A DNA stretch of 64,000 nt from contig JBAYIY010000007.1 of assembly GCA_041665365.1 (NCBI GenBank), positions 11,103-75,102 on the forward strand, written 5' to 3'. This stretch comes from Patescibacteria group bacterium. GTDB taxonomy: Bacteria > Patescibacteriota > Patescibacteriia > UBA9570. The position numbers were made by a program, and so were the translations under genes. The notes under the pieces are model-generated. The model saw only the letters and a list, made by a program, of their open reading frames with translations. It did not search any database and was not told the DNA's origin. Positions within the stretch are counted from its first letter, which is position 1. Each line of letters begins with the position of its first letter. Positions 1 through 64,000 of the stretch are shown here, in pieces.

Positions 1-15
1 GGGGTCAGTGTTTGG

Positions 16-1548
16 ATGCTTTATTTCAGAAATCCTGACACCATCACTAATGACAATAATATATTTCAAAGTAATGCTCAAGGTTTACAAGTAACGGCTG
101 AAGTTGATCCCGCTGGAGTTACTCAAGATATTTCTTCAGCCGGAGGCGAAATACAACTAGATTCATCAACTGATGCGGCCGCGACCCTAAACTTACCCGA
201 GCAAGCCTTAGCGGGTACAGAATCAATTAGTCTTAATAACATTAACACCTTAACCAATCTACCGTCCGGTATGGAGTTTGTCTTAGGTGTAGTGGTTGGC
301 CCAGATGGAACATTATTGGATAAACCCGCTACCTTAACATTGCCCGTACCGGCCGAGCAAAGCGCTAAAAATTTAGTCGGTTTTTCTTATTCCGGTGACG
401 GTAAAGATTTTCAGTTGTATCCTATAAGTCAAGACAATAATGTAGCCACACTGCAGTTAACTGGCTTTAGCGGTTATGGTATTTTGGTACTGCCAGATAA
501 CACGACCACACCACCGGCGCCGACCACGATTGAAAGGCAAGCCAAACAATATATTGCCAGCATTGTTTTATCATCCGGAAAAAAGACCGGCGGAGTAGAC
601 AGTGATCATTTGGGCAAAATCAAGAATATTTTAACCGGTTGGTTCAATGCTTCCGTTAAACCAAATTTAACCGCCGCCGTGACGGATGATAGCAAGCTTG
701 ATGCAGCCGTGCATGAATTTATTTCTTGGCAAGCTACGGTGCAGTGGTTTGGTTTAGATAGTTCATTTCAGACCGAAATTGATAAATCCCTCAATGATAT
801 TGCCACCGCTATCAATAACGCCAGTGCTAAAGCATCCAAACAGTGCACCACCGACAAAGATCCCACTCAAGCTGTAAAATTATTGCATTATTCCAAAATG
901 GTGCAGTTGTTGGGCTTGGAGGGGAAAGCCGGGGTGAGTAGTGATAAGATCAATCAAATGATTAAGGATTGTGTGAACTTTGAATTAAAGATCACCAGTC
1001 ATATTTCAATGTCGGCCTACGATACTATTTCTGAAATTGAAGCCTCCGGTACGGGGACAATTTCATATCAAGATAATATGAAGCTAGCCGGTAGTGCCGA
1101 AGTAACTGTCACGCGTAATCAAATCGTTACCATGAAACCATGTACGGCTAATGTACCGGAAACTTGGACACTGACAATTCCGGAATTTTCAATAGTCACG
1201 GCCAACACCGGGTCTAAATTTTCCATGCCTTTAGATTTAAGTTTGCCGGTGGATGGCAGTCTGGTCTGGGAATGTGGTGCCAGTTTACGCGATCTTGTGG
1301 CCGATGCCTCTGTGACCGATCCAAATAATGCCTGGGAGTTTGCTTTATTGCATGATGATGAACGTGTCGGTGCGCTGGGGGATCCGACTAGTTATGTTTT
1401 ACCCGATTGGGAAATGATTGGTAAAGGCGGTGTGTTTGCCAAAAAAGTTTATAACCGCACCGTGAATAATCCATTTGGGATTGGTAATGTGACCTATCAA
1501 GAGCAGACTACTTTCGAACTCATTCCAACTCCCAAGACTAGTAAATAA
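16..1548 (+). CDS. hypothetical protein; the frame is open back to position 1, so the 5' end may be truncated by the window edge
   Basis: 510-aa ORF with no stop upstream of its ATG within the window; no recognisable catalytic motif. Confidence 0.45.
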   Translation: MLYFRNPDTITNDNNIFQSNAQGLQVTAEVDPAGVTQDISSAGGEIQLDSSTDAAATLNLPEQALAGTESISLNNINTLTNLPSGMEFVLGVVVGPDGTLLDKPATLTLPVPAEQSAKNLVGFSYSGDGKDFQLYPISQDNNVATLQLTGFSGYGILVLPDNTTTPPAPTTIERQAKQYIASIVLSSGKKTGGVDSDHLGKIKNILTGWFNASVKPNLTAAVTDDSKLDAAVHEFISWQATVQWFGLDSSFQTEIDKSLNDIATAINNASAKASKQCTTDKDPTQAVKLLHYSKMVQLLGLEGKAGVSSDKINQMIKDCVNFELKITSHISMSAYDTISEIEASGTGTISYQDNMKLAGSAEVTVTRNQIVTMKPCTANVPETWTLTIPEFSIVTANTGSKFSMPLDLSLPVDGSLVWECGASLRDLVADASVTDPNNAWEFALLHDDERVGALGDPTSYVLPDWEMIGKGGVFAKKVYNRTVNNPFGIGNVTYQEQTTFELIPTPKTSK

Positions 1549-1564
1549 TTGTTATAATTATTTT

Positions 1565-1888
1565 ATGAAATACACACCAAAAACAGCCACCGGTAAATGG
1601 TCTATTGGCCTAATTATTCTTACGCCAATATTATTTTATATGGGCGGTTTATTATCTTCCACCATGTATAGTGGCGTGGCCGCTGGTAATTCGATTTCAG
1701 AAGATATCGCTAATCGACCGGTATTGGCATATTCAATGATGGCCGGAATGATTGCAGGCATCGCCGCTTGCGCTTTTGGCTTGTATGCCATTGTCAAGCA
1801 AAAAGAAACGGCGACGTTGGTTTATATATCCACTACCGCCGGTGCTCTGCTCATGTTATTTCTCATCGGTGAGCTGATTTTTTCATAG
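1565..1888 (+). CDS. small integral membrane protein (3 predicted TM helices)
   Basis: 107-aa ORF, hydrophobic stretches, 16 nt downstream of the previous gene. Confidence 0.4.
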   Translation: MKYTPKTATGKWSIGLIILTPILFYMGGLLSSTMYSGVAAGNSISEDIANRPVLAYSMMAGMIAGIAACAFGLYAIVKQKETATLVYISTTAGALLMLFLIGELIFS

Positions 1889-1890
1889 AC

Positions 1891-2109
1891 ATGATTATAA
1901 ATGTTCACGTCACACCGCGCGCTAAACGCAATGAGGTGAGCGCAGTTGATGCGACTCACTTTAAAATAAAAGTCACCGTGGTGGCCGAGAAAGGTAAGGC
2001 CAATGCCAAAGTGATTACATTCTTGGCCGAGCATTTAGGTGTGGCGAAAAGTTGTCTAGAGATAATAAAAGGGGAGACGAGCCGAGATAAAGTGGTACGT
2101 GTAATCTAA
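1891..2109 (+). CDS. DUF167 / YggU-family protein (UPF0235)
   Basis: 72 aa; VHVTPRAKRNEV...KIKVTVVAEKGKANAKVITFLAEHLGV...GETSRDKVVRV matches the conserved YggU pattern. Confidence 0.65.
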   Translation: MIINVHVTPRAKRNEVSAVDATHFKIKVTVVAEKGKANAKVITFLAEHLGVAKSCLEIIKGETSRDKVVRVI

Positions 2110-2354
2110 TGTTTGATCAATTTTATTATACCCAATAACACTACTGCACCGAGTAAAGCGACCAGGAAACTGTACCAGTTAAAACCAATGACACTACTTT
2201 TACCCAGCCAACTCATTAGCACTCCGCCAATGATTGCTCCAATAATGCCTACTACGATATTCAGTAGTAAGCCCTGTTGAGCGTTTGTACCCATAATCAT
2301 GGAAGCGATCCAGCCCACTAACCCTCCAAAAACGATCCAAAGCAATATACCCAT
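2106..2354 (-). CDS. GlsB/YeaQ/YmgE-family stress-response membrane protein (transglycosylase-associated protein family)
   Basis: 82 aa, two glycine-rich TM helices: GGLVGWIAS...VVGIIGAIIGGVLMSWLG. Confidence 0.7.
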   Translation of the reverse strand: MGILLWIVFGGLVGWIASMIMGTNAQQGLLLNIVVGIIGAIIGGVLMSWLGKSSVIGFNWYSFLVALLGAVVLLGIIKLIKH

Positions 2355-2453
2355 AGAATTAAAATAAATAATAAGTAGTTTAAGTCTACTCCAATTGATG
2401 TAATAATGCTAGGTTATTCTTAGCTGTTCTATATGATTATTTAGGGCATTCTG

Positions 2454-2951
2454 TTAGTTATATTGTCGCTGTGCGTTGAAAGAACCGCTCCAAGTACAAC
2501 CATCAGAGCTATGGACGTAAGTTCCTTTTATTCTAGTTTGTTTTATCCGACCTTTAATTAATCCATCCAAATAAGTTCCATCAGTAGGATAGATAAAGCG
2601 TACCCGATATTTGTCGTTTTTCTTAAACACTTTTCCCGACATAGCCATACGAGTTTCATCAAATGTCACAGCATTATTTGTTTTCAAGCCGCCCTTTTTC
2701 TTGAGATTAAGAGCCTGAATAATGATAAAACCAGTGTTACCAATATTTTCCGGTCGGCAAGGATCACTCGTAACTTCCCAGGTTCCGTTATAAGAATTTC
2801 CATTAAATCTTTGGCGTATAGACTTGGCTTTTGCCAGCCCTGGTGTTGTCAAAGAAATCGTTAAAGCACCAACAAAAATTGCCAGTAACACATGAGAAAT
2901 ATTTTTCATAAGTTTATTATTTAAGTAATTATTACTCATATTATAGCACAA
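2454..2951 (-). CDS. secreted hypothetical protein
   Basis: N-terminal signal-like segment ISHVLLAIFVGALTISLTTPGLA; two Cys. Confidence 0.45.
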   Translation of the reverse strand: MCYNMSNNYLNNKLMKNISHVLLAIFVGALTISLTTPGLAKAKSIRQRFNGNSYNGTWEVTSDPCRPENIGNTGFIIIQALNLKKKGGLKTNNAVTFDETRMAMSGKVFKKNDKYRVRFIYPTDGTYLDGLIKGRIKQTRIKGTYVHSSDGCTWSGSFNAQRQYN

Positions 2952-3146
2952 ACATATATCCTTCTGTACGTGAAGTTAAATATAACCAGTGGCATATTTT
3001 TTTGTCACTAAGCCCAAGCATTTAATGATAGTATTTGGCAGAATGTTGATTCTTGGGTTTATCAATTGCAGGATGCGGATATCAGTGAATTCAGTGATAC
3101 TGAATGTTGAATATATCAAGGCAGCTAAACTCGCTGCATATCTTAA

Positions 3147-3266
3147 TAAAATCACGCAGCAAGAATTTTCTATAATTCCATATCGAGCCGATCCAAATAG
3201 AGAATTAAATACGCATTAATAACCTAGCTGCGTAAGTAACTACTCGAAATGTACTTTTATGCAGGG
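3147..3266. repeat. copy 1 of a ~110-120 bp direct repeat (second copy at 4603-4713)
   Basis: AAAATCACGCAGCAAGAATTTTCT.TAATTCC.TATCGAGCCGATCCAAA.AGAGAATTAAATACG.ATTAAT.ACCTAGCT...TATGCAGGG shared at roughly 90% identity, with an 11-nt indel. Confidence 0.8.
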
Positions 3267-3443
3267 CAATCTTACATAGTTTTTCATTTCACCATGAGGT
3301 AGTTGCTCAGATAAGGCGTTAAAAAATCACGTTTATTGATTAAAGCTGGGGGTGGTTCAGTTGGATTTCCATTTGAGCTCCCTCTATAACATATAAACTA
3401 AGCTCGCCGAAAAAAAGTTGAGTTTTTTAAATATGATTTGATG

Positions 3444-4517
3444 CTAACCCACCGTGACGGTAGTGACGGCACTGGTAATCGTTTTTCCGTTATGACGGTA
3501 TTTTACTTTATACTTGGCAGTTTTCCTAGCTGTATATGTTTGCGTGTAATATCCTATCTCCGCAGTAGTTAAAGTATCAATTTTTGTATAACTAGTTTTT
3601 CCAGACTTTTTTTGCCAGACCGTAACAGTTTGATTCTGTTTCCCATTTTCAAGCCAACCGTATAAGCGGAATTGTTTACCCTTATTTAGTTCCGTCTTGC
3701 TGGCGGCCAAACTAATGGGCAATTGCTCCTGTACTGTTAACGTTTTGGTCACTGTAGTAGCCTTGGCACTTGGAGCAGTGGTTGCAGATTCAGAAAATAT
3801 CACATTGAGCTCAAACACAGCTCCTCCAGTCACTTCGGTAATATCTAAGGAAGCTTGATTGTCGCCGTCAAATACCGCCATGCCAGCCCAGGCTAGCTCT
3901 TGACCACTATATTCACTCAATAAATCCTTAATTCCATCTGGCATGAAAACGGTCATTGAACCAGTCTTACCTACTGGACCAACCAGTGAATAACCAAACG
4001 CCGGAGTGGCTTGATCTGGTGATGGTGGAATCAAGGCCCAATCTTGAACATTGGTGGATAGCCAAAAACCTTTCATTTCTTCCGGTGGACCATCTTCACC
4101 AGCGGCATTATCTGCTACACCAACTAATGCCACCACCGCGATATTCTCTGGACTGGAACTATCGGTAGGTTGCTTCATACCGGATGGCACAAATTGAACA
4201 GTATAGGTACCGGCATCAGCATTGTACACAGGCGGTGTATCCACGGACATAGTTGTGCCTGGTGCAACCACGCCAGCTGGTTCTTCGTCAACGGTAAACA
4301 CAGCGGTATATTCAACACCGTTAGCAATGTCTGCTTCATCAATCAGCCAGCCAGCCAACACCACCCGTTCCGGTGCGCCACCCATCATATCAGTAATATC
4401 CTGCTGTGGTGCTGGGCTGATGCTTTGTAGGTCGGCTGTAAACGCCCAACCCGACAATGGCAGCAACAAACTAACCCCAAGACCTAGAAAATATTGGAAT
4501 GATTTATTCATAAACAT
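3444..4517 (-). CDS. secreted hypothetical protein with a basic C-terminal ~90-aa domain resembling the C-terminus of the BNR-repeat protein at 4850-7105
   Basis: Signal peptide LGLGVSLLLPLSGWAFTA; its C-terminus (...KYKVKYRHNGKTITSAVTTVTVG) resembles that of the 751-aa protein (...KFKVRWTP...VVTVRVE). Confidence 0.5.
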   Translation of the reverse strand: MFMNKSFQYFLGLGVSLLLPLSGWAFTADLQSISPAPQQDITDMMGGAPERVVLAGWLIDEADIANGVEYTAVFTVDEEPAGVVAPGTTMSVDTPPVYNADAGTYTVQFVPSGMKQPTDSSSPENIAVVALVGVADNAAGEDGPPEEMKGFWLSTNVQDWALIPPSPDQATPAFGYSLVGPVGKTGSMTVFMPDGIKDLLSEYSGQELAWAGMAVFDGDNQASLDITEVTGGAVFELNVIFSESATTAPSAKATTVTKTLTVQEQLPISLAASKTELNKGKQFRLYGWLENGKQNQTVTVWQKKSGKTSYTKIDTLTTAEIGYYTQTYTARKTAKYKVKYRHNGKTITSAVTTVTVG

Positions 4518-4602
4518 TTTTGTGATTATTTTTTTATTAAGTAATTATATCCACAGTGTACTACATCTTATTATTTCTAACAATTTTTCGCTTTGTACGC
4601 TC

Positions 4603-4713
4603 AAAATCACGCAGCAAGAATTTTCTGTAATTCCGTATCGAGCCGATCCAAACAGAGAATTAAATACGTATTAATTACCTAGCTACTATTCGAGATGTAC
4701 TGCTATGCAGGGG
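4603..4713. repeat. copy 2 of the direct repeat; its right end overlaps the 3' terminus of tRNA-Trp
   Basis: See copy 1; ends in ...TATGCAGGG, which is the complement of the tRNA 3' acceptor end. Confidence 0.8.
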
Positions 4714-4778
4714 GTGCAGGAATCGAACCCGCCCTAATGGTTTTGGAGACCACTGTACTACCGATATACGAACCCCCT
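4706..4778 (-). tRNA. trnW: tRNA-Trp (anticodon CCA)
   Basis: Reverse complement reads AGGGGGT-TC-GTAT-ATCGGTAG-TAC-A-GTGGT-CTCCAAA-ACCAT-TAGG-GCGGG-TTCGATT-CCTGC-ACCCCCT-G-CA; cloverleaf with anticodon loop CU-CCA-AA, T-loop TTCGATT, near-identical in architecture to E. coli tRNA-Trp. Confidence 0.9.
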
Positions 4779-4849
4779 AGGTAAAATAATGAGCTAAAAC
4801 ACTATAACTAAAAAGCCCTAGTCTGTAAATCCCTCATTATTTATTACCG

Positions 4850-7105
4850 TTATTCGACGCGCACGGTTACGACGCGGGATAGACCGGCAGCATATTCTTC
4901 GGCTTTTTGGGCAGATGGTGTCCAGCGTACTTTGAATTTGGTTAAAGCGGTGACTGGTTTGTGCCAGCTAACGCGACCAGTGATGGAGGTTCTGGCAGAA
5001 TCAATTAATTTCCAATGGTTGGATGATAGTTTACGATATAATCTGACGCTTTGATGTTTTAACACGCGCCCTGTGGAAGCATCGGATAGTTTAGTGCGTA
5101 ATGTGACACGACTGTCGGTTGGTACGGTCAGGGTGGGCTTTCTGTGTTGATTAGCGCGTAAGGTCATTGCAGGTTTGGATTGCAACAGATAAATACCGCG
5201 ATCATTACCGGCGGTTAAACCATCGAACAATAAAGAGTAATATTGCTCACCGGTTAAACCGGTATAGTATAAGCCCCAGGTAGCACCGGCATCGGTGGAT
5301 TTATAGATTACAGCTTTACTGTTGGAGTCAGAGCCAGCTAAATATAGAGTAGAAGTATTTTGTAGAGTCAAAGCATAGAAGTTACTCAAGTCGAGTGCAG
5401 CGGTCAGTTCTGTCCAAGTGGTGCCACCGTCAGTGGTTTTATAGGCACCAACACTGCCACCACCTAAGGCATACATGATTTGATCGTTAGTTGGGTCAAG
5501 TAATAATTTGCGTATTTCTTCGCTCGGTGCACCGGATAATTGTGTCCAAGTAGCGGCACTGTATTTATAAATACCAACGCCACCGATGGCCGTACCACCA
5601 CTAGCACCAATTCCGGCAAATAAATCACCACTCTGATTCATTATTAAAGTTTGGACAGACAAATCATCTGGCACAACCAGGTCAGTCCAGGTTTCACCTT
5701 GATCGGTGGATTTTAGAACTAAACCGTGTTTATCTCGGTTCGGATTATTATTGGCGACAGCGGCGTAGAGAATAGTGTTATCATTTGGGTCAGCGATAAT
5801 ATCAGATACTTGCTCATCACAAGACACGGTGCCAAATAAAATGTTATCAGACCAGGTTGTACCACCGTCGGTAGTTTTATAGAGGAAACAAATACCACCA
5901 GCTAACACCGTATTCGGGGTTGCCGGATCCAACCAGACAGAGACACCGGCTTCACCGAGCATGGGGAATTGCCAGGTTGGAGCTGAGTCCGTAAAGTTTT
6001 CAGTTTTAGCATAACCATTATATGAGGCTGTCCAGACAATATCTTTATCCGTCGCTTGGACAATATCTGTCACCATTACACCAGTAATACCTAGATTTTT
6101 TGCTGTCCACGTGACACCACGATCAGTACTCTTTAATATACCAACTTGTCCGTCACCATATAAGACATCAATATCAAAGATATCAATCATTAGGTTGTGT
6201 TCCGGTAAACGGAGATGTTCCGTCGGAAAGGCTGTCCAAGTAACACCGGTATCATCGGAGTAATATGAACCAAGATAAGCTCGACCGGTGGTATCGAAGG
6301 TGGTGTTGATGGCATAAATATCGGCAATTTCAGACCAAGTGGCGCCACCATCAAAACTTTGACGTGCTAAATAATCAAAACCGCCGGCTAAAACTAAATG
6401 TAGTGGATTAGTTGGATTCACAGCTAATTCTTCAGACGATGAGGTGTCGGAAATATCGGCAAAAGTATACAACAAACTCCAGGTTGCACCATTGTCGGTT
6501 GAGCGATAGACGATTGGATTAGTTTCATCTGTGTTATTACCCACCACATAAAGAGCCGCATCGGCTGATGAATAAGCCATGTTCCAAGCGGCGAAGTTAT
6601 CGGCGATGTTTACAACATCAAAACTAACACCATTGTCAGTACTGATATTTAAGGTCGCCCCCTCAGTGATTTCGAACAGGCGGTCGTTGGCATATAACAA
6701 TACTCCGGCTGAAGTGTCGGAAATTTTTTGCAAGGTAACACCTTGATCGATGCTGCGATACAGCGCATTCGCGAAAGCCACAAACACAATACCGGTCGCA
6801 GGATCAACTTCAACACTCAAACTAGTACTATAATCTGATCCGGCCGGTACGCCCACCCAATTATCACCGTCATCAGTCGAATAAAAAAAACCATTTGGGG
6901 TATTATTAGCCACCGCGTAGAGAGTATCCGTAATTGGATCTTGCGCCATGTCCCAAACGCTGCCGCCATATAAACCTAAATTAGTGGCGATACTTTGTTG
7001 CTGTTGATCGTCAACAATTAAATCTTCAGCTTGGGCAGTTTTGAGCATACCACTGCCCAACACTACACTAAGCAAACTTACTAAAAATAATATTCGTCTT
7101 TTCAT
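4850..7105 (-). CDS. secreted BNR/Asp-box repeat protein (sialidase-like / Ycf48-like beta-propeller fold)
   Basis: Signal peptide; at least 7 Asp-box motifs S/T-x-D-x-G-x-T-W (STDNGATW, FDGGATWS, STDRGVTWT, TTDGGTTWS, STDQGETWT, TTDGGTTWT, STDAGATWG). Confidence 0.7.
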   Translation of the reverse strand: MKRRILFLVSLLSVVLGSGMLKTAQAEDLIVDDQQQQSIATNLGLYGGSVWDMAQDPITDTLYAVANNTPNGFFYSTDDGDNWVGVPAGSDYSTSLSVEVDPATGIVFVAFANALYRSIDQGVTLQKISDTSAGVLLYANDRLFEITEGATLNISTDNGVSFDVVNIADNFAAWNMAYSSADAALYVVGNNTDETNPIVYRSTDNGATWSLLYTFADISDTSSSEELAVNPTNPLHLVLAGGFDYLARQSFDGGATWSEIADIYAINTTFDTTGRAYLGSYYSDDTGVTWTAFPTEHLRLPEHNLMIDIFDIDVLYGDGQVGILKSTDRGVTWTAKNLGITGVMVTDIVQATDKDIVWTASYNGYAKTENFTDSAPTWQFPMLGEAGVSVWLDPATPNTVLAGGICFLYKTTDGGTTWSDNILFGTVSCDEQVSDIIADPNDNTILYAAVANNNPNRDKHGLVLKSTDQGETWTDLVVPDDLSVQTLIMNQSGDLFAGIGASGGTAIGGVGIYKYSAATWTQLSGAPSEEIRKLLLDPTNDQIMYALGGGSVGAYKTTDGGTTWTELTAALDLSNFYALTLQNTSTLYLAGSDSNSKAVIYKSTDAGATWGLYYTGLTGEQYYSLLFDGLTAGNDRGIYLLQSKPAMTLRANQHRKPTLTVPTDSRVTLRTKLSDASTGRVLKHQSVRLYRKLSSNHWKLIDSARTSITGRVSWHKPVTALTKFKVRWTPSAQKAEEYAAGLSRVVTVRVE

Positions 7106-7181
7106 AAAAAATGGTTTTAAGGCTTTTTTAATATTATTAATACATAAAGCATAAATCTGTTCATGAGATTAGTCAATTATT

Positions 7182-7210
7182 TTGCGATTAATGTATAACT
7201 AAGGTATAGT
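7182..7210 (+). promoter_or_regulatory. candidate sigma70-type promoter (TTGCGA-17-TATAGT) ending 6 nt before the ATG at 7217, implying a near-leaderless transcript
   Basis: Hexamers and spacing read directly. Confidence 0.3.
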
Positions 7211-7216
7211 CTGGTT

Positions 7217-7816
7217 ATGTTAGATGTCATCATTATTTTAGGGAAAGGCTTAACGGCTGATGGCACATTACCAGAGATTGTGCAGCATGAGATTGATTAT
7301 GCTTTAAACCTTGCTAAACCAATTATATTTAGTGGTGATTATTGGGGATTGTGTCCAAATCCAGCTCGTACCACTGAGGCTGAAGCCATGAAAAAGTATG
7401 CTCAAGGCAAAATGCTAACACCAGTACAGTTATATTGTGAAAATAAATCAAAAGACACCATCGGTAATATTATTTTCAGTAAAAAGATTATTGATCAAAA
7501 TAATTTTAAGAATATACTGATATTATCAAGTTTTGATCATATCAAAAGGGTACAATATATTTGTGCACAGGTGTTTAAGAACGATTATGATATTAAATAT
7601 CATGGTCATCAGCACACTTACACCGTTTGGCAATACTTTCATACTAAACGTTACGAACAAATTGCATATTATTATGCTCAGTATTTTTTCTGGAAACTAA
7701 AACGATATCAACCCCAAAATTTGGTGCAGTATGTTTGGCAGCATCATTTTATGTATCGTAATAGCCTTGTGAAAAGGATACTAACTAGTTTAGCGAAACG
7801 ACCGCTACACAGATAA
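7217..7816 (+). CDS. DUF218 / YdcF (ElyC/SanA)-like protein
   Basis: VIIILGKGL..DG....IVQHEIDYAL......IIFSGDY...E.EAM..Y...........ENKSKDTIGNI matches the DUF218 core. Confidence 0.55.
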   Translation: MLDVIIILGKGLTADGTLPEIVQHEIDYALNLAKPIIFSGDYWGLCPNPARTTEAEAMKKYAQGKMLTPVQLYCENKSKDTIGNIIFSKKIIDQNNFKNILILSSFDHIKRVQYICAQVFKNDYDIKYHGHQHTYTVWQYFHTKRYEQIAYYYAQYFFWKLKRYQPQNLVQYVWQHHFMYRNSLVKRILTSLAKRPLHR

Positions 7817-7821
7817 AGAAA

Positions 7822-7950
7822 CACCTCCCCAACCCTCCTATCGTAGGAGGGAGTTAAGAAATTATCTTAATATTTATCCTACCCTTCCTACAATAGGAAG
7901 GGTGCCCGAGTCATCGAGGGCGGGATGGTGTTTTCCTGATTGGAGGTGTT
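7822..7950. repeat. dispersed repeat family B copy: two GC-rich hairpins CCCTCCTA-TCG-TAGGAGGG and CCCTTCCTA-CAA-TAGGAAGGG, with a GGATGGTGT tail, between convergent genes
   Basis: Related copies at 40492-40612 and 42760-42902, and a partial copy at 20768-20824. Confidence 0.75.
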
Positions 7951-7952
7951 CT

Positions 7953-9764
7953 TTACTCAATCCCTAACTCTTTGCGGCGTTGGGCACTTTTATCTAAAGT
8001 CATTTTGCGCATGCGAATATTTTTTGGGGTTACTTCCACCAGTTCATCATCACCAATATATTCGAGTGAAGCATCTAAATCCATGATACGAGGGGCTTTG
8101 AAATGTTCATCAGTCCCATCACCTTTAGACCGCATGTTGGATAGCTGTTTGGCTTTGCAGATATTTACACTTAAATCAGCGGATCGGGCGTGTTGACCAA
8201 CCACTTGGCCTTTATAGACCTCAATGCCGGGACCAATAAACATAACACCACGATCTTGCACATTGCGTAAACCATACAAATTACTCTGGCCGGTTTCGTG
8301 TGCTACCAGTGAACCTTGATCGCGTTCTTTCCAGGCACCCGGGTCAGGCATGTATTTATAAAACATCGTATTCATAATACCCAAACCGCGCGTATCGGTT
8401 AAAAACTCATTGCGGTAGCCGAACAAACCGCGAGTGGGAATAATAAATTCTATGTAAACAATACCGTTATCAGACGTCATGTTTTGCATCTCACCATGGC
8501 GGCTGCCTAATTTTTGAATGACCGCACCCGAGTAGGCTTCAGGCACTTCGATAAAGATTTGATCATACGGCACCATTTTTTTACCGTCTATTTCTTTCAC
8601 AATTACTTGAGGGCGAGACACTTGTAATTCATAACCCTCGCGGCGTAAACGTTCGATCAAGATAGCTAAATGCAATTCACCACGACCACATACAACCCAA
8701 TTACTTTGCGGTCCATCGGTCACACGTAAGGCAGTATCAGTTTCCAATTCTTTAAAAAGCCTTTCCCGAATTTGGCGCGAGGTAGTAAAGTCACCTTCTT
8801 TACCAGCGAAAGGGGAATCATTCACCGAAAAAGTCATCTTCACAGTTGGCTCTTCGATTGTTAAGAGGGGAAGAGCAATCGGATTTTCCGGATCAGCAAT
8901 TGTTTCACCGATATTGGCTTCAGGTACACCGGCCAGAGCTACAATATCACCCGCGGTGGCTGTTTCAACTTCCGTGCGTCCTAAACCGGAGAAGGCCATA
9001 ATAGAAGTGAGCTTCAAAGTTTTTTGCACTCCTTTACGGTCGATATGAACCACATTTTGGCCGGCGGTTAATTTACCATTATAGATGCGACCAGTGGCGA
9101 TTCTACCTTTAAAACTATCGGCGGTTAAGGTAGTGACTAACAATTGTAATGGTTTAGCTGGATCACCAGTTGGTTCAGGAATATATTTTATAATCGCATC
9201 AAATATTGGGGTGATATCGGTCATGTCTTCCAACTTTGGTTCTAAACCCGCTTTGCCCATTTTAGCGGCCGCATACAAAATCGGGAAATCAGCCGTGGCA
9301 TCATCGGCGCCTAATTCTATAAACAAATCAAAGGTGCGGTTGAGTACTTCATTTATACGCGCATCTGGCTTATCAATTTTATTGATCACCACAATCACTT
9401 TTAGCTTCATTTCTAAGGCTTTACGCAACACAAACCGAGTTTGCGGCATGGGGCCTTCTTTAGCATCGATCAACAACAAACAGCCATTGGCCATTTGTAA
9501 GACGCGTTCGACTTCACCACCAAAATCTGAGTGGCCGGGGGTATCAATAATGTTGATTTTAGTATCATTATACTGAACCGAAGCGTTTTTGGAGAAAATC
9601 GTAATACCTCGTTCCTTTTCGAGATCATTACTATCCATGATTAACTCGGCGCCGGTTTGTTCCTTATTTAGGAAAGTTTTAGATTGGCGCAATAAAGCAT
9701 CGACCAAAGTAGTTTTACCATGGTCAACGTGAGCAATAATAGCAACGTTTCGTAGATTTGACAT
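7953..9764 (-). CDS. typA: translational GTPase TypA/BipA
   Basis: 603 aa; N-terminus NVAIIAHVDHGKTTLVDALL, DTPGHSDFGGEVER, NKIDK; full-length EF-G-like architecture typical of BipA. Confidence 0.95.
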   Translation of the reverse strand: MSNLRNVAIIAHVDHGKTTLVDALLRQSKTFLNKEQTGAELIMDSNDLEKERGITIFSKNASVQYNDTKINIIDTPGHSDFGGEVERVLQMANGCLLLIDAKEGPMPQTRFVLRKALEMKLKVIVVINKIDKPDARINEVLNRTFDLFIELGADDATADFPILYAAAKMGKAGLEPKLEDMTDITPIFDAIIKYIPEPTGDPAKPLQLLVTTLTADSFKGRIATGRIYNGKLTAGQNVVHIDRKGVQKTLKLTSIMAFSGLGRTEVETATAGDIVALAGVPEANIGETIADPENPIALPLLTIEEPTVKMTFSVNDSPFAGKEGDFTTSRQIRERLFKELETDTALRVTDGPQSNWVVCGRGELHLAILIERLRREGYELQVSRPQVIVKEIDGKKMVPYDQIFIEVPEAYSGAVIQKLGSRHGEMQNMTSDNGIVYIEFIIPTRGLFGYRNEFLTDTRGLGIMNTMFYKYMPDPGAWKERDQGSLVAHETGQSNLYGLRNVQDRGVMFIGPGIEVYKGQVVGQHARSADLSVNICKAKQLSNMRSKGDGTDEHFKAPRIMDLDASLEYIGDDELVEVTPKNIRMRKMTLDKSAQRRKELGIE

Positions 9765-9772
9765 AAGGCAAG

Positions 9773-9801
9773 AGTATAATAGGTTACCTTAATGTCGTCA
9801 A
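9773..9801 (-). promoter_or_regulatory. sigma70-type promoter for typA (TTGACG-17 nt-TATACT on the minus strand)
   Basis: Reverse complement of 9773-9801 reads TTGACGacattaaggtaacctatTATACT, immediately upstream of the typA start. Confidence 0.55.
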
Positions 9802-9823
9802 GTTTTTGACAGTTTTTGTTCTG

Positions 9824-12800
9824 TTATTGTTGTCCCATCAATGCACCCATATCTACTCCAGAGATTCTGACTAGTAATGGTAGTAGTTTTTGCAACTCAG
9901 GTATGCGATAAATGTCTTCAGGTTTTTCGGTAACTAAGGCCGCCATTACTTGTCTTTGTAAACGTTGTTGTAAGGCTTCAAAATTACCACCACTTGAGGC
10001 TAGGGCTTTGATTAAATAGTGAAAGTTTTTATCTGGTGTGCTATGTGGTACGCGCATAATACTGCCCACGAGATCTTTAAATAAATCAGCCGTCGTGGCA
10101 TTATCTCGTAATGCCTTATCAATTACTTCTTGCCAAGTTGCAATAGAACTTCTTTGGCCGGTATATTCATGTACAATTCTTGCCACAGGTTCAGTTTCAC
10201 TGCGCAGGCCTTGTTTAATTAAAATTAATTGTACTGTGAATTCAAGAAAATCTTGCTTCATTTTAGTTGTTTCGCACCGTCCGACACTGCCAGCGTCAAT
10301 TAAACCATAACGTTCATGACCCGGACGCAGATCAACAATACTATTGCCGGCATGAGGGTCGGCATGAAAAATTCCATCATCAGCCACTTGATACAACCAA
10401 TCAATGGCGGCACCGGCTTGAGCCGCTTCAACATCAAAAGTCATATATGGTTCAAGTTCTTTATCAGTTGTACCGGCTGTTTGCAGGCGAATAATCTCAG
10501 CCATAGATAAACCTTCATAAAATTCCTCAACAATCAACTGAATGCGTTGAGCCTCACCCTCACCGCGTTCACGTAAATACAATACCTGCGGCACGGACAC
10601 TGGTAAAGCTAACTTACCGACCTGAATTGTGGCACCACGTTTACGTATTTGCTGACCCAAATCACGGGCGGCGGATGCTTCTTTACCGAAATCAAGCTCA
10701 TCGGTCACTAGTTGGCGTATTTCCGGTACAAACCAATCTGGAATGTTATAACCTTCATGCTGTAAGGCAATAACAACACCATCCAGTACAGTCATATCTT
10801 CCGTAAAATTGCGCGCTGTGTTTGGTCGTTCCACTTTAAAAGCCACCGGTTCACCTTTAGCTGTGGTAGCCTTATGCACTTGTTTAATTGAAGCACTGCC
10901 TCTGCATTCACCAATTTCAGTTAGTTGCACACCGTCAGGACGCGCTTGAAATAACTGAGCGGTTCGAGCATAAGCAAAGACACCTCTTTTATTAAACGGT
11001 GCGCATTTATCTCGTAAGTTTCCTAAATCGGTGCGGATGGTTTCATCGCTAATCAAATCAGGCCGTTCTGATAACACCTGACCAACTTTTACACCCACCA
11101 CGCCTAAACCCTGCAGCACCATACGCAAAGCTTCACCGGGGCGTAACTTTGTTTCACGAATTTTTACTTCGCGTAATTCTTCCAAAAGGTTAACCAAGAA
11201 TTCTACGCGGCGCGCTGGTGAATAACCGGACATGACTTCCTGAAAAATAATTTTACCAATGGTTTGCAGTGGGGGATTATCGGCTAAAGCTTCCATGAAG
11301 ACTAATTCAAAAGTATCTTGAGAAAATTTTTGTAGAGCTTCTTTATCTGGTGTGTGGTTATGACCAACATAAATTGAAAAGGGAGCCACTTCACAGATGC
11401 CACCTTCACCCAATAACGCTGAATAAAAAATGGTACGGCGTTCTTCGGAACTTAACGCCCAAAAGGCGGTGACTTTATCTTGCTCATTAATGTTAAAAGT
11501 TTTACTGGCTAAATAGCGATCATCTGGTAGATCACCACCTAACAACCATAATAAAACCTCAGCCCGTTTGCTTCGATCACTGAACATGGCTAAATAATGT
11601 TTCATTGTTTCGGTAGCGGCAAAAGTCGGTGGTTCACCCGGTGGAAAATCTCCTGGATGATTAGCTTGATAGCGATAGGTTAAACGTTCTAACTCACTAC
11701 ATTGCACTTCGGTGGTGGCTAAGTCTGTCATGAGCGCAAACAAGATTGAATCACGATGATGAGTAGCCTTAGGGAAGCGTATTAATACGTGATCCAATAC
11801 AGCATGAAAGGCTTTATCATTCGCGGCCGCCACCATGGCAGGTAACGGTTCAGCTACATTGCCAAGTGTGGCGACACTGGCTTGGTGGTAATCAACGCGT
11901 AAATGATCAATTTCTAAATCAACGGCTTGACGTTCATACATTTCGCGCAAACCTCCCGTCAGAGACACCGCTGTATCCGTTAAGAAATCCGCGATGATTT
12001 TTTTTTGCGGCACGGAAATAAGATCACCCAAGCGTACTAAACCACTCACTTGAACGCTGGGGTATTTATCCATGTACGCATCTTCAACTATATTGGCACC
12101 AGCTACAACAAAATGATCACGCAAACTAATTGTGCGAGACGCTAAACGAATATTCGCTTTGGCCAGTTGATCCGGCGAACAAAACTTATTAACCACTTGC
12201 CACAATTCATGTTGGGCCAACACATGTAAAAAATAATCGCGAAACATACTTGGTTCGGGCATTAATTCCAGCACGTGAGCTCGAGCAGCCTTAAGTGTGT
12301 CTGGTGCTGACTCCACTCGTTCTAGTTCTGGCAGTAATACTCGTGCTGCATATTTAGCTTTATACATCGGGTCAAGCATAGTTTCGCCCTTATCAGTGCG
12401 TTCAACCGTATCGGAAAACAACAGTAACTCCGCACTGGTTGGGTAAGCCTCCGCGGCAACTTTTTGTTCTTGTTTAAGTTCCCTATGACGCTGTGTCCAA
12501 ACTTTATCACTTACGCTACGGTATTCATATGGATGAGAAGAAGTGTCCCAAGTATGTTTACGTACATTTTCAGCTTCATCCTCCGTTATTTTACCACGAT
12601 CTAATAACCATTTCAGTTTCCAGGCAATACCCGCTGCTGTACCTTCGAAATAGTTGGTTTTAACATACCCATTCACCACATCAGCTGAGCGGTTTACTTC
12701 GGCACCATCACCCAGCTCGGCTTTCATTAAAGCCATGAGTTGTTCAAGTTCAGCTGGTGTGCTGCCGAGACGATCAGCTCTTAACGCCAAACAAAAGTTA

Positions 12801-14179
12801 CGGTAAAAACCTGGCTTGAGTTGTTGCATTTTTTCTAAAGCATCTGGTTCTTGAACAACGGCTTCTAGAATGTGCTTCAGTCTTAATACACGGTTTTTCC
12901 AAAACCACTCTTTGGCCTGTTCTACGACATGTTCAAATGCGGGAGGCGGTGGAAGGTTATTTGGAATATCTTCAATACCATGTTTGTTGATATGTATGTT
13001 TTTAGCAATGGCGCGAGAAGTGATATATCCTTTTGGTGCATCTCGTATTATATCTACCGGATTATCTGGAATATATGGAAAAGCTTCTTTTACACTGACC
13101 GCTAAATCTGCTACGGCCGCTACATCAAAATCACCGCTGGCAACATAGAGCCTAATTAGCGTATCATCATTTATTCCAGCCTCAGCATATTGGGCTTTTA
13201 ATCGATCAGGCGTGAAACATAGTTTATGTAATAATAAAGGCCAAGATAAACGTTTATCTTGATTTTGAGCATCATCAGTAGTGACTAAACTAGTCGGTAA
13301 CAGGTGCAAAATATCTTCCTGGCAAACTCTAGCGTGTTCACTTAACAATGGATTAGCGATTAACCATTGTAGTTCGGCATAATGTTTTGTAAGAACCCGT
13401 AAGTGTTCTGGTGCTTCGGTTTGCCACCGTTTACCCCGTACACCAATAGCTGCTTCCATTAATGGCATCAGCGCAATTAACTCTTCACGACAAGTGTCAG
13501 GATTTTTTGTGTACTCATTGATCAAACCAAGTACATATGGTAAGGCTCCATCTGCTAACTGTAACGCGGCCGTTTCTTGACGAGTTGGTTTCATAGCAAA
13601 CTCGTTATTACGTTCCATTTGCTGAAAACGTTCAACTATAGTAGTGGTGTGTGGTGAACGTTCTTTTTGCAAGGTGCGGACAGTTTCTTTAATATTATGT
13701 TTAGAGAAATATGCCCTAAATAAGGTAATCGTATAACCAAGCTCGGGCGGTGTAGCGGCAATAAAACGTAACATTGGTAGCTCGGGATGCTCTGTGGCGT
13801 GAGTTTGACACCAGTTCTGTAAATGAAGATAGCCATTACCCATTTCTATAAAATCATTACTTTGTAATTGGGTAGTTAACTTTTGATAATTAGCTGGTGG
13901 CCAAACGTGTATTAAATCACGTATGGCATATTCAACTAAACGTTGCCACTGGGCTAATTCAATATCTCTGTTAGCATATCTTCTAGATTCATAAAAACCG
14001 TTCAGGCGACTATCAAAATTATAATCAGTGTATTCACGTTCATCGCTGGTCGTTAAATAGGCTGTTGTGTTATCTCCATAATAACGAGAAGGTATGGGTA
14101 GATCTTGTCCGAATACAACTCGAGCCGAGTGTAATCTATCATGATCGGTTGTATTAATACTATTACCTAGCTTCGTCAT
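9824..14179 (-). CDS. giant (1451-aa) multidomain protein with a C-terminal UbiB/ABC1 (ADCK)-type atypical protein-kinase-like domain
   Basis: Motifs VKVGQVLSERPDL (KxGQ), SASIKQVHKA...VAFKVERP, FHADPHAGNSIV, LIDAGSVG (DFG-like); about 1000 aa of N-terminal sequence without recognisable domains. Confidence 0.6.
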   Translation of the reverse strand: MTKLGNSINTTDHDRLHSARVVFGQDLPIPSRYYGDNTTAYLTTSDEREYTDYNFDSRLNGFYESRRYANRDIELAQWQRLVEYAIRDLIHVWPPANYQKLTTQLQSNDFIEMGNGYLHLQNWCQTHATEHPELPMLRFIAATPPELGYTITLFRAYFSKHNIKETVRTLQKERSPHTTTIVERFQQMERNNEFAMKPTRQETAALQLADGALPYVLGLINEYTKNPDTCREELIALMPLMEAAIGVRGKRWQTEAPEHLRVLTKHYAELQWLIANPLLSEHARVCQEDILHLLPTSLVTTDDAQNQDKRLSWPLLLHKLCFTPDRLKAQYAEAGINDDTLIRLYVASGDFDVAAVADLAVSVKEAFPYIPDNPVDIIRDAPKGYITSRAIAKNIHINKHGIEDIPNNLPPPPAFEHVVEQAKEWFWKNRVLRLKHILEAVVQEPDALEKMQQLKPGFYRNFCLALRADRLGSTPAELEQLMALMKAELGDGAEVNRSADVVNGYVKTNYFEGTAAGIAWKLKWLLDRGKITEDEAENVRKHTWDTSSHPYEYRSVSDKVWTQRHRELKQEQKVAAEAYPTSAELLLFSDTVERTDKGETMLDPMYKAKYAARVLLPELERVESAPDTLKAARAHVLELMPEPSMFRDYFLHVLAQHELWQVVNKFCSPDQLAKANIRLASRTISLRDHFVVAGANIVEDAYMDKYPSVQVSGLVRLGDLISVPQKKIIADFLTDTAVSLTGGLREMYERQAVDLEIDHLRVDYHQASVATLGNVAEPLPAMVAAANDKAFHAVLDHVLIRFPKATHHRDSILFALMTDLATTEVQCSELERLTYRYQANHPGDFPPGEPPTFAATETMKHYLAMFSDRSKRAEVLLWLLGGDLPDDRYLASKTFNINEQDKVTAFWALSSEERRTIFYSALLGEGGICEVAPFSIYVGHNHTPDKEALQKFSQDTFELVFMEALADNPPLQTIGKIIFQEVMSGYSPARRVEFLVNLLEELREVKIRETKLRPGEALRMVLQGLGVVGVKVGQVLSERPDLISDETIRTDLGNLRDKCAPFNKRGVFAYARTAQLFQARPDGVQLTEIGECRGSASIKQVHKATTAKGEPVAFKVERPNTARNFTEDMTVLDGVVIALQHEGYNIPDWFVPEIRQLVTDELDFGKEASAARDLGQQIRKRGATIQVGKLALPVSVPQVLYLRERGEGEAQRIQLIVEEFYEGLSMAEIIRLQTAGTTDKELEPYMTFDVEAAQAGAAIDWLYQVADDGIFHADPHAGNSIVDLRPGHERYGLIDAGSVGRCETTKMKQDFLEFTVQLILIKQGLRSETEPVARIVHEYTGQRSSIATWQEVIDKALRDNATTADLFKDLVGSIMRVPHSTPDKNFHYLIKALASSGGNFEALQQRLQRQVMAALVTEKPEDIYRIPELQKLLPLLVRISGVDMGALMGQQ

Positions 14180-16292
14180 AGAAATTTATTTCGATGGGTC
14201 GACCACTGGCATCAGTAAACAAATCTCTCAATTCAGTTGCATCTTCGGCCACACCGGCGGCATACAATTCAGTCGCCAGACGATTCAATGGTCTTTGTAA
14301 TTCAGTCTCGTCAATGGTTGTTAAGTTTGATGGTTTTTTAAAAAAACGCGACATCAACCCAGCCAACCCGGTTGGCTTGTCCAACTCAACCAGAAAGTAA
14401 TTTTCGGGCAAACCAAGTTGCTCAGCCTTGTCTCTTAAAATGTTTACTATTTCTTGCAACCAGGCCGGCCGATTTGGTTCACTAAGGTTAATGCGTAAAC
14501 CTTCTTCCAACCACCGTTTAAACAAAACCCGTTTGATGTCTTTTTGATGAAAAAACGGTGGTTTATATACTGTTCCGGCCACAGTAGCCATGTGGGTTGA
14601 AGGTTTTTCTGGAATACCCCGAGCTAATTGCTGAATATAGGGGTGGTTCTGTAAAGTTTGTACAGTGCGCATGGCTGCCCCAATTTTACCGTGGTCTTGC
14701 GCGTGAATATTCAAACCTAGCGCACCGGTCATTACTTCAAGTAATGGTTTATGTAAATTATTAAAACGATCTACATAATCAAGGCGATCCCCTCGTGTAA
14801 AAGGTAGGTCACTTTGGGCATGTGTATAATCATACACCGGTAAAGTACGCATGACTGTTGGTACAACTTTCCACTGCTGCAAATCTTTTAAATCATCGAA
14901 TAGAATAACATCATGGGCAAATTTTGGATAAATAGTATCATGGGTGGCGCGGCGAAATAGCTCATCTTTAACGGTTTGTGTAACTGTAGTAACTCGTTCA
15001 CCTGTGACGTGTTCAATATGGTCTGGTGTAATAACCGCATCAAAATGATGTCGTAATAATTTTTGTAAACGTTGGTAAATTTTACCAAATCTGGTTTTGG
15101 ATAATCTTGTACCAGAACCAATCATGGCAGCATGTTGAAAAGGCTGAAAAGTTGATTCAAAAGAACGCGTCGGTGGTAATTGATACCCAGTGTTTATTGT
15201 AGCTGGTAGAGCTACTTGTTTTTCAGAGCGTGATAATCGCGCTTGTACAGTAGTGGCGAGTTCGGCTAACGATGATGGTATAGTTGGTAAGGCACTAGTC
15301 GTGATTGAATCAGTGGAAGTTTTGGGTGGTAACTCCTCGAGTAATTTTAAAGCGGCGTTTTTAAGGTCGATAGATTCTTGTCCGGTAAGTGTGTAGTGAA
15401 ATTCAAAACCGCGTAACCAGCGCTGGGCTAAATTAGCTATAAATGTGTCTTTATGTTGTTTAATCTTCGCTTTTTTATCAAAATGTGATTCTATTTTCCA
15501 GTATTTTAATGCGGCTGGATTAGTGTGATCAAATAGATCTTCCAATTTTGTAAATGGCTCAGTGGGTGGGAGTTCTGGAGGTACTAAAACAGCATGTTGA
15601 CGATGGAATTTAATCGCATCTGTCATTATAGTGCGATTAATACTGTCGGGATCATGCAATGTAGTATCTTCTGAAGTTGGGTTTTGGACTAAATCTTCTA
15701 AAACTTTACCGCGATAATCATTATCTGGTGAACGAGGTTGGGAAAACATTCTTGACTCAATGGCTAGTGGATTAATCAATGAACAATATAGACTTTCGCC
15801 CGATAAGGCTAAATTCGCTTCGTAAAGAATAGCGTTGTGATAACCGAATCGGTCATGTTCTAGTGCATCATACACGGCTGCCAGAGCAGTGCGCATATCA
15901 AGCTGTAATCGAAATACTTCTAAAGCCATTAAACCATCTCGAAAAGTGGCGCGAGGATTATTTTCTATATCATCGAGTATATTATTCCAATCTTCAGCAG
16001 TGCGAGCTACTTGTAATTGTTGTAACAGTTTTTCTCGAGCTAAATCTTTGGCGTCTTCTAGTGCCGCATCACTAAACAGTTGCTGCGGTTGATCGGCATT
16101 ATACACAATGCGTTCTGGGCGATGATACTCTTCTTCCAGTGCGGTTAAACGGTTCTGTGTGATGGGGTGAGTTTTTGTAAAATAATGTTCAATCACTTGT
16201 TTCCAGTTTGGGCGACCAGTGGCTTGCAGTAAGACACGTTGTAACTCAATGGCGGCTTGTGGATTATAGCCGGCTAAATCGGCGCCTTCCAT
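14163..16292 (-). CDS. large hypothetical protein (709 aa), co-directional with and overlapping the 1451-aa gene by 17 nt
   Basis: Long ORF, no recognisable motifs; upstream in-frame sequence IIGHELRHL lies between its ATG and the TAA of the preceding ORF. Confidence 0.5.
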   Translation of the reverse strand: MEGADLAGYNPQAAIELQRVLLQATGRPNWKQVIEHYFTKTHPITQNRLTALEEEYHRPERIVYNADQPQQLFSDAALEDAKDLAREKLLQQLQVARTAEDWNNILDDIENNPRATFRDGLMALEVFRLQLDMRTALAAVYDALEHDRFGYHNAILYEANLALSGESLYCSLINPLAIESRMFSQPRSPDNDYRGKVLEDLVQNPTSEDTTLHDPDSINRTIMTDAIKFHRQHAVLVPPELPPTEPFTKLEDLFDHTNPAALKYWKIESHFDKKAKIKQHKDTFIANLAQRWLRGFEFHYTLTGQESIDLKNAALKLLEELPPKTSTDSITTSALPTIPSSLAELATTVQARLSRSEKQVALPATINTGYQLPPTRSFESTFQPFQHAAMIGSGTRLSKTRFGKIYQRLQKLLRHHFDAVITPDHIEHVTGERVTTVTQTVKDELFRRATHDTIYPKFAHDVILFDDLKDLQQWKVVPTVMRTLPVYDYTHAQSDLPFTRGDRLDYVDRFNNLHKPLLEVMTGALGLNIHAQDHGKIGAAMRTVQTLQNHPYIQQLARGIPEKPSTHMATVAGTVYKPPFFHQKDIKRVLFKRWLEEGLRINLSEPNRPAWLQEIVNILRDKAEQLGLPENYFLVELDKPTGLAGLMSRFFKKPSNLTTIDETELQRPLNRLATELYAAGVAEDATELRDLFTDASGRPIEINFYDEAR

Positions 16293-16403
16293 GCCGGCTA
16301 AATCGGCATCATATTCAAAACGGACACTTTCATCAGTTGGTCTATCTGGTTTATCAGGTTGATATTTTTTTTGTTGGAGATGACGTAACTCATGTCCAAT
16401 AAT

Positions 16404-17069
16404 TTAAGCCAAATGATCTTTGGTAAAGACCTTTTTTTGTTCGACAAACATTTTATGCAACTGTGTAATGAACCCAATATTAACAAACACGTGCACTGGT
16501 TCGGTTGAAGGAACGGTGTAATCTTCATCTAATTTTTCAGTACGTAAAACATAAGCATTCATGTCTGTACTACGCGTTAACTCCAATAAAACTGGGCGCC
16601 GAAAACCCATCGCCTCAGACACATTGGCGACAATCTCACCAACTTCTTGATATATGACAGATTCACGTTGTTCAGCTTCTGTTAAAGTTTCAGTGGTCGT
16701 ACGTTTATATTCAAGTTGTAATCGTGTCCGCAAACGGCGGGTGGCTTCTTGTACAGGACGACGGCGTTCTAAAAACTCCTGGCGTTCCGGAACGGATTCA
16801 TCGCCATAATTAAGACGTTCACGATCAATCTCATAACGTAAGGCTCTAATCCACTCCACTGAGTGCGTGGGGTCTTTAAATTCTATTGTAGTTGAATCAC
16901 TTGTAGATTGTGTAAGTTGTTCCAGTGCGACACCGGCTAATTCACTAGTACGGGTATCAGACATCATCAGTCTGGTTAATATCAACAACGTGCGATCATC
17001 ACGCGAGAGCTCTAAAGTTAGTTCAGTACTCTCGCGTTGCTCGCCTCGTTTAGGTTTTATTTCAGGCAT
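16404..17069 (-). CDS. hypothetical protein (221 aa), in the same frame as the 709-aa ORF and separated from it by a single TAA
   Basis: ORF coordinates are in phase (37 sense codons between this ORF's stop at 16404-16406 and the ATG at 16290-16292). Confidence 0.45.
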   Translation of the reverse strand: MPEIKPKRGEQRESTELTLELSRDDRTLLILTRLMMSDTRTSELAGVALEQLTQSTSDSTTIEFKDPTHSVEWIRALRYEIDRERLNYGDESVPERQEFLERRRPVQEATRRLRTRLQLEYKRTTTETLTEAEQRESVIYQEVGEIVANVSEAMGFRRPVLLELTRSTDMNAYVLRTEKLDEDYTVPSTEPVHVFVNIGFITQLHKMFVEQKKVFTKDHLA

Positions 17070-17075
17070 GTGATG

Positions 17076-17651
17076 TTATACCAGATGCAACTTGTGTTCG
17101 ATTACCGTCACACGTTGATTGAGCTCGGTCACCTCAAACCGGTAAGCCACGTTGTCTTGGCGTAATTTAAGTTCATCCTGACCTTGTTCAAGATTAGATA
17201 ATCTATAATCAACTCGATCGAAGCGTTCATCGACCGAATCAAAACCCAGTTTAGTGGCCATGGCTAAATCATCTACCGTAGTAGTTAAATTATCCATTCT
17301 TGTGGATAAGCTATCTACTTTACCATCAACATGATCCACTTTAGTAGATAAACTATCAACCTTTGTATCTAAAATATCTGTTTTCGTCGATAAACCATCA
17401 ACTTTGGTATCTAAACTATCCATCCGTGTGGATAGAGTGTCAACTTTAGTGGTTAATTTATCCGTTCTCGTGGATAAACTATCTACAGTTTTAGTTAATC
17501 CATCCGTTTTTGTGGATGAAATACCAACTATATTAACTAAACTACTGACGATTGCTGTCAAACCGTCCATTTTGTCTGCTAGATTGTCTAGCGTGATTGT
17601 TTTCTTCATAAAGTGTTTCCCAATACTTTGGCGGCGCTTTTGTAAACACAC
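17076..17651 (-). CDS. coiled-coil protein with about 10 tandem 11-residue repeats (xKVDxLSTxxD)
   Basis: VDSLSTRTDKLTTKVDTLSTRMDSLDTKVDGLSTKTDILDTKVDSLSTKVDHVDGKVDSLSTRMDNLTTTVDDL; matching 33-bp periodicity in the DNA at 17290-17560. Confidence 0.55.
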   Translation of the reverse strand: MCLQKRRQSIGKHFMKKTITLDNLADKMDGLTAIVSSLVNIVGISSTKTDGLTKTVDSLSTRTDKLTTKVDTLSTRMDSLDTKVDGLSTKTDILDTKVDSLSTKVDHVDGKVDSLSTRMDNLTTTVDDLAMATKLGFDSVDERFDRVDYRLSNLEQGQDELKLRQDNVAYRFEVTELNQRVTVIEHKLHLV

Positions 17652-17655
17652 TAGC

Positions 17656-18477
17656 CTATTTTTTTGGCTTCGTCAACAGTGCATAACTCATTGGATCAAA
17701 CAATATTTCATCAGGTTTAATGCGTTCCTGCAGTAATAATTGCGCTTCCGGATGTCGCTTCTGAAAATCCAGAATGACACCTTCATTCTCGGCTTCATTC
17801 AAGGCACAAGTGGCATAAACTAATCTACCACCGGGTTTTAAAGCTAGCCACAAACCGTTGATTAGCGCGATTTGTTGTTGCTTTAATCTTTTTATACGCG
17901 ATGGTGTCCAAGCGGCTAAATATTTCTCACTGTGCCAGACATGTTTTTCTGAACTACACGGTGCATCCAATAAAATACCAACAAAAAAATCCGGATATTT
18001 TTTAAATAAAATTTCTGATTTTCCCAACTTTATATGAATATTGTTATAACCTGAATTTTGAAAAGTATCTCGTAAACGGTTTATTCTTTTATTGGAATTA
18101 TCATAACAATATAATTTACCGGTATTATTTAATTGGTGAGCCAGCAACGTGGCTTTACCGCCCGGTGCGGCACAAGCATCTAAAATAATTTCACTTGATT
18201 GAACGTTCAAAGCCAACACTGGTTTGAGTGAAGATGCATTCATGATATAGAACCAATTCAGTTCATAACCTGGTAAGGGTATACCAATATCTATACCATC
18301 CGGCCACAACCAAGCCGATTTATACCAATCTAATGGTTTAATACTCAAACCAGCTTTTTCCCATAAGTTAGTTAATTCTGTCAGGTATTTTGGATGAGGC
18401 AGAATGATCGGTTTTGGAGAAAAATTTAACAACTCAATCTGTTTCCCGTAATATTCAATAAATTGTGCTTTAGACAT
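17656..18477 (-). CDS. RsmB/NOP2/Sun-family RNA (cytosine-C5)-methyltransferase; start placed at internal Met 39 because the longer ORF (to 18591) would overlap divergent ribH by 90 nt
   Basis: DACAAPGGKAT (SAM motif I), LLDAPCSSE (motif IV, catalytic Cys), LVYATCAL (motif VI Cys). Confidence 0.6.
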   Translation of the reverse strand: MSKAQFIEYYGKQIELLNFSPKPIILPHPKYLTELTNLWEKAGLSIKPLDWYKSAWLWPDGIDIGIPLPGYELNWFYIMNASSLKPVLALNVQSSEIILDACAAPGGKATLLAHQLNNTGKLYCYDNSNKRINRLRDTFQNSGYNNIHIKLGKSEILFKKYPDFFVGILLDAPCSSEKHVWHSEKYLAAWTPSRIKRLKQQQIALINGLWLALKPGGRLVYATCALNEAENEGVILDFQKRHPEAQLLLQERIKPDEILFDPMSYALLTKPKK

Positions 18478-18501
18478 ATTTAGGTATACTATTACCACGA
18501 T

Positions 18502-18912
18502 ATGAAAAAAATTGCGATTCTCACAACTGAGATTAATCCAGAAACAATCACTGCCATGGTAGAGGCCGCTACCATTGAGGCGACTCGGCACGAGGCCACA
18601 ATTGTGACTATAACCAAAACATTGGGGTGTTTGGATATGCCGGTGATAGCAAAACGCTTATTACAACGCAAAGAGGTTGACGGGGTAGTGATATTAGGAG
18701 CCGTAGCACAAGGTGAAACAAAACACGATGAGTTGGTGGTGAACACGATGACGCAGGCCATTGTGCATTTATCTTTGCAGTATCAAAAACCAGTCGGGTT
18801 TGGCGTGATTGGACCCGGTGCGACACGCGAGCAATTCAACCACCGCGAGAGCGAATATGCGACCCGCGCGGTTCAAGCGGTGATGATAAACATCAAATTG
18901 TTACACGAATAA
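18502..18912 (+). CDS. ribH: 6,7-dimethyl-8-ribityllumazine synthase-like protein (RibH family)
   Basis: 136 aa; VILGAVAQGETKHDELVVNTMTQAIVHLSLQYQKPVGFGVIG aligns to the RibH core ALGAVIRGATPHFEYVAGEV...GVPVAFGVLT. Confidence 0.55.
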   Translation: MKKIAILTTEINPETITAMVEAATIEATRHEATIVTITKTLGCLDMPVIAKRLLQRKEVDGVVILGAVAQGETKHDELVVNTMTQAIVHLSLQYQKPVGFGVIGPGATREQFNHRESEYATRAVQAVMINIKLLHE

Positions 18913-18962
18913 TTGAAGTGGACGAATATTATTCGTCCACTTCAATTATTTCACACAGGCGG

Positions 18963-19205
18963 TTACTGTTTTGATTTCGCCAACATTTTGCGCAGATCGT
19001 ATTTACGACCGGCTTTGTCCCACTTGGCCAAGGTGCGTAAACCGGAGGCTGTAATAGTGACAGTGATATGTTTACCTGTCGCCGGATTGAGCAAACGACG
19101 CTTTTGCAAATTGGCATAAACGCGGCGTTTGGTGCGGCGTTTAGAGTGGCTGACATTATAGCCAACCGATGAACTGCGTTTTGTTACTATACATTTCTTT
19201 GACAT
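18963..19205 (-). CDS. rpmB: 50S ribosomal protein L28
   Basis: 80 aa; MSKKCIVTKRSSSVGYNVSHSKRRTKRRVYANLQKRR is the L28 signature. Confidence 0.85.
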   Translation of the reverse strand: MSKKCIVTKRSSSVGYNVSHSKRRTKRRVYANLQKRRLLNPATGKHITVTITASGLRTLAKWDKAGRKYDLRKMLAKSKQ

Positions 19206-19269
19206 ACCGGAAAACTATACAGTATTATGTAAAACAAGACAAGTCTAAATCAAATAACCAAAAAACTCT

Positions 19270-20028
19270 ATGGATTCTGGCCTAAATAATGCATTAATAC
19301 GTTTCACCTATATAACTGCGGCTATTATGTTGTTGGTGGGTGTTTATGTTGGCACCAAAACATATATTGAATTTAATCCACAACCAAAAGACCAGCCAAG
19401 CCTCATGGTTAGTGGCACCGGTAAAGCCGTTGGTATACCCGATATTGCCACGATGAGTTTTTCGGTCGTTGAACAAGGCGATACCGTAGCCGCCGTCACA
19501 GCTGCGACTAATACGAGCATGAACAATATTGTCGCCACCATGAAAGGAGCCGGGATAAAAGATGCTGACATAAAAACTACTTCATATAATTTAAACCCAC
19601 GCTATGATTACACTAGAAAAAGTAGTGGCGAAATTATCGGTTATGAACTCACTCAGGGTGTGACAGTAAAAGTACGCAATTTGGATGGCGTTGGAGAAAT
19701 AGTTGATGCTGCTACTCAAGCTGGTGCGAATAATGTGTCTTCGCCGGTTTTTGCCATTGATGATCCTGAAACAGTCAAAACTGAAGCGCGCGCTGAGGCC
19801 TTCGCTAAAGCCAAAACCCGAGCGGAAGATTTAGCCAAAGCCGCTGGTGTCACTTTGGGTGATATTGTGACTTTTTCTGAAAATGACGGTGAAGTGGCGC
19901 CACAACCTTATTATAATGCATATTTATCAGCCGATAGCATGGCAGAAAAATCAGTCGGTGCCGCCATTGCGCCTGGTAGTCAGGAAGTTAATGTGACGGT
20001 TAATGTTACGTACGCGATTCATAATTAA
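19270..20028 (+). CDS. SIMPL-domain (DUF541) periplasmic/secreted protein
   Basis: N-terminal TM anchor; GTGKAVGIPDIATMSFSV...TSYNLNPRYDY...GYELTQGVTVKVRNLD pattern of SIMPL/BP26-like proteins. Confidence 0.65.
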   Translation: MDSGLNNALIRFTYITAAIMLLVGVYVGTKTYIEFNPQPKDQPSLMVSGTGKAVGIPDIATMSFSVVEQGDTVAAVTAATNTSMNNIVATMKGAGIKDADIKTTSYNLNPRYDYTRKSSGEIIGYELTQGVTVKVRNLDGVGEIVDAATQAGANNVSSPVFAIDDPETVKTEARAEAFAKAKTRAEDLAKAAGVTLGDIVTFSENDGEVAPQPYYNAYLSADSMAEKSVGAAIAPGSQEVNVTVNVTYAIHN

Positions 20029-20033
20029 TTTTT

Positions 20034-20825
20034 ATGCCTGATTTGATTATACAAAATCTACACGCCAGTGTTGATAATAAACCCGTTTTGCAAGGGGTGA
20101 ATTTGACTGTACGGCAAGGGGAGATTCATGCTTTGATGGGTCCGAATGGGTCAGGCAAAACCACTCTTTCACAAGTGATTATGGGTCATCCAAAATATCA
20201 GGTAACAGCTGGCAGTATTGAGTTTAACGGACAGGATATTTTAAAACTAACTCCGGATAAGCGAGCATTATTGGGAATGTTTTTAGCATTTCAATATCCC
20301 AAAGAAATACCCGGTATAAAATTATTCACATTTTTGCGCACGATTTATAACACTAAAACCAAACAGCGTTTAACGATTAAACAATTCCAACAAGTCTTAG
20401 ATGAAAAATTAAATTTGGTGCGGTTAGAAAAAAGTTTTTTGGAACGTTATCTAAACGCTGGTTTTTCTGGTGGCGAAAAGAAAAAAGTTGAGATGCTGCA
20501 GTTAGCTTTACTGCAACCCGATTTAGCCGTGTTAGATGAAACTGATTCCGGTTTAGATATTGATGCTTTACGGACAGTTTGTTCCAGTTTAAAAACAATC
20601 AAAGCCACCCATAATTTAGGTGTGTTATTAATCACTCATTATAACCGCATCTTAGATTATATTGTACCGGATTATGTGCATGTGATGATCGACGGGAAAA
20701 TTGTTCAATCCGGCGATAAAAATTTTGCCAAAGAAGTTGAGGAAAAAGGTTACGATTGGTTGAGAGACCTCACCCCCAACCCCTCTCCTTCTGAAGGAGA
20801 GGGGAGTAAGGGGAGAGGTCAATAA
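20034..20825 (+). CDS. sufC: Fe-S cluster assembly ATPase SufC; the C-terminal ~18 aa are encoded by a family-B hairpin repeat
   Basis: LMGPNGSGKTTL Walker A, LNAGFSGGEKKK ABC signature, LDETDSGLD Walker B; tail ...LTPNPSPSEGEGSKGRGQ derives from CACCCCCAACCCCTCTCCTTCTGAAGGAGAGGGGAG. Confidence 0.9.
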   Translation: MPDLIIQNLHASVDNKPVLQGVNLTVRQGEIHALMGPNGSGKTTLSQVIMGHPKYQVTAGSIEFNGQDILKLTPDKRALLGMFLAFQYPKEIPGIKLFTFLRTIYNTKTKQRLTIKQFQQVLDEKLNLVRLEKSFLERYLNAGFSGGEKKKVEMLQLALLQPDLAVLDETDSGLDIDALRTVCSSLKTIKATHNLGVLLITHYNRILDYIVPDYVHVMIDGKIVQSGDKNFAKEVEEKGYDWLRDLTPNPSPSEGEGSKGRGQ

Positions 20826-20827
20826 TT

Positions 20828-22264
20828 ATGTCTACTATTCCTCAAACTACCAGGCAGACAACAGACAAAATATTTGCTGGGCTAAATCGTGATACTTTCG
20901 ATCATAAAAATCAATCAAGTTACACCAAACACGCCAGTCGTGGTGTATCGGAAGAACTTGTGCGAAAGATTTCCACACTTAAACATGAGCCAGCTTGGAT
21001 GTTACAAAAACGGCTGGACGGTTTGAAATTATTTTTTGAGAAACCGTTACCAAAATTTGGTCCAGATTTATCGGCTTTGAATTTTGACGAAATTATTTTT
21101 TATGCTTCACCAGATGAAAAAATACCCAGTAAATCTTGGGAGACAGTTTCACCGGATATAAAGAAAACCTTTGAGCGGTTAGGTATTCCTGAGGCTGAAA
21201 AAAAGCTGCTGGCCGGAGTCGGTGCACAATATGAATCGGCGACAGTGTATCATCGTTTAAAAGAGCGTTGGGAAAAACTAGGTGTGATTTTTGAAGATAT
21301 GGATGTAGCTGTCCAAAAATATCCTGACCTGGTGCAAAAATATTTCATGACACGGTGTGTTCCGATTCAAGATCACAAGTTTTCAGCCCTGCATGCCGCC
21401 GTCTGGAGTGGGGGAACATTTTTGTATGTGCCTAAAGGAGTAAAAGTAGATGCACCAATGCAAGCTTATTTTCGGATGAATGCTCAAAACATGGGTCAGT
21501 TTGAGCATACTTTGATAATTATCGAAGCAGAAGCAGAAGCCCATTATATCGAGGGTTGTTCCGCACCGAAATATAATTCAAATTCTTTACATGTGGGCTG
21601 TGTGGAAATATTTGTTGGCAAAAATGCACATTTTCGTTATTCGAGTGTCGAAAACTGGAGCCGCGATACATATAATTTGAATACGAAACGGGCTTTGGTG
21701 GGCGAAGCGGGGAGAATGGAATGGGTGGGTGGTAACATGGGCAGTTGTGTAACGATGTTGTATCCGTGCAGTATTTTGCAAGGGGAACGGGCGCATGCCG
21801 AACATTTAGGTATCGCGTTTGCTGGAGCCGGTCAGATTCAAGATACCGGGGCTAAAGTGATTCACAGTGCGCCTAATACTACGTCTAGTGTAATTATGAA
21901 AAGTCTGAGTAAGGATGGTGGGAAATCAGTCTATCGAGGTTTGCTCACTATTAGTCCTCGAGCCACCGGGTCTGTCTCAAAAATTAAATGTGATGCTTTG
22001 ATTCTAGATGATCATTCTATCTCAGAAACCATTCCGGATATGAACGTGCATACCAGTGATGCTACCATTGGTCATGAGGCCACCGTTGGGCAAATTGGTG
22101 TCGAAGAAGTGTTTTATTTAATGTCGCGCGGTTTATCTGAACAAGAAGCACATGGTATGGTGGTGAATGGTTTCATTGAACCAATCGTAAAAGCCTTGCC
22201 GTTAGAGTATGCCGTGGAAATGAATCGTTTAATTGAATTAGAAATGGAAGGGTCAGTGGGATAA
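20828..22264 (+). CDS. sufB: Fe-S cluster assembly protein SufB
   Basis: 478 aa, follows sufC by 2 nt; conserved SufB C-terminal beta-helix region (IEGCSAP, HSAPNTTS..., ISPRA). Confidence 0.9.
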   Translation: MSTIPQTTRQTTDKIFAGLNRDTFDHKNQSSYTKHASRGVSEELVRKISTLKHEPAWMLQKRLDGLKLFFEKPLPKFGPDLSALNFDEIIFYASPDEKIPSKSWETVSPDIKKTFERLGIPEAEKKLLAGVGAQYESATVYHRLKERWEKLGVIFEDMDVAVQKYPDLVQKYFMTRCVPIQDHKFSALHAAVWSGGTFLYVPKGVKVDAPMQAYFRMNAQNMGQFEHTLIIIEAEAEAHYIEGCSAPKYNSNSLHVGCVEIFVGKNAHFRYSSVENWSRDTYNLNTKRALVGEAGRMEWVGGNMGSCVTMLYPCSILQGERAHAEHLGIAFAGAGQIQDTGAKVIHSAPNTTSSVIMKSLSKDGGKSVYRGLLTISPRATGSVSKIKCDALILDDHSISETIPDMNVHTSDATIGHEATVGQIGVEEVFYLMSRGLSEQEAHGMVVNGFIEPIVKALPLEYAVEMNRLIELEMEGSVG

Positions 22265-22266
22265 TT

Positions 22267-22926
22267 ATGATCATTATCGATGGTTCACAATCTATCAATA
22301 AATTAGCCGTTAAACCAAACGAGCAGTTAGAAGTTTTACTATTATTAAAAAAAGCTTGCGCTATTACTTGTTCAATTATATTAGAAGTTGATAGCTCAGT
22401 AAAATTTTATAGTGCTATTTTAGGTGGTAATGTTCAGTGTGAAGTAAATATTAATCATGTGGGTGCCGGTAGCACCAGTGAGCATACCGGAATATTTTTT
22501 GGCACCAAACATGATCAGTTTAAATTAAATTATTGGAACAATCATACTGCTCAACACACGTCTGGTAAAATAAACATTCATGGTGTGTTGTTTGATAGTG
22601 CCTACTGTGATTTTAAAGGGAATATTAAGATTCAACAAACTGCTTTAGATACCAAAGCGTCACTGGATGAACACACCTTATTGTTAGGTGATAAAGCCAG
22701 AAGTGATGCTGTGCCACAATTGGATATTCACACTAATGCTGTGCAAGCGTCGCATAGTTCCGGTATAACCAAGTTAGATGATGAGATCTTGTATTATTGT
22801 GCTAGTCGTGGTTTAACTCCAGAAACAGCTAAGCAATTAATTGTGCGCGGCTGGTTGGCAGAATGTATTACCTCACCAGAGGTGCAAAATTTAGTTGATA
22901 AACAATTAGGTTATGTTGAAGCATGA
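22267..22926 (+). CDS. sufD: short SufD-like protein (219 aa, C-terminal beta-helix domain only)
   Basis: Position between sufB and sufS; SufB/D-type repeats; no N-terminal domain. Confidence 0.6.
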   Translation: MIIIDGSQSINKLAVKPNEQLEVLLLLKKACAITCSIILEVDSSVKFYSAILGGNVQCEVNINHVGAGSTSEHTGIFFGTKHDQFKLNYWNNHTAQHTSGKINIHGVLFDSAYCDFKGNIKIQQTALDTKASLDEHTLLLGDKARSDAVPQLDIHTNAVQASHSSGITKLDDEILYYCASRGLTPETAKQLIVRGWLAECITSPEVQNLVDKQLGYVEA

Positions 22927-24076
22927 TTTCCCAATTTTAAATAATAAGCTGGTTTATCTGGATAATGCCGCTACCAGTCAAAAGCCGGAAGCTGTATGGC
23001 AGGCCATGGATCAGTTTTATCGTACCACTAATGCCAATGTACATAGAGGTTTATACCGTATTGCCGAGCAAGCTACTACACAATATGAAGCGGTGAGAGA
23101 TACGGTAAAAAATTTTATTGGTGCAAACTCACGTGAAGAAATTATTTTCACCAGTGGCACAACGGCTAGTATCAATTTATTAGCTTATTCATTAAGTAAT
23201 TTATTATTACAACCCGGTGATGTAATATTGTTATCTAAAGTTGAACATCATAGTAATTTAGTGCCATGGCAATTAGCTGCGCAGAGACATCAAGCAAAAC
23301 TGGAATTTTTCGATCCAGCCAATTTACCCAACCAATTACCGGAGCGTACTAAAATTGTCTCTATGGCACATATTGCCAATAGTAGTGGTTTAATTTTACC
23401 AATAGAAAAAATTATAGCCTTAGCTCATGTCAATAATATTCCAGTGATTATTGACGCTGCCCAGAGTGTGCCGCATTTAGCAATTGACGTGCAAAAAATA
23501 AACTGTGATTTTATGGCTTTCTCCGCTCATAAAATGTGTGGGCCTACGGGTATTGGTGTGTTGTATGGTAAAAAAAACTGGCTGGAAAAATTAGAGCCGG
23601 TTAATAGTGGGGGAGACATGATTCGAACTGTATCGCTACAAGAAGCCACTTGGAATGATTTACCCTATAAATTTGAAGCCGGCACACCGAATATTGCCGG
23701 GGTAATCGGTTTGGGTGCAGCCATTAAGTATCTTCAGAATATTGGTCTGGAGAAAATACAACAAACTACTAATGATGTTTATCAATATTTATTAGAACAA
23801 ATCCAGCAATTAGATTTTGTCACTACTTATGGGCTTACTAAACATGCCAGCAGTATAGTGTCATTTAATGTTAAAGGCGTTCATGCCCATGATGTGGCCA
23901 GTATCTTAGATCAATCTAATGTGGCGGTGCGCGCTGGCCATCATTGTGCTCAACCAGTGATGGAACAGTGGGGCGTACCAGCTACCGTTCGCGCCAGTGT
24001 GTATTTTTATAATGATAAAGCAGATATTGATAAATTAATTGTGGGGTTAAAAAAAGTGTATGAGAGATTTAAATAG
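22913..24076 (+). CDS. sufS: cysteine desulfurase SufS (class V aminotransferase)
   Basis: 387 aa; ...FSAHKMCGPTGIGVLYGK (PLP-Lys), RAGHHCAQP (catalytic Cys loop). Confidence 0.85.
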   Translation: MLKHDFPILNNKLVYLDNAATSQKPEAVWQAMDQFYRTTNANVHRGLYRIAEQATTQYEAVRDTVKNFIGANSREEIIFTSGTTASINLLAYSLSNLLLQPGDVILLSKVEHHSNLVPWQLAAQRHQAKLEFFDPANLPNQLPERTKIVSMAHIANSSGLILPIEKIIALAHVNNIPVIIDAAQSVPHLAIDVQKINCDFMAFSAHKMCGPTGIGVLYGKKNWLEKLEPVNSGGDMIRTVSLQEATWNDLPYKFEAGTPNIAGVIGLGAAIKYLQNIGLEKIQQTTNDVYQYLLEQIQQLDFVTTYGLTKHASSIVSFNVKGVHAHDVASILDQSNVAVRAGHHCAQPVMEQWGVPATVRASVYFYNDKADIDKLIVGLKKVYERFK

Positions 24077-24081
24077 ATAGT

Positions 24082-24441
24082 ATGGATCCCTATCAACAAC
24101 AAATTCTCGAACACTATAAAAACCCACTCAATTTTGGTTTGTTAACCAACCCTTCATATACACGTGTAGAAAACAATCCCACTTGTGGGGATAGTTTTAC
24201 TGTTAGCATCCATGTGAATGACGTTGGTGTGATTGATGCGGTAGGGTTTGCAGGAGTTGGTTGTGCCATTAGTACTGCGGCGGCTTCGATGTTGACTGAA
24301 ACAATTAAAGGCAAACAATTATCTGAGGTGCTCGCTTTAAAACCCCAATCTGTGCTAGATTTACTTGGTATTGAATTAGGTCCAACCAGATTAAAATGCG
24401 CTTTATTACCACTGCAAGCTATTACCAGACTTACCTTATAG
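24082..24441 (+). CDS. sufU: SUF-system Fe-S scaffold SufU/IscU-like
   Basis: 119 aa; ...NPTCGDSF...GVGCAIS... with three conserved Cys in scaffold spacing. Confidence 0.75.
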   Translation: MDPYQQQILEHYKNPLNFGLLTNPSYTRVENNPTCGDSFTVSIHVNDVGVIDAVGFAGVGCAISTAAASMLTETIKGKQLSEVLALKPQSVLDLLGIELGPTRLKCALLPLQAITRLTL

Positions 24442-25934
24442 GTTTGCTGATAAGTTTCATCTTACCCAGTACGGTTTTAGCGTACACCGCAACGGGTGAT
24501 GGTTGCTTTGAGCGCGAGCCAGGTGTTATGCGTTTAACTAAACCCAGTTGTAGTTTTATTGTAACACCCACTCAAACTGATGAGTTTGTACAGTTTAGTT
24601 TGGAAAATGTCGATCCAGATACAGTGATTGTAACGCCGGGCTTAACCGGTATACTAAATGAACCAACTACCTTTACAGTGGAACCTTGGTATCAAGTACA
24701 AGACGATCTGTGGTTTGTAGCGTTATCTGATAATCAAGCGCGTGGCACAATTGAAGCTAATCCGGTGTTTGAAGATATCGTACCGCTAGTTGATGCTATC
24801 AACCCACCATTCATGACTAACTCAGGTGATTTAATACAGGGGAGTACCGACCCTGCCATATTGCCGGATATGTTTCAGTCGGTCTTGGATACACTGACTG
24901 ATACTACTGTGCCGATGTATCCAGTGCCAGGTAATCATGATTATGATGAAAATTTAGTGACCTACTCAAGCTATTTTGGTTCACCGGATTATGGTTTTGA
25001 TATTGGACCGGCACGCTTGGTGGCTTTATCAACCGCTGGCAGCACTAGCCGTGGTAGGGTGACTACTGAACAAATCAATTGGTTAGATAATATGTTGGCT
25101 AGCACGTCACTGCAAACCATCGTCTATTTTCATCATCCAATTATTACTCCAGCGTGGGGCAAAACAGCTTGTTGTTTTGAAAATAATACTGAACGAGATC
25201 ATTTAGCAACGGCGCTTAGTACCTATTCCGCCGATCTGGTAATAAACGGCCATTCACAAGGGTATGACTATCAATTATTATCAGCTGGTTTATATCAAAT
25301 CATTACTGGTGGGGCCGGTGGTCGCATTGCGCAGCCGGATGGTGAACAGCACTTTGTTTTGGTGCATGTCACTCCAACTGAGGTTTCCCATATTATGTTT
25401 CCATTGGCTGATACCGCTCTAGCGTTTGATCAAACCAATAACTCTGGCCAGTACACTCAGGCAAAGATAACTAGTGAATATACCGGGTTAACCGATTTAC
25501 CCTATTTACGTTTGAAATTCAAATTACAATATCAACCCGATGCTACCTATGTGGTTTATGATGATCAGGGCAATATTTTGCCATACCAAAGCCAGGTGTA
25601 TGATGATGAGATTATTTTACTAGCCCAAACGCAACAGATAAAAAACACTACCGTAATTTATACGGCGCAAGCATTATTTCAAGTTACACCAAGTAACCTA
25701 ACAACTCAAATTCATCGGGTTAAACCAGTAACCTCCGGGTATAGTTGGGTCGAACGTCCCTTTGATAAAACTGTTGATACCACTTATCAATTAAATCATT
25801 TATCTGGTAAACAGGAAGTTAAGGTGTATGTGAATGGACACCTGCGCCGAAACATACCGGTAAAACAAGGGCAAGCTACTTTCACATTATTCAGTAACGT
25901 TAGGCGCCGCCATGTGATTGTGATATACTCATAA
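24396..25934 (+). CDS. secreted calcineurin-like metallophosphoesterase
   Basis: Signal peptide; motifs SGDLIQG, VPGNHDYDEN, YFHHP, NGHSQGYDY. Confidence 0.5.
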   Translation: MRFITTASYYQTYLIGLLISFILPSTVLAYTATGDGCFEREPGVMRLTKPSCSFIVTPTQTDEFVQFSLENVDPDTVIVTPGLTGILNEPTTFTVEPWYQVQDDLWFVALSDNQARGTIEANPVFEDIVPLVDAINPPFMTNSGDLIQGSTDPAILPDMFQSVLDTLTDTTVPMYPVPGNHDYDENLVTYSSYFGSPDYGFDIGPARLVALSTAGSTSRGRVTTEQINWLDNMLASTSLQTIVYFHHPIITPAWGKTACCFENNTERDHLATALSTYSADLVINGHSQGYDYQLLSAGLYQIITGGAGGRIAQPDGEQHFVLVHVTPTEVSHIMFPLADTALAFDQTNNSGQYTQAKITSEYTGLTDLPYLRLKFKLQYQPDATYVVYDDQGNILPYQSQVYDDEIILLAQTQQIKNTTVIYTAQALFQVTPSNLTTQIHRVKPVTSGYSWVERPFDKTVDTTYQLNHLSGKQEVKVYVNGHLRRNIPVKQGQATFTLFSNVRRRHVIVIYS

Positions 25935-25941
25935 ATATAAT

Positions 25942-26301
25942 ATGCGCAGACATCTAAATACATTTATCTTGACGGCCGTTGGTATATTAATCATCGCGCT
26001 CGGTTTATTAATTTACCCCTATATTGTACCTTTTAAAAAAGCTGTACCCATTAACACTAATACCACCGAGAACATAGTATCAGATCGAAACGAGCTGTTA
26101 GTGTTGCATATTGGGCAACTGGTTACGTCCAGTAAAACCGGTTTAGAATTGACTCTTACTAAACAAAACTCTATTCACACATCAGTTGGTGATATAGAAT
26201 TTACCGTTGCTGGTGAGACAAAAACAGTTGGTCAGTATAATATTCGTCTCGTCAGCTCTACCGCTACGGCGGCGCAAGTGTTAGTTATGGCTGTCGAATA
26301 G
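25942..26301 (+). CDS. membrane-anchored hypothetical protein
   Basis: 119 aa with a single N-terminal TM helix. Confidence 0.35.
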   Translation: MRRHLNTFILTAVGILIIALGLLIYPYIVPFKKAVPINTNTTENIVSDRNELLVLHIGQLVTSSKTGLELTLTKQNSIHTSVGDIEFTVAGETKTVGQYNIRLVSSTATAAQVLVMAVE

Positions 26302-27541
26302 CCCCGGCACTGTTGACTAACCATTTGTAAGTAGTCAAAGCCACTAAACCCATCGGTCCGCGGGCATGGAGTTTTTGGGTAGAGATACCAATTTCAGCAC
26401 CTAAACCAAACTCAGCCCCATCGGTAAACGCCGTAGATGTATTCACATAGACAGCGGCAGCATCAACTTTTTCCTGAAACTGTTTAGCTTTAATTTTATT
26501 TTGTGTGATAAGCGCTTCTGAGTGGCCGGAAGTGTATTTTTGGATAAAATCAAAGCCAGTCTGAAAAGATGGGACGGTTTTTATAGATAATGTGAGAGCT
26601 AAAAATTCTTTACCGTAATCACTGTTATCTGATAATTCTAATAAATTTTTCGGATAAATCTTTTTTAAGATATTAAAACTAAATTGATCAGCTTTAATAA
26701 GAACCTGATGTTGAATTAATTTAGGTAATAAAACAGCATAGAGTTTTTTAGAGATAACTTGTTCGACTACTAAACAATCTAAAGTATTACACACGCTTGG
26801 TCGTCTGGTTTTTGCATTCACAATCACTCGGCTGGCTATTTTAATATCGGCTGATCGTTCCACAAAAGTATGACACACACCAGCTCCAGTTTCTATCACT
26901 GGTATTGTTGCCGTAGCACGGACATATTGTATTAAGCGATTACTACCGCGTGGTATAATCACATCAACTAAACTATGGGCTTGTAATAGTTGAGTGGTGA
27001 GAGATCGATCTGAAGAATCAAGCATTAGTGCACAACTAGGTGAAATTTTTTCGGATTTTAAAATTTTATGAATTATTCTAATCAGTGTTTGATTGGTATA
27101 AAAAGCATCGTGACCACCTTTGAGAATAACGGCATTGCCAGTTTTGAAACAGAGACTAAATACCTCAATGGTGACGTTCGGTCGTGCTTCATAAATTACC
27201 GCCACGACGCCCAGCGGCACTCGTTGTCGTTTGATATATATTCTCGAGGGCATGGTTCGTGTTTCCAATATTTCACCAATGGGGTCGGGCAATTTAATCA
27301 CATTAATTAAACCATCAGCCATAGACTTAATTCTAGATTCGGTTAATGTCAGCCGATCCAGCATGGTGTAACCCACAGGCAAATTACTAATATCTTTTTT
27401 ATTGGCGCGCAATATTAGGGTGGTATTTTGAACAAGTACTAAACTTAGTTTTTTTAAGACCAGATTTTTTTGTTGCGTTGTTAAACCAGCTATTATCCGG
27501 CTGGCTTGTTTGGTTTTAACTAATTGTTTTGTAAGATTCAT
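26285..27541 (-). CDS. proA: gamma-glutamyl phosphate reductase
   Basis: 418 aa aldehyde-dehydrogenase-fold protein; adjacent to and co-directional with proC and proB. Confidence 0.8.
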   Translation of the reverse strand: MNLTKQLVKTKQASRIIAGLTTQQKNLVLKKLSLVLVQNTTLILRANKKDISNLPVGYTMLDRLTLTESRIKSMADGLINVIKLPDPIGEILETRTMPSRIYIKRQRVPLGVVAVIYEARPNVTIEVFSLCFKTGNAVILKGGHDAFYTNQTLIRIIHKILKSEKISPSCALMLDSSDRSLTTQLLQAHSLVDVIIPRGSNRLIQYVRATATIPVIETGAGVCHTFVERSADIKIASRVIVNAKTRRPSVCNTLDCLVVEQVISKKLYAVLLPKLIQHQVLIKADQFSFNILKKIYPKNLLELSDNSDYGKEFLALTLSIKTVPSFQTGFDFIQKYTSGHSEALITQNKIKAKQFQEKVDAAAVYVNTSTAFTDGAEFGLGAEIGISTQKLHARGPMGLVALTTYKWLVNSAGAIRQP

Positions 27542-28269
27542 GAGTGTGATAAATCTTTGGCACGTTGATAAGCCACTTGAATAGCCTCACGCCAAATACC
27601 AGATAAATTGTTTTTTTCAAACACTTTTAAAGCTTCTTCTGTTATACCACCCTTGGTGGCTAATCTATTTTTTAAAGTTTCAATATCTTCTTGATTATTT
27701 TCAATTAATGCTAGTGTACCTTTATAAGTTTGTTCCACTAATAGTTTACTTTGCTCAGGAGTAAAACCTAAGTCTTGTGCAGCAGACATATAAATTTGTA
27801 GAATAGTTAAGAGATAAGCCGGTCCACAACCACTAATAGCGGTACTTTTATCAATCCAATCATCATTTTCTACCTGTAATAATTTAGTTTTTTTTGTTAA
27901 TAACTTTGTGAACCAATTGGTTTGATCTGGTGTCACCTGGTTTGTTTGGCACCACACAGTCATACCAACACCAACTTGAATGGTAGTGTTTGGCATACAT
28001 CTTATAATTTGATTACTGCCAGTGATGGTATTAATCTGACCAGTTGTGATGCTAGCCATCACTGAGATGATTAATTTACTTGCAAACGGCAGGGGAGATA
28101 AAGTTTTAAAATCTTGGGGTTTAATGGCAAACACAATACAGTTATATTGATCCCACAAAGTGGTTAAGAAAGTTTGACGAGTAATGATAATACTATCGGG
28201 TATTAATTCATGAATAATAGAACCCATGTTGCCACCACCAATAATGGCTACCTTAAACACATTAGACAT
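27538..28269 (-). CDS. proC: pyrroline-5-carboxylate reductase
   Basis: 243 aa; N-terminal VAIIGGGNMGS Rossmann motif; 4-nt overlap with proA. Confidence 0.75.
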   Translation of the reverse strand: MSNVFKVAIIGGGNMGSIIHELIPDSIIITRQTFLTTLWDQYNCIVFAIKPQDFKTLSPLPFASKLIISVMASITTGQINTITGSNQIIRCMPNTTIQVGVGMTVWCQTNQVTPDQTNWFTKLLTKKTKLLQVENDDWIDKSTAISGCGPAYLLTILQIYMSAAQDLGFTPEQSKLLVEQTYKGTLALIENNQEDIETLKNRLATKGGITEEALKVFEKNNLSGIWREAIQVAYQRAKDLSHS

Positions 28270-29365
28270 AAAGTAATTTCAATTTATCAGCATGAATTAA
28301 TGGTTTTTCTAAAGGACGTTTTTTCTTAACAGTATCGGCATCGTAAGCCACTAAACCGCAGGCGATAATTTGCCCGGCTTGATTTTCGATCGATATAATA
28401 TCTCCATTTTTAAAATCACCTTTTACCTCGGTAATGCCAACCGCGAGTAAACTCTTGCGTTGTTTAATGGCATCTTCGGCACCGACATCTATCACCACAC
28501 TGCCAAAATTATTCCGGGACGATAAAAACCAGCGAATCTTAGCTTGTTCAGAGCGGCTCGGTACGGCCTGTGGAGTGAAGACAGTGCCGGGTGGGTCATT
28601 ATCGGCCAGTAAAGTGTAGGTAGTAAGATTCATACCATTAGCAATCACAGTTTGAATGCCGGCATACCACGCTAAGCGCGCTGCTTCCACTTTGGCATAC
28701 ATGCCGCCAGTACCAACATCGGAAGTTTCGGTACTCAACATGCGTAAAAGCACATCGGGCTGTTTAACCGAATGAAATTTTTTCGCAGTCTTATCGGCAA
28801 AAGGGTTTTTGTCATATACGCCGTCAGTGTTAGTGAGCAGAACTAACCGATCAGCGTCTAAAGCAATGGCGATAACAGCAGCTAAACCGTCGTTACCACC
28901 GGAGGATAATTCAAGTGTGGTAACTACATCGTTACCATTCACGATTGGTACTATACCTTCTTCTAACATGTGTTTAAAAACAGCTGTGGTGTTGTAATAG
29001 CGATTCAATTCAGAAAAAGTATTACGGGTGAGTAAAGCTTGCGCCACTGTGATATTTACCTGATTAAAGGCTTCAATTAAAGCATGAATCAAATACGGCT
29101 GACCAACAGCAGCGTAAAGTTGGCGTCGTGCCATGGTGGTGTATTTACTCTTTTCTTCTGGGGTTAGTTGGACGTGTTGTTTACCAATACTAGCGGCACC
29201 AGAACACACAATCACTAGTTCATGGCCGGCTTGTTTTAAAGCCGCACACTGCTCGGCCACTTGGTTTAACCAACCTTGATTTAATTGTGGCTCACCATGC
29301 AGTAAGACGTTCGAACCAAGCTTAATAATAAGCCGCATATTGAAGCAAAGTAAAAACCACTCCAC
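28262..29365 (-). CDS. proB: glutamate 5-kinase (with C-terminal PUA domain)
   Basis: RLIIKLGSNVL...VIVCSGAASIG amino-acid-kinase N-terminus; 367 aa. Confidence 0.85.
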   Translation of the reverse strand: MEWFLLCFNMRLIIKLGSNVLLHGEPQLNQGWLNQVAEQCAALKQAGHELVIVCSGAASIGKQHVQLTPEEKSKYTTMARRQLYAAVGQPYLIHALIEAFNQVNITVAQALLTRNTFSELNRYYNTTAVFKHMLEEGIVPIVNGNDVVTTLELSSGGNDGLAAVIAIALDADRLVLLTNTDGVYDKNPFADKTAKKFHSVKQPDVLLRMLSTETSDVGTGGMYAKVEAARLAWYAGIQTVIANGMNLTTYTLLADNDPPGTVFTPQAVPSRSEQAKIRWFLSSRNNFGSVVIDVGAEDAIKQRKSLLAVGITEVKGDFKNGDIISIENQAGQIIACGLVAYDADTVKKKRPLEKPLIHADKLKLLYV

Positions 29366-29747
29366 ATAAACTGCCTACGGCAATTTGCCAGGGAGTATGC
29401 CCTAAGCGCGTCACAATCAAATCATGTGGAATACTATGATGATGATCTTTGGCATGTTCAGTTAATAAATCTCCTAACATTTTGCCTTGTTTACCCAGTT
29501 GTTGGCGAATACCAGCCGCGTCACGAATAATCACTAAATAGAAAAAGAAACTGAGCGCAAACAAAAAAGAATCGAACCCTTGGGTGAGACCAGCTAAAGT
29601 GGTTAAGGATGCAAATAAAGCTGAATGGCCAGAGGGCATACCACCATAAGTATTCAAAGAGGTTGGCCGATGATAGTAAAAGGTATCAATAGCCATTTTT
29701 ATCAGCTGTGTTATAATCAGGCTAACAAACGGTATGATTAGCAACAT
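29322..29747 (-). CDS. divergent PAP2-family membrane protein (DUF212; acid phosphatase / vanadium haloperoxidase-related)
   Basis: 141 aa; YGGMPSGHSALFASL...IIRDAAGIRQQLGKQG pattern. Confidence 0.55.
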   Translation of the reverse strand: MLLIIPFVSLIITQLIKMAIDTFYYHRPTSLNTYGGMPSGHSALFASLTTLAGLTQGFDSFLFALSFFFYLVIIRDAAGIRQQLGKQGKMLGDLLTEHAKDHHHSIPHDLIVTRLGHTPWQIAVGSLCGVVFTLLQYAAYY

Positions 29748-30516
29748 AGATTTTTATTATGCAGCCATTCTCGGCTTTATACAAGGGGTAACGGAGTTTT
29801 TACCAATCTCCTCGTCGGGTCATTTATTGTTATTGCATGAGTTATTTAACTTTGAGGCGGGTGACGCCTTAACTTTTGACATCGCTCTGCATGTTGGTAC
29901 TTTACTAACAATTTGTTTATATTTTGGTAAAGATATAATTAATTATGCCAAGACTCAACCAAAATTATTGTACATGGCTGCCATTAGTTCTATCCCAGCC
30001 GGTATTATCGGTGCGTTATTTGGGGATTTAATTGATCAAACGTTTCGATTTGATTGGGTAGTGGTTATTATGTTGGTAGTAGTGGCGATTATATTCTTAT
30101 TAGTTGAAAAATTTTCTAAACAAGCTACTAATTTAGAACAATTAACCTGGAAACAAGCCATGATAATGGGTTGTGTACAAGCTTTAGCCTTAATACCCGG
30201 TACATCGCGCTCTGGTATTACTATGTCTTTTGGTATGTTATTTGGTTTAAAGAGGGTAGCGGCCGCTCGGTTCTCTTTTATTATGGTGATTCCATTATTA
30301 TTGGGTTTAACTGTGAAGAAGGGGTATGATTTAAGCCAAGCATCATTATCTAATCATGATCTTTTAGTGATGTTGTTAGGTGCTAGTGTAGCAGCGGTAG
30401 TTGGTTTATTTTGTATTCGCTTTTTATTAGTGTATTTTCAACGCTACACCTTAAAACCCTTCGCCTATTATCGCATTATTTTGGCGGTGGTTGTCAGCCT
30501 AGTGCTTTTCCTTTAG
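29734..30516 (+). CDS. uppP: undecaprenyl-diphosphatase
   Basis: AAILGFIQGVTEFLPISSSGHLLL and PGTSRSG motifs; 8 TM helices. Confidence 0.85.
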   Translation: MISNIDFYYAAILGFIQGVTEFLPISSSGHLLLLHELFNFEAGDALTFDIALHVGTLLTICLYFGKDIINYAKTQPKLLYMAAISSIPAGIIGALFGDLIDQTFRFDWVVVIMLVVVAIIFLLVEKFSKQATNLEQLTWKQAMIMGCVQALALIPGTSRSGITMSFGMLFGLKRVAAARFSFIMVIPLLLGLTVKKGYDLSQASLSNHDLLVMLLGASVAAVVGLFCIRFLLVYFQRYTLKPFAYYRIILAVVVSLVLFL

Positions 30517-30526
30517 ACTGGGGTAT

Positions 30527-31573
30527 ATGTATGTAGTCATTAGAGCCGGTGGCGTTGGAACACGATTATGGCCGATTTCGCGTAACCGTAAACCAAAACA
30601 ATTACACGCCCTAACGAGCAGCAAAACCATGTTACAAGAGGCGATTGAACGCGTGTTAGATGTTGTACCTTTGGAGCATATTTATGTGTCGTGCAATTCC
30701 GCCACTGAACCGGTGGTGCGAACGGAGTTGGGTGCTGTCCTTGAGCATAACTTGATTATAGAACCGGCGTTACGCGATACCGCTGCGGCGGTCGGTTTAG
30801 AAACCATCATGATCGCGAAAGATCATCCTGAAGCCATTATTGCCAGTTTGGGCTCTGATCACAGCATAAAAGATAACCTTGAGTTTCAAAGAATTTTGCA
30901 GGTAGCCGAGCAAGCTATTATTGCACATCCGGATCATATTTTGTGTATTGGCATTCCACCCACTCATGCCGACACCGGCTTTGGTTATATTGAATTAGAC
31001 GATCTAATTACACCGGAGGTTTACAATGTAATGTCGTTCAAAGAAAAACCTACTGAAGTCAAAGCTAGAGAGTTTGTGCGCGCTGGAAATTATTTATGGA
31101 ATGCTAATATGTTTGTGTGGCGCGCTGATACCCTTTTAAAATTATATGAGCAGTATTTACCGGATATGTATGAGTTACTTGTTCAGATACAAGAGCACCC
31201 TGATCAGTTAAATACAATATATCCCAAATTAAAGAAGATCGCGATTGATTATGCCATTATTGAGAAAACCAATAAGATATTAGCTGTCCCGGGAAAATTT
31301 GGTTGGAACGATATCGGTGATTGGGCAAGGCTAAAAGATGAATTAGTGCCAACTGAGATTCAAAATTATAGTAAGGGTAATCACACTGATATTGGTAGTC
31401 AAAACACGCTGGTGTTTTCTGAAACTGACCGGTTAATTGCTACTATCGACACCCACGATTTAGTTATTGTTGATACACCAGATGCTTTGCTCGTTTGTAA
31501 TAAATATTCTAGCCAAAAAGTAAAAGATCTAGTTGAACAGCTCAAGACTAATAAACAGGATCACTTATTATGA
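30527..31573 (+). CDS. mannose-1-phosphate guanylyltransferase-like nucleotidyltransferase
   Basis: VVIRAGGVGTRLWP...KQL N-terminal sugar-nucleotidyltransferase motif; 348 aa. Confidence 0.6.
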   Translation: MYVVIRAGGVGTRLWPISRNRKPKQLHALTSSKTMLQEAIERVLDVVPLEHIYVSCNSATEPVVRTELGAVLEHNLIIEPALRDTAAAVGLETIMIAKDHPEAIIASLGSDHSIKDNLEFQRILQVAEQAIIAHPDHILCIGIPPTHADTGFGYIELDDLITPEVYNVMSFKEKPTEVKAREFVRAGNYLWNANMFVWRADTLLKLYEQYLPDMYELLVQIQEHPDQLNTIYPKLKKIAIDYAIIEKTNKILAVPGKFGWNDIGDWARLKDELVPTEIQNYSKGNHTDIGSQNTLVFSETDRLIATIDTHDLVIVDTPDALLVCNKYSSQKVKDLVEQLKTNKQDHLL

Positions 31574-32535
31574 AGGCAATAACCAAATGGTTGTTGGCCT
31601 TTACCCTAGCTACTTGTCTCCTAGCTACTATTTTATTCACCTGGTACATCGTGCGTGTTAATCAAGTGATTACCTTAACAGAACCGGTTAATATTGAAAT
31701 TCCAGCTGGTGGCACTGAAGCAACGGCTAGAGCCCTACAAGAAGCTGGTATCATTAACTCACCTTGGGCCTTTATTATTCACGCTACTTTAACCGGACAA
31801 CGGGCTGAATTAAAAGCTGGCACCTATCATATATCTGGCCATGTAAATATCCCGGCTGTGATTAATATTATTTCTCAACAAACTGCTTTGCAAAACGAAG
31901 TAGTAATAACTTTATTAGAAGGCTGGAGTACCGAACAAATGGGTGATGAATTGGCCAAACAGTTACCGTTTACTAGTGCACAATATGTCCAAGCGGCTAA
32001 AGCGAAACAAGCTGAGGGTAGGCTTTTTCCGGATACATATAGATTTTTTATTGATGCCACACCAGAACAAGTTGTAGAAACACAATTAGATAATTTTAAA
32101 ACAAAATATACCGCTGAGATGAAAGCGGCCGCTAAACTCAATGATCGCACGGTTGATCAAATTGTGATATTAGCCAGTATTGTCGAAAAAGAAGCGCGCA
32201 CTTTAACAGATAAAGGTTTGGTAGCGGGGGTTTTTTGGAAAAGAATTGATGCCGGTAAGCGGTTAGAATCTGATGTGACATTAAATTATATTACCGGTAA
32301 AAACTCAACCTTTGTGCCATTATCCGATACAGAAATAGATTCGCCGTATAATACCTATCGTAATGCCGGTTTACCACCTGGGCCAATTAGTAATCCTGGC
32401 TATGATGCGTTATACGCAGCGACCTATCCAACCGAATCTAATTACTGGTATTTCTTAGCCACCCCAGACGGCGAGATGAAATACGCCGAAACCTATGAAC
32501 AACATTTAGTTTATAAAAATCAATACTACCCATGA
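31570..32535 (+). CDS. mltG: endolytic murein transglycosylase MltG (YceG family)
   Basis: N-terminal TM anchor; conserved LASIVEKEA catalytic region; 4-nt overlap with the upstream gene. Confidence 0.7.
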   Translation: MKAITKWLLAFTLATCLLATILFTWYIVRVNQVITLTEPVNIEIPAGGTEATARALQEAGIINSPWAFIIHATLTGQRAELKAGTYHISGHVNIPAVINIISQQTALQNEVVITLLEGWSTEQMGDELAKQLPFTSAQYVQAAKAKQAEGRLFPDTYRFFIDATPEQVVETQLDNFKTKYTAEMKAAAKLNDRTVDQIVILASIVEKEARTLTDKGLVAGVFWKRIDAGKRLESDVTLNYITGKNSTFVPLSDTEIDSPYNTYRNAGLPPGPISNPGYDALYAATYPTESNYWYFLATPDGEMKYAETYEQHLVYKNQYYP

Positions 32536-33197
32536 ACACAATTATTATTTCCCTTGGTGGATCACTTATATTTAATGAAGTCACAAAACAACCGTCGGTT
32601 GAACGAATTAGAATCTACAGTAAATGGTTAAAACGTTTAAGTGCACACCAGCGCGTTATTGTAGTGGTGGGTGGTGGTATTCCGGCGCGACAATATATCA
32701 CAGCCGGTAAGACATTCACAAAAAGTTCAGCTCAACTTGATGAATTAGGTATTGCTGTGTCTCGGATTAATGCACACTTATTACAGTTGGCGTGTGGTCA
32801 GTCGGCGGATAAAAAAATAATTAGTGATCCAAGAGTAATCTTACCAAAGCAAAAAAAGATTTTCATTGGGGCTGGTTGGAAGCCAGGTCGATCGACCGAT
32901 TATGATGCCGTGATGTTAGCGGTGAAAAATAAAGTTGATACAGTATATAATTTATCTAACATCACTTATCTTTACAATAAAGATCCTAAAAAATATAGTG
33001 CTGCCGTAAAAATTACTGATATCACCTGGCCAGATTTACAACTTATCATTGGTAAAACCTGGCAGCCCGGTTTGAATGTACCATTCGATCCAATTGCTGC
33101 GCAGCTGGCCGCCAAACATAAGTTGACCGTTAAAATCATGAATGGCCAAAAGGTGGGGGATTTGAAACACTTTGTTGGGACAGTGATACATTCCTGA
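32532..33197 (+). CDS. amino-acid-kinase-fold protein, UMP kinase (archaeal-type PyrH)-like
   Basis: IISLGGSLI...VVVGGG... motifs; 221 aa. Confidence 0.45.
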   Translation: MNTIIISLGGSLIFNEVTKQPSVERIRIYSKWLKRLSAHQRVIVVVGGGIPARQYITAGKTFTKSSAQLDELGIAVSRINAHLLQLACGQSADKKIISDPRVILPKQKKIFIGAGWKPGRSTDYDAVMLAVKNKVDTVYNLSNITYLYNKDPKKYSAAVKITDITWPDLQLIIGKTWQPGLNVPFDPIAAQLAAKHKLTVKIMNGQKVGDLKHFVGTVIHS

Positions 33198-33222
33198 ATT
33201 TACCCCCACGTATAGACATGCA

Positions 33223-33303
33223 ATCATGTAGAGACGTGCCATCATGTAGAGACGTGCCATCATGTAGAGACGTGCCGGCGGCACGTCTCTACATGATGGC
33301 ACG
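33223..33303. repeat. palindrome family C: three tandem copies of ATCATGTAGAGACGTGCC followed by the inverted half GGCGGCACGTCTCTACATGATGG, forming a perfect stem of about 20 bp
   Basis: Read directly; lies in the rplJ upstream region. Confidence 0.8.
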
Positions 33304-33450
33304 TATTTATCCACAAAGGTATTTGACGGACAACAGCGTAATAGAGTATCATCCGGTTGTATCCACAGACCATAGGCTCAATCGGTAAGACCTATGTAGG
33401 AAAAATGGTCTGCTGGGTATGTAGACCTTTTTAATTTATAAAGAACGCCT

Positions 33451-33966
33451 ATGCCAAAAAATCGAGCGCAAAAAGCGCAATTGCTTGAGGCAATAACGGG
33501 CGCACTCAATCATAAAGGGGTCGTGTTTTTTTCCCATACTGGGTTAAAAGTCACAGATCTAGAAGCTTTGCGCAAAGACATGCGCAAAGAAAACAGTACT
33601 GTGATGGTGGCTAAACGCAACTTATTATTACTCGCTTTAAAACAGCAAGGCATAGCAGTTGACGCAGCACAGTTGGATGGAGCCGTCGCCGTCGCCGTGG
33701 GTGATGACGAAATCACTCCAGCCAAAGTGGTAGCCACATTCAAGAAGAAACACGAAGCAGTAGCTTTCTTCGGAGGGTTAATGGAACATCGTTTCATGAC
33801 CGCCGCTGAAGTGCAACAGCTTTCCACCTTACCAGGTAAGCAAGAGTTATTAGCCAAATTAGTTGGTTCACTCCAGTCGCCCATGACTGGTATGGTCAAC
33901 GTCTTGGTCGGTAATGTCCGCGGCCTGGTTACAGCATTGGATGCGATTCGTGCCCAAAAAGTGTAG
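33451..33966 (+). CDS. rplJ: 50S ribosomal protein L10
   Basis: 171 aa; typical L10 N-terminus and position immediately upstream of rplL. Confidence 0.9.
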   Translation: MPKNRAQKAQLLEAITGALNHKGVVFFSHTGLKVTDLEALRKDMRKENSTVMVAKRNLLLLALKQQGIAVDAAQLDGAVAVAVGDDEITPAKVVATFKKKHEAVAFFGGLMEHRFMTAAEVQQLSTLPGKQELLAKLVGSLQSPMTGMVNVLVGNVRGLVTALDAIRAQKV

Positions 33967-34016
33967 AGACATGCCATGGCATGACTCAACAAATTATTAA
34001 ATAATCATATATCTTT

Positions 34017-34430
34017 ATGTCAGACGAAGTAAAAAAGGATGAAGTAGTAGAAGTGCCGGCCAAATTTAAAGACTTGGTCGAACAAATTGAAAAAATGTCC
34101 GTGTTGGATTTGGCTGACTTAGTCAAAATTCTAGAGAAAAAATTTGGTGTCTCAGCCGCTGCGCCTATGGCTATGATGGCTATGCCCGGAGCTGGTGCCG
34201 CTGCTCCCGTGGAAGAGAAAGATTCTTTCAATGTTGAATTAACTGAAGTTGGTGCCAATAAAATCGCCGTGATTAAAGTCGTGCGTGAGGTGACAGCGTT
34301 AGGGTTAAAAGAAGCTAAAGACCTAGTCGACGGTGCTCCAAAAGTCGTTAAAGAAGACGTCAAGAAAGAGGAGGCCGAAGCCATGAAAAAGAAAATCGAA
34401 GAATCCGGTGCCAAGGTAACGTTGAAATAG
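34017..34430 (+). CDS. rplL: 50S ribosomal protein L7/L12
   Basis: 137 aa; Ala-rich hinge [19 protein letters not shown]-terminal ...[14 protein letters not shown]...[16 protein letters not shown]. Confidence 0.95.
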
Positions 34431-34452
34431 ACAACAAAGCCTGTCATAAAAA

Positions 34453-34485
34453 ATACCCGGTTGATTATATCGGGTATTTTTTTTA
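34453..34485 (+). terminator. rho-independent terminator after rplL (ATACCCGG-loop-CGGGTAT followed by T8)
   Basis: Hairpin plus T-run; flanked by an A-run, so it may act bidirectionally for the convergent 726-aa gene. Confidence 0.6.
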
Positions 34486-34500
34486 CCACTAAATTGTTGT

Positions 34501-34596
34501 CTTTACCCCCAACCCCCTTGCAGGGGGCTAAGAAAAGATTTTTCTAAATTTTCTTTCTTATCCCCCTGCAAGGGGGACAGAGGGGGTAAAATCCGA
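34501..34596. repeat. MITE-like repeat family A copy: TTTACCCCCAACCCCCTTGCAGGGGGCTAAGAAAA ... TTATCCCCCTGCAAGGGGGACAGAGGGGGTAAAAT (terminal inverted repeats, each containing a CCCCC-TGCA-GGGGG hairpin)
   Basis: Other copies at 38960-39032, 40066-40220 and 42429-42562 (the last inverted, with a 37-nt insertion in one hairpin loop). Confidence 0.8.
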
Positions 34597-34603
34597 GATG
34601 TTC

Positions 34604-36784
34604 TTACAACCCCACCGAATACACCTTATTGTCTGACACTACGTAAATGATTTTATTAGCCGCATCGTAGGCCACATCTTTGGCATTACTAAAGGCCGGT
34701 GATTTATATTGCGCTTGTAATTTGCCATCAGCTGATAATACCACAACCCGCTGAGTGCTTGGATTCAGAATAATAAACGGATCATCAGCATTATTTTTCA
34801 CCAGTTTTACACTGCCAGCTAAACTGGGGCTAAACTCTGGCAGTTTGAAATTACTAGACGTGCCACCATCATATTGTTTAACATTACCATCACTAAACAA
34901 TATATAGATGGACGAATCAATATCAAAGGAGATGGCATCTTGCAAACTTTCTGAATCACTCAACCAATTAGTTGGTGTGGCATAACTATTACCGCTTTTC
35001 GTTAATTTCACAATTCTATTCTGATCAGCTGCCATAACGTATAAACGATCAGCAAAAATATCAATATCAGTAATAGCAACTTGATCGTCTTTTAAGCCCA
35101 CCGTGACAGCACTGGTTTTTTCTAACACTGGGTTAAACTGAACAAAGTCTTTATCATTTACTACCGCTAGGGTAGTAGCCGCGGTATCATTTTCGACGGA
35201 TTTGAAACCAGTGGTATCTGTGCCTGATTCAATCACACTGGTCACTTCTTGTTTATCAATGTTGACACGCCACACTCCAGTTGAGCTGCCGGAAAACACA
35301 AAGACATTTTTTCCAATTAAACTGAGTTTTAAATTTTGCGCGTCACCCACTTTATCCGATAAATCACCCACTAAGGTTGGGGAGTCTAGAACAGTGACTT
35401 TGTTTAAGGCCGTATCAAGATTATTTATTTTTGTGCTGCGGTCACCCAGTTTATCAGCCGAAACTGTGCTGATTAATGCTTCCGCCTGCGCTAAGGCTGC
35501 TCTGGCTCCAACTTCATCTTTAACTAGTTGTTTTGATTCCGCTTCACTGATAAACTGATCAATCTCCTGCAAAGAAGCAGCCTGGGTATCAGTCTGCTGT
35601 GAATTATTGTTCGAGCGGCTCTTGATAAACAAACTTATTAAAATTACCAACAGAGTTAAAACCAGCAAACCGGCAAAGATTTTTTGGGGTAAACTGATAT
35701 TCCAGCGGGATCGTCCGACCGAGCGCGACATTGAATTACTGCGTTTAAACAACATTTGCCCGAGCTGTACGCTGATTTTAAATAACCACACCAAGCCGAG
35801 CATGATTTGATGGGCTACATTGACAATGAATTGCCAAATAATCAACAGCACATTCACAAATGCATTTTGCGATTTGGCATAATTATCTTCAACCGCGCGG
35901 CGCTGTTCGGTTTTTCCAGCCGATTGATTACCCACGTACTGTAGCCGTTTCTTAATGGTTGGCCAAATCGACGGTGTTAAAAGATCACCGGTGGTGCGTT
36001 CTTGATCGATCAACTTTGACATGGAATCATTCGTTTCTTTGTCCCGGTCAGCCTCAGTAGTTGTAATATCTATTTTAGTCAGTGATTCAATTGTTTCATC
36101 AGATATATCATTTTGGACATCTTCAAATTTGATAAGCAAAGCCGCAATATTAGTGAGCGTATCTTGATCCGATAGCACTGTATTTAAATACTCCACGCCA
36201 TCAGCTGAAGTATGATCAAGGACGGTGCGGCGTAATTTCTCTAACGATAAATAATTTAGTAAGTTATTAGTACAAAATAACAAACCACCGCGTTCAGGGC
36301 ATTTACCAGATACTAATGTATTAAATAACTTGAGCGGCTGAATTGTATTGGTCGGGGAATACTGCACTATATCAATGATCTCATCACCCTGAATTAAGTA
36401 GCCATCAATTTTACCGACCGTACTAAAATAGGCAGTGGTGCCGTGTAAGACACCGACTATGCCATGACAATGATATGTCCAACCCTCACCATGTTGGTTG
36501 ATTTGATCTTGAATGGCCGTATTGACCTTTTGCAAAGCCCGTTCAAAAGCCGCTTCAATTTCAAAATCACTGGCTCGATAATAGGCAGAAGTGAACATTT
36601 CGTCGATGGCTTGGACAATCGTTTCAGTATATGTTTCGACACTATCAAATTCTAACAATACAAAAATACGCCCCAGGTTTTTATCCTCCAGTGGCGATGG
36701 TTGAGAGACATAGAGATGAATGGCATTCCTCCCCTCGGCTCGATCTAAGAACAACTCACCGAACACAGGCTTATTCATAGGCAT
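34604..36784 (-). CDS. large hypothetical membrane protein (726 aa; cytoplasmic N-terminal domain, one TM helix, extracytoplasmic beta-rich C-terminal region)
   Basis: TM segment IFAGLLVLTLLVILISLFI at about residue 370; no confident catalytic motif. Confidence 0.45.
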   Translation of the reverse strand: MPMNKPVFGELFLDRAEGRNAIHLYVSQPSPLEDKNLGRIFVLLEFDSVETYTETIVQAIDEMFTSAYYRASDFEIEAAFERALQKVNTAIQDQINQHGEGWTYHCHGIVGVLHGTTAYFSTVGKIDGYLIQGDEIIDIVQYSPTNTIQPLKLFNTLVSGKCPERGGLLFCTNNLLNYLSLEKLRRTVLDHTSADGVEYLNTVLSDQDTLTNIAALLIKFEDVQNDISDETIESLTKIDITTTEADRDKETNDSMSKLIDQERTTGDLLTPSIWPTIKKRLQYVGNQSAGKTEQRRAVEDNYAKSQNAFVNVLLIIWQFIVNVAHQIMLGLVWLFKISVQLGQMLFKRSNSMSRSVGRSRWNISLPQKIFAGLLVLTLLVILISLFIKSRSNNNSQQTDTQAASLQEIDQFISEAESKQLVKDEVGARAALAQAEALISTVSADKLGDRSTKINNLDTALNKVTVLDSPTLVGDLSDKVGDAQNLKLSLIGKNVFVFSGSSTGVWRVNIDKQEVTSVIESGTDTTGFKSVENDTAATTLAVVNDKDFVQFNPVLEKTSAVTVGLKDDQVAITDIDIFADRLYVMAADQNRIVKLTKSGNSYATPTNWLSDSESLQDAISFDIDSSIYILFSDGNVKQYDGGTSSNFKLPEFSPSLAGSVKLVKNNADDPFIILNPSTQRVVVLSADGKLQAQYKSPAFSNAKDVAYDAANKIIYVVSDNKVYSVGL

Positions 36785-36814
36785 AGTATACGAAATTGTG
36801 TTATACTTGTCTAT

Positions 36815-37375
36815 ATGTTGGAATCATTATTCGGCTCCCGGACTCGGGTAAAGTTATTACGTCTATTTTTAAGCCACTCTGAGCAACGCTGGTTTGTCCG
36901 TGAATTAACGCGCGTGGTGCAAGAACAAATCAACTCGGTTAGGCGGGAGCTGGGTCATTTAGAGCAGTTAGGTTTAATTACCTCAGCTCAAGAACAACGT
37001 AAAAAATATTATCGCGTGAACACGAATTTTACACTCTATCCGGAATTAAAAGCCTTATTCATTAAAGCGCGCGTCACTTTAGAAAAAGATGTGATTGAGA
37101 AATTATGTCGCGCGGCCAAAGTACGCTATGTCAGTTTACACGGTTATTTTGTGGATGACACTGATAGTGTGGTTGATTTGTTCGTCATTGGTGATATGAC
37201 CGAACGTCAGTTGCAACAACTGTTGGATGATTTCAAACAACAGTTTGGCCGTGAGTTACGCTATACACACATGACCCTGGCCGAATACAAATATCGGCAT
37301 GATGTGACTGACAAGTTTTTGTTTAACATCCTACATAGTAAGCACATTGTCTTGTTTGACCAACTAACAAAGTAA
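36815..37375 (+). CDS. putative winged-helix transcriptional regulator-like protein
   Basis: N-terminal RTRVKLLRLFLSHSEQRWFVRELTRVVQEQINSVRRELGHLEQLGLI resembles an ArsR/PadR-type wHTH; function is inference. Confidence 0.35.
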   Translation: MLESLFGSRTRVKLLRLFLSHSEQRWFVRELTRVVQEQINSVRRELGHLEQLGLITSAQEQRKKYYRVNTNFTLYPELKALFIKARVTLEKDVIEKLCRAAKVRYVSLHGYFVDDTDSVVDLFVIGDMTERQLQQLLDDFKQQFGRELRYTHMTLAEYKYRHDVTDKFLFNILHSKHIVLFDQLTK

Positions 37376-37392
37376 GGGATATACTTTTTCCT

Positions 37393-37482
37393 ATGATTAA
37401 GTTAATCGCAAAAATCAATAATGTGTTAGCGGTGTTTGTGTTATTGCTGGCCGCTACCATAATTTATCTTTATTTTAGATAA
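37393..37482 (+). CDS. possible unannotated 29-aa hydrophobic small protein (MIKLIAKINNVLAVFVLLLAATIIYLYFR), whose stop abuts the ATG at 37483
   Basis: Small ORF below the ORF-track cutoff, translationally coupled to the downstream membrane-protein gene. Confidence 0.2.
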   Translation: MIKLIAKINNVLAVFVLLLAATIIYLYFR

Positions 37483-38250
37483 ATGTTAATCTTCCAACGT
37501 TTTACTCCATATTGGACCACCGGTGTGGTAATGCTATGTCTGGCTCTCTTAGTAAAATACCCACAAGGGTGGTTAGCTTACTTGGTGATAGTGATATTAG
37601 TACCGATTAGTGCGATCATGATCATGCGCCAACCGCGTTGGCGGTTTGAGTATATTGGTTTATCAGTTCCGATGATATTGCTGGTAGTTGGTGGGTATAC
37701 CTTTTTACTAATTCAATCGACCCTGTGGTTACAAGTGGCGGCGGTGTTGTGTACCGGTATCTTTTTTTTCCTATTTGAGAAAAACCTCGCGGTCTGGTTA
37801 TTTCAACCGAACAAATATATTCCATTTTCCATGGAGCATATTAGTATTTATTGCAACGTTGTAGCATCATTTTATACTTATGTCAGTCTGTTCATGTTTT
37901 CAATTTTACGCTTAACTCAGCTGCGCTATATTTTTATTGCCACTTTATTAGTAACAACGGCGCTGGTGGGGCAAACATTTTGGATTCAGAAGATACCCTG
38001 GGTGAAAGCCAAGTGGTTTGTGTTAGTGATAACTGTTGTTATGACGCAATTAGTAGTAGTGCTCTATTATTGGCCAGTGAGTTTTTTTGTGACCGGTATT
38101 ATTATGACATTACTACTCTATGTCTTATTGCACTTAAGCCGGCATCATCTGACAGAAACCTTAACTAAACAATTGGTCTGGCGGTATTTATTGACCTGTG
38201 GTTTAGGATTAATTTTATTATTAGCCACAGCGCAGTGGTTATATGTATGA
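37483..38250 (+). CDS. polytopic integral membrane protein (hypothetical)
   Basis: 255 aa with about 8 hydrophobic helices. Confidence 0.45.
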   Translation: MLIFQRFTPYWTTGVVMLCLALLVKYPQGWLAYLVIVILVPISAIMIMRQPRWRFEYIGLSVPMILLVVGGYTFLLIQSTLWLQVAAVLCTGIFFFLFEKNLAVWLFQPNKYIPFSMEHISIYCNVVASFYTYVSLFMFSILRLTQLRYIFIATLLVTTALVGQTFWIQKIPWVKAKWFVLVITVVMTQLVVVLYYWPVSFFVTGIIMTLLLYVLLHLSRHHLTETLTKQLVWRYLLTCGLGLILLLATAQWLYV

Positions 38251-38957
38251 AGAGACTACCGGTACCGACAGCGCCAAGTGAAAGAGCTAAATGGCAAACG
38301 GCTGAACCCGGTCGGTCGGCTTGGTTAATTTTAACACTGCTGTTAAGTTTGATAGCGGGTTTTACCGGTAGTTTAATGGCTGATGTTTATGAATTGGATT
38401 TAACACCAACCGCCCCGAATGTGATTGTAGTGCCGGATAATACTTCGTCGGCGTCGGCTAGTTTAGTAGCCGCTCTACAAAATGATCAGGCCGATGCCTT
38501 AGTGCTGATTCGTGATGAAAATACCATTTTAGGTAATGGGATAGTACAGAGTGGTGATGGTTGGATCGTGGCTGTGTCCGAAATATTTACCGATCAAACA
38601 ACCGTGACCATAGAAACTAATGCCGGTAAAAAATATACCAGTGATCAAATGCGCCTTGATGCAACGACCGGTTTAGCCTACATCCATGTAAATACGACCG
38701 GTTTAAGAATTGCCCAGTTTAGAGATAAGCCAGTTGAGTTAGGGGAAAGCTTAATTGTATATGGCCGTAATCCTGTCACCACGGTGGCATATGCATCAGT
38801 GTCTGGTCTTAATGATAAAGATATTATATTAGATCGCACGGTAGAAAAAAGTTTAGTAGGCGCACCGATTTATGATTTGACCAATGCCATGGTTGGTTTT
38901 GCTACGAATTCAACCAAGATAATCCCGATTGAGTTGGTGGCAGAGCCAGGGTTATAA
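38235..38957 (+). CDS. membrane-anchored hypothetical protein
   Basis: 240 aa; TM helix AWLILTLLLSLIAGFTGSLMA; 16-nt overlap with the upstream gene. Confidence 0.4.
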   Translation: MVICMKRLPVPTAPSERAKWQTAEPGRSAWLILTLLLSLIAGFTGSLMADVYELDLTPTAPNVIVVPDNTSSASASLVAALQNDQADALVLIRDENTILGNGIVQSGDGWIVAVSEIFTDQTTVTIETNAGKKYTSDQMRLDATTGLAYIHVNTTGLRIAQFRDKPVELGESLIVYGRNPVTTVAYASVSGLNDKDIILDRTVEKSLVGAPIYDLTNAMVGFATNSTKIIPIELVAEPGL

Positions 38958-38959
38958 AA

Positions 38960-39032
38960 CTTTACCCCCAACCCCCTTGCAGGGGGCTAAGAAAAAATGT
39001 TTTTAAAAAACTTCTTTGGGGGACTAAGGGGG
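38960..39032. repeat. repeat family A copy (right arm degenerate)
   Basis: CTTTACCCCCAACCCCCTTGCAGGGGGCTAAGAAAAAATG...GGGGGACTAAGGGGGTACATTCC. Confidence 0.7.
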
Positions 39033-39087
39033 TACATTCCAGTAAGCCTTTTGCGAGTTTTATTTTTTTCTGTTATAATTTTAACCA

Positions 39088-39951
39088 ATGAATTATCTTC
39101 GCATTGTCTTTGCCCATTGGATTGCCATATTGTTCATCACCACTGCGGCCGCGGCGCTTACGGTCGGGTTATCTTTTATTCCTACCCAGATGTATTCATC
39201 GGAGGTGTCTTTATTGATTGTGCAGAAACAAGCGCAGTATGTTGACCCTTACACATCACAGAAAGCTGCCGAAAAGTTGGGGCAAAATTTAGTGAATGTG
39301 ATCGACTCATTTGATTTTTTAAACCGCGTTTTGGCCACCGGCACAGTCTCACCCGATTTATTTAGTGCTTCCACTGATGCCCGTAAAAAACAATGGGAAG
39401 CCATGACTGATGCGGAAATGTTTAGTAACACTGGTGTGTTGCATATCACCGCTTATGCCCCCACCGCCGGTGCCGCTGAAGATGTGGTGATGGCCATGAG
39501 TACAGTGCTCACTACTAATTCATCAGATTATCATGGTGGGGGAGATACCGTTGAGATTAAGCTCATCGATGGGCCGGTCACATCGGATAGTCCGGTAAAA
39601 CCAAACATTCCATTAAATGGTGCGATTGCGGCTGTGTTAGGCCTAATCGCCTCGGCGGCTGTATTTATTGTTTATGAAGAAACCAAACGGTTACAAGATG
39701 AACAAGCCAAGGTGAGGTATGTGCAAACCGTCACGCCTGGTAGAGACGTGCCGCCGGCACGTCTCTACGATGATCGGATTGAAAAATCTGATCAAATCAT
39801 AGAGCCCCAATATAAGGTATTAGATGAATACCCCAAACAGCCATATGTGTATGGTGCGGAATTGAAGGATGAAGAACCTCGCCAAGGGGCGGGTGAACCT
39901 CGCCAAGGGGCGGGTGAACCGGTGTCGATGCAGGATCATTTGAAAAAATAG
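39088..39951 (+). CDS. Wzz/YveK-like polysaccharide chain-length-determinant N-terminal domain protein with a C-terminal EPRQGAG tandem repeat
   Basis: N-terminal TM helix followed by YSSEVSLLIVQKQ... typical of Wzz/Cap8A N-termini; a family-C palindrome (39740-39768) and a 21-bp tandem duplication (39886-39927) lie inside the ORF. Confidence 0.4.
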   Translation: MNYLRIVFAHWIAILFITTAAAALTVGLSFIPTQMYSSEVSLLIVQKQAQYVDPYTSQKAAEKLGQNLVNVIDSFDFLNRVLATGTVSPDLFSASTDARKKQWEAMTDAEMFSNTGVLHITAYAPTAGAAEDVVMAMSTVLTTNSSDYHGGGDTVEIKLIDGPVTSDSPVKPNIPLNGAIAAVLGLIASAAVFIVYEETKRLQDEQAKVRYVQTVTPGRDVPPARLYDDRIEKSDQIIEPQYKVLDEYPKQPYVYGAELKDEEPRQGAGEPRQGAGEPVSMQDHLKK

Positions 39952-40065
39952 GGGTTTTCCCCAGTAATTTAGGTAAAAAAACGAGTTCAAATAAATGGAC
40001 TCGTTTTAGTATTGACAAAAAGTAGAAATAATGCTAAATTGTTCAGTTATTTTTGGGGACATATG

Positions 40066-40220
40066 TACCCCCTAGCCCCCTTGCAGGGGGTAAAAGATAA
40101 CAATAAACTTATGCACCTTTTCACTATGAACAGTTAGTACGAACGGGGATACCATGAGTGTACCCCCAACCCTCATCTCTTATCCCCTTGAAAGGGGGAC
40201 AGAGGGGGTAAATTCCGGAG
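40066..40220. repeat. repeat family A copy (long internal region), immediately abutting leader module copy 1
   Basis: GTACCCCCTAGCCCCCTTGCAGGGGGTAAAAG ... CTTATCCCCTTGAAAGGGGGACAGAGGGGGTAAATTCCGGAG. Confidence 0.75.
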
Positions 40221-40760
40221 TGGGTAAACACCAGTTAGTCTCACACGAATCAGATGAGAACACCATCAAAGTGAAGGTGTTGCCATGTGGTTCGTCTGTA
40301 TAGCCGGTGATCAGCAATGATCGCTGGCTGTCATGAATCACTCAACCCGAAAGGGTTAAGCACATTTACAATCTACTTTCCTACTTCGACTCGTTTCACT
40401 CGCTCAGTATAAATTTATTGAGCATGTAAGCTTGTCGAATGATCATCGGTAGCGATATACAGACCTCATCAATATACATACTTCTTTGAGTACACCACCC
40501 TAGCCCTCCTATTCTAGGAGGGAATAAGAATAAATTTTCTTACTCCCTTCCTACAATAGGAAGGGCCGGGGATGGTGTATTCCGGAGAGGGATACGTATC
40601 CGGAGAGGTCTCCATATCGCTACCGATGAAACCAACAATATCGGAGCTCGGTTCCCCAACGGGGAGACATTCGTCGCGGCAATTTCGCCGTGATGTATGT
40701 CCACCCGGACGTGAACCGGGACCGATCGACTTCACTCGACTACATGGAGCTACGAAAACA
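40204..40760 (+). repeat. leader module copy 1 (~555 bp), a mosaic duplicate of 42546-43053, ending at the start codon of the first GC-rich gene; contains a family-B repeat bracketed by a 23-bp imperfect inverted repeat (ATCGGTAGCGATATACAGACCTC / GAGGTCTCCATATCGCTACCGAT)
   Basis: Shared blocks GGGGGTAAATTCCGGAGTGGGTAAACACCAGTTAGTCTCACACGAATCAGATGAGAACACCATCAAAGTGAAGGTGTTGCCATGTGGTTCG, AATCATCGGTAGCGATATACAGACCTCATCAA, the whole family-B element, and GAACCGGGACCGATCGACT...GGAGCTACGA.AATGACG. Confidence 0.8.
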
Positions 40761-42236
40761 ATGACGTTCAAGAACATCCTCGCGATCTTCACGTTCATCT
40801 TCGCCATTCTCGCCCCGGCGACCGTCGCCCAGGCCCAGGAGAAGTGGGAGGATCCAAAAGTGGGTCCGTTCACTCTCGGGTACTGGTCGAAGCTCGATGC
40901 CGGCGCGACCAGTGTCGACGCCGCGGCGGCCGGGATCATGAAGAACTTCAAGGAGTGTGAGAGCAAGTACGGCCAGGGTGGGTGCTACATCCAGTTCGAA
41001 TCATCTACTGACATCAACCGCTGGGACAACACCAAGAATGGCAAGGACGACGCATTGCACGGTGGGCTCGGAGAGGGACGCACCGCGGTCCTCAAGGACG
41101 CGGTGTTTTCTCGATCCGCAAGGATCAAGGAATACTCGGTCACCGACTACCCCCACCACGGTGCGAAAGATGGATGGCGGTACTCCTGGGCGACGATCAT
41201 GCCCAAGGAAGGTGCCTCCGCGATGCCGAAGGTGTCGGCCGACCCCAACAAGAGGTGGAGCTTCCTCACGGAAGTGCTCCTCCGCCAGACCGATAACCTC
41301 TGTCCCACGATGGTGCGGGCGGACGCGGTCACGCGAACCTACACCCTGCAGGGTCAAACCTGCGGGTGCAGCACGTTCGATGCAGTGCCCAGCACCCGCC
41401 AGTTGGAGGTCAGGAACGACCTCACCTGGTTGGGAAAGGTCGTCGCGGACCGCTCGAAGTGGTCCGACGCGAAGACTTTGACCTGGACGGAAGTCCGGGC
41501 CGCTCTCGAGGAGGGCACCGAGTCCCGCGTCATCGAAGTCGACGCGCTCGGCGATCCGTCCTCCACGCCCGACGGTCTGTCCGTTGAGTTCGTGGAGTCG
41601 GAGACCCTGCTCCGGGTGCAGTTCCCGGACAGGTGCTCGCCGATCCTCGACGCCGCGAAGGCAGAGGCCGACGCCAAGGCGCAAGCCAAGGCTCAGGCCG
41701 ACGCCGACGCCCGCGAGTCCGCAAGGCTCGCGGCGTACAACACCGACTTCATGGTCGGTGGGTCGGTCGCGGGTACGGGGACGTTCATCCCCAAGTACAG
41801 CCCCTTCAACCCGGGCAGGGGTTTCGACCTCGCCGGGCACGTCGAGGGCGGTGCGGTGATCGGCGGCGGGTACGGCGCGTGGGCTTTCGGGCTCGGCGTC
41901 GGCCCGTCGTGGGACCCGAACTGCCTGACCCCCGGCCAGGTTGACCTCGAGGCCTTCACCGGCCCGTGGCTCAACAGGCAGGGGAAGGTCGGGTTCTCCG
42001 CCTTCCTGAACGGATCTGCGGGCTTCACCATGTACAACGGTGAAGTCCTCACCCCGCGGTACCGCCTGGGTCTCAACCTGGGCGTGCCCGTGCAGGTGGA
42101 GCGTGAGCTCTACCTGGTTCCCCAGATCGGCCCCGTGGTCGACTGGGTGAGCGGGCAGGTGCAGGCGACCGGCGGCTTCGCGATCACCGAGCGAGTCGGG
42201 ATCGCGGGTGGTCTGCGGATCATCAAGACGTTCTGA
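40761..42236 (+). CDS. GC-rich, probably horizontally acquired secreted protein with a C-terminal OMP-like beta-barrel region (C-terminal Phe). The start is set at MTFKNILAIF; the ORF-track start at 40572 lies inside the repeat leader
   Basis: Signal peptide MTFKNILAIFTFIFAILAPATVAQA; AKAEADAKAQAKAQADADAR low-complexity linker; glycine- and aromatic-rich alternating C-terminal region ending ...GLRIIKTF; codon usage strongly GC3-biased, unlike flanking genes. Confidence 0.6.
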   Translation: MTFKNILAIFTFIFAILAPATVAQAQEKWEDPKVGPFTLGYWSKLDAGATSVDAAAAGIMKNFKECESKYGQGGCYIQFESSTDINRWDNTKNGKDDALHGGLGEGRTAVLKDAVFSRSARIKEYSVTDYPHHGAKDGWRYSWATIMPKEGASAMPKVSADPNKRWSFLTEVLLRQTDNLCPTMVRADAVTRTYTLQGQTCGCSTFDAVPSTRQLEVRNDLTWLGKVVADRSKWSDAKTLTWTEVRAALEEGTESRVIEVDALGDPSSTPDGLSVEFVESETLLRVQFPDRCSPILDAAKAEADAKAQAKAQADADARESARLAAYNTDFMVGGSVAGTGTFIPKYSPFNPGRGFDLAGHVEGGAVIGGGYGAWAFGLGVGPSWDPNCLTPGQVDLEAFTGPWLNRQGKVGFSAFLNGSAGFTMYNGEVLTPRYRLGLNLGVPVQVERELYLVPQIGPVVDWVSGQVQATGGFAITERVGIAGGLRIIKTF

Positions 42237-42428
42237 TCTGAGTAGGAAAGTAGGTTAGGGTGAGGGGGTATAGGTTGTGTCGCAAGTCTGCGAACAATCT
42301 GTACCTCCTCCCCACCTACACAAATATGAATAAGGGATAATGTCTCTCGAGGTAGTGACCTCGGTAAACATGGTTCCTGATTCAACTGAATAAGGAATCG
42401 GTCTTTAAAAATAATCTATGGTTAAAAC

Positions 42429-42562
42429 CTTTACCCCCTCTGTCCCCCTCTCGCCTCTGCGAAGCCGCTACGGCGGAGCACGGTGCAGGGGGATAAGAAA
42501 AGAAGTTTTAAAAATATCTTCTCATAGCCCCCTGCAAGGGGGTTGGGGGTAAATTCCGGAGT
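42429..42562. repeat. repeat family A copy in inverted orientation, with a 37-nt GC-rich insertion in one hairpin loop
   Basis: TTTACCCCCTCTGTCCCCC-[TCTCGCCTCTGCGAAGCCGCTACGGCGGAGCACGGTG]-CAGGGGGATAAGAAAAG ... TAGCCCCCTGCAAGGGGGTTGGGGGTAAATTCCGGAG. Confidence 0.75.
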
Positions 42563-43053
42563 GGGTAAACACCAGTTAGTCTCACACGAATCAGATGAGA
42601 ACACCATCAAAGTGAAGGTGTTGCCATGTGGTTCGAAGAGTCATAGTCGATCAGCAATGATCGCTTGTGACCACGAAACACAATTTGTTCTTTAAAATCT
42701 TCTGCTAAGAATCATCGGTAGCGATATACAGACCTCATCAAGCATACACACTTCTTTGAGTACACCACCCTAGCCCCCCGCCTTGCCGGCGTGGCAGGTC
42801 CTATTCTAGGAGGGAATAAGAATAAATTTTCTTACTCCCTTCCTACAATAGGAAGGGCCGGGGATGGTGTATTCCGGAGAGGGATACGTATCCGGAGAGG
42901 TCTCCATATCGCTACCGGTGAAAACAATACCGGCGTGCTCGGTTCCCAGAATGGGAAAGATGCGGTTGTGGGAATGTTCCCATGACATGTGTTCTACCCT
43001 GTTCAAAAGAACCGGGACCGATCGACTACACAATTTCGACTGGAGCTACGACA
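42546..43053 (+). repeat. leader module copy 2 (~510 bp) preceding the second GC-rich gene
   Basis: See copy 1; the central segment differs (about 50 nt versus about 120 nt), and the first hairpin of the family-B element carries a CCCGCCTTGCCGGCGTGGCAGGT insertion. Confidence 0.8.
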
Positions 43054-43839
43054 ATGACGCTCAAAAACATCGTGATCTCGCTCGCGCTCGTCGTCGGTTG
43101 CAAGATGGGCCCGGTGCAGGAATGTGACTCGGACTCGGACTGCTTCGAAACCAACACCAACTCCGATACCGACACCGACGCGGACACGGACACGGACGCC
43201 GACGCTGATACGGACACGGACTCCGACACCGATACCACCGAAACCGACGTGGACAACGACGGCGACGGGTACACCGTGGACGGCGGGGACTGCAACGACG
43301 CCAACGCCAGCGTCCACCCGGGCGCGACCGAGTACTGCAACGGCGTCGACGACGACTGCAACGGGTCGATCGACGACAATGACACCGACGGGGACGGGTA
43401 CGTCTCCGACGACTGCACGTCATATGACGGAGTCGCCGGCCTCCCCGGTGGTGATTGCGCGGATTCGATCGGGACGACGGCGTCCTGGTCGAACAGCGAT
43501 ATCCACCCGGGGCAGTTGGAAATGTACGACTGGATCGACACTAACTGCGACGGCACCGCCGACGATGGATGTAGTATGTTGTGCGACACCGACGGCGACG
43601 GATACGAGAATTTCGAACAGGGCAGCGGGCCCGAGTTCGAGTGCGTGGACGCGTCGTTCGTGGCGGATCAGTCCGCCTCGAGCAGCCCGTTCGATACGAC
43701 GATCTCGTGGACGTATGCCTCCAGCGGAGTGGTTTACTCCGGTGTGAACGCAACGTGCGAAATGACGGCGGCCCAGCAGGTCGATCCGTCAACCTGGAGG
43801 ACGATCACGTCCATCCAGGCCGAGATGGCCACCCGCTAA
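43054..43839 (+). CDS. GC-rich, probably horizontally acquired lipoprotein with a (D-T/D-A)n linker and repeated Cys-rich MopE-type 'putative metal-binding' motifs
   Basis: Lipobox LALVVGC; DTDTDADTDTDADADTDTDSDTDT; DGDGYTVDGGDCNDANASVHPGATEYCNGVDDDCNG and DGDGYVSDDC...DTNCDGTADDGC repeats. Confidence 0.6.
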   Translation: MTLKNIVISLALVVGCKMGPVQECDSDSDCFETNTNSDTDTDADTDTDADADTDTDSDTDTTETDVDNDGDGYTVDGGDCNDANASVHPGATEYCNGVDDDCNGSIDDNDTDGDGYVSDDCTSYDGVAGLPGGDCADSIGTTASWSNSDIHPGQLEMYDWIDTNCDGTADDGCSMLCDTDGDGYENFEQGSGPEFECVDASFVADQSASSSPFDTTISWTYASSGVVYSGVNATCEMTAAQQVDPSTWRTITSIQAEMATR

Positions 43840-44107
43840 AGGTGGTTATCTCAACCGGAGATTGGTAGTTCTCCGGGCACAGACATAAGTGCAAACAAAA
43901 AACCAAAATCTTCTAGCAGAAGATAGATCAGCTCGGGAGGTGGCATGAGTAGAGCACACAAACGCTCCTCGCCACCTCCCACCTTCGCTCTAAGAAGAGC
44001 TTCGGCGGGCAAGCCCACCTAATAATGTATCCAGAATCAAATAGTATTATGGATAGATTAATGGGAAATAGTAATTAACAAATAGGAGTTAGGAAATAAA
44101 TAGGGGG

Positions 44108-44134
44108 TTGACGTGACCTTTTTTTTGATATAAT
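44108..44134 (+). promoter_or_regulatory. strong sigma70-like promoter (TTGACG-15 nt-TATAAT) 9 nt upstream of the antitoxin ATG
   Basis: GGGGGTTGACGTGACCTTTTTTTTGATATAATATCGATTTATG. Confidence 0.45.
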
Positions 44135-44142
44135 ATCGATTT

Positions 44143-44391
44143 ATGACTACGGCTAAATTAGTAAAAACAGTAAATTCATGTCCAAAGACAAGTTTGAATG
44201 ACAAACCGGTTGTTATGATACCCATGGAACTATGGGAAACGCTTCAGGTACAATTACTAACAAGACCAGTCCCGACTTATTATTTGCAAGGAAAAGAGGC
44301 AAAACAATTAGATCATCTTGTTCAACAAGGTATAAACGCAGCTCGATCGAGAAAAACTAGAGTAATAACTTCACTTGCAGAGTTAGATTAG
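44143..44391 (+). CDS. Phd/YefM-like type II antitoxin
   Basis: 82 aa; ...NDKPVVMIPMELWETLQ... matches the core Phd/YefM fold pattern. Confidence 0.45.
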   Translation: MTTAKLVKTVNSCPKTSLNDKPVVMIPMELWETLQVQLLTRPVPTYYLQGKEAKQLDHLVQQGINAARSRKTRVITSLAELD

Positions 44392-44395
44392 CCCA

Positions 44396-44716
44396 TGAAC
44401 ATACAGGTCACAGATCGTTTCGTTAAGCAATATAAAAAATTTATCGATGAGGTTAGATGATGATTATGGAAAAATAAAAATACGAAGTCACACTGAAAAA
44501 GATATTAAAATGTGCTACCAGCACATTTTTTTGTATTCAGCGTTATCAGTTCTTTCAGCGCCTCAGCGATCCATTTGGCCGTGTGGCCTTGTCTCCACAA
44601 CAATCATGGCTAGCACTGTCATATATGTCCACATCACGGCGGTACCTTGGAGTAGATTATCACTGACACTAATTGTTAGCGCGGCAATAATTAAGGCCAT
44701 ACCAAACAGAGCATAG
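44396..44716 (+). pseudogene. decayed RelE/ParE-family toxin remnant (21-aa N-terminal fragment MNIQVTDRFVKQYKKFIDEVR-stop, followed by a frameshifted continuation that overlaps the 3' end of the convergent O-antigen-ligase gene)
   Basis: A typical RelE/ParE N-terminus lies 4 nt after the antitoxin stop and is then interrupted. Confidence 0.35.
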
Positions 44717-45966
44717 TGTTTTTGCCAGCTGTCTTCATGGTGGCTAACATAATTCCAGAATAGTGTTACTAACAAACCTAGCCAGAAACCAAGATACAGA
44801 GCCAAACCAACGAAGCCGGTTTCAATGGCTAAACGGAGATAATCATTATGGGCTTCAGGGTCATCAAACAAACCGATATCGCCCTGTTGTCTTAAAGTCA
44901 CAAAGTTGCCTAAACCGTAACCGAGAAGGGGAGAATTGAGGGTTTGCGGTGCCATAGTTTGAAACACCTGTAAGCGCCAATCAATCGAATCGGCTTCCTC
45001 ATCACGACTGGTTAGGCGATGTAAGAGGTTTATTTTATTTAGATCATAATTAAAAGTATTGATGGTAACAGTGTTGATTACTTGCCACAACAAAAATGCA
45101 CCGACTAAGACAGTAGCAATAGTGAGTAATTGTTTACGATAATATTTTAGGCCAATTAATATTTGAATGACGACAAAACCAATCCAGGCACCTCGAGTAT
45201 AGGTGAATAATAACATCACCAACCCCAAGCCGATTAGCCATGGATATATTAAAGACCGTTGTTCAGGTTTTTTAGTCAGTTGGGTGATTAATAATAAATT
45301 TATGATACATACCAAATAAAACCCAAACACATTCGGGTGACCAAAGGTGCCATAGACGCGGTTATCTAAACCACCAAATGATAGCCCGGTGGCGGTAATA
45401 AGCTGCACCAAGCCAGCGGCTAATGGTATCACCAGAGCCACGGCTAGTACCGGTGTTAGCCGCGTGATACTGTGTGGTTGTGTGGTAGCCACGTGGTAGG
45501 CAATTATAAAAATAATCACAATCGAACTGAGGCGGAGCCATTCACTCAATGAGATAAATGTATCCAAGCTGACACCCAAGGTGGCGGCTCCCCAGATTAA
45601 AACTCCAATCAGCCAGCCCAATTGGGTAGTGGCACTAAGTTCAACCCGTTCTCTAAGTAGAATTACTAAGAACCACACAATCACCAATATTGCCACCATG
45701 GAAGTTAAATTTATAGTGACTGATCGAATGGTTAAAAGGCCATAGCCAGAAAATATATCAATGATCGGGCGAAAGATGAGTAGGGCATATAAACCATACT
45801 CGGTTTTTAATAAAAAAATTGGGGCGATAATTACAATGGCCGCTAAGCCAATGGCGGATGTAGCAGAAATATCTCCAAATACTATCCAGCCTAATACACT
45901 TAACACTGTTAGGCTGTATATAATTAAAAGTATGGTGTTGAATTTTGAAAGTGGGGAGAAAGACAT
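44563..45966 (-). CDS. O-antigen ligase / Wzy-like polytopic membrane protein
   Basis: 467 aa, about 12 TM helices, with a large periplasmic loop containing YTRGAWIGF... in the position expected for a Wzy_C domain. Confidence 0.5.
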   Translation of the reverse strand: MSFSPLSKFNTILLIIYSLTVLSVLGWIVFGDISATSAIGLAAIVIIAPIFLLKTEYGLYALLIFRPIIDIFSGYGLLTIRSVTINLTSMVAILVIVWFLVILLRERVELSATTQLGWLIGVLIWGAATLGVSLDTFISLSEWLRLSSIVIIFIIAYHVATTQPHSITRLTPVLAVALVIPLAAGLVQLITATGLSFGGLDNRVYGTFGHPNVFGFYLVCIINLLLITQLTKKPEQRSLIYPWLIGLGLVMLLFTYTRGAWIGFVVIQILIGLKYYRKQLLTIATVLVGAFLLWQVINTVTINTFNYDLNKINLLHRLTSRDEEADSIDWRLQVFQTMAPQTLNSPLLGYGLGNFVTLRQQGDIGLFDDPEAHNDYLRLAIETGFVGLALYLGFWLGLLVTLFWNYVSHHEDSWQKHYALFGMALIIAALTISVSDNLLQGTAVMWTYMTVLAMIVVETRPHGQMDR

Positions 45967-45989
45967 TGAGATTATTATAACACATCAAT

Positions 45990-46024
45990 CCAGTAGAGAC
46001 ATGCCATGGCATGTCTCTACTGGA
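45990..46024. repeat. family-C perfect palindrome CCAGTAGAGACATGCCATGGCATGTCTCTACTGG (17-bp stem) between the GC-rich minus-strand gene and the O-antigen-ligase gene
   Basis: Read directly; likely transcription terminator or insulator. Confidence 0.7.
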
Positions 46025-46103
46025 TTGATAAAAAAAAGAGGCCCCGGGAGATTGTCATGTACATGCGTAGTACAGACAACCTCAACCGGGGCGTCCAAAT
46101 TCT

Positions 46104-47159
46104 TTACTTGACGGCGACCGTAGGGTTCGCCACCACGAGGATACTCCCCATGATGGTCTCCACGTCGCCGGCGTAATTCCCGCCGGCATTGTGGAGGTCG
46201 ATCCCCTCGGCCTTCACCACCTCTTCCCGGACGCCGTCAGCGACCGGGAAAGCCACCTCGCCCTCGCCGTACGAATCGTCGACGACGAAGAAGAAATGAT
46301 CCCGGGCGACTTCACAAAGTCGTTTGCCCGGGAGAGTGGTCAGACTCGAACACTTGAACCCCTCCGGCAGCACGAGGATGCTGCCCATCGTGAGTTCCGG
46401 AATCGTTCCGGTGTACTCACTCAGGGCGTAGCTATCCCCGGAGCCGGCGAGGGGCCCGGTGAAGCAATCGTAGCCCGACGAGGCGCCATCGCCGCAAGAG
46501 AGGTGGGTATGATCCACCTCAATGGGCAACGGCCGCCCGATCGGGCCAGTCTGAGTCAATTCTCCCACACGCACCGCCTGGGTCGCGGTCGTGTGGGAGC
46601 CACCGTGAGCCCCAACCCAGCGGGTGGAGTCATATCCCTTCTCACACGCGCTGAACGGCGCGGAGTCGGGGAGGACCCACCCGGACGAGCCGTCGAAGTA
46701 GCTGATTTCAACAACGGTACCGTCAGGCTGCAGGGCCGTGACGATCCCATTGTTGTACAGATCATCCGACGTGTCCCTCATGGCGAAGGAATCGGGGAGG
46801 TAAACCTCCCTCGTTCTCCTGCCATCGGGGGCTGTCACGGTCACCGGTGACGAGTCTTTCGACCCGTCGAGGACAAAAACCGGGTCGATGTCGACCCAGT
46901 CAAGTCCTCCGTCCCAGTCCGTCTCGACCGTCCGGGCGATCTTGCGATCAACCTGGAGGTCACGGATCTGGAACGGCACCGAGGCCCAGCACTCGGCCGG
47001 GGTCTCGGTGTCGGTGTCCGCGTCAGTGTCAGAGTCGGTGTCCGTCTCCGCTTCGGGGCAGGTCGCCCCGGGCAGAGACGGATCACAATTGAGCTCTCCA
47101 CACCCCGCCACCAAAATGGTGACCAGGACGAGGAGCAGCTCGATGATGTAGCGCAACAT
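46104..47159 (-). CDS. GC-rich, probably horizontally acquired lipoprotein (351 aa) with a TDTDSDTDADTDTE linker
   Basis: Lipobox ILVAGC; good RBS AGGAGcagtcATG; GC-rich codon usage; several conserved Cys/His (HTHLSCGDG) but no confident family assignment. Confidence 0.55.
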   Translation of the reverse strand: MLRYIIELLLVLVTILVAGCGELNCDPSLPGATCPEAETDTDSDTDADTDTETPAECWASVPFQIRDLQVDRKIARTVETDWDGGLDWVDIDPVFVLDGSKDSSPVTVTAPDGRRTREVYLPDSFAMRDTSDDLYNNGIVTALQPDGTVVEISYFDGSSGWVLPDSAPFSACEKGYDSTRWVGAHGGSHTTATQAVRVGELTQTGPIGRPLPIEVDHTHLSCGDGASSGYDCFTGPLAGSGDSYALSEYTGTIPELTMGSILVLPEGFKCSSLTTLPGKRLCEVARDHFFFVVDDSYGEGEVAFPVADGVREEVVKAEGIDLHNAGGNYAGDVETIMGSILVVANPTVAVK

Positions 47160-47286
47160 GACTGCTCCTTACCCCTGGTCGGGGTGGGGGGACTGTTTGT
47201 TCGTCAAGTAATATGAATTTGGAAAGAACTAGTGTCGCTTACAGACAAAATTTGCCCATAAACGAACCGCACAATATACCCTATTT

Positions 47287-48543
47287 TTGACGTTTTGTCA
47301 AGGGTTCTGCTACAATAAGCCCGTGAATATTCTGCAAATCAATAAATTCTTCTATCGGCGGCGGGGGGCAGAAACATACTTATTTGATCTCTCTGAATTA
47401 TTAAGAAGTAAAGGTCATAATGTCGCCGAGTTTGCTATGGTTCATCCAGACAACGAACCATCACCGTGGAGTGAGTATTTTGTGTCCGAAGTTGATTATA
47501 GCCAAAAAACTTTAGCGGGAAATATTAAAGCGGCAGCGAGAATGTTTTGGAGTACAGAAGCGCAAAGAAAACTGGATGCGTTGTTGGATGTGTTTAAACC
47601 AGATGTGGCACACATTCATAATATCTATCATCAAATTAGTCCATCTATTTTAGTCACCTTAAAGAAACGGGGGATACCGATAGTATTAACCCTGCATGAT
47701 TACAAATTAATTTGTCCGAATTACGAAATGTTTACGGGCAACCAAGTGTGCATGCGCTGTAAAGGGCGTAAATATTATAATGCGGTGTTGCATAAATGTA
47801 TTAAAGGTTCCGTGGGTATGAGTGCACTGGTTATGTTTGAAATGTATCTGCATAAAATGATGCAAGTGTATGAACATGAGGTTGATTGTTTTATATCACC
47901 ATCACAGTTTTTAAAAAAACAAATGTTGGATTGGGGTGAGCAAGTGAAGCGCATCGAGGTTATACCAAATTTTGTGCGTGCACCCATCACGGACGGTGTG
48001 ATGGACGGGTCGGATGCATCCCGTGTAAACGATGTCTTATACGCAGGTGCTCTTTCCCGCATCAAAGGGGTCGATTTAATCCTTGACAATTTCCGGAAAA
48101 ATCGGTACTCTGGCCGGTTACTATTAGCTGGGTCTGGGCCAATGGAGGCCGAAATAAAAGCTGAGAGTAACGAAAATATTGTGTATTTAGGACAGCTTAG
48201 TAAACAGGAATTAGCCAATCGGGTTAAAGAATGCCGGGCGGTGATTGTGCCATCGCGGTATCATGACAACTTTCCCTATGCAGTGCTTGAAGCTTTTGCA
48301 GCCGGGAAACCGGTGATTGCCAGTCACCGGGGTGGTATGCCAGAATTGGTGCAGCCGCGTCACACTGGCTGGTTATTTGAACCAACTAAACCAGACAGTT
48401 TAACAGCGGCTTTAACCGAAATGTTTAAACGAGACGATTTAGTAAAACAGTTTGGTGAGGCGGCCTGTCAAGTAGCCAAAACACACAACCCAGAAAAACA
48501 CTATGAAACGATTATTTCTCTTTATCAGTCTCTGCTTAGCTAG
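47287..48543 (+). CDS. GT4-family glycosyltransferase (probable GTG start at 47323, VNILQINKF...)
   Basis: C-terminal E..AAGKPVIASHRGGMPELV typical GT-B/GT4 motif; candidate promoter TTGACG...TACAAT at about 47262-47292. Confidence 0.6.
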   Translation: MTFCQGFCYNKPVNILQINKFFYRRRGAETYLFDLSELLRSKGHNVAEFAMVHPDNEPSPWSEYFVSEVDYSQKTLAGNIKAAARMFWSTEAQRKLDALLDVFKPDVAHIHNIYHQISPSILVTLKKRGIPIVLTLHDYKLICPNYEMFTGNQVCMRCKGRKYYNAVLHKCIKGSVGMSALVMFEMYLHKMMQVYEHEVDCFISPSQFLKKQMLDWGEQVKRIEVIPNFVRAPITDGVMDGSDASRVNDVLYAGALSRIKGVDLILDNFRKNRYSGRLLLAGSGPMEAEIKAESNENIVYLGQLSKQELANRVKECRAVIVPSRYHDNFPYAVLEAFAAGKPVIASHRGGMPELVQPRHTGWLFEPTKPDSLTAALTEMFKRDDLVKQFGEAACQVAKTHNPEKHYETIISLYQSLLS

Positions 48544-50479
48544 CTTATTGCCGCTAGCTACTAAAGCAGTCACATTACCAGACGAATTTCCTCGCATCGG
48601 TAATTATTTTTTGGATCCAAATATTTCTGATAGTGAAGCCACTCAATTAGCGCAGTGGGATATTGTCATTGTTGGTTTTGAAACCCATTACACCAGCCCG
48701 AATGCGTTCACTATCATGAAAAACCTGAACCCGGATATTATTATTTTGGCTTATGTCACCAGTGAAGAAGTACCGGAAAAACATCTATTAGAAACCGATG
48801 TCAATAGCCCAATCTACCAACTGTATCATCAACTAAACGAGCATGATGATTGGTATTTAAAAAATTCCAGTGGGGCGTATGTAAATTTTTGGCCGGACAC
48901 AAGAATGCTAGATGTTACTGGTCAATGGAGCACTGTTTTGCCCAACTATATGGCAACTAATATAGTGAATACAAATCAAAATCACTGGGATGGAATTTTT
49001 TATGATAATTGTTTTAATGATGTGTCTTGGGTGGATAGTACAATTACCGTCAGTGACAGTCAGTGGAAAGACCGCATGACAACCATCATGCAAAATACGC
49101 GAGAGCAGTTACCTAAGAAAATTATTTTGTGTAATAGTAATGGTAAATTTTATTCATATATCAACGGCCGGTTAATTGAGGCGTTTCCATCAGATAATGA
49201 TGGTGGCTGGGCTGGCGCTATGAGTAAGTATTTCAGTGTTCTAGCCGAGGGGAAACCACCTAGCATCGTAATTGTGAACTCAGTGCAAGATGCTAACGAT
49301 AATAATATTTATCAGCAAATGCGCTATAACCTCACGTCTACATTATTAGGCGATGGTTTTGCTAGTTTTGATCAATCAGTTAGCCAGCATAGTTCTCTAT
49401 CTTGGTATGATGAATACAGCGTGGCTTTAGGTAAACCGTTAGGTGACCCGTATAATGTGGCTACCAACCAAGGGCCTAATCCGGCGCAATGGTCCAAGGG
49501 AGTGTGGCGGCGTAACTTTGAACGGGGGATTGTGTTAATAAATTCGGCCGACACCGAACAGCGGGTTGTTTTGGAAAATGGTTTCGAAAAGATCTTGGGT
49601 AAACAAGATCCAATTGTGAACGACGGTAGTGTCGTGGGGAGTGTTAAAATACCGGCGCATGATGGCATTATATTACAAGGCCGCATTGCGCAAGTAGTGG
49701 ATGATCCGTATGTGAATGGTACTTTTGCAAAAGTGTTTTCAGCGCGGGGCAAGAAAAAACGGAATAGTTTTTTTACTTACAATTCGGCTTATGCCGGCAG
49801 TGATGTTGTGGTTAGTGTGTCAGATATAAATACCGTGTTTGTCGCCGGACAGACTAATGTAACTGTTTATAAGAATGATGTTCAAGTAGCCCAGTTTGCA
49901 CCGTATGGCACAAATTTTCACGGTGGTGTTAACATAACTGTAGAACGGTTAGATGGGCCAAAAAAACCTTATCGGATTATTACCGGTACACAATCTGGTG
50001 GCGCCCAAGTGCGCATATTTTCAACACGCGGTAAATTAATTAACCCGGGTTGTTTTCCGTATGGGACAGGGTTTCATGGTGGCATCAACGTTGCCGTGGC
50101 CAATGTTTTACCAAAATCAGCCAAAAAAGAAATTGTCGTCGGAGCCGGCCAGGGCGGTGGGCCCCAAGTAATTGTGCTAAATAATCGTTGCCAAACAACT
50201 GGACGAAGTTGGTTTGCCTATGAGCAAAGTAGTCGAAGTGGAGTATGGGTCGCAGCCGGTGATGTGAACAATGATGGTAAAGATGATATAGTAACCATAC
50301 CAGGCCAGGGTGCCGCACCACTAATAAAAACCTTTACCGGTCGAGGTAAAAAACTAGCTAAAAGTTTTTATGCTTTTACGCAAACTAATCATAGCGGCGC
50401 TCAGGTAGCCATTAGCGATATTGATGGAGATAGTCTAAATGAATTAATTGCCATGTCTTTTTCCATCTTCAACCAATGA
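48503..50479 (+). CDS. secreted protein with a putative glycoside-hydrolase-like TIM-barrel N-terminal region and C-terminal FG-GAP/VCBS-like repeats
   Basis: Signal peptide; repeated VNNDGKDDIV / DIDGDSLNELI calcium-binding-like loops. Confidence 0.35.
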   Translation: MKRLFLFISLCLASLLPLATKAVTLPDEFPRIGNYFLDPNISDSEATQLAQWDIVIVGFETHYTSPNAFTIMKNLNPDIIILAYVTSEEVPEKHLLETDVNSPIYQLYHQLNEHDDWYLKNSSGAYVNFWPDTRMLDVTGQWSTVLPNYMATNIVNTNQNHWDGIFYDNCFNDVSWVDSTITVSDSQWKDRMTTIMQNTREQLPKKIILCNSNGKFYSYINGRLIEAFPSDNDGGWAGAMSKYFSVLAEGKPPSIVIVNSVQDANDNNIYQQMRYNLTSTLLGDGFASFDQSVSQHSSLSWYDEYSVALGKPLGDPYNVATNQGPNPAQWSKGVWRRNFERGIVLINSADTEQRVVLENGFEKILGKQDPIVNDGSVVGSVKIPAHDGIILQGRIAQVVDDPYVNGTFAKVFSARGKKKRNSFFTYNSAYAGSDVVVSVSDINTVFVAGQTNVTVYKNDVQVAQFAPYGTNFHGGVNITVERLDGPKKPYRIITGTQSGGAQVRIFSTRGKLINPGCFPYGTGFHGGINVAVANVLPKSAKKEIVVGAGQGGGPQVIVLNNRCQTTGRSWFAYEQSSRSGVWVAAGDVNNDGKDDIVTIPGQGAAPLIKTFTGRGKKLAKSFYAFTQTNHSGAQVAISDIDGDSLNELIAMSFSIFNQ

Positions 50480-52097
50480 GTATGACTTTATTATGAACCC
50501 GCTAAAACTTTTTTTTCCATATCTCTGGCACTACTTCACGGATGATTATAAAGATCGCTTGCATCATTTAGTAGTTGATACGATATTATCGTTCCTGATG
50601 TTGCTGTTAATGGGCGGAAATATTTTACTAGCCGGCTGGTTGTATTTATATTCCATTACACCAGCTGTAACAACCAGTGTCACTGCATCAGACATGGTGA
50701 TTAGCGGCGAAACCATGACCTTTAATGGTTCATTAGTGCCCACCAACAAAACCATCAATAAGGTTGATCTAAAATTTGTTTTACCTACTTCATTTACGAC
50801 GAATGATCCGCTCTCATATCACTATGATCTGTTAAAAAAAGGTGATGAAAAAAAGTTAGCTGTGTCTGGCAGATTTGTTGGTGCAGTCAAAAAAACTTAT
50901 CGCGGTATTTTGTTATATTCTTATCAATATTATGGTCAAACTTACTCCGGTAACACTACAACCGATTTTAAAGTAGATACGACTAGTTTGGAAATTACTA
51001 CAGACATGCCTGATCATATCTTAAACGACGAAACCTTTACTTGGAAAATTGATTATCATAATAGTTCTCAAGTTGAACGCCAGGATACTTGTATCAGGCT
51101 GGATATTCCGGAGTCATTTAAAGTTGAAAGCACCAGTCAACCCATGACCGATAATAAAATCATGTTTACATCAATACCAGCGCAAAGTGGGGGATCAGTT
51201 GATGTGATTGGTTCATTTAGTAATGCTCAAGGTGAAGGAAGCCATGTCCTGGGTATCTTAGGAATGGATGATTGTGCCACTGGTGGTTTTGAACAAGTGG
51301 CTCTACAGCAACCAGTTGATGTTATCGCACCACGGTTAACACTTACTACTTATGGTTCGGCCATGGCTAATATTGGTGACACTGTCACATATTATGTGGT
51401 GTATCATAATGTCGGTGATACGGCTTTAGAAAATATTGTGACAACAGTTGATCTGTCCAATGGCACAACCAAACAATGGACAGATGGTAGTCTAGCCGCA
51501 GGAGATACACGCACGAAAGCTTTTACCATGTCTGTTTCATCTGGCACCAGAACAAAAAATCTTACTCAGAGTTACAGTGTGTCAGCGACCGGCACGATAG
51601 CTGGGGTAAATATACCAATTTATACAAAATCACTTAGTTATCAAACTAAATATAATTCGACTCTGAATTTTAGCCAGGTAGCTCGTTACGATTTAGGTTA
51701 TGGCCCACATCCGATGAGAGCATGGGACGTGTCGGCAGTACGAGTTTTTTGGCAAGTGGAAGATTTTACCAATGATTTGTCTAACGTGACAATTCAAACA
51801 ACCTTACCCACCCAAGTGGAGTGGACTGGATTGTCTGCTGTAACCGAAGGTGGTGCCATGGCCTATAATCCGGCGACCAGAGTAGTCACTTGGCATACCA
51901 GTAGTATCCCCAGTTTTGCCCATGCCCAGGGTTGTAGTTTTGAAGTGAGAGTAATTCCAAACAGCGCTCAGGTTGGTAAAAATATTAATATCACCAATGA
52001 AGTTAAATTCACCGCCCGAGATGGGTTTACAGATGCAGTCTTAACGCGAGTGTTAGGTGCCTTGCGTACCGATCAGCCTATTCAAGCCGCCCGATGA
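50448..52097 (+). CDS. membrane-anchored hypothetical surface protein (549 aa)
   Basis: N-terminal TM helix; beta-rich repetitive body; no catalytic motif recognised. Confidence 0.35.
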   Translation: MPCLFPSSTNEYDFIMNPLKLFFPYLWHYFTDDYKDRLHHLVVDTILSFLMLLLMGGNILLAGWLYLYSITPAVTTSVTASDMVISGETMTFNGSLVPTNKTINKVDLKFVLPTSFTTNDPLSYHYDLLKKGDEKKLAVSGRFVGAVKKTYRGILLYSYQYYGQTYSGNTTTDFKVDTTSLEITTDMPDHILNDETFTWKIDYHNSSQVERQDTCIRLDIPESFKVESTSQPMTDNKIMFTSIPAQSGGSVDVIGSFSNAQGEGSHVLGILGMDDCATGGFEQVALQQPVDVIAPRLTLTTYGSAMANIGDTVTYYVVYHNVGDTALENIVTTVDLSNGTTKQWTDGSLAAGDTRTKAFTMSVSSGTRTKNLTQSYSVSATGTIAGVNIPIYTKSLSYQTKYNSTLNFSQVARYDLGYGPHPMRAWDVSAVRVFWQVEDFTNDLSNVTIQTTLPTQVEWTGLSAVTEGGAMAYNPATRVVTWHTSSIPSFAHAQGCSFEVRVIPNSAQVGKNINITNEVKFTARDGFTDAVLTRVLGALRTDQPIQAAR

Positions 52098-52990
52098 AAC
52101 TAGTTTGTGTCATCGTTACCAAGGATCGTCCGGAAGATTTACGCCGGTGTTTAGCTAGTATTGTTTCAGCTGATCAAATTATTATTGTTGATGGGAGTAT
52201 TACAGCCAAAACAGTGGCTAAAGAATTTCAGTGTGCTTATTATCAATCTAAACCTGGTATTACCAGACAACGTAATCTGGCTAGACAACATATACCTTCA
52301 GACACCGACATTGTGGTGTATTGTGATGATGATACTGAATTATCACCCAACACTTTAATTAAAGTTAGAGAAATTTTTGCAGCTCAACCTGAAGTAGTTG
52401 GCCTAACTGGTAATTTAGATCAAACAGTTAAACACAATTTTTTCAAGAGACTGTTTGGGCGGTTAAGTCTAACATACACAAAACAACCCTACGGTTTTAC
52501 GACGGGTATATTTAATATCATAAATTCAGTAACTCAACCTACTAAAGTTGATTGGCTACCCGGTGCGTTTATGTGTTATCGCTGGTCAGTTGTGCAGGAT
52601 ATAATATTTGATGAATGGTTTACAGAGTACGGTTTAGGAGAAGACTTTGATTTCAGTTATCGCGTGGGTACATTAGGAATTTTGCTCGCTGACCCAAGTA
52701 TTGTTGTAGCCCATCATCATTCTCAAGTGAATCGAAATTGGAAGAAATTTGGCTATATGCGCCTGGTTAATCGCAACTATCTAAGAGTGAAATTATGGCC
52801 AAAACAAGGCCTTTATTGGCTTGGAATGTGGTGGTCTAATATGTGGTTATTGGCCATGCCGTATCGACCGGAGTGGATAGGGGAAATGCAGGGGCTCTTG
52901 ACAATTCTGTTAAAACGCGCTATATTTCCACGTTATGAAAATAACCTTTATAGGACAAAAGGGTATCCCAGCACTGGCCGGCGGCGTTGA
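52094..52990 (+). CDS. GT2-family glycosyltransferase
   Basis: VCVIVTKDRPEDLRRCLASI ... YCDDDTEL (DxD). Confidence 0.55.
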   Translation: MKLVCVIVTKDRPEDLRRCLASIVSADQIIIVDGSITAKTVAKEFQCAYYQSKPGITRQRNLARQHIPSDTDIVVYCDDDTELSPNTLIKVREIFAAQPEVVGLTGNLDQTVKHNFFKRLFGRLSLTYTKQPYGFTTGIFNIINSVTQPTKVDWLPGAFMCYRWSVVQDIIFDEWFTEYGLGEDFDFSYRVGTLGILLADPSIVVAHHHSQVNRNWKKFGYMRLVNRNYLRVKLWPKQGLYWLGMWWSNMWLLAMPYRPEWIGEMQGLLTILLKRAIFPRYENNLYRTKGYPSTGRRR

Positions 52991-54077
52991 ACGGCACGTT
53001 GAGGAATTGGCTGTGCGGCTGGCTAAAATACCCAATACTGAGGTGGTGGCCTACACCCGTCCGTGGTATTCAGCTAAGGCTGTAACGAGCTACGATGGTG
53101 TTAGATTGGTTAGTTTGCCCTCAGTTCATACCAAAAACTTTGATGCCATTACGCATACTTTTTTAGCTATCATTCATGCTGCTCTTATCGAGCGGGCTGA
53201 TATTATTCATATTCAAGCCGTGGGGCCAGCCATTTTAGCGCCTTTGGCCAGATTATTACGCCCTAAAGCTAAAGTGATTGTTACGTTTCATTGTATTGAT
53301 CGCCAACACCAAAAATGGGGTCGATTTGCCAAACTTATGCTGTGGTTAGGTGAGTTTATGACCATGAAATTTGCTCATGAGGTTATTGCCGTGTCTCGTA
53401 CCATTCAGCACTATTCTTATGAATCATATGGTCGCATGGTGAAATATATTCCCAATGGTGCCACGCTTCATGCCATTGTGCCGGCCGATAAAATTACTGA
53501 GCAGTTTGGTTTAAAAAGTAAAGACTATGTTTTGACAGTGGCTCGATTAGTACAACATAAGGGTATTCATTATTTAATTAAGGCTTTCAAAAAACTCGAG
53601 ACAGATAAGAAACTAGTGATTGTTGGCGCCTCAACATTTACCGATGATTATGTACAGGAAATAATCACCTTAGCGGCTGATGATGCACGTATAATTTTCA
53701 CAGGTTTGCAAACTGGTCCGGTTTTACAGGAATTATATTCTAATGCTTATTGTTTTGCCTTACCGTCAGAATCTGAAGGGTTATCGATTGCATTATTAGA
53801 AGCCGGTAGTTATGGATTACCGATAGTGGCCAGCGATATTCCAGCTAACCGAGAAGTGTTAGATGGTAACGGTTTGATTGTTCCGGTCGGTAATATAGAA
53901 GCTTTACGGGCTGCGCTTGCACAATTATTATCTGACAAAAAATTAGCCGAAGGTTTTGGCGAACAAGCCAACCGCATGGTATTAGAGCACTATCAATGGG
54001 ATAGTATTGTAGCCGAAACGTTCGAATGCTACACTACTGGAAGTGCGCTTACCTATCAACCTGCACCAATTCATTAA
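52935..54077 (+). CDS. GT4-family glycosyltransferase
   Basis: ...LPSESEGLSIALLEAGSYGLPIVASDIPANREVL. Confidence 0.6.
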   Translation: MKITFIGQKGIPALAGGVERHVEELAVRLAKIPNTEVVAYTRPWYSAKAVTSYDGVRLVSLPSVHTKNFDAITHTFLAIIHAALIERADIIHIQAVGPAILAPLARLLRPKAKVIVTFHCIDRQHQKWGRFAKLMLWLGEFMTMKFAHEVIAVSRTIQHYSYESYGRMVKYIPNGATLHAIVPADKITEQFGLKSKDYVLTVARLVQHKGIHYLIKAFKKLETDKKLVIVGASTFTDDYVQEIITLAADDARIIFTGLQTGPVLQELYSNAYCFALPSESEGLSIALLEAGSYGLPIVASDIPANREVLDGNGLIVPVGNIEALRAALAQLLSDKKLAEGFGEQANRMVLEHYQWDSIVAETFECYTTGSALTYQPAPIH

Positions 54078-54441
54078 ATTCTGTGTTGTCAGTGGTTTTA
54101 ACACGGTTGTTGACTTGGGTTCGTATTGGATTTTAACGAGATATTTTTCGTGGTGGGCACATCATCTAGTATTGGCTCATATTGTGTCTTTGATTATCAC
54201 CATGGTACATAGTTATGCGTGGAATTCTCTATGGGTTTTTGCCAAAGAGCATACCAACGATATCGTGTCCTTTATCAAGTTTGTGATTGTATCGATGTCT
54301 GGTTTGGTAATGAGTAGTGTTTTGTTTTGGGTAATGCTAGAAATTCACATTAATGATTGGGTTGTAAAGTTAAGTATGATGTTCTTTTTATTTGTGTGGA
54401 ATTTTGCCGGAGATAAGTGGTGGGTGTATACTAAAAAATAA
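54043..54441 (+). CDS. GtrA-family membrane protein (polysaccharide synthesis/translocation)
   Basis: 132 aa, 4 TM helices; KFCVVSGFNTVVDLGSYWIL... GtrA signature. Confidence 0.6.
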   Translation: MRLPINLHQFIKFCVVSGFNTVVDLGSYWILTRYFSWWAHHLVLAHIVSLIITMVHSYAWNSLWVFAKEHTNDIVSFIKFVIVSMSGLVMSSVLFWVMLEIHINDWVVKLSMMFFLFVWNFAGDKWWVYTKK

Positions 54442-54442
54442 T

Positions 54443-55471
54443 ATGGTTAAACACGCAATTTTCGATAAAAAAAATATCTTAGTAGTCGGTGGGGCTGGGT
54501 TTATTGGTTCACATCTGTGTGACGAGTTGGTGAAACAAAATAAAGTCATCTGTGTGGATAATTTCGTCACTGGCCACGTGGAAAACATTGAGCATTTATT
54601 AGGTAATGCCAACTTTATTTTTATTAAGCATGATATTAATGAACCGTTAGATTTAACCAAGTTTCCTGAATTAGAAAAATTTCAAGTACAATTTCAAGGT
54701 GTTCAGGAAATATTTAATTTAGCCGTACCGACTAATAAACATACTTTTGAAGAGAATATTTTTAATACTTTATTGGCTAATTCTTATGCCGTCAGAAATA
54801 CTTTGGAAATAGCGAAACAGTTTCAGGCCAAATATTTATTCGCGTCATCGTCGTCAGTGTACGGTGATCCAATTGATGGACAAGATCTGTTTTCCGAGGA
54901 CTATTGGGGGTTTGTTGATCCAACTGGTCCACGCAGTTGTTATAATGAAGGCAAACGGTTTGGCGAGAGTTTTGTGACTAGTTTTGGTAAGCAATTTGGG
55001 ATTGATGTGAAAATCGGTCGCATCTTTAATACCTATGGTCCACGCATGGCGCTTAATTCTGGTCGCATGATACCTGATTTTGTGACTGAAGCGGCGGCGG
55101 GACACGATGTCTTAATTTATGGCCACGGAGCCGAAACTGATACCTATTGTTTCGTGAATGATATTATTGATGGCTTGTTAAAATTAATGAGCTACAAAGT
55201 AGCCGGACCAATCAATTTAGGTAGCCCAGAACGTTATACGATGTTGGATATTGCCAAAAAGATTATTACGTTTACAGAGTCAAAAGCGCAGATTAAATTT
55301 ACTGATGCGCTACCATTTTTAACAACACCTGGCGTGGCTGATATTAGTAAAGCCAAACAACAGTTGGGTTGGTTTCCGGTAGTGGCTTTAGATGAAGGTT
55401 TACGTCAAACTGTAGCGGATATGTTAGGTAGTCGAGTTTTAACTTATGCTCGAGTCGGTGGATTGACATAG
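54443..55471 (+). CDS. UDP-glucuronate decarboxylase (UDP-xylose synthase)-like NAD-dependent epimerase/dehydratase; start set at internal Met directly after the GtrA stop
   Basis: ILVVGGAGFIGSHLCDELV...VICVDNFVTGHVENIEHL...FIKHDI matches the UXS/ArnA-decarboxylase pattern; YxxxK present. Confidence 0.6.
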   Translation: MVKHAIFDKKNILVVGGAGFIGSHLCDELVKQNKVICVDNFVTGHVENIEHLLGNANFIFIKHDINEPLDLTKFPELEKFQVQFQGVQEIFNLAVPTNKHTFEENIFNTLLANSYAVRNTLEIAKQFQAKYLFASSSSVYGDPIDGQDLFSEDYWGFVDPTGPRSCYNEGKRFGESFVTSFGKQFGIDVKIGRIFNTYGPRMALNSGRMIPDFVTEAAAGHDVLIYGHGAETDTYCFVNDIIDGLLKLMSYKVAGPINLGSPERYTMLDIAKKIITFTESKAQIKFTDALPFLTTPGVADISKAKQQLGWFPVVALDEGLRQTVADMLGSRVLTYARVGGLT

Positions 55472-55498
55472 ACGAGATTATTTTGTATAGTTTGCCCC

Positions 55499-56785
55499 AT
55501 GAATATTAGTGTTATCGGTACCGGTTATGTTGGTTTGGTCACAGGAGCCTGTTTAGCTGAGGCTGGCCATCAAGTAACTTGTCTGGATATAAATCAGGAA
55601 AAAATCAGTGGTTTACAACGTGGTATTATTCCTATTTTTGAACCTGGTCTTGAAGCAGTTGTACAAAGCAATGTGCAATTAGAACGCTTAAAATTTACGA
55701 CTGATTTAGCTGACGCCATACCGCAAAGTGAAGTTGTCATCATTGCCGTTGGTACGCCATCTGCCCCTGACGGTACAGCTGATTTGCAGTATGTATTTGC
55801 GGCGGCTGAGGGCATTGCCAAGAAAATGCAACGTTACACAGTGATAGTCACAAAATCAACTGTGCCAGTTGGAACGGGCAAAAAAGTTGAAGCGATAATA
55901 AAACAACATTATACCGGAGATTTTGCCTATGCCTCTTGTCCGGAATTTTTGCGCGAAGGCTGCGCCGTGGATGATTTTTTCTCTCCGGATCGAGTAGTAA
56001 TTGGAGTACGTAATGATCAGGCCAGTGCTGTCATGCTCGATATGTTTAAGCCAATTCGCGGGCAGAAAGTTGTTACCACGGTGGAGTCGGCCGAATTGAT
56101 TAAATATGCTTCAAATGCTTTTTTAGCCACGAAGATTTCTTTTATCAACGAAATTGCTCAGGTGTGTGAGCGCATGGGAGCAGACATTGAGGAGGTGGCT
56201 TATGGGGTTGGGTTAGATCACCGGATTGGTCCTAAATTCTTAAAAGCCGGTATTGGTTGGGGTGGGTCATGTTTTCCAAAGGATGTGTCGGCGCTCGGAC
56301 AAATGGCTGGTGCCTCAGGCTATGATTTTAGGTTATTGCAATCGGTTATTGAAGTGAATCATAATCAACGCAAGCATTTTATTGCTCGGGTGCGTGAACA
56401 TATTGGCGAAATAGATCATAAAAAAATTGGTGTATTGGGGTTGGCTTTTAAAGACAATACCGATGATATTCGAGAGTCAGCCGCGATCGATGTGATTCAA
56501 CAGTTAGTAGCCGCCGGTGTTACCGTAACCGCCTTTGATTATCAAGCCACCGAAGCCGCCCGGCGTGTTTTACCTGATACGGTCAAGTTTGCGAGTGACC
56601 CATATGAGGTGGCTGCTCAAGCCGATGCGGTTTTGGTATTAACAGAATGGAAAGAGTTCAAAGAGCTTGATTGGGTAAAGATAAAAGATAGTATGATTCA
56701 ACCGGTGGTGTTTGATGGCCGAAATTTACTCAAACCGAAAACGATGATTGAATTGGGTTTCCATTATTATTCCATTGGTCGATGA
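55499..56785 (+). CDS. ugd: UDP-glucose 6-dehydrogenase
   Basis: MNISVIGTGYVGLVTGACLAEAGHQVTCLD...; GGSCFPKD catalytic Cys motif. Confidence 0.75.
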   Translation: MNISVIGTGYVGLVTGACLAEAGHQVTCLDINQEKISGLQRGIIPIFEPGLEAVVQSNVQLERLKFTTDLADAIPQSEVVIIAVGTPSAPDGTADLQYVFAAAEGIAKKMQRYTVIVTKSTVPVGTGKKVEAIIKQHYTGDFAYASCPEFLREGCAVDDFFSPDRVVIGVRNDQASAVMLDMFKPIRGQKVVTTVESAELIKYASNAFLATKISFINEIAQVCERMGADIEEVAYGVGLDHRIGPKFLKAGIGWGGSCFPKDVSALGQMAGASGYDFRLLQSVIEVNHNQRKHFIARVREHIGEIDHKKIGVLGLAFKDNTDDIRESAAIDVIQQLVAAGVTVTAFDYQATEAARRVLPDTVKFASDPYEVAAQADAVLVLTEWKEFKELDWVKIKDSMIQPVVFDGRNLLKPKTMIELGFHYYSIGR

Positions 56786-57723
56786 AACTCATTGTTACGA
56801 TTCCATGTTATAACGAAGCCGAAAATATTGCGGCTGTTATTCGTGAAATCCCACACTCTATAACTGGTATCGATCAAGTTAATGTTCTTGTGATTGACGA
56901 CGGTTCGAGTGACGGAACGGCCGGAATTGCACGAGCGGCGGGAGCTGAAGTAATTGTAAATACTAAGAATTTGGGTTTAGCGAGAAGTTTTCAGCGGGCG
57001 TTATGGGAAGCAGTTAAAAGAGAGGCGGATATTGTTGTGAATACAGACGGCGATAATCATTATGATCAGTCTAAAATTGGCGATTTAATAGCACCCATTA
57101 TAGCCGGTCAAGCTGATATCGTGATTGGTTCACGCAAATTACTACAAACTAAAAATAAGTTCTTAAACAAAGTGGGCAGTTTGGTTATGACAAAATGGGC
57201 CGGTTTACCAAAATACGATGTATCGACCGGTTTTCGCGCTTATAGTAAAGATGCGGCTCTACGGTTAGGCGTTTATTCCACTCACACTTATGTTCATACT
57301 ACTTTACTCTCTGCCCAAGATCAGGGCTTAACCATGTTAGAGATACCAATTGCCGATCGCATAGTAAAACGTCCGTCACGCTTAATAAAAAGTGTCCCCC
57401 GTCATATTTGGATGGCCGGTTGGAATATAGTACGCAACATTGTCATTTTTAGACCCCTCAGATTTTTTGGCTTAATTGGACTGATTTTGACTATCATTGG
57501 CGCCGTGCCATTGCTGCGCTTTTTTTATCTATATTTAATAAATAAGGGAGATGGGCATTTACAATCAGTGGTGATTGGTACCATGTTTATTTTATTGGGC
57601 TACATTAATGTGGTGTTAGGCTTATTAGGATCATCAATTGGCTGGCATCGAAAAATCACCGAAGAAGTGTTGTACCGTTTGAAAAAAATCGAACTGGATG
57701 ACCATACTCTTCATCACTCGTAA
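56782..57723 (+). CDS. GT2 polyprenyl-phosphate glycosyltransferase (DPM1/GtrB/ArnC-like) with C-terminal TM helices
   Basis: IVTIPCYNEAENI...VIDDGSSDGT...DGDNHYD. Confidence 0.65.
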   Translation: MKLIVTIPCYNEAENIAAVIREIPHSITGIDQVNVLVIDDGSSDGTAGIARAAGAEVIVNTKNLGLARSFQRALWEAVKREADIVVNTDGDNHYDQSKIGDLIAPIIAGQADIVIGSRKLLQTKNKFLNKVGSLVMTKWAGLPKYDVSTGFRAYSKDAALRLGVYSTHTYVHTTLLSAQDQGLTMLEIPIADRIVKRPSRLIKSVPRHIWMAGWNIVRNIVIFRPLRFFGLIGLILTIIGAVPLLRFFYLYLINKGDGHLQSVVIGTMFILLGYINVVLGLLGSSIGWHRKITEEVLYRLKKIELDDHTLHHS

Positions 57724-58651
57724 ATATCCACCGTCGATCGGAGGCATGCAGACTTTTAGTGCCGGTTTTGTAGCGGCTTTTAAAACTGACTGTACTTTGG
57801 TTTATAAAAAATTCTGGCGCTCCTTTTGGTTATATAAAAATCATGATGTTATTCATTTAGGTGATGGCGTGTTAGCGGGTTTGGGAGTTATCTTAAAATG
57901 GTATACAAAAAAACCTGTCACGATTACGGTGCATGGTCTAGATGTGACTTATCGCAAGTGGTTTTATCAAGCATATATTAAATACTGTCTACCAAAATTA
58001 GATGGCATTATGGCTGTTAGTCCGGCCACGAAACAAGCGGTTCAAACTATTTTTCCCAAATGTCAGGTAACAGTGATACCGAACGGTTTAAATATGGCAG
58101 ACTGGCCAAGGGGTGATGCACCAAGAAATAATCATTTATTATTTGTGGGCAGATTAGTGCCTCGAAAAGGCTGTGCCTGGTTTGTACAAAATGTGTTCCC
58201 GAAATTACCGGATAATATTATTTTAGATGTAATCGGGGACGGAGAAGAATATGAAAAATTGGTAAACATTGATCGTGTAAAATTACACGGACAGGTAAAT
58301 GATGAAACTTTAAAAAAGTTTTATAGAGAATCGGCCATGTTGCTAATGCCTAATTTGGTGGTACCGGGAAACATGGAGGGTTTTGGGATAGTGGCCATTG
58401 AAGCCGGAGTTTGTGGATTACCTGTGCTGGCTGCCAAACTGGAAGGAATGGAGTCAATTATTATTGACGGAACCACTGGTTTTTTGGTAGACTCGGGTGA
58501 CGTGGCAGCGTGGCTAGAAAAAATAAAGGCTTTACAACAAAAGCCTTTAACTAGTGTGGTGATTCAAAATGAAATAGTAAAAAGATATAATTGGGATAAT
58601 GTTAAGCAACAATATTTAAAGATATTTTATGGCCTCAATACAAATAAATGA
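57698..58651 (+). CDS. GT-B fold glycosyltransferase (GT4-like)
   Basis: ...EGFGIVAIEAGVCGLPVLAAKLEGMESIIIDGTTGFLV. Confidence 0.5.
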   Translation: MTILFITRKYPPSIGGMQTFSAGFVAAFKTDCTLVYKKFWRSFWLYKNHDVIHLGDGVLAGLGVILKWYTKKPVTITVHGLDVTYRKWFYQAYIKYCLPKLDGIMAVSPATKQAVQTIFPKCQVTVIPNGLNMADWPRGDAPRNNHLLFVGRLVPRKGCAWFVQNVFPKLPDNIILDVIGDGEEYEKLVNIDRVKLHGQVNDETLKKFYRESAMLLMPNLVVPGNMEGFGIVAIEAGVCGLPVLAAKLEGMESIIIDGTTGFLVDSGDVAAWLEKIKALQQKPLTSVVIQNEIVKRYNWDNVKQQYLKIFYGLNTNK

Positions 58652-58853
58652 TCAGTTACTGGCTGACTTACAAAAGATTGTGTCCGCTAGCCAAGAATTC
58701 AAAAGTGTTGATGAATATGTTGGTTATATTTTAGGGCAAGTAGTTGAGAAAAAATCCCGTCAAGCCAGTAGTACAGCTCCTGTGACACAATATTCAAAAG
58801 CCGATGAGGATAAAATTAGAGAGCGCTTAAAGAATTTGGGTTACCTCGACTAG
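58629..58853 (+). CDS. small hypothetical protein (74 aa)
   Basis: ORF overlaps the upstream gene's end by 23 nt; no motifs. Confidence 0.3.
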   Translation: MASIQINDQLLADLQKIVSASQEFKSVDEYVGYILGQVVEKKSRQASSTAPVTQYSKADEDKIRERLKNLGYLD

Positions 58854-58867
58854 CTCGGTATAAATAT

Positions 58868-59878
58868 ATGGATATTTTTGGGGATATTGGTGGACGCACA
58901 AACGGGGTGGTGATCCATCATTGGGATACTGATGGTTTAGTATCGGCCGCTCTATTGCGCAATTACTTTCAACAACACTATCCAGAAAAAAAACTGGCTT
59001 TGTTCACGCCGATTATCACAAACTATTATTTAACGAGCGATCAATACGATTATTTGCAACAACAGGGCTATGAATTTATTATCACCTGTGATTTGAATTT
59101 CCCCAGTACGACAGTGCAAAATTTAGCGCAGCGTTGGCCGGGGCAAGTGTATTTTTTTGATCATCATCACCATCCGGCACCACATGATAATGTACATTAT
59201 TATAACGCCGAACATCCGGCGTGTGCATCGCATATCGCCGAGCGTTTACACTTACCGTACGATATTTTGCCGGTTATTGCCATGGTGGGTGATCGGGAAG
59301 ATGGCATTCAGCAAGATAAGTTATATTACCCTTATGTGCAGGCGGTGCTGGGCGAATATAATTTAACGTTTGGTCAATTACTGGAGGCCAGACGATTAAT
59401 TGATTCTAATTACATCGCCGATGATTATACGGGTATTACTGAGACGGTTCAATTATTGCAAGATGATCCGATGTCGATTTTTAGCGATCTTAGATTAAAG
59501 GATAATTTAACCAAAATTGATGAAGAGATGACTCGCCTTATAGTATTATCCGGGCAAGAATTATCTGCCGGTGTTATGTATTGGGAAATTAATACGCATT
59601 TTAATTTGTTGTCACATATTACTCGGGCTTTATCCCGCCAGTACCCTGATAAAATTATTGTCACTAGACAACTAAAAAATAATCAGCATAATTGTTATGT
59701 GCGGAGTCGCTTAAATAACTTTGACGCTCGTCCATTAATTGCTTTAGCTCATGAATTGGGCTTAAATAGCGGCGGTAAACCGGAAGTAGCTGGGATTATT
59801 ATACCACCAGAGCAATTAGATACTGTCTTTCCAAAAATACAAAGCTACCTGGTCTCAACTTATGGCCAGCCACATTAA
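58868..59878 (+). CDS. DHH/DHHA1-family phosphoesterase (NrnA-like; candidate pAp phosphatase / oligoribonuclease)
   Basis: [17 protein letters not shown] (DxD motif), FFDHHHHP (DHH motif), [10 protein letters not shown] (GGGH-like DHHA1). Confidence 0.55.
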
Positions 59879-60419
59879 ATGGCACGGCGGTACAGTGCAG
59901 CGTTCACATGGCCGTATTATTTGGTTAACCGGATTATCTGGCTCAGGGAAATCCACATTGGCGGTTGCTCTGGAACAACATTTATTTGATCAGGGCAAAC
60001 TAGTTTATCGTTTAGACGGTGATAATATCAGACACGGTTTAAATAAAGATTTGGGTTTTAGTGCAGCTGACCGTGTAGAAAATATTCGGAGAATAGGTGA
60101 AGTGAGTAAATTATTTGTCGCTGCCGGAGTAACAGTTATTACAGCCTTTATTTCACCCTATCAGGCTGACCGTGACTTAGTAAGGCAACTAGTAAAGCCT
60201 GGAGAGTTTATTGAAGTATTTGTGAATTGCCCATTAGAAATTTGTGAACAACGTGATGTGAAGGGTTTATATGCCCAAGCCAGGGCCGGTGAAATTAAAG
60301 ATTTTACCGGTGTGAATGCACCTTATGAGGTGCCAACTCACCCTGAAGTAGTTATCAATACTGAAAAACAATCCATCGATCAAGCTCTCCAGCAACTCGT
60401 GCTATGTTTAAATATATAG
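59862..60419 (+). CDS. cysC: adenylyl-sulfate (APS) kinase
   Basis: [19 protein letters not shown]-loop, [18 protein letters not shown], ...AFISPY; 185 aa. Confidence 0.85.
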
Positions 60420-62053
60420 ACGCTATTATTATTTTAGGGTTGTTAGTTATAAGTGGTCTTTGGTTTGGCTGGCATCATGCTTATGGAGCCTATGGTGATG
60501 ACGCACCGGGTTATATATATTTAGCTCATGACATGCTCACTGGTGGAGATTTAGTTAAACAGGATCCGCTAGTTAAACAAGCCTTAGATTGGTTCGGTGC
60601 TGAACCATTGGCTCGGTTTGTGGCGCCAGCTCATTATGAAATAATTTCACCAATTGGCTGGACTGCATCTCGTTATCCGATTGGATTGAGTTTGTTGATG
60701 GCGGGAGCGGCACTAATAACAGGAAATGTTTTGGCGATGTATTGGGTAGTACCGCTTTCGGCCATGAGTGTAGTAATACTAACTTACTTAATCAGTTTGA
60801 AACTGTTCAACTTATCTGAGCCATGGAAAAGATTAGTTGGTTTAGGTAGTGCCGTAGTTGTTTTGGGTTGCGGCCTATTTGCCCAATATGCGGCGGCGCA
60901 ACCCATGCGTGAGATACCCTCGATGGTCTTTTTTATGTTAGCCTTTTACTTAATATTATTATCAAAAAAATGGTACGTTGTTTTGTTGGCCGGTCTGAGT
61001 ATGGCTCTAAGTTTAGGGATTAGGGAGACAAGTATTATATTGTTAATCCCTCTGGTTCTAACAGTATTTATGTTTAATAAAAAGAACTGGAAAGTAGTAG
61101 GAGTTTGTTTAATGGGAATAATATTAGGGTATAGTATTTTTTTAGTGCAAGCGGTTGATATTACACTGCATAAAGAAAAATTTCGTGATAAAGATGTTAC
61201 CCGAATTGCCATCACTTCAAATATTGATCATATTCAATCATTGGCTATTCATAATTTATGGAACAATCAGGGTAAATTTAAACCGGGGGTAGGTGGCCTA
61301 AAACAATATTGGGAAGTAACGCAACAGTTTAGCGCTTGGCCATTATTTATAATCTTTATTATCGTTGGGGCGGTTTATCTATGGAAGAAACAGCGGGCAG
61401 AATTTTGGGTGCTGCTTAGTTGGGTGAGTGGGATAATATTATTATTCGGCATGTGGATAAACCCATATCCGAGATATATCCTGCCGATTCTGCCGGTGTT
61501 GGGTTGGCTTAGTCTAGTTGGATTATTTTACAGTCATGAATTATTTGTTAAACTATTAAAAATACAGAAGACTATTAGTGTTTTTATTCTGGTTTTATTG
61601 GGATTATCTTTTGTTTTATCATATCAACCGATCTATGCTGCTCAACAAACACGCCTACAAACCGGTGCGCCGCTTGACCGCGAGTTAACCTATGATGATT
61701 TGATAAATATTCAAACGGCTATAACAACAGTGCAGACTGATGCTGGCACAACTGGTAAGACACCATTATTATTAATGTTGGGTGCAACCAAAGGCGGTCT
61801 ATCCGAAACGATTATGAGCCATACCACCATTAAGGTGATTCGTTTTCCGAGTAAAGATAAAGAGCAACCCCCATTAGAGCAACTCACATCCTTTATTAGT
61901 CAGTTACAAGAGACATATACGATCTATTTATGGTATGATGCCAGTGTTAGTGCACAGGAACAAAGGTTTTATAATCAATATGTGGTGCGTCCTGTAACAA
62001 CCACTACTACTTCATTTCAACCAAATATTAGTATCTATGCCATTACCGAATAA
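60404..62053 (+). CDS. polytopic membrane protein, GT-C-fold (ArnT/PMT-like) glycosyltransferase candidate
   Basis: 549 aa, more than 10 TM helices, N-terminal periplasmic loop with conserved acidic residues; context with GtrA and a DPM1-like GT2. Confidence 0.4.
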
Positions 62054-62714
62054 AATTAGTGATATTAATGCTTATCAACAACCACATGATAGTATTTTTA
62101 GTCGTTTAATCTATCGCAAGATTTCAAAGGTTTTAACCTTTTACATGGTGCGTTATATTCCTGGTATTGCGGCACCGGATGTGACGATCATTTCATTTAT
62201 CTTCGGTTTGATTGGAGCCGTTGGCTTAATGTATCCTGCGTGGTGGGCGCGTATTTTAGCTTTTATCTGTATACAATTATCATTTTCTTTTGATTGTTCA
62301 GATGGGGAAGTGGCGCGTATGTTGGGACGGGGCAGTAAGTTCGGCATTTGGTTTGATAGTATATCTGACCGCACTAAAGAAATTTTATGGTTTTTTGCTA
62401 TCGCGTGGCAATACCAACATGCTTACCCCCAGGTGTGGTACTTAGCCGGTGGTGCGGCGATTGGTAATTTACTAGTGGGGTATTTACGGGAAGCCAAAAA
62501 GAGTATTTTCTTGGAACAACGCAAACCAGAAATAATATTAAAATCCGGTCTGCATATTGGTACGGTTGATGTTATCACTGTATTGCTCTCCTGGGGCGCA
62601 ATTTTTGGTCTGAGTTATTATGTATTATGGATTGTATTATTACCTACGCCCTTATTGTTGCTTAAGCAAATAGTGAGCACCTATCGGCAATCGCCGAAGC
62701 CAAACCGTCAATAA
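62037..62714 (+). CDS. CDP-alcohol phosphatidyltransferase-family enzyme
   Basis: FDCSDGEVARMLGRGSKFGIWFDSISDR matches D-x2-D-G-x2-A-R...G...D-x3-D. Confidence 0.55.
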   Translation: MPLPNKISDINAYQQPHDSIFSRLIYRKISKVLTFYMVRYIPGIAAPDVTIISFIFGLIGAVGLMYPAWWARILAFICIQLSFSFDCSDGEVARMLGRGSKFGIWFDSISDRTKEILWFFAIAWQYQHAYPQVWYLAGGAAIGNLLVGYLREAKKSIFLEQRKPEIILKSGLHIGTVDVITVLLSWGAIFGLSYYVLWIVLLPTPLLLLKQIVSTYRQSPKPNRQ

Positions 62715-63986
62715 CGCGCCATAACACAGGAGCCCCAGGCTTGATACTGCCACACAAGTGATCAGAGTCATTGGTTTGGTGGTGGAAAAACCAATCCACC
62801 AGGGTTTACTGAACCATAAAGTTAAACCAACTAAACCACCACTGATGATAGATGGTACGACAGGTTTAAAACTCGCCCAGAGTGGTGCTTGAATGATGCG
62901 ACGGGAAATAACAAAAAATATACCCTGGGAAAATAATTCAATGATAAAACTCGCGATCGCTCCACCCAGAAAACTAAACCACGGCATCAAAATTAAATCC
63001 AAAACAACATTACCAACTACGGCTACACCTTCTTGTTTAGTTCTGAGTGGCTGATTTTCAGTCGTTGCAAAAATTTGGCTGGATGTTATGCCGATAAACC
63101 GGACAATAAAAAAAGCCCCAAATAACATCAAAGCTGGAATGGCATTCCAGAAGGCCGGTTTGTACAAAATGTGCATGATCAAATCAGCTTGAGTAATTAT
63201 TAACACACCGATAATAATACCAGCTGAACTCATATATTCAGTGGAGCGGCTAACAATTTTACGGTATTTGTCTAATTGATCAGGGTAGGCCGCGTATAAA
63301 TAAGGTGTGATCACTTGCAAGCCAATGCGATGAAACACAAGAAAAAAAACGACGATGCGCGATGAGGCACCGTAGCGGGCAATGTCACCATCGGCGATAT
63401 TGGCCCAGCCGGTAATTTGGAAAACCCGCAGCACCCATTTATCAACCTCAAAATATACTGTCATTATTAAAGCCTGCATGGCAAACCACACGCCCTCTCG
63501 AATCATGGGTTTAGCCAGAGCCCAATCTAGGGTTGGGCGTACTAAATGGAATGAGTTGAGTAAATAAATCACCATGAAAAATATGGTGGTGAGGGTATAC
63601 CAGCCGGCTATAATGTATGCGCCCAAGGTAATGTCAGTAATCAGGTATGTAATTAATACAATCCCCAAAAGTTTACTTAAACCATCGAGCACTTCAAGGT
63701 AGGTAATTTTTTCGTGGCTATGTTTACTGCGAAAAATTGACCGAATCGGCACACGATATTGAATGGCGGCTTGGTTAAGACCCAGTATCGCCATTAGCCA
63801 AAACAACACGGTTAAACCATTAAACAAAGCATATCCACCCAATATCACCACAAAGATTAACATCCAAGCTATAGTTTCTATAGTGAGGGCAGTACCATAG
63901 TGGCGTTCACTGGTGTGTTTCATTAGCACCATGCTCATACCTACCTCACTGGCGATCATCACGATACTAACAATGGAGCTGGCCAA
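62652..63986 (-). CDS. Wzx-like oligosaccharide flippase (MOP-superfamily polysaccharide biosynthesis protein)
   Basis: 444 aa, about 12 TM helices; position at the edge of the glycan cluster. Confidence 0.5.
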   Translation of the reverse strand: MASSIVSIVMIASEVGMSMVLMKHTSERHYGTALTIETIAWMLIFVVILGGYALFNGLTVLFWLMAILGLNQAAIQYRVPIRSIFRSKHSHEKITYLEVLDGLSKLLGIVLITYLITDITLGAYIIAGWYTLTTIFFMVIYLLNSFHLVRPTLDWALAKPMIREGVWFAMQALIMTVYFEVDKWVLRVFQITGWANIADGDIARYGASSRIVVFFLVFHRIGLQVITPYLYAAYPDQLDKYRKIVSRSTEYMSSAGIIIGVLIITQADLIMHILYKPAFWNAIPALMLFGAFFIVRFIGITSSQIFATTENQPLRTKQEGVAVVGNVVLDLILMPWFSFLGGAIASFIIELFSQGIFFVISRRIIQAPLWASFKPVVPSIISGGLVGLTLWFSKPWWIGFSTTKPMTLITCVAVSSLGLLCYGALLTVWLRRLPIGAHYLLKQQ

Positions 63987-64000
63987 ATCAAACGAATCGG

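Follow-up and report, generated by a model that had tools for sequence, protein, structure and literature searches.

The UbiB/ABC1/ADCK proteins form an ancient and widespread family with links to disease (COQ8A in ataxia, COQ8B in nephrotic syndrome). Their mechanism is contested, the family being seen either as ATPases that extract lipids or as protein kinases. Described members include E. coli UbiB, COQ8A/ADCK3, yeast Cqd1 and Cqd2, and the proteins of M. tuberculosis (5yjz) and M. smegmatis (MABP-1, 7cy2). In COQ8 the fold confers ATPase activity and keeps protein substrates out, the KxGQ motif occludes the substrate cleft, and the use of ATP is thought to be coupled to the handling of hydrophobic prenyl lipids (PMC8346625).

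The soluble M48 metalloproteases of the BepA/YfgC type are represented here by E. coli BepA (6ait, 6sar) and a Geobacter protein (3c37). The sole known setting that links ABC1 and M48 proteins functionally is the plastoglobule or cyanoglobule, where ABC1K proteins and the M48 protease PGM48 (Synechocystis sll1280) share a compartment and show co-expression, including direct edges for ABC1K7-PGM48 and ABC1K3 (PMC8956952, bioRxiv 10.1101/2021.02.05.430006, PMC12223511). These are separate, normal-sized, lipid-droplet-bound proteins of photosynthetic organisms, and no physical coupling between ABC1K and PGM48 is established in the cited plastoglobule literature.

Here we analyse a locus in which the two families are encoded side by side. 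It lies in a stretch of 64,000 nt (the window) from a metagenome-assembled genome of the Patescibacteria (CPR).

Gene layout of the locus

The first-pass annotation had described four co-directional minus-strand genes likely forming an operon of orphan giants. The open reading frames and features of the locus are as follows:

9824..14179, minus strand: intact gene for a 1451-aa ABC1/UbiB-family giant (open reading frame; Pfam ABC1 match; full-length orthologues at 37-64 % identity)
14163..17069, minus strand: gene for an M48 metalloprotease giant, a single gene of ~967 codons with a nonsense codon inside it (shared frame; end-to-end alignment with orthologues)
14163-16292, minus strand: 709-aa open reading frame, the downstream piece of the M48 gene
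16404-17069, minus strand: 221-aa open reading frame, the upstream piece of the M48 gene
14163..14179, minus strand: 17-nt overlap in which the M48 gene ends and the ABC1 gene begins (from the coordinates of the reading frames)
17076..17651, minus strand: 191-aa coiled-coil heptad-repeat open reading frame (21/42-nt tandem repeat; generic coiled-coil matches only)

The coordinates of all four reading frames are exact, while the count of four genes does not hold. The 221-aa and 709-aa frames lie in the same reading frame, parted by a single TAA at 16404-16406, and once joined they align end to end with intact orthologues of 951-992 aa. Identity is 46-48 % to the intact 978/989-aa orthologues and 57 % to P0009/P0010. 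For this genome the annotation should thus read one interrupted M48 gene instead of two hypothetical proteins. The overlap between the 709-aa and 1451-aa frames stands as first described and suggests translational coupling.

The 191-aa frame indeed consists of heptad repeats. It is co-directional and upstream, ends 6 nt before the start of the M48 gene, and likely has its true start at the ATG at 17609. No such gene is found upstream of the pair in four related loci (L001, L002, L010, L011), and it is a neighbour unrelated to the conserved M48-ABC1 module. In a PADLOC scan it drew generic coiled-coil noise alone (DruC, JetC, LmuB). A scan for promoters and terminators gave counts at or below the shuffled expectation and is uninformative on operon boundaries. 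What had been taken for a four-gene operon is a two-gene module of M48 and ABC1 genes, with one half interrupted by a stop.

An ABC1/UbiB domain on a long helical scaffold

The assignment of the 1451-aa protein to the ABC1/UbiB family is correct on the evidence of its sequence, and ATPase activity is predicted. The relevant features are:

9827..11266, minus strand: UbiB/ABC1 atypical kinase-like (ATPase) domain, aa 972-1451 (TIGR01982; Pfam; PDB alignments)
11078..11089, minus strand: KxGQ, the UbiB-specific signature, K1031-V-G-Q1034, equivalent to KVGQ of 5yjz and 7cy2; K1031 and Q1034 invariant in 28/28 members
10835..10837, minus strand: codon for the ATP-binding lysine K1115 in VAFKVERP, aligned to VAVKIQYP of 5yjz and COQ8A; invariant
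10343..10366, minus strand: catalytic loop H1272-A-D-P-H-A-G-N1279, equivalent to HGDAHPGN of 5yjz; H1272, D1274, H1276, G1278 and N1279 invariant
10289..10297, minus strand: D1295-A-G1297, the metal-binding equivalent of DFG in 5yjz; D1295 and G1297 invariant
11285..14179, minus strand: pre-ABC1 region, aa 1-965, an almost entirely alpha-helical scaffold with no assignable fold (HMM, PDB, AF2 and Foldseek searches)

Pfam ABC1 (PF03109) covers aa 1094-1319 (E=7.7e-26, 91.2 bits against a cut-off of 22.9) and the UbiB model TIGR01982 aligns to aa 972-1306 (E=8.5e-38). The domain also matches the UbiB-family structures 5yjz, 7cy2 and COQ8A 4ped. As in described members of the family, the kinase-like domain is complete and all its motifs are invariant: KxGQ, the Ala/Ser-rich loop, VAxK, ExD or alpha-C Glu, HxDxHxGN and DxG. 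The four motifs quoted in the first-pass annotation are all present and invariant across the 28 family members, and the invariant Lys and Asp of the fold, which it had proposed as a check, are found in K1115, D1274 and D1295. For the alpha-C glutamate, E1161 and E1167 are both invariant, together with K1115. The Ala-rich nucleotide loop GSASIKQVH aligns to ASASIGQVH. A Lys here takes the place of the usual Gly, ASI(G/K)QVH.

The protein differs from the described family in being three times longer, with a conserved helical N-terminal region of ~965 aa, and in lacking membrane helices. The C-terminal transmembrane helices and ~550-aa size of UbiB are absent from its 1451 aa, where the maximum 19-residue Kyte-Doolittle mean is 1.33 and no window reaches 1.6. 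The earlier descriptions of the protein as soluble-looking and as carrying some 1000 residues without recognisable domains both agree with our results. The pre-ABC1 residues 1-965 gave no match in Pfam, NCBIfam or PDB sequence and profile searches, all matches being confined to the ABC1 part. An AF2 model of this region is all-helical at pLDDT 63; together with the model of an M48 orthologue described below it spans pLDDT 61-63 from alignments of just 6-7 sequences, and both are of low to moderate confidence. Foldseek matches of the model to alpha-solenoids in the PDB were generic (E>=0.02, TM<=0.16) and we dismissed them as meaningless. By HMM mapping, positions ~430-965 are conserved family-wide, fused proteins included, and the scaffold holds twelve invariant residues (W252, W272, W313, N496, D648, E756, D810, E857, W878, W907, E913 and R914).

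One may ask whether this is just an ordinary UbiB of quinone biosynthesis whose extra sequence is accidental and whose hypothetical neighbours are unrelated. The best NCBIfam match is indeed the UbiB model TIGR01982, and the NCBI product name is 'AarF/UbiB family protein'. The score of 130 bits against that model is nevertheless far below the equivalog threshold of 487.55 (for PRK04750, 105 against 667 bits). Such a role also fits poorly with the missing C-terminal membrane helices, with a conserved N-terminal region that holds invariant residues, with the pairing or fusion to M48 at every locus that could be checked, and with a 64,000-nt window devoid of ubi genes. The hosts of the family are moreover CPR bacteria, which are generally held to be without quinones. 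We regard an ordinary UbiB as extremely improbable, in line with the earlier remark that this is not a canonical member.

The M48 half and its stop codon

The gene upstream of the ABC1 gene encodes a Peptidase_M48 domain, which the first-pass annotation had overlooked. Its features are:

16404..16406, minus strand: in-frame TAA, codon 222, four codons before HExxH, in place of a small residue, which is A/S/G in closer relatives
16380..16394, minus strand: HExxH zinc-binding and catalytic motif H226-E-L-R-H230, downstream of the TAA; H226, E227 and H230 invariant in 20/20 members
16302..16316, minus strand: third-ligand region of M48, E252-Y-D-A-D256, aligned to E..AD of 3c37; E252, A255 and D256 invariant

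A THP..R motif (T-H301-P302...R307) is likewise present in the window and invariant in 20/20 members. Intact orthologues match Peptidase_M48 (PF01435) at 34-47 bits and fused proteins at 40-59 bits, against a cut-off of 20.3. With the domain split by the stop codon, the two fragments in the window have no PF01435 match at E<=0.01. The AF2 model of the orthologue P0009 (pLDDT 61) matches BepA (6ait/6sar; E=1.3e-4, probability 1.00) and 3c37 (TM 0.53), the latter also by profile (E=4e-8). In a protein of ~970 aa, residues ~140-320 form the BepA-like Peptidase_M48 domain (HExxH...E-x-x-AD...THP), followed by ~650 helical residues.

The likeness to BepA thus covers the HExxH, E-x-x-AD and THP motifs and, over the first ~500 residues, the predicted fold, an M48 domain plus a helical (TPR-like) domain. 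Unlike BepA, which is periplasmic, the M48 giant has no signal peptide and is hence predicted to be cytoplasmic. It also has ~450 additional unassignable residues, is joined to a UbiB-type protein by likely translational coupling or by fusion and, in the window, is interrupted by a stop.

The TAA is in all likelihood a real and recent nonsense codon. The independent JGI contig L012 carries the same codon, so at the level of assemblies an assembly error is unlikely, and the 221-aa product is present in NCBI, JGI, Logan and ENA. The ratio of M48 to ABC1 identity is 0.90 for the window, the same as in intact pairs, and on this ground we rejected a faster evolution of the window's M48 gene, as in an old pseudogene. 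We also considered an alternative genetic code reading TAA as sense and rejected it because neighbouring genes, typA among them, yield complete proteins under table 11 that match their orthologues over the whole length. We know of no code with a sense TAA in the Patescibacteria group hosting this locus. This genome has no uninterrupted M48 catalytic domain, the TAA preceding HExxH, and there is no canonical start codon between the TAA and the catalytic motif. The M48-UbiB machine of this strain has probably lost its protease activity, or would at best be put together from fragments.

Pairing and fusion across relatives

In all nine relatives with a readable upstream gene (L001-L005, L007, L010, L011 and L013) the M48 gene is followed directly by the ABC1 gene, and in six of them (L001, L002, L003, L005, L010, L011) the two overlap by 14-17 nt. 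Elsewhere they are fused. All 13 tested representatives of 2,243-2,450 aa are single polypeptides with both Pfam domains, both homologies and both sets of motifs; two further representatives in this size range lie outside the test. One lineage divides the module at another point, into 709+1673 aa with the same total length. Throughout the family the catalytic residues of the two enzymes do not vary (28 members for ABC1, 20 for M48).

Because the long proteins are fused, an alternative split point exists and the catalytic residues are invariant, the two halves are best read as a single functional unit of ~2,400 residues. The supposed four genes thus appear as a rare two-part machine of CPR bacteria, an M48 zinc protease followed by a UbiB-type ATPase. 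The fusion shows functional linkage and is silent on the direction of regulation. All-against-all BLASTP of the neighbours across loci revealed no recurrent third component. The combination of M48 and UbiB is described in no paper or family library that we found, and literature searches on UbiB/ABC1 in CPR/Patescibacteria and on UbiB-metalloprotease fusions yielded nothing, in keeping with the earlier view of the locus as uncharacterised.

Distribution, inheritance and genomic neighbourhood

When 1.84 billion representatives were searched exhaustively with a profile, just 28 family members came back, so the module is not the widespread housekeeping operon that the first-pass annotation had allowed for. 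The family occurs in 2 of 185,579 species genomes. All named members are Patescibacteria (Kerfeldbacteria, Uhrbacteria and 'Patescibacteria group'), and the contig with the fused protein P0022 carries an L19 closest to Magasanikbacteria. The two-gene module belongs to ABY1-type Patescibacteria.

The neighbourhood of the pair is one of housekeeping genes. In the window the neighbours are L28, RsmB, TypA and Suf genes, and across relatives the order is either RsmB..pair..TypA or S6-SSB-EF-P..pair..PK-PPDK. Identity to relatives is 82 % for TypA, 63 % for ABC1 and 57 % for M48; the pair occurs in a single copy and has diverged in proportion to the genes around it. This pattern points to vertical inheritance.

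These observations bear on the hypothesis that the pair is a conflict system for anti-phage defence or abortive infection, with a helical sensor, a UbiB-type NTPase switch and an M48 effector. The large size, the helical repeat-like regions and the union of NTPase and protease are reminiscent of many sensor-effector proteins of defence systems, members of the family are few and patchily distributed, and the protease half is knocked out here, as is frequent for costly defence genes. A transposase lies immediately upstream of the pair in L011 and an LRR-kinase immediately downstream in L002. Against this, a PADLOC-DB 2.0 search at E<=0.1 left the ABC1 protein, the M48 orthologue and the 709-aa frame without any matching family, and a scan of viral contigs found no relatives of the pair. 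Its synteny with housekeeping genes is kept across deep divergence, outside any defence island; it is single-copy, and its divergence follows that of the neighbouring genes. We consider defence an unlikely function.

Cultivated CPR members are episymbionts, and an association with a host is plausible from what is generally known of CPR. An effector or toxin delivered by an episymbiont to its host cell, as first proposed for this locus, would also suit giant, lineage-restricted proteins with unassignable regions, and kinase-fold and metalloprotease effectors are frequent in pathogens. Yet neither protein has a signal peptide or transmembrane segment (no hydrophobic N-terminus; hydropathy scan), and we saw no secretion-system genes near the pair, no features of polymorphic toxins or immunity genes and no third gene that recurs among the neighbours. 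The stable genomic position and the COQ8 fold, in which protein substrates are occluded (PMC8346625), likewise speak against such a role, and we judge this proposal highly unlikely. Effector, toxin and canonical UbiB roles are thus not supported.

Proposed function

The reading we favour, with a probability of roughly 0.55, is that the module is inherited vertically and encodes a cytoplasmic M48 protease together with the UbiB-type ATPase to which it is coupled. By analogy with the COQ8 fold, the UbiB-type domain would bind and hydrolyse ATP and, via the long helical scaffold, gate or position the M48 protease. The outcome would be a cytoplasmic proteolytic machine regulated by ATP and possibly by lipids. 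The protease half being interrupted here, this mechanism describes the family rather than this strain.

Alternatively the ABC1 domain may be a true protein kinase that phosphorylates the protease or its substrates, and not an ATPase motor. For AtABC1K6, protein kinase activity dependent on Mn2+ has been reported (PMC8956952), and the phosphoryl-transfer residues are all invariant in the family. KxGQ, which in COQ8 occludes the substrate cleft, is however also present and invariant, and sequence features do not tell a kinase from an ATPase. We think a kinase improbable.

Within the preferred reading of a coupled protease and ATPase, we tentatively put forward the more speculative idea that the M48-scaffold-UbiB assembly of ~2,400 residues might be an unrecognised class of ATP-dependent or lipid-gated regulatory protease. 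The UbiB-family ATPase would here take the role that the AAA+ module has in FtsH or Lon. In that case the fusions seen in CPR bacteria would be the first direct physical evidence of UbiB/ABC1 proteins acting through a partner M48 protease, and the same mechanism might lie behind the unexplained association of ABC1K with PGM48 and, more broadly, behind the function of the UbiB family.

A natural fusion of this 'Rosetta stone' type, in which neither catalytic centre varies, points to a direct partner for UbiB and offers a testable model, carried by minimal bacteria generally thought to be quinone-less. It also argues, on evolutionary grounds, that ABC1K and PGM48 occur together in plastoglobules and cyanobacterial lipid droplets because they are functionally coupled. 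Plastoglobules are the nearest functional analogy, one of co-localisation and co-expression between proteins of unrelated length and not of homology of assembly. The CPR module differs in being one operon or polypeptide, in its non-photosynthetic hosts and in its extra sequence. This amounts to ~1,600 residues of helical scaffold without assignable fold, in which an undetected third activity may reside.

A complete UbiB-type domain behind a long helical region

An ORF scan reproduced exactly the positions of the four minus-strand ORFs of the first-pass annotation, the largest of which encodes 1451 aa. The UbiB/ABC1 domain claimed for this protein is genuine: it matches Pfam PF03109 (ABC1) at aa 1094-1319 (E=7.7e-26, 91 bits, cut-off 22.9) and NCBIfam TIGR01982 (UbiB) at aa 972-1306 (E=8.5e-38), while PDB sequence and profile searches returned UbiB-family structures only (M. 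tuberculosis 5yjz, M. smegmatis MABP-1 7cy2, COQ8A 4ped/5i35). The motifs that had been quoted for it coincide with UbiB-family signatures in the PDB alignments. The ORFs and the motifs of the 1451-aa protein are:

9824-14179, minus strand, 1451-aa ABC1/UbiB protein
14163-16292, minus strand, 709-aa ORF, 17-nt overlap with the 1451-aa ORF
16404-17069, minus strand, 221-aa ORF, same frame as the 709-aa ORF
17076-17651, minus strand, 191-aa coiled-coil ORF with heptad repeats
K1031-V-G-Q1034, KxGQ motif
GSASIKQVH, Ala-rich nucleotide loop
K1115 in VAFK1115VERP, ATP-binding lysine
H1272-ADPHAG-N1279, catalytic loop
D1295-A-G, DFG equivalent

The first ~965 residues have no match in Pfam, NCBIfam or the PDB. 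An AlphaFold2 model of aa 1-965 (6-sequence alignment, pLDDT 63, pTM 0.44) is nearly all alpha-helical apart from a pair of small hairpins (678-712), and its best Foldseek match in the PDB has E=0.02 and TM 0.16. A likeness to karyopherin or Integrator solenoids was rejected, the matches being generic (E>=0.02, TM<=0.16), and the region is left without an assigned fold. Across 28 ABC1-side sequences all of the listed UbiB catalytic residues are invariant, as are E1161 and E1167, and so are W252, W272, W313, N496, D648, E756, D810, E857, W878, W907, E913 and R914 in the helical region preceding the domain.

The M48 and ABC1 genes form one unit

The four-gene unit proposed initially reduces to a conserved pair, in many relatives a single protein, in which an M48 protease gene precedes the ABC1 gene. 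A word-indexed search of 5.8 billion proteins found five full-length relatives of the 1451-aa protein (37-64 % identity), all with an M48 gene immediately upstream. In four of the relatives' loci (L001, L002, L003 and L005) the M48 and ABC1 genes share 14-17 nt; L004 has a 23-nt gap between them. The adjacency recurs in four more loci: L007, a Candidatus Uhrbacteria genome (33 % identity), L010, L011 and L013.

A profile built from residues 1-965 was used for an exhaustive HMMER search of 1.84 billion representatives, which returned only 28 proteins. Nine share the window-type architecture (1,400-1,540 aa) and fifteen are longer, at 2,243-2,450 aa; there are also a single 1,673-aa protein and five fragments of 100-863 aa. 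P0024 and P0027 (406 and 863 aa), with identifiers in the range of the long proteins, are fragments too. All three long proteins scanned against Pfam carry Peptidase_M48 at the N-terminus and ABC1 at the C-terminus. Of the 15 long proteins, 13 were examined by local BLASTP, HMM and motif scans. All 13 show N-terminal homology to the window M48 protein with HExxH intact, C-terminal homology to the window ABC1 protein (profile positions ~430-1450) and H[AS]DxHxGN, and 12 have E[YF][DG]AD. The pattern scan likewise found KxGQ in 12, with no K.GQ at the expected site of P0037; this is at odds with the later family alignment, in which K1031 and Q1034 are invariant in 28/28.

In L013 a 709-aa M48 protein directly precedes the 1,673-aa member, so that the split point differs from that of the window (709+1673=2382 versus 967+1451=2418). 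Together, the fusion, the alternative fission and the constant total length show that the two genes form one functional unit. The catalytic residues are invariant on both the M48 and the ABC1 side; within the family, selection therefore acts on both enzymes as catalysts.

The protease gene is interrupted in the window strain

The 221-aa and 709-aa ORFs had been taken for separate proteins. They are one frame, divided by a single in-frame TAA (window 16404-16406), and translation across the stop reads ...TKDHLA*IIGHELRHLQQ...RFEYDADLAGME... The joined product aligns end to end, at 32-57 % identity, with intact proteins of 951-992 aa whose genes directly precede those of the relatives' ABC1 orthologues. 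These intact orthologues exceed the Pfam Peptidase_M48 threshold (34.5-47 bits against 20.3), a domain that the earlier gene model overlooked; neither window fragment matches it, because the stop divides the domain. The M48-family profile matches the solved M48 peptidase 3c37 (E=4e-8), spanning E-x-x-AD...AGYNP...THP..R. An AlphaFold2 model of P0009, the closest intact orthologue (pLDDT 61, pTM 0.49), aligns with E. coli BepA over 470-520 columns that take in the protease and the following helical domain (E=1.3e-4, probability 1.00), and with Geobacter 3c37 at TM 0.53. H226, E227, H230, E252, A255, D256, H301, P302 and R307 of the joined protein are invariant in 20 M48-side sequences.

The TAA lies four codons 5' of HExxH, at a position that is Ala, Ser or Gly in closer relatives. 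The 221-aa product is present in NCBI, JGI, Logan and ENA, and an independent 6.5-kb JGI contig (L012), 99.6 % identical to the window, shares the TAA; an artefact of one assembly is unlikely on these grounds. Comparison of the window with its relatives gives an M48/ABC1 identity ratio of 0.90, like that of pairs with both genes intact (0.88-0.93), and the lesion is therefore recent. In the window strain a recent nonsense codon thus truncates the protease half.

No ATG, GTG or TTG occurs between the TAA and HExxH, and the mechanically called start of the 709-aa ORF lies downstream of both HExxH and EYDAD. NCBI annotates a 746-aa 'M48 family metalloprotease' (MFA6475332.1) from an ATT at 16401-16403, immediately after the TAA, with no obvious ribosome-binding site upstream. 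This start, if used, would leave HExxH in its own separate polypeptide, and termination-reinitiation may yield a split but functional protease. Apart from an N-gap, L012 departs from the window only in lacking one nucleotide of a poly-A run within the M48 gene (L012:2701, window 14339). This 1-nt deletion shifts the frame of the last ~55 M48 codons and abolishes their overlap with the start of ABC1; it represents either a second lesion of this gene in the population or a sequencing error at the homopolymer.

Carriers and genomic setting

The window protein comes from a 'Patescibacteria group bacterium' MAG in NCBI, and the named relatives are Candidatus Kerfeldbacteria, Candidatus Uhrbacteria and 'Patescibacteria group'. 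Only 2 of 185,579 species-representative genomes have a match. The window genes for L28, an RsmB-type methyltransferase, the coiled-coil ORF, M48, ABC1 and TypA/BipA are co-directional, with SIMPL and SufCBDS genes on the opposite strand. This RsmB..pair..TypA arrangement is partly retained in L003 (TypA; the contig ends upstream) and L010 (RsmB; the contig ends downstream). L001 and L011, whose M48 proteins share just 33 % identity, have a second arrangement, S6-SSB-EF-P..pair..pyruvate kinase-PPDK. Window and L003 are 82 % identical in TypA, 63 % in ABC1 and 57 % in M48. Synteny and this identity pattern indicate vertical inheritance, not a mobile island. Across the loci compared, no recurrent neighbour was found besides the pair itself.

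Individual loci carry further genes. In L011 the gene next upstream of the pair, on the other strand, encodes an rve-family integrase/transposase (5817-6689); the S6-SSB-EF-P..PK-PPDK order is otherwise kept. A gene for a 389-aa LRR and Ser/Thr protein kinase (LRR_8 E=2e-20, Pkinase E=7e-13) begins at the ABC1 stop codon in L002 (11846-13015) and was not seen in other loci. The contig of the fused protein P0022, whose L19 is closest to Candidatus Magasanikbacteria among named relatives (75-80 % identity), carries, within L009:7932-22504, the fused 2377-aa gene followed by a 1462-aa ORF with no Pfam match and no BLASTP similarity to window proteins; the two are flanked on one side by ATP-citrate-lyase/succinyl-CoA-ligase-like subunits (ATP-grasp_2/Citrate_bind, CoA_binding/Ligase_CoA) and on the other by a gene with a Citrate_synt domain. 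At 64 % GC, the L007 contig CAIMOJ010000038.1 stands apart from the other carrier contigs (44-49 %) and from the window (~41 %), so the module has been kept in genomes that differ widely in base composition.

Proposed function

Every 19-residue Kyte-Doolittle mean in both large window proteins is <=1.33; unlike canonical UbiB, they therefore have neither a signal peptide nor a membrane helix. The first-pass annotation had observed the locus largely correctly; its gene model did not hold, nor did its effector- or toxin-like framing. A secreted effector is opposed by the lack of a signal peptide and of secretion genes nearby. A conflict or defence system is opposed by the housekeeping synteny, the lack of a PADLOC match and a scan of viral contigs that found no relatives. 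Canonical UbiB, to whose family the domain belongs, fails on equivalog score, TM helices, size and genomic context. We consider it probable (about 85 %) that the pair specifies a soluble assembly of ~2,400 residues, encoded by two genes or fused, in which a BepA-like M48 zinc protease and a complete UbiB-type ATP-binding domain are joined by long helical regions, vertically inherited in a narrow CPR group.

M48 enzymes are proteases that mostly work at or near membranes. To our knowledge, the plastoglobule/cyanobacterial lipid droplet is the sole setting that joins the ABC1 and M48 families. There the M48 protease PGM48 (sll1280) resides alongside ABC1K proteins, and direct co-expression edges link it to ABC1K7 and ABC1K3 (PMC8956952; bioRxiv 10.1101/2021.02.05.430006; PMC12223511). 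The UbiB fold of COQ8 is responsible for ATPase activity and occludes protein substrates, and ATP hydrolysis has been proposed to be coupled to extraction of hydrophobic prenyl lipids (PMC8346625). Taken together, these analogies lead us to favour, as a tentative mechanism, a proteolytic machine regulated by ATP, and possibly by lipid, whose UbiB module would gate or position the M48 protease. Alternatively the ABC1 domain may be a true protein kinase; sequence alone does not separate kinase from ATPase.

Both domains are well known. Neither the literature found nor the libraries searched describe the two as obligately paired or fused, and neither mentions the conserved scaffold of ~1,600 residues with no assignable fold, the cytoplasmic location or the restriction to ABY1-type Patescibacteria. 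The module is a lead of real value for the unsolved UbiB mechanism.

Other features of the window

The 191-aa coiled-coil gene had been counted as an operon member. It is missing from other loci and appears to lie outside the module; in L010 its place is taken by an opposite-strand CorA gene, and in that locus the pair must therefore be transcribed from a promoter of its own. The ORF has ~11 heptads L-[STD]-T-[KR]-x-D-x, coded by a 21/42-nt tandem repeat (window 17334-17420), and its exact sequence is absent from a collection of 15 billion proteins. The listed GTG is probably not the true start; an ATG codon at 17609 (MKKTITLDNL...) is the likelier one.

Three genes of 58-70 % GC (40572-42236, plus strand; 42982-43839, plus strand; 46104-47159, minus strand) stand in this ~40 % GC genome between genes for Wzz, a Wzy_C O-antigen ligase and a GT4 glycosyltransferase. 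Their sequences are not low-complexity, and their N-termini are signal-peptide- or lipobox-like. They look like genes recently acquired by horizontal transfer from a donor of high GC content, or like the product of a chimeric assembly; one of them has MopE-type Cu-binding repeats (PF11617, E=7e-17).

Follow-up and report, generated by a model that had tools for sequence, protein, structure and literature searches.

Among M48 metallopeptidases, BepA resides in the periplasm, and HtpX and Ste24 in membranes. The gene described here, found in a 64,000-nt stretch of DNA (the window) from an uncultured Patescibacteria (CPR) bacterium, shares with E. coli BepA/YfgC (PDB 6ait and 6sar), HtpX and the Geobacter protein 3c37 an HExxH motif within the active-site helix, the third-ligand motif E-x-x-A-D downstream of it, and the AGYxP...HP motifs. 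A helical region follows the protease in BepA, as it does in P0003, a modelled homologue of the window protein. Unlike BepA, HtpX and Ste24, however, the window protein has neither a signal peptide nor a membrane segment; no hydrophobic segment was detected in the joined product (the translation of the gene across its internal stop), where the Kyte-Doolittle mean over 19 residues reaches 1.05 at most. The family to which it belongs also differs from known M48 proteins in an N-terminal extension of ~140 aa, in a C-terminal helical domain of ~650 aa without a confident structural match, and in its obligate association with a giant ABC1 kinase-like protein, either as a separate partner or as a fusion. 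A further difference from known M48 members is that the ORF in the window is broken.

An association between M48 and ABC1 proteins has been described in plastoglobules and cyanoglobules, where the M48 protease PGM48/sll1280 and the kinases ABC1K1/3/7 form one functional assembly (PMC12223511). The same two components occur together here, as an overlapping gene pair in the window and as fusions in distant relatives. This is a resemblance only, as the CPR proteins are 4–7 times larger and have no known lipid-droplet context.

Structure of the interrupted locus

The whole interrupted gene (positions 14163–17069, minus strand) translates into 968 sense codons and one internal TAA. Its N-terminal fragment, a 221-aa ORF (16404–17069, minus strand), ends in ...KDHLA after a helical N-terminal region and the first half of the M48 core, and all of the zinc ligands are absent from it. 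The premature TAA is codon 222 (16404–16406, minus strand), four codons before His226 of the HExxH motif, and the minus-strand letters around it read AAA GAT CAT TTG GCT TAA ATT ATT GGA CAT GAG TTA CGT CAT. The C-terminal fragment, a 709-aa ORF (14163–16292, minus strand), contains the last third of the M48 core and the helical extension. Its ATG (16292–16290) is in the same frame as the 221-aa ORF. The first-pass annotation had described this shared frame, as well as a fully open spacer of 37 codons between the two ORFs (16293–16403, minus strand), and the minus-strand translation agrees on both points: the spacer contains zero stops and reads IIGHELRHLQQKKYQPDKPDRPTDESVRFEYDADLAG (IIGHELRHLQQ...EYDADLAG). 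By itself, such an arrangement is not unusual by chance (roughly estimated, ~1/3 for the frame times ~0.1–0.2 for the open stretch). It is homology that makes the case.

The spacer is the catalytic heart of the enzyme. The HELRH sequence noted there previously is located at 16380–16394 (minus strand) and corresponds to the zinc-binding and catalytic HExxH motif (His226, Glu227 and His230). A GAA codon at 16314–16316 (minus strand) encodes Glu252 of RFEYDAD, the predicted third zinc ligand of M48 enzymes. HELRH (226–230) and Glu252 are invariant in the alignment of all 11 proteins, a conservation that the earlier reading had proposed to check. A profile of the family matches the solved M48 peptidase 3c37 (E = 3e-9), whose segments LAGVLAHEINH and EYENQAD align to the spacer, with HEINH in the position of HELRH and EYENQAD at Glu252. 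The joined 968-aa product matches Pfam Peptidase_M48 (PF01435) with 37.3 bits (gathering cut-off 20.3, E = 3.3e-9), and this match consists of two stretches, one on each side of the stop. No match was found in NCBIfam, and neither the M48 protein, its fragments nor the ABC1 partner matched a PADLOC defence model. From its sequence, the encoded protein is predicted to be a soluble M48-family zinc metalloprotease with an all-helical C-terminal extension.

The predicted fold is that of the M48 family, as seen in the AlphaFold model of P0003, which is intact, 58% identical to the window protein and used in its place (pLDDT 73.6, and ~90 in the core). The best PDB matches of this model are BepA (6ait/6sar, E = 2e-4) and 3c37 (TM 0.58 on the target). 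HExxH lies within its helix 217–232 (pLDDT ~90), which places the TAA of the window gene inside the predicted active-site helix of the M48 domain. The locus is a disrupted M48 member, in which the catalytic domain is split at codon 222 and no single uninterrupted polypeptide is encoded.

Ten relatives of the joined product (898–992 aa) were identified, covering 52–100% of it, and seven of them cover 97–100%. At the DNA level, all 13 of the 13 related loci are open across the stop site, and the complete ones are ORFs of 920–992 aa. In the aligned relatives, codon 222 specifies Ser, Ala or Gly, with AGC (Ser) in the two closest; three more loci, read at the HExxH motif only, have Phe at this position. 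Nowhere in the protein is conservation higher than in the spacer, where 29 of 37 residues (78%) are identical to the nearest relative, P0003, compared to 58% for the whole protein, and all family-invariant residues in the alignment are retained in the joined product of the window. The homologues are thus not pairs of separate genes without similarity across the spacer, but the opposite: the concatenated product can be aligned over its whole length with uninterrupted relatives, and the similarity continues through the spacer, in keeping with the initial suggestion of a single protein of ~968 aa with a zinc-metallopeptidase HExxH. The ATG of the 709-aa ORF corresponds to an internal methionine (M260) that is nearly invariant across the family in the alignment; it appears to be this conserved residue and not an evolved start codon. 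NCBI lists the 221-aa ORF as MFA6475333.1 (hypothetical protein WCV88_04005), and its downstream product is a 746-aa 'M48 family metalloprotease' begun at the ATT right behind the TAA, which is an artefact of the break.

The M48-like family is small, uncharacterised and largely confined to Patescibacteria; among 1.84 billion representatives, 24 match it at E≤1e-30. In word-indexed protein searches, neither the 221-aa fragment nor a 25-sequence alignment retrieved anything beyond known members. The partner gene in the window (9824–14179, minus strand) is intact and encodes 1451 aa with a C-terminal ABC1 atypical-kinase domain (Pfam ABC1, E = 8e-26); its start overlaps the end of the protease gene by 17 nt. 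Wherever the DNA of a related locus extends far enough, the M48-like gene is immediately followed by a gene for an ABC1 kinase-like protein of ~1450 aa. In four distant relatives (P0032, P0033, P0036 and P0040), the M48-like and ABC1 parts are fused in one polypeptide of 2243–2450 aa.

Origin and age of the premature stop

At least three assemblies contain the TAA: an ENA contig of 85,638 nt, a contig of 6,492 nt from JGI sample 3300037810, and an NCBI metagenome-assembled genome contig of 80,614 nt. The DNA of locus L001 is identical to the window and has the same TAA. So does L002, from another JGI sample, which shows no mismatch over 6.5 kb except for an N-gap and one indel. The independent 80.6-kb contig at NCBI encodes the same 221-aa protein, and its gene calls imply the TAA. 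No intact allele was found in a protein database of 5.8-billion clusters, and metagenome contigs searched by exact pattern for strain variants at the stop site gave no match.

We consider it most likely that the 221-aa and 709-aa ORFs are the halves of one M48 gene of ~968 aa that was cut by a recent single-base nonsense mutation, with loss of the protease. This explanation, one of three offered by the first-pass annotation, is supported by the single-ORF homologues, by an M48 domain that spans the stop, and by the lack of a second lesion. One base substitution would have produced TAA at codon 222, within the active-site helix and four codons ahead of the HExxH motif; the cheapest route would be from TCA (Ser), the presumed ancestral codon. 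Ribosomes stopping at the TAA would release a 221-aa fragment without zinc ligand, and restarting downstream, at either the ATT or Met260, would give a product without the N-terminal half of the catalytic fold, so that protease activity would be lost from both. The gene would then be a young pseudogene or, at best, a protease-dead remnant. The translationally coupled ABC1 kinase-like gene downstream is still intact.

Sequencing or assembly error, in which the true genome would have a sense codon at 16404–16406, had also been proposed. The source is a metagenome-assembled genome known at the consensus level, and several assemblies may share overlapping read sets. However, error is unlikely because the TAA is common to at least three separate assemblies, which differ in length and pipeline; moreover, a consensus substitution error is improbable and the stop site is not a homopolymer. 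We regard it as the most remote of the explanations considered. Translational recoding, whether programmed or leaky, would read the UAA through usefully and yield some full-length active protease. The perfectly kept frame on both sides of the UAA and the otherwise intact gene are compatible with it, and Salmonella pseudogenes are reported to be translated past their lesions at a low level (PMC9122581). Those 'pseudo-pseudogenes', as well as ordinary nonsense pseudogenes, resemble the window gene in having a single in-frame stop, intact orthologues, and flanks that are in frame and undecayed; the Salmonella cases, however, involve mainly UAG followed by C (PMC9122581), whereas the window has UAA-A and is known here from its sequence alone. 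A stop at codon 222 is conserved in no homologue, with a sense codon in 13 of 13 loci at the DNA level, and UAA-A is the commonest ordinary terminator context in the window (10 of the other 28 ORFs that end in TAA). The predicted fold of a 151-nt segment around the stop is no more stable than that of shuffled sequences (z = −0.66), and an Rfam scan of the window yielded one tRNA and no recoding element. This sole tRNA is tRNA-Trp(CCA), and no suppressor tRNA for UAA was found in the window. UAA is also the least leaky stop codon. Shine-Dalgarno motifs, by which a start at the downstream ATG or ATT might be recognised, are almost absent ahead of any gene in this genome. A literature search for read-through in Patescibacteria, or for an M48-ABC1 gene pair, found nothing. 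Low-level leakage through the UAA may occur, but useful recoding is very unlikely, and the earlier suggestion of programmed read-through is left unsupported.

A global change of the genetic code had been judged unlikely from the outset. It is ruled out by the use of TAA as the commonest ordinary terminator, ending 29 of the 52 long ORFs in the window, and no other interrupted gene pair occurs there. Bacterial stop reassignments known so far all concern UGA (PMC8629427), which is a further argument against recoding of the UAA. As first noted, no other TAA of this kind is present: we found no further split genes in the window, and the remaining neighbours that share a frame are either normal adjacent genes or frames open by chance within a G+C-rich island.

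Returning to the nonsense mutation, the gene carries a disabling lesion relative to intact orthologues, and no sign of relaxed constraint, in the form of extra lesions or a faster rate, was seen in the window. No second lesion is present in its 968 codons. Tajima relative-rate tests indicated no acceleration (83 vs 71 unique changes, p = 0.33; p range 0.33–0.62). With neither a rate increase nor a second lesion, the inactivation would therefore be recent, or the gene may not be fully dead. The absence of decay fits a very young pseudogene and a still-expressed gene equally well. The sister contig L002 has an additional 1-bp deletion in an A6 run.

Other disrupted alleles

A second lineage (L019, L020 and L021) carries a +1 frameshift caused by an extra T (GGG T CAT), which immediately precedes the His of HExxH and lies three codons from the stop of the window. 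Deleting one base at this junction restores an ORF of 971 codons. The proximity of this frameshift to the TAA of the window hints at a non-random position. The two frames in L019 could be joined by a slip of tRNA-Gly from GGG to GGU, two codons before a UGA, which would yield the conserved LGHEL and resembles +1 frameshifting of the prfB type (CUU UGA C). In contrast to prfB, however, L019 has no upstream Shine-Dalgarno-like stimulator and no stop in the A site at the slip codon, and the site is unconserved in relatives (L023 has GGG CAT); the lesion in the window is a stop and not a frameshift.

Two weaker cases are L014, where a TGA at Leu265 is the sole difference from L004 in 2,613 nt, and L028, with a T7-to-T8 frameshift near codon 322. 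Other candidate splits were rejected: P0016, P0017, P0041 and P0049 reflect contig-edge truncations or start-calling problems, and P0027 and P0030 come from L022, an error-ridden contig with about 1x coverage.

These alleles raise the question of a selected, non-random switch-off of the protease, in which losing M48 activity would be advantageous, or would be the only tolerated route to inactivating the module. The N-terminal fragment, the C-terminal helical domain (through internal restart) and the coupled ABC1 partner would then keep a function. The two well-supported independent lesions are at most four codons apart, immediately ahead of HExxH, in alleles that are intact apart from their lesion, and the two weaker cases are also in the protease core. 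Four of the five lesions lie in the M48 core, which makes up 19% of the gene (binomial p about 0.005), and two events within four codons have a p of about 0.01 if positions are uniform; both statistics are post hoc and come from a tiny sample. Against selection, L014 and L028 are single contigs, L004, the intact match of L014, is covered only 3.5x, and L028 is disrupted within a homopolymer. The fragments were gathered by a profile most sensitive to the M48 core. Each disrupted allele occurs only in near-identical sequences (at least 99.6%), with no sign that a split has been maintained over time. Missense changes in HExxH, the simplest protease-dead route, occur in no relative, and the break falls in the middle of a helix and not in a loop in the P0003 model. 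We consider a selected switch-off improbable.

Implications for the M48-ABC1 module

Taken alone, the interrupted gene represents a young nonsense allele of an ordinary kind, carried by a metagenome-assembled genome. For annotation, its two ORFs belong together as one disrupted M48 gene. CPR genomes are very small, and the ~7 kb spent on the M48-ABC1 module thus suggests an important role. There is some chance, though we rate it low, that the M48 domain of this CPR-specific giant 'protease-kinase' module is a target of recurrent inactivation, either as a selected switch-off or as a recoding-based throttle on a harmful enzyme. Should breaks beside the active site prove recurrent, the module might have a function that is costly or harmful under some conditions, and the natural knock-out alleles would offer a way to study it.

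A metalloprotease gene interrupted beside its catalytic motif

The interrupted locus belongs to an uncultured Patescibacteria (CPR) bacterium and represents one M48 metalloprotease gene, most probably broken by a recent nonsense mutation beside the catalytic motif. Reading the minus strand recovered every element described in the first-pass annotation, namely the two ORFs, their shared frame, the TAA, the open spacer and the HExxH motif. A 221-aa ORF (17069–16404, minus strand) terminates at TAA (16406–16404) and is followed in the same frame by an open spacer of 37 codons (16403–16293; translation IIGHELRHLQQKKYQPDKPDRPTDESVRFEYDADLAG) and by a 709-aa ORF that begins at ATG 16292–16290 and ends at 14163. 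The minus-strand DNA at the stop reads AAA GAT CAT TTG GCT TAA ATT ATT GGA CAT GAG TTA CGT CAT CTC CAA, and the 968 codons of the joined gene contain no further stop or frameshift. NCBI lists the 221-aa protein (MFA6475333.1, WCV88_04005) and, on the same 80,614-nt contig, a 746-aa 'M48 family metalloprotease' (MFA6475332.1) starting at the ATT right behind the TAA (16401–16403). The annotated start is an artefact produced by the split and does not speak for ATT initiation. An exact 15-nt direct repeat, GCCGATTTAGCCGGC (16293–16307 and 16269–16283, minus strand), lies on either side of the 709-aa ORF's ATG and codes for ADLAG twice (ADLAG-MEG-ADLAG), a doubled motif partly conserved among relatives.

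Ten relatives of 898–992 aa turned up among the 5.8 billion protein clusters searched, a collection containing no intact allele of the window's gene. Seven of them span 97–100% of the joined product, with BLASTP identities of 32–57%. The homologues are single proteins, similar over the spacer; read as DNA, all 13 related loci from genomes and metagenomes are unbroken at the site, and each complete locus is a single ORF of 920–992 aa. The column of the stop holds serine in the two closest relatives, where the DNA reads GCC AGC ATT/ATG ATT GGx CAT GAR, and alanine or glycine in the others. The HExxH residues H226, E227 and H230 are invariant in the alignment, as are E252, D254, D256, G267, N269 and P270. 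Compared with P0003, the nearest intact relative, the spacer is the most conserved segment of the protein (29 of 37 residues identical), identity being 65% in the N-terminal part and 55% in the C-terminal part. M260, at the ATG of the 709-aa ORF, is an internal methionine nearly invariant in relatives and did not evolve as a start codon.

When X is placed at the stop, the joined product scores 37.3 bits (E = 3.3e-9) with Pfam Peptidase_M48, exceeding the gathering threshold, and the matched stretches flank the stop on both sides. The family profile also matches a solved M48 peptidase, 3c37, in which LAgilGHELrH aligns with LAGVLAHEINH and RfEYDaD...AGYNP...HP with EYENQAD...AGYNP...HP. In an AlphaFold model built for the intact homologue P0003, whose pLDDT averages 73.6 and reaches about 90 in the core, the stop maps within the active-site helix (residues 217–232). 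The top solved structures in a Foldseek search with this model were E. coli BepA (6ait, 6sar) and 3c37; the helical region of about 650 residues C-terminal to the protease had no confident structural match. Since no hydrophobic segment was found in the joined protein, it is probably cytoplasmic.

Origin and consequences of the stop

If the TAA were a sequencing or assembly error, the same consensus substitution would have to have arisen in three assemblies at a site that is not a homopolymer, and we consider this very improbable. Of the two other assemblies of the strain, L001 (ENA ERZ27249449, 85,638 nt) is 100% identical across 7.4 kb, and L002 (JGI sample 3300037810, 6,492 nt) has zero mismatches, the only differences being a scaffold gap of 10 N and a deletion of 1 bp; GGCTTAAATT is present in both. 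The L002 deletion falls in an A6 run, TTTTTTTAAAAAACC, at window position 14339 (about 2700 in L002), near codon 912, and shortens the C-terminus, leaving a 656-aa ORF ending ...FFKNHQT. This A6-to-A5 change may be a further lesion of the gene or else a homopolymer error.

Functional read-through of the UAA is likewise very unlikely, and recoding finds no support. Of the 52 non-overlapping ORFs in the window with a length of 120 aa or more, TAA terminates 29, TGA 14 and TAG 9; with the interrupted gene's own TAA excluded, TAA-A is the most frequent TAA context (10 of 28), so that the stop stands in an ordinary terminator context. Within the window no other gene is split by an in-frame stop, and the one tRNA gene is tRNA-Trp(CCA) (4707–4778). 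The 151 nt surrounding the stop show no more folding potential than shuffled controls (z = −0.66). Known bacterial stop reassignments involve UGA only (PMC8629427), and the leaky translation reported for Salmonella pseudogenes was mainly at UAG adjoining C (PMC9122581). Trace-level read-through at codon 222 is possible.

Relative-rate tests revealed no acceleration in the window lineage. Four Tajima tests compared it with P0002 or P0003, using the relatives P0004 or P0005 as outgroup; all gave p ≥ 0.33 (unique changes 83 vs 71, p = 0.33), and neither protein half was accelerated when taken separately. Because of this, and because no other stop or frameshift occurs in the 968 codons, the nonsense substitution appears to be recent. 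Given the Ser, Ala and Gly of the relatives, TCA would be the most economical precursor codon.

Termination at codon 222 would yield a fragment lacking any zinc ligand. Any product restarted at the ATT or at Met260 would lack the half of the M48 core that contains the beta-sheet, and its active-site helix would be severed mid-way; protease activity has most likely been lost. Shine-Dalgarno motifs are almost absent before genes of this genome, so their absence before the internal ATG is uninformative either way. In regions ahead of start codons, such as 17070–17085, 39070–39087 and 36795–36814, several ATGs have TATAAT-like boxes about 7–12 nt upstream (GGTATAACATCAC-ATG, GTTATAATTTTAACCA-ATG, GTTATACTTGTCTAT-ATG), a pattern that suggests leaderless or very short-leader mRNAs. 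The first reading offered in the first-pass annotation, a recent nonsense mutation in one protein of about 968 aa, is borne out by the single-ORF homologues, the recurrence of the stop in several assemblies and the use of TAA as an ordinary terminator. We regard a genuine disabling nonsense allele as likely.

Broken relatives

Two proteins recovered in a search of representatives, one of 232 aa with the C-terminus ...TRDHLAAVLGS and one of 728 aa beginning MDKPPADAEEHQRYEYDAD, are encoded by ORFs that adjoin each other on a single contig; three assemblies show this arrangement (L019, 1237–4153; L020; L021). The 232-aa fragment is 55% identical to the intact relative P0025. The L019 DNA reads CTT GGG TCA TGA A; because its +1 frame gives LGHELAHLKQ..., the related locus L023 reads CTC GGG CAT GAG at the same junction, and deleting one base there from L019 restores a 971-codon ORF, the gene of this second lineage is split by an inserted base (GGG T CAT GAA) immediately ahead of the HExxH histidine.

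Two lineages are thus interrupted beside HExxH, the insertion lying three codons from the position of the window's TAA; the chance of two uniform events falling at most four codons apart is about 1%. The M48 core, 19% of the gene in extent, contains four of the five lesions (p about 0.005), the fifth being the L002 deletion. This pattern is no more than a lead towards selection against protease activity. However, these tests are post hoc, and a profile search recovers core-containing fragments most easily. Two of the lesions, moreover, come from single contigs. The JGI contig L014 differs from the intact P0003 locus (L004) by one base in 2,613 (L014 1999, L004 3384), which changes Leu265 from TTA to TGA (GMEGAD-L-AGYNP) within the core; this TGA may be an error, since L004 has only 3.5x coverage. 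In another family member, L028 (about 584–633), a T7-to-T8 frameshift lies in a homopolymer near codon 322, where the M48 domain ends (...RPDRPFF|SADV...). The gene is thereby divided into a partial ORF of 210 aa and one of 632 aa, with an undamaged ABC1 gene downstream. Selected or recurrent inactivation with retention of the fragments is, on balance, unlikely, and we continue to favour a simple disabling allele.

The L014 TGA falls in the second copy of the ADLAG repeat. Further apparent fragments were rejected as contig-edge or start-calling artefacts, or as derived from a poor-quality contig covered about 1x. The start Met called for the P0016 lineage (L025 793–975, L026 534–716), which lies at profile position 74, is probably misplaced. 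Some 60 in-frame codons ahead of it align with the family N-terminus; they include a run of Ile codons but lack ATG, GTG and TTG, and this lineage may use a non-canonical start. In L026, which has low coverage, the ABC1 partner is split too.

Genomic surroundings and the M48–ABC1 module

Just upstream of the protease gene, in the frame of the 221-aa ORF, a separate gene (17076–17651, minus strand) encodes a highly repetitive 191-aa coiled-coil protein with TKVDxLSTKxD repeats and a weak DUF7310 match. Relatives lack this gene at that position and have CorA or another opposite-strand gene upstream instead. Elsewhere, the region at about 40000–48500 has a G+C content of 0.53–0.58, compared with about 0.40 in the rest of the window, falling to 0.40 at 44–46 kb. 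rRNA was excluded as its identity by the lack of an Rfam match there; across 1–64000, tRNA was the only Rfam family found. This island holds surface-polysaccharide genes, with a Wzz-like gene (39088–39951), a protein with a MopE metal-binding motif (42982–43839), a Wzy_C O-antigen ligase (44563–45966), a GT4 glycosyltransferase (47287–48543) and two ORFs without Pfam match (40572–42236 and 46104–47159), and was possibly acquired horizontally.

Directly downstream of the protease gene, with a 17-nt overlap, lies a gene for a 1451-aa ABC1 kinase-like protein (14179–9824, minus strand), whose ABC1 atypical-kinase domain occupies residues 1094–1319. An ABC1-type relative directly follows the M48-like gene in all related loci with enough downstream DNA, so that the two genes (9824–17069 in the window) constitute a conserved pair with overlapping ends. 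In the distant relatives P0032, P0033, P0036 and P0040 (2243–2450 aa), M48 near the N-terminus and ABC1 near the C-terminus are joined in one polypeptide, classic fusion evidence that the M48 and ABC1 proteins would act together. M48 protease occurs together with ABC1K kinases in cyanobacterial and plastid lipid droplets (PMC12223511), a likeness that we offer as a lead only. No PADLOC defence model matched. The family is small, with 24 of 1.84 billion representatives matching at E ≤ 1e-30; its named members bear the labels Kerfeldbacteria, Uhrbacteria or Patescibacteria, except for two MAGs labelled Gammaproteobacteria. A nonsense interruption of this kind is ordinary; the gene family, predicted to form an uncharacterised giant protease–kinase module largely of Patescibacteria, is poorly known.

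Follow-up and report, generated by a model that had tools for sequence, protein, structure and literature searches.

A candidate mobile palindromic repeat in the intergenic DNA of a Kerfeldbacteria-like member of the Patescibacteria

At four intergenic sites on a contig from a groundwater-type, tiny-genome member of the Patescibacteria near Candidatus Kerfeldbacteria, short non-coding repeats with inverted ends recur, and the question arises whether these sequences were inserted by a mobile element or are native to the locus and diversified in place. A first-pass annotation of the 64,000-nt stretch of DNA analysed here (the window) regarded them as a non-autonomous mobile element or a recombination hotspot family. 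According to the reading preferred here, to which we assign a probability of roughly 0.6, the repeat, named family A, is palindromic and dispersed, non-autonomous and specific to the lineage of this Kerfeldbacteria-like member of the Patescibacteria, and is similar in kind to MITEs and REPINs.

Family A is a real sequence. Inspection found the described repeats at all four annotated sites, where eight arms of the form TTTACCCCC plus 2 or 5 nt plus CCCCCTTGCAGGGGG plus YTAAGAAA are located. In the window, TTTACCCCC matches eight times (0.6 expected by chance), CCCCCTTGCAGGGGG with up to two mismatches six times (0.07 expected) and the pattern ACCCCC-N2-5-CCCCC eight times (0.1 expected), all eight of the latter falling within the four sites. 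Moreover, independent assemblies from ENA, JGI and Logan contain the repeats with 99.9-100% identity, which are hence not assembly artefacts; the window itself equals contig k141_1147325 (ENA assembly ERZ27249449) except for one 18-nt repeat unit. The copies range from 33 to 134 nt without any ORF, and the gene calls of the window place all of them between genes, as first annotated. Five units are present in the window and one on another contig, L075.

Table 1. Positions of family A copies, related palindromic modules and neighbouring features
Feature	Sequence	Position	Strand	Evidence or remark
Copy 1, full length	window	34502..34600	+	arm-model E = 7e-13 and 3e-11
Copy 2, decayed	window	38961..39046	+	alignment and arm model
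Copy 3a, solo AA-type arm or mini-element	window	40065..40097	+	arm-model E = 6e-7
Copy 3b, internal deletion, both termini present	window	40160..40222	+	arm-model E = 3e-11
Copy 4, full length, inverted orientation	window	42430..42563	-	5-nt-spacer arm comes first
Possible solo terminus TTCCTGAA-TTTACCCCC	window	33191..33207	+	tentative; arm-model E no better than 4.4
Sister family A'	window	7817-7952, 40481-40604, 42751-42896
Sister family A'	L095	4119-4200
Sister family A'	L101	1686-1772
Single-hairpin module	window	20766-20822		inside 3' end of sufC-like gene
Family B palindromes	window	33207-33309, 33963-33990, 39740-39768, 45984-46029
GC-rich genes	window	40761-42236, about 43050-43839		between Wzz, Wzy, glycosyltransferase
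GC-rich genes	window	46104-47159	-	between Wzz, Wzy, glycosyltransferase
GC-rich genes in relatives	L094	11.4-14.7 kb
GC-rich genes in relatives	L095	4.3-7.8 kb and 10.0-11.2 kb
Leader, ~550 nt	window	40213-40760, 42554-43050		before each GC-rich gene
Leader, ~550 nt	L095	7783-8400	-	before GC-rich gene
Leader, ~550 nt	L094	14740-15300	-	before GC-rich gene
GC-rich-block 3' hairpin	window	43935-43990
GC-rich-block 3' hairpin	L093	about 10990-11050
GC-rich-block 3' hairpin	L094	about 11420-11480
GC-rich-block 3' hairpin	L095	about 4245-4300
Conserved non-coding block, ~110 nt, upstream of mfd	L075	1590-1700
Conserved non-coding block, ~110 nt, upstream of mfd	L100	about 9780-9890
Conserved non-coding block, ~110 nt, upstream of mfd	L101	about 9745-9850

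Alignment of the arms shows that the family A unit consists of two arms, each about 45 nt long, which form an inverted doublet around an AT-rich centre. The arm consensus, (CACTCCGGAA)-TTTACCCCC, spacer, CCCCCTTGCAGGGGG, NTAAGAAA, occurs in two types, an "AA" arm with a 2-nt spacer (TTTACCCCC-AA-CCCCCTTGCAGGGGG-CTAAGAAA) and a "long-spacer" arm with a 5-nt spacer (TTTACCCCC-TCTGT or TTAGT-CCCCCTTGCAGGGGG-ATAAGAAA). Since each full copy carries one arm per type in mutually inverted orientation, its fold is a single long hairpin, interrupted by an invariable 2x5-nt internal loop in which AA lies opposite ACAGA or ACTAA. The computed folds reach -57.8 kcal/mol for copy 1 (z = -7.0), -61.8 kcal/mol for the copy in L075 (z = -8.2) and -62.4 kcal/mol for copy 4 (z = -3.7), while copy 2, having lost half of its second hairpin, folds weakly (z = -0.7). 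Arm alignment and folds thus bear out the annotated non-coding, hairpin-forming family with terminal inverted repeats. The invariant terminal repeat is only TTTACCCCC/GGGGGTAAA with 9 bp; the extended terminal repeat of ~19 bp, CACTCCGGAATTTACCCCC, is found at both ends only in L075 and at one end in the window copies. An extension outside TTTACCCCC with the consensus CACTCCGGAA is common to seven arms, and a flank motif, TTCCGR, is located on one side of the element, beside either arm type depending on the copy. The copies differ among themselves by 10-18%, giving no sign of recent activity.

The individual copies are variants of this plan. Copy 1 consists of the AA-arm TTTACCCCC-AA-CCCCCTTGCAGGGGG-CTAAGAAA, the AT-rich centre, TTTCTTAT-CCCCCTGCAAGGGGG-ACAGA-GGGGGTAAA and the flank ATCCGAGATG, with the rplL terminator on one side and, on the other, the 3' end of a convergent 726-aa gene. 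Copy 2, situated after the stop codon of a 240-aa gene and ahead of the -35 box belonging to the Wzz-like gene, has an intact AA-arm, while its second hairpin is ~14 nt shorter (GGGGG-ACTAA-GGGGGTAC, flank ATTCCAGTAAG). The annotated third copy (40066-40220) turned out to be composite: its supposed core of ~90 nt is native leader, of which about 60 nt, conserved in relatives, separate copies 3a and 3b. Copy 3a (GTACCCCC-TAG-CCCCCTTGCAGGGGG-TAAAAGA) is positioned in a 5' leader, ~25 nt downstream of a promoter at 40012-40040, and copy 3b, with its internally deleted unit at 40160-40212, reads GTACCCCC-AA-CCC..TCTCTTAT-CCCCTTGAAAGGGGG-ACAGA-GGGGGTAAA plus TTCCGGAGTG, directly adjoined by the core of leader 1. 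Copies 2, 3a and 3b have all lost internal parts and retained both termini. Copy 4, with its repeat unit at 42430-42553, is inverted, as annotated, and one of its C5/G5 hairpins is interrupted at 42449-42483 by ~35 nt of inserted GC-rich sequence; a search for a donor of this insertion returned chance 10-12-mers only. It ends in GGGGG-TT-GGGGGTAAA-TTCCGGAGTG, adjoining the core of leader 2. A tentative solo terminus at 33191-33207 overlaps the stop codon of a 221-aa kinase gene and adjoins family B palindromes.

Three syntenic relatives (L093, L094, L095), whose Wzz is 60-65% identical to that of the window, allow the sites to be compared; they have the gene order rplJ-rplL, convergent 726-aa gene, DUF5656, 240-aa gene, Wzz, GC-rich genes and Wzy in common with the window. 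At the orthologous junctions, the arm model found a full family A copy in none of the three and no strong match either, the one weak match being a single arm in L093 at the site of copy 1 (CCGAAG-TTAACCCC-AAA-CCCCTTTCAAGGG, E = 0.004). This site may thus be old or repeatedly targeted, and copy 1 at least may be ancient and native and not inserted. The junction before Wzz measures 131 nt in the window and a repeat-free 44-66 nt in the relatives, the difference being copy 2. Compared with L094 and L095, copy 3a is likewise a clean 33-nt insertion. The conserved blocks that it separates, AGTTATTTTT and CTTATGCAC, are common to all three sequences, as is the promoter upstream. The flanks of copies 1, 2 and 3a and of the L075 copy are unrelated to one another. 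In contrast, the 91 nt following copies 3 and 4, with which the leader of the GC-rich genes begins, are 100% identical (40204-40294 and 42545-42635). Copies 3b and 4 share this flank through a leader duplication or conversion, which also carried the element's last 9-19 nt, and are not independent insertions. The abutment of two copies to the leaders, noted in the first-pass annotation, is seen but at least partly explained by this recent event.

If the repeat were confined to this locus, local duplication would be indicated, as the annotation had pointed out; it is not confined. Although the arm model revealed no further copies across 72.7 kb of the contig, and the window copies occupy just 9.2 kb thereof (P about 0.001 under uniform placement), a full copy with 82% identity and both arms extended is present in L075. 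It lies in the intergenic region upstream of mfd, immediately upstream of a promoter. In the syntenic contigs L100 and L101, which share their MAG or sample of origin with L093 and L095, the orthologous site contains the promoter and a conserved non-coding block without the element. L075 is very probably from the window's own species. Its tetranucleotide profile and that of the window correlate at 0.95, compared with 0.32-0.79 for the relatives, both have 69% DNA identity to the same reference MAG, and a 100%-identical twin of L075, Logan contig L103, is found in run SRR6484324, in which the window strain also occurs at 100% identity. Assemblers usually break contigs at repeats, so that the end of L103 exactly inside the family A element is as expected. 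The conserved block upstream of mfd, with the motifs AATCATCCAAATGTATAGGYGAGACAAAAGCCTACTTGA...GGAGGAGTGAG...CTGGATGGCT in three genomes, has no Rfam match at the gathering threshold and may be a small RNA.

Wider surveys added no further members. Among GTDB species genomes, where the species of the window is not represented, ACCCCC-N2-5-CCCCCTTGCAGGGGG gave 48 single matches in unrelated, mostly GC-rich taxa, none with the TTTACCCCC and TAAGAAA context, and these are treated as unrelated C5/G5 hairpin motifs. In JGI metagenome contigs 30 loci matched, L075 being the only true family member; six matches in an IMG/VR scan were all unrelated to family A, and a BLAST search of plasmids and phages with copy 1 gave no match. 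In total, five or six copies (counting 3a and 3b apart) and one tentative solo terminus are found in the ~82 kb surveyed.

Two signs of transposition which the first-pass annotation had proposed to look for were not seen in the DNA surveyed. Comparison by eye of the flanks of copies 1, 2, 3a, 3b, 4 and the L075 copy gave no consistent target-site duplication, the empty sites in L100, L101, L094 and L095 being too diverged to reveal a hidden one. A GAGTG repeat flanking copy 3b and the similar flanks TGGTTAAAACC and TGGGTAAACACC of copy 4 were considered as candidates and dismissed, as neither is general across copies. Furthermore, in ~73 kb of the contig, with gene calls across positions 15283-83816, there is no transposase, RAYT, Y1_Tnp-type, integrase or tyrosine/serine recombinase domain, and neither TnpA nor TnpB was found near the copies. 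Mobility as originally claimed is hence favoured by the two orientations, the unrelated flanks and the lack of full copies at the relatives' junctions, while clustering and the missing duplication and transposase speak against it.

How such a repeat could have spread can be outlined on the basis of its architecture. As single-stranded DNA or RNA, the doublet forms one long hairpin with its fixed 2x5-nt loop; the mobilising enzyme would have to act in trans. Copies would have entered several unrelated intergenic sites (a 5' leader and places near promoters and terminators), facing either way. Deletions and insertions between the C5/G5 runs would then have eroded them, with both ends kept. Because of the hairpin ends, the motif on one flank and the absence of a detected target-site duplication, a single-strand route in REP/REPIN or IS200/IS605 style would fit better than a cut-and-paste MITE. 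Copies 3a, 3b and 4, situated in the transcribed leader of GC-rich surface-protein genes, probably act there as nothing but passive strong RNA hairpins.

Among known systems, REPINs come closest in architecture. These are inverted, hairpin-forming REP doublets whose mobility depends on RAYT transposases (Bertels and Rainey 2011, PMC3116915). Family A is also an inverted doublet of short conserved units, each with a small G/C palindrome, joined by a less conserved spacer and forming one long hairpin as a whole; its singlets resemble decayed doublets, and its copies are extragenic and lack target-site duplications. It differs in that its arms do not carry a GTAG-type 5' tetranucleotide, no RAYT gene, which accompanies REPs as a linked single copy with the repeats on its flanks, is seen in the contig gene calls, and its host is a member of the Patescibacteria and not a proteobacterium. 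Besides, it is represented by few, clustered copies, whereas REPINs number tens to hundreds genome-wide and spread through extragenic space. With bacterial MITEs of the Correia/NEMIS, ERIC and RUP types (reviewed in PMC2229807, PMC3184786, PMC10969869), family A has in common the non-coding, imperfectly palindromic unit of 75-135 bp bounded by terminal inverted repeats, the intergenic position beside promoters and terminators, size variants due to internal deletions or insertions at fixed points, and co-transcription with neighbouring genes as strong RNA hairpins. However, there is no sequence similarity to these elements, no TA or other target-site duplication and no known parent insertion sequence, none being present in ~73 kb of the contig. 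The perfect repeat of family A is only 9 bp, extended to ~19 bp on many arms and at both ends only in L075; for classical MITEs, derived from DDE insertion sequences, terminal inverted repeats of at least 10-15 bp are expected (PMC11602168). As target-site duplications, a parent transposase and a RAYT gene were not found in the DNA surveyed and copies are few, family A is described as working like REPINs and bacterial MITEs and not as a member of either group.

Similarities also exist to the subterminal hairpins of IS200/IS605 elements and their miniature derivatives, namely hairpin ends with an asymmetric bulge, insertion without duplication and a short conserved motif on one flank, TTCCGR, which could be a target or guide sequence. 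TnpA and TnpB are missing near family A, though, and the flank motif stands beside either arm type. In unrelated bacteria (Sideroxydans, Methylococcaceae and others; L016, L017, L077), modules such as ACCCCC-T-CCCCCTTGCAGGGGG-AGGGYTGGGGA-GGGGGTARAAAC display the same C-run/G-run outer arms around a C5-TTGCA-G5 hairpin, a resemblance which could be convergence or reflect a widespread unnamed motif class.

The main rival to a mobile repeat is a native structural module, i.e. one version of the clade's two-hairpin intergenic modules (terminators, insulators or RNA-processing hairpins), which diversified in place by local segmental duplication and gene conversion instead of transposition. A sister family with the same layout, A', occurs in the window and in relatives, often between convergent genes, and corresponding hairpins in L095 and L094 are followed by T-runs like real terminators; the arm-like sequence in L093, the clustering in the window and the origin of copies 3b and 4 with the leader duplication point in the same direction. 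Against this, no U-tract follows the family A hairpins, the sequence directly 3' being CTAAGAAAAG or ATAAGAAAG, and a terminator scan called none of them, so that intrinsic terminators were rejected as a class; rplL, moreover, already has its own canonical terminator at 34450-34485, separate from copy 1. Placement by segmental duplication is excluded for copies 1, 2, 3a and the L075 copy by their unrelated flanks. The L075 copy belongs to a different contig, where relatives have an empty site, and bringing ~90 nt into new intergenic sites needs some insertion mechanism. Diversification in place thus appears rather unlikely, while the small number of copies, their clustering and the dependence of copies 3b and 4 count against the mobile repeat.

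Two further readings find little support. Recombination sites, used in the manner of integron attC or of an invertase or shufflon for capture, duplication and inversion of GC-rich surface-protein cassettes, would account for two copies lying exactly at the 5' edge of duplicated leader-gene units and for the inversion of the GC-rich block relative to L094 and L095. Even the attC-like layout is superficially present, with two inverted-repeat boxes, one nested within the other, an asymmetric spacer that stays unpaired, a variable-length centre and a position at gene ends. The termini TTTACCCCC/GGGGGTAAA, however, differ from the attC cores RYYYAAC/GTTRRRY, neither an integrase domain nor attI nor a tyrosine or serine recombinase is present in the ~73 kb of contig, and the distal end of the inverted block (43.8-44.1 kb) is free of copies. 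The genes flanked by family A do not form a one-directional cassette array, copies 1, 2 and that in L075 stand beside ordinary housekeeping genes, and the relatives keep the same leaders and GC-rich genes without family A. This function is therefore very improbable; integron attC and invertase sites were both rejected, and the recombination hotspot of the first-pass annotation remains speculation. About equally improbable is a multi-copy structured non-coding RNA gene or cis-regulatory RNA. Very stable folds, the conserved internal loop and the presence of three copies in a transcribed leader downstream of a conserved promoter agree with it, but Rfam at the gathering threshold detects only tRNA in the window, and in E-value mode family A matches only generic miRNA-precursor hairpin models (18-36 bits compared with thresholds of 67-117). 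The copies also face either way with respect to adjacent genes, those with large deletions persist, and relatives keeping the same genes lack the repeat. A DNA-uptake sequence was discarded as family A is far too rare, and a G-quadruplex as there are only three G-runs per strand.

A mobile repeat thus remains the preferred explanation, and family A is best read as belonging to a broader group of two-hairpin modules in the clade, of which it forms one branch. The sister family A' follows the same ground plan of outer C-run/G-run arms and two G/C hairpins: it has outer arms ACACC(A/T)CCCC and GGGGATGGTGT, a TAAGAA..TTCTTA centre, a TTCCGGAG flank and the hairpins CCCTCC-TATTCT-GGAGGG and CCCTTCC-TACAATA-GGAAGGG. 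Its copy in leader 2 has a 22-nt GC-rich hairpin insertion, like family A copy 4. A single-hairpin module, ACCTCACCCC-CAA-CCCCTCTCC..GGAGAGGGG-AGTAA-GGGGAGAGGT, provides the C-terminal tail DLTPNPSPSEGEGSKGRGQ and the stop codon of a sufC-like gene and, by analogy, resembles an in-frame insertion of a palindromic element. In-frame insertions of palindromic elements are known from Rickettsia. Family B, in turn, comprises perfect palindromes on GTAGAGAC(G/A)TGCC with a GTAG start like classical REPs; one copy lies in frame within the Wzz-like ORF (RDVPPARLY), and at 33207-33276 an 18-nt unit stands in tandem, three times in the window and twice in ENA contig L049. Family A, A' and the sufC module have an outer stem, a fixed asymmetric 2x5 loop, an inner G/C stem, the TAAGAA centre and the TTCCGGAG flank in common. 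That they form one superfamily recognised by a putative single-strand DNA enzyme of Patescibacteria, with copies serving as breakpoints at which GC-rich surface-protein units are duplicated or inverted, is an improbable extension; if true, it would be a small-genome route to surface variation.

The GC-rich genes have a GC content of 60-68%, compared with about 41% for the genome, and encode secreted or lipoprotein-like products with D-T/D-S repeats and MopE-like Cys motifs. As relatives have such genes at the same place, they represent a conserved lineage feature and not a one-off transfer. The block is inverted in the window compared with L094 and L095. The idea of a cassette was tried by searching for homologues of GC-rich gene 1, for which only gene 1 itself matched among 5.8 billion proteins. 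The leader preceding each gene matches nothing in Rfam and resembles a structured 5' leader of an undescribed kind: across three species a 20-nt block, TTTACAATCTACTTTCCTAC, is 100% identical and accompanied by TGTCATGAATCAC, a ACGAATCAG...TGATTCGT stem and a hairpin with covarying stems, and a 25-bp stem pairs 40443-40467 with 40605-40629. On the 3' side of the GC-rich block, a hairpin GGGAGGTGG...CCACCTCCC is conserved in four of four genomes. In L094, a bAvd / 23S_rRNA_IVP-type four-helix-bundle gene (10834-11214, minus strand) directly follows Wzz beside the GC-rich genes; a link to a diversity-generating retroelement is possible, and no reverse transcriptase was seen in the L094 DNA examined.

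Proteobacteria, firmicutes and cyanobacteria are well-known hosts of small palindromic mobile repeats, while genomes of the candidate phyla radiation are very small and usually thought to be repeat-poor. No report of such repeats in candidate-phyla-radiation bacteria was found in the literature searched, which makes family A mildly new for Patescibacteria, though not a new kind of thing. From a practical point of view, family A elements break assemblies, as in the case of L103, and could serve as strain markers. Several palindromic families are present in a single 64-kb window, some inside coding ends and some in the leader of GC-rich surface-protein genes, suggesting that such elements shape intergenic architecture and perhaps surface-gene expression in this group.

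Follow-up and report, generated by a model that had tools for sequence, protein, structure and literature searches.

A duplicated, structured leader preceding GC-rich envelope-protein genes of a Patescibacteria lineage: a candidate cis-acting mRNA element

Three GC-rich genes, designated g1, g2 and g3, are located within an envelope-polysaccharide locus (Wzz, Wzy, glycosyltransferases) on the 64-kb stretch of Patescibacteria DNA analysed here, hereafter referred to as the window. The gene g1 (40761 to 42236, + strand; 65% GC, GC3 0.86) encodes an exported protein with a signal peptide beginning at the ATG at 40761 and a predicted C-terminal OmpA-like beta-barrel, g2 (43054 to 43839, + strand; 63% GC, GC3 0.85) a lipoprotein with Cys-rich repeats of the MopE type, and g3 (46104 to 47159, - strand; 63% GC, GC3 0.79) a further lipoprotein, the third of the set. 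The GC3 values of 0.79-0.86 stand against 0.26-0.51 in about 50 neighbouring genes. All three genes were identified at this locus in at least eight related Patescibacteria contigs, the contigs compared being labelled L025, L026, L027, L030, L031, L033 and L034. The gene order Wzz, g1, g2, Wzy, g3, GT4 is complete in L027, and the same order was found for the parts present on L025, L026, L030, L031, L033 and L034. Orthologues of both g1 and g2 follow each other in this order in L025, L026, L027, L030 and L034, and in L031 and L033 g1 lies at the contig end. In the relatives each of these genes is likewise GC-rich, and the homologous leader in front of it is on the same strand as the gene. These protein families are tiny and clade-restricted: 13 relatives of g1 were found among 1.84 billion representatives, and of the 13 homologues of g3 all eight that were looked up sit at the same locus. 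The three genes are thus a conserved set of GC-rich exported envelope-protein genes of one Patescibacteria lineage. Their GC3 stays at 0.8-0.9 in genomes of 41-45% GC, even across deep divergence, which ordinary horizontal transfer followed by amelioration fails to explain.

The regions in front of g1 and g2 are duplicates of each other. The duplication of about 500 bp, first reported at 40204-40760 (copy A) and 42546-43053 (copy B), proved real upon pairwise alignment, and by alignment and folding the two copies were placed at 40204..40760 and 42545..43053, both on the + strand. The matching blocks, in the same order in both copies, are 40204-40294 with 42545-42635 (91 nt, 100% identity), 40309-40325 with 42649-42665 (17 nt, GATCAGCAATGATCGCT, 100%), 40442-40472 with 42711-42741 (31 nt, 100%), 40474-40509 with 42744-42779 (36 nt, 94%), 40507-40635 with 42799-42927 (129 nt, 98%), 40713-40735 with 43009-43031 (23 nt, 96%), and 40758-40778 with 43051-43071 (21 nt, running into the coding sequence, 90%), the identity of the 91-, 31-, 129- and 23-nt blocks thus lying at 96-100%. 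Between the matching blocks lie variable hairpins, in which pairing is kept. The identity reaches into the first seven codons of g1 and g2 and stops after codon 7, in agreement with the initial proposal of a leader module common to two different genes; the module comprises 5' UTR, ribosome-binding site and first codons, and both genes encode exported proteins. For the key motifs, 4-5 occurrences were counted in the window, where chance would give 0-0.26. Three independent assemblies (JGI 3300037810, Logan SRR6484324 and ENA ERZ27249449) agree over the locus at 100% identity, and the duplicate is therefore no assembly chimera.

The limits of the leader, however, had to be revised. The first 12 nt or so of the reported duplicate, GGGGGTAAATTC, belong to the end of a hairpin repeat of dispersed type (family A, see below) and lie outside the leader proper, and the conserved unit already begins with an upstream promoter, located at 40012-40040. 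This sigma-70-like promoter, TTGACA-17-TAAATT, together with the initial transcribed stretch CAGTTATTTTT, occupies 40012..40055 on the + strand (10/12 in the promoter scan); as judged from sequence, the transcript of the g1 leader probably begins here. The block TTGACAAA..TAnnnT..GAGTTATTTTT was also found 5' of g1 in the leaders of L025, L026, L027, L030 and L033; the L031 leader row begins inside this block, with the -10 and the GAGTTATTTTT part visible. Downstream of the promoter, a small hairpin unit with the loop UUAUGCAC and the tail AUGAACA was read from the sequences at 40109..40132 (+); one to three such units are present per relative, with a constant spacer of 9 nt and varying arms. 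Two hairpins were then identified by folding. P1 (40245..40295, +) is formed by ACGAAUCAG and UGGUUCGU with a variable tip, and its stem base is conserved in L025, L027 and L031, the interior being swapped for another hairpin. P2 (40302..40341, +) consists of a GAUCA-GCAA-UGAUC core and a conserved tail, CAUGAAUCAC; its outer stem differs in sequence between copies A and B with the pairing kept, and its loop is GCAA in the window versus UUCG in L025, L027 and L031 with the stem retained. At the other end of the leader, the Shine-Dalgarno sequence GGAG and the start codon of g1 (ATG at 40761) were read at 40746..40763 (+).

A GUUCUUU-type motif, here AUUUACAAUCUACUUUCCUAC, is located at 40364..40384 (+), where 25 nt are 100% identical to L025; it was detected in all leaders, 5' of the long hairpin P4 in those of g1, g2 and g3. 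P4 extends over 40443..40629 (+), with the conserved base UCGGUAGCGAU / AUCGCUACCGA, and this base is the inverted repeat noticed in the first-pass annotation, which gave it 23 bp around some 135 nt. The repeat is indeed present in both copies, but its arms measure 25 nt; in copy A they are 92% complementary and flank 137 nt, and in copy B they are 88% complementary and flank 160 nt. The P5 domain (40641..40731, +; folding and comparison) is composed of X (40647-40654), P5a (40654-40664), P5b (40666-40701), X' (40704-40708) and Y (40713-40720), followed by the conserved ACCGAUCGAC. The corresponding parts of copy B, also on the + strand, are P1 at 42586-42636, P2 at about 42640-42672, the motif at 42685-42709, P4 at 42712-42921, which includes an additional hairpin of 22 nt (42777-42798), P5 at 42933-43027 and the Shine-Dalgarno sequence at 43042-43045. 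The leader of g3 is short (47160..47301, - strand), with the promoter TTGACA-17-TATATT at 47301-47273 and the motif GUUCUUUCCAAAUUCAUAUUAC from 47229, and is devoid of the P4 hairpin that the g3 leaders of the relatives have.

The strength of the predicted structure was confirmed by folding against shuffled sequences, which gave z = -13.1 for copy A and -9.9 for copy B, part of this very low folding energy being due to inserted hairpin repeats. Across 15 leaders of g1, g2 and g3, 95.7% of the P4 cells are paired, compared with 18-47% in slid controls, and both sides are altered in 12 of the 14 pairs, a level reached by none of 500 shuffles; in P5, two mutually exclusive helices, X:Y (94% paired) and X':Y (90% paired), are both retained, with covariation scores above nearly all shuffles, the stem arms for both tests having been picked by hand, which favours pairing, and the leaders representing about five independent lineages. 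With the same few lineages and hand-picked arms, pairing kept by compensatory change was found for P4, P5 and P2. In P4, G-U combinations are more frequent than A-C ones (16 versus 4), and the sense strand folds better than the antisense by 15 kcal/mol (z = -9.8 versus -6.0). P1 and CAUGAAUCAC form a second pairing competition besides that in P5. In eight related contigs the leader is located upstream of the orthologous genes and on the same strand, and its elements are conserved in position and order among genomes of which the Wzz proteins are only 65% identical. In the more distant L026 and L034, P4 and P5 are rearranged, and the leader family is loose for this reason.

Hairpin repeats of two dispersed families adjoin or interrupt these elements. 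Family A, a REP/MITE-like hairpin of the pattern TTTACCCCC..GGGGGTAAA, adjoins copy A at 40156..40215 (+; 93% identical over 40 nt to 34556-34595) and, by repeat comparison, copy B at 42430..42555 (+), and occurs elsewhere in the window at 34500-34595 and 38960-39045. The complete family-B double hairpin, which had been counted among the shared blocks, is present but represents an insert in the tip of P4, at about 40487-40583 in copy A, and family B recurs at 7833-7940. The P4 tip is uninserted in the orthologous g1 leader of L025, and other hairpins are inserted there in L027, L030, L031 and L033. Host hairpin repeats of both families have thus been inserted into the leader at tolerant places. 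Taken to its end, this observation would make the whole leader a functionless pile-up of selfish REP- or MITE-like hairpins copied by ordinary segmental duplication, as might be read from the repeats in both copies and elsewhere in the window and from the other hairpins inserted at the P4 tips of the relatives. The many dispersed copies expected of such elements, however, were seen for the family-A and family-B sub-elements; the leader core recurs nowhere else in the 64-kb window and, by exact-match DNA scans, the leader was not found beyond this locus. Moreover, P1, P2, the P4 base, P5 and the motif are conserved beside orthologous genes with compensatory changes, and the L025 leader, free of the insert, still folds at z = -9.8. 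As a full explanation the pile-up is refuted by this conservation and is given little credence, while it holds for 40156-40215, about 40487-40583 and 42430-42555.

The repeated module and the atypical composition of the genes behind it had also suggested a recombination site, and specifically an attC-like boundary at which foreign cassettes are captured. In an integron, recombination would take place at the inverted repeat in single-stranded DNA form, with g1 and g2 as the captured cassettes; the imperfect 25-nt repeat with bulged positions, the GC3 of 0.79-0.86 and the sharing of one module by two adjacent genes of unrelated products all fit such a scheme. An attC site, however, forms the 3' end of a promoterless cassette, whereas here each gene has the module on its 5' side, downstream of a conserved promoter and extending as far as the start codon. 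Neither integrase, recombinase, transposase nor reverse transcriptase was detected when 39 ORFs, which take up most of the 64-kb window, were scanned against Pfam, in support of the earlier remark that none is visible. The supposed incoming genes turned out to be a fixed syntenic pair, in the same order in at least eight related contigs and GC-rich there too; cassette turnover or swapping was not seen among the relatives, in which each gene has a homologous leader of its own, contrary to a portable module, and no GC-rich donor lineage was found for the clade-restricted families of g1, g2 and g3. The signal is furthermore on the RNA strand, the G-U excess and the better sense-strand fold pointing to RNA, and the P4 arms co-vary between genomes, which hardly suggests fixed core sites of the R''/L''-L'/R' type. 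Apart from an imperfect hairpin-forming repeat beside genes of unusual composition, little resemblance to attC is left, and an integron origin is considered highly improbable. Atypical GC and a repeated module had mimicked a cassette system, and comparison shows a stable, vertically kept locus.

Somewhat less remote, but still very unlikely, is an expression site for phase or antigenic variation switched by inversion or gene conversion. The variable lipoprotein genes of Mycoplasma (vsp, vlp, vsa) have conserved 5' regions and, as here, the upstream region and the start of the coding sequence are common to neighbouring genes for surface lipoproteins or exported proteins, the copies are homogenised within the genome by what appears to be gene conversion, and half of the genomes have the entire [leader-g1-leader-g2] block in reverse orientation, the strand link between leader and gene being kept throughout. 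The orientation, however, distinguishes distant genomes and not members of one population. The genes involved number only two or three, with clear and stable orthologues across genomes and unrelated products of g1 and g2, and there is neither a multigene family of silent or variable copies nor any repeat-built coding region; a recombinase was not found in the window by Pfam scans. The coding part in common amounts to seven codons, less than a whole signal peptide, and the three assemblies, identical across the locus, include no alternative arrangement.

The near-identity of copies A and B most probably has a local origin. In the relatives the P1-P2 module is present once per genome, 5' of g1 only, and in the window twice; on this basis the duplicate is attributed to gene conversion within the genome. 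The region between g1 and copy B (42237..42429, +) is the 3' UTR of g1 and the start of the ancestral g2 leader, containing the conserved blocks GUAGGAAAGUAGGU, AUGAAUAAGG.AUAAU and AUGGUUCCUGAUUC and a first UCUUUAAAAA motif, and a scan of this region yielded no terminator-like site. When the leaders of one genome are compared with each other, P5 identity amounts to 0.64 for the window and to 0.63 for L030, whereas for these leaders against any other genome it does not exceed 0.46; for L025 and L027, the P5 of the orthologous g2 leaders cluster together instead. Copy A would thus have been the source of the family-A repeat, P1 and P2 in copy B, with P4-P5 through codon 7 being homogenised. 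As far as can be judged from these sequences, the near-identity reflects recent gene conversion or duplication within one genome, that is, lineage-specific homogenisation.

Taken together, the two segments are interpreted as paralogous copies of a clade-specific cis-acting structured mRNA leader, the probability of this explanation as a whole, including the homogenisation, being put at roughly 0.6. We infer that copy A is the 5' UTR of g1, and copy B either the g1-g2 intercistronic leader or the 5' UTR of g2. Transcription of the leader with the mRNA is indicated indirectly, by the conserved promoter and by the strand asymmetry of folding and of G-U pairs. Transcription would start at the conserved promoter about 710 nt 5' of g1, and the RNA would next fold the upstream hairpin units, P1 and P2, then present the AU-rich GUUCUUU-type motif with the long P4 stem directly 3' of it, and finally the P5 domain of about 90 nt, 20-45 nt 5' of the ribosome-binding site. 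The best reading, by its predicted architecture, is that the leader controls the processing, stability or translation of the mRNA: the motif and P4 may together constitute a processing and stabiliser element, cleavage within the AU-rich motif yielding an mRNA with a protective stem at its 5' end, and P5 may switch between the pairings X:Y and X':Y and thereby adjust translation or decay.

The order of transcription could also be different. The stretch from the promoter to P2 would then be a gene for a separate small or long non-coding RNA, and the mRNA of g1 or g2 would start at the GUUCUUU motif acting as a second promoter. Most leaders do carry a -35-like hexamer (TTTACA, TTGACA, TTGATA or TTGAAA) in the motif, followed in the g1 leader of L027 by TAGAAT after 18 nt, and the g2 leaders of the relatives contain the motif, P4 and P5 without P1-P2. 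On the other hand, a -10-like hexamer follows at irregular distances (14-20 nt), no terminator follows P2, and the promoter scan found no site at 40364 or 42685. In the leaders of g3, a near-consensus promoter precedes the motif by about 70-90 nt, which places the motif within the transcript there. This arrangement is judged rather unlikely, and the single long leader is retained.

Long structured 5' UTRs are known to stabilise the mRNAs of abundant envelope proteins, as in the leaders of Escherichia coli ompA and of the S-layer gene slpA of Lactobacillus. The present leader shares with these the position of stable stem-loops in a long leader 5' of genes for exported or outer-surface proteins, with a first hairpin near the putative processed 5' end, and in the case of ompA the parallel extends to the OmpA-like barrel predicted for g1. 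It differs in being several times longer (about 500-700 nt), modular and common to three genes, in having an alternative-pairing domain, and in showing no relationship by sequence or Rfam; a stabilising role is here putative. With riboswitch and attenuator leaders it has in common that Y of P5 pairs with X or X' and that both pairings survive sequence change, but it matches no known aptamer, and neither an intrinsic terminator nor a helix sequestering the Shine-Dalgarno sequence was identified in the leader, nor were conserved unpaired nucleotides of the kind that forms ligand pockets established. From REP and MITE elements, of which families A and B inside or beside the leader are reminiscent, the core of P1, P2, P4 base, P5 and motif differs in being undispersed in the window and tied to orthologous genes. 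A search of the whole window against Rfam 15 gave tRNA-Trp as the sole match, and at E values up to 10 only sub-threshold chance matches were obtained for 39900-43200; the leader has apparently not yet been described.

To our knowledge, very little is known of gene regulation in Patescibacteria (CPR), which are uncultured and mostly episymbiotic. A co-varying leader of 500-700 nt in front of three envelope genes and with no Rfam counterpart is thus a concrete candidate for a regulatory RNA of this phylum. A more far-reaching proposal, offered tentatively and held to be doubtful, is a new large lineage-specific regulatory RNA with a true two-state switch (X:Y versus X':Y) that co-ordinates the three envelope genes, of which the extreme and conserved GC-rich codon usage and the g1 barrel would mark a special host-interaction module. 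The products might then, for instance, have the outer membrane of a diderm host as their destination; alternatively, the genes might be held GC-rich by a process driven by recombination or conversion and tied to the leaders. The prediction for g1 is an oddity in itself, the beta-barrel being of the outer-membrane type and the phylum being considered to have no outer membrane.

Pairwise comparison of the two structured leaders, copy A (40204-40760) in front of g1 and copy B (42545-43053) in front of g2, showed that the two segments are true duplicates, as proposed in the first-pass annotation. Blocks of 91 nt (100% identical), 17 nt (100%), 31 nt (100%), 36 nt (94%), 129 nt (98%), and 23 nt (96%) are shared in the same order, and entirely different stretches lie between them. 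The match crosses the start codons as described before, with 21 nt at 90% identity leading into MTFKNI for g1 and MTLKNI for g2. The inverted repeat previously reported is present in both copies, but its length is 25 nt instead of 23 bp, with 92% complementarity and 137 nt enclosed in copy A, and 88% complementarity and 160 nt enclosed in copy B. The occurrence of leader motifs in the window far exceeds chance, and both copies fold much more strongly than shuffled sequences (z = -13.1 for copy A and -9.9 for copy B). Since the locus sequence is 100% identical across three independent assemblies, an assembly chimera was ruled out.

At about 41% GC, the window carries housekeeping and envelope-polysaccharide genes, including uppP-like, MltG-like, L10, SUF, Wzz, Wzy, and several glycosyltransferase genes. 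No integrase was found in the window, in agreement with the initial reading, and neither transposase nor reverse transcriptase was detected. Three genes for exported proteins, g1 (40761-42236; signal peptide), g2 (43054-43839; lipoprotein signal sequence), and g3 (46104-47159, minus strand; lipoprotein signal sequence), are extreme composition outliers, with GC3 of 0.79-0.86 versus 0.26-0.51 in the other approximately 50 ORFs. For g1, no relative was identified by word-indexed search of 5.8 billion proteins, and only 13 relatives were identified among 1.84 billion representatives searched exhaustively with HMMER; g3 has 13 homologues with 43-60% identity, and its product is attributed by NCBI to a 'Patescibacteria group bacterium'. 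A C-terminal beta-barrel of g1 was confidently predicted by AlphaFold (residues 329-490, mostly with block-mean pLDDT of 82-96; C-terminal residue F), and its best structural matches in PDB were the transmembrane barrels of OmpA, NspA, Ail, and OmpW. Patescibacteria are regarded as a phylum without outer membrane, for which such a predicted OmpA-like barrel is unexpected. The g2 product of the window (261 aa) is far shorter than its homologues of about 370-440 aa (for example, 12984-14084 on contig L025 and 3895-5043 on contig L034 of related Patescibacteria), and is devoid of their conserved C-terminal end ...TPALT..EC.ALF.

The claim that g1 and g2 are foreign genes supplied as incoming cassettes was not upheld by comparison with related Patescibacteria contigs. 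On all eight contigs fetched for g3 homologues, the position of g3 is the same, adjacent to Wzy (with other genes between g3 and Wzy in L029, L030, and L033) and beside a GT4 gene where the contig reaches, and g1- and g2-like genes follow wherever the contig extends far enough. The relatives' g1, g2, and g3 are also GC-rich (GC3 of 0.85-0.93 in most and 0.62-0.65 in L026) against backgrounds of 41-45% GC. Wzz of the window is only 65% identical to that of L005 and L025, indicating deep divergence, and despite this divergence of the neighbouring gene, GC3 of about 0.8-0.9 has been kept by the three exported-protein genes; a mechanism for this persistence was not found. A recent transfer from a GC-rich donor was rejected because the synteny is conserved, the genes are GC-rich in the relatives, and the families are tiny and clade-restricted. 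The window, L026, L030, and L034 have the [leader-g1-leader-g2] segment in one orientation relative to Wzy, and L025, L027, L031, and L033 have it in the other; in both orientations, the leader stays 5' of its own gene and co-oriented with it. The position, strand, and promoter of the leader are conserved. L005 (CAYLOJ010000013, ending 260 nt after Wzz) and L025 (CAYLOJ010000001, ending shortly beyond the g2 homologue) belong to the assembly GCA_964385285.1. Although the title of this MAG is 'uncultured Gammaproteobacteria bacterium', it has the entire Patescibacteria-type locus in common with the window, and the label is probably wrong. At its 3' end, the Wzz-like gene has a perfect 21-nt tandem duplication (39874-39915), giving EPRQGAG twice, which is missing in the L005 orthologue.

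Comparison across the relatives revealed the order of elements in the g1 leader. The first is a promoter, TTGACAAA-17-TAnnnT, which is conserved and has GAGTTATTTTT after it (window 40012-40055). Next are one to three hairpin units, whose loop is UUAUGCAC and whose tail is CUGAACA; the hairpin P1 (ACGAAUCAG...UGRUUCGU); the hairpin P2 and then CAUGAAUCAC; a GUUCUUU-type motif; the long stem P4, whose base is UCGGUAGCG/CGCUACCGA and whose hypervariable tip has accepted different hairpin insertions in different genomes; the P5 domain, made up of two hairpins, one of the CCC-loop-GGG type and one variable, and of RAMCGGGWCCG as its conserved 3' segment; and the Shine-Dalgarno (SD) sequence and start codon. 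The UUAUGCAC...AUGAAC units were considered as coding for small leader peptides (MHxxx[LM]N), but this reading was rejected because there is no ribosome-binding site, ATG is missing in some units, and an upstream arm pairs with the variable 9 nt. Motifs are common to the leaders of all three genes: in the relatives, the g2 leaders are built from the conserved 3' UTR of g1 together with the motif, P4, and P5, and have no P1-P2, and the g3 leaders carry a strong promoter of their own, followed by the motif and a hairpin at the P4 position, which has a P4-type base in L026, L027, L031, and L033. In the window, the g3 leader has kept the promoter and motif and lost P4. In relatives (L025, 11080-11145; L027, 13505-13564 and 15580-15621; L031, 5915-5980; also L034 and L026), g1 and g2 are extended in frame at the N-terminus by about 20 GC3-rich residues (pattern M..LF..F...NNG..M) ahead of the signal peptide, and this extension resembles an extended signal-peptide region. 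In the window, g1 and g2 are without this extension and instead have small out-of-frame ORFs (40690-40764 and 42989-43057) ending in ATGA over the start codons. Translationally coupled uORFs were judged unlikely at these sites, because no SD is present and the equivalent stretch in relatives is the in-frame protein extension.

The pairing of the leader is conserved and includes alternative helices. Large insertions made a global MAFFT alignment of complete leaders poor, and the helices were therefore analysed module by module, with stem arms extracted by hand from about five independent lineages. In P4, 95.7% of cells pair across 15 leaders, as against 18-47% in slid registers; both-side changes were found in 12 of 14 pairs, a level reached by none of 500 shuffles, and 16 G-U pairs were counted versus four A-C mismatches among 16 hand-extracted leaders. 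The L025 leader, which contains no repeat insertion, folds with -132 kcal/mol (z = -9.8) in sense versus -117 kcal/mol (z = -6.0) in antisense. In P2, the loop is changed from GCAA to UUCG with the stem kept. In P5, the 3' segment Y pairs with the 5' segment X to close the domain, which is the minimum-energy fold in copy A and in the L025 leader, or alternatively with the nearby segment X' to form a local hairpin; across nine leaders, X:Y was 94% and X':Y 90% paired, both survive sequence change, and their covariation scores were reached by one and none of 500 shuffles, respectively. A similar competition was recognized between the P1 5' arm and CAUGAAUCAC for GUGGUUCGU.

Within-genome homogenisation of the leaders accounts for the near-identity of the two copies in the window. 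The genomes of L025, L027, and L031 each have a single P1-P2, located upstream of g1, versus two in the window. Copy B retains the ancestral g2-leader blocks (42237-42429), including a first UCUUUAAAAA motif, and beyond these blocks has a family-A hairpin repeat, then P1 and P2, and then another copy of the motif with P4; this layout is what would be produced by insertion or conversion from copy A. Between the g1 and g2 leaders of one genome, P5 identity is 0.64 for the window and 0.63 for L030, while P5 of either lineage has at most 0.46 identity to P5 of any other genome; for L025 and L027, clustering is instead between the orthologous g2 leaders, with P5 identity of 0.58. This makes the homogenisation lineage-specific and, with no difference within 91 nt, recent in the window.

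Further copies of the leader were not detected by exact-match scans for its blocks in the genome contig collection or, in four such scans, the viral contig collection, nor by BLASTN against phage and plasmid collections; 19 metagenome-contig matches were chance 17-mers (AACCGGGACCGATCGAC plus a nearby GGAG) within GC-rich coding regions. Protein search with peptides encoded by conserved leader blocks, which would catch spurious ORFs on other copies, found none, and no Rfam family matched the leader at gathering or permissive thresholds. The leader differs from integron cassettes in three defining features and from Mycoplasma-type expression sites in two, and is best grouped with the structured cis-regulatory mRNA leaders, as a new variant that is modular and of unusually large size. 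We infer that it acts in the transcript. The g1 and g2 genes may be co-transcribed because no terminator-like site lies between them. By analogy with the ompA leader, S-layer leaders, and RNase-guided processing, the AU-rich motif, with P4 after it, could be a site of processing that leaves a stem-protected 5' end, and P5 could be a switch acting on translation or decay.

Two families of dispersed hairpin repeats touch the leader. Family A (TTTACCCCC..CCCCCTTGCAGGGGG..GGGGGTAAA) adjoins the 5' end of both copies and is the source of their 'GGGGGTAAATTC' start, and family B (ACACC.CCC..double hairpin..GGGATGGTGT) is located at the tip of the long stem. Sites of these families are at 34500-34595, 38960-39045, 40060-40095, 40156-40215, and 42430-42555, with a family-B copy at 7833-7940, and are intergenic, often directly after genes. 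A further hairpin family, GTAGAGACATGCC..GGCATGTCTCTAC, is located at 33207-33276 and 45985-46028 and also in the L033 and L034 leaders; upstream of the L10 gene it occurs as 18-mers repeated three times in tandem, and downstream of g3 as a terminator-like hairpin of 20 bp. Within the minus-strand gene at 17076-17651, which encodes a coiled-coil protein, there is a run of repeats with 21-nt periodicity (17271-17544). Sharing of an upstream region may have a second example in the 82-nt direct repeat (94% identical; 3148-3229 and 4603-4684) located upstream of two adjacent minus-strand genes, beside tRNA-Trp.
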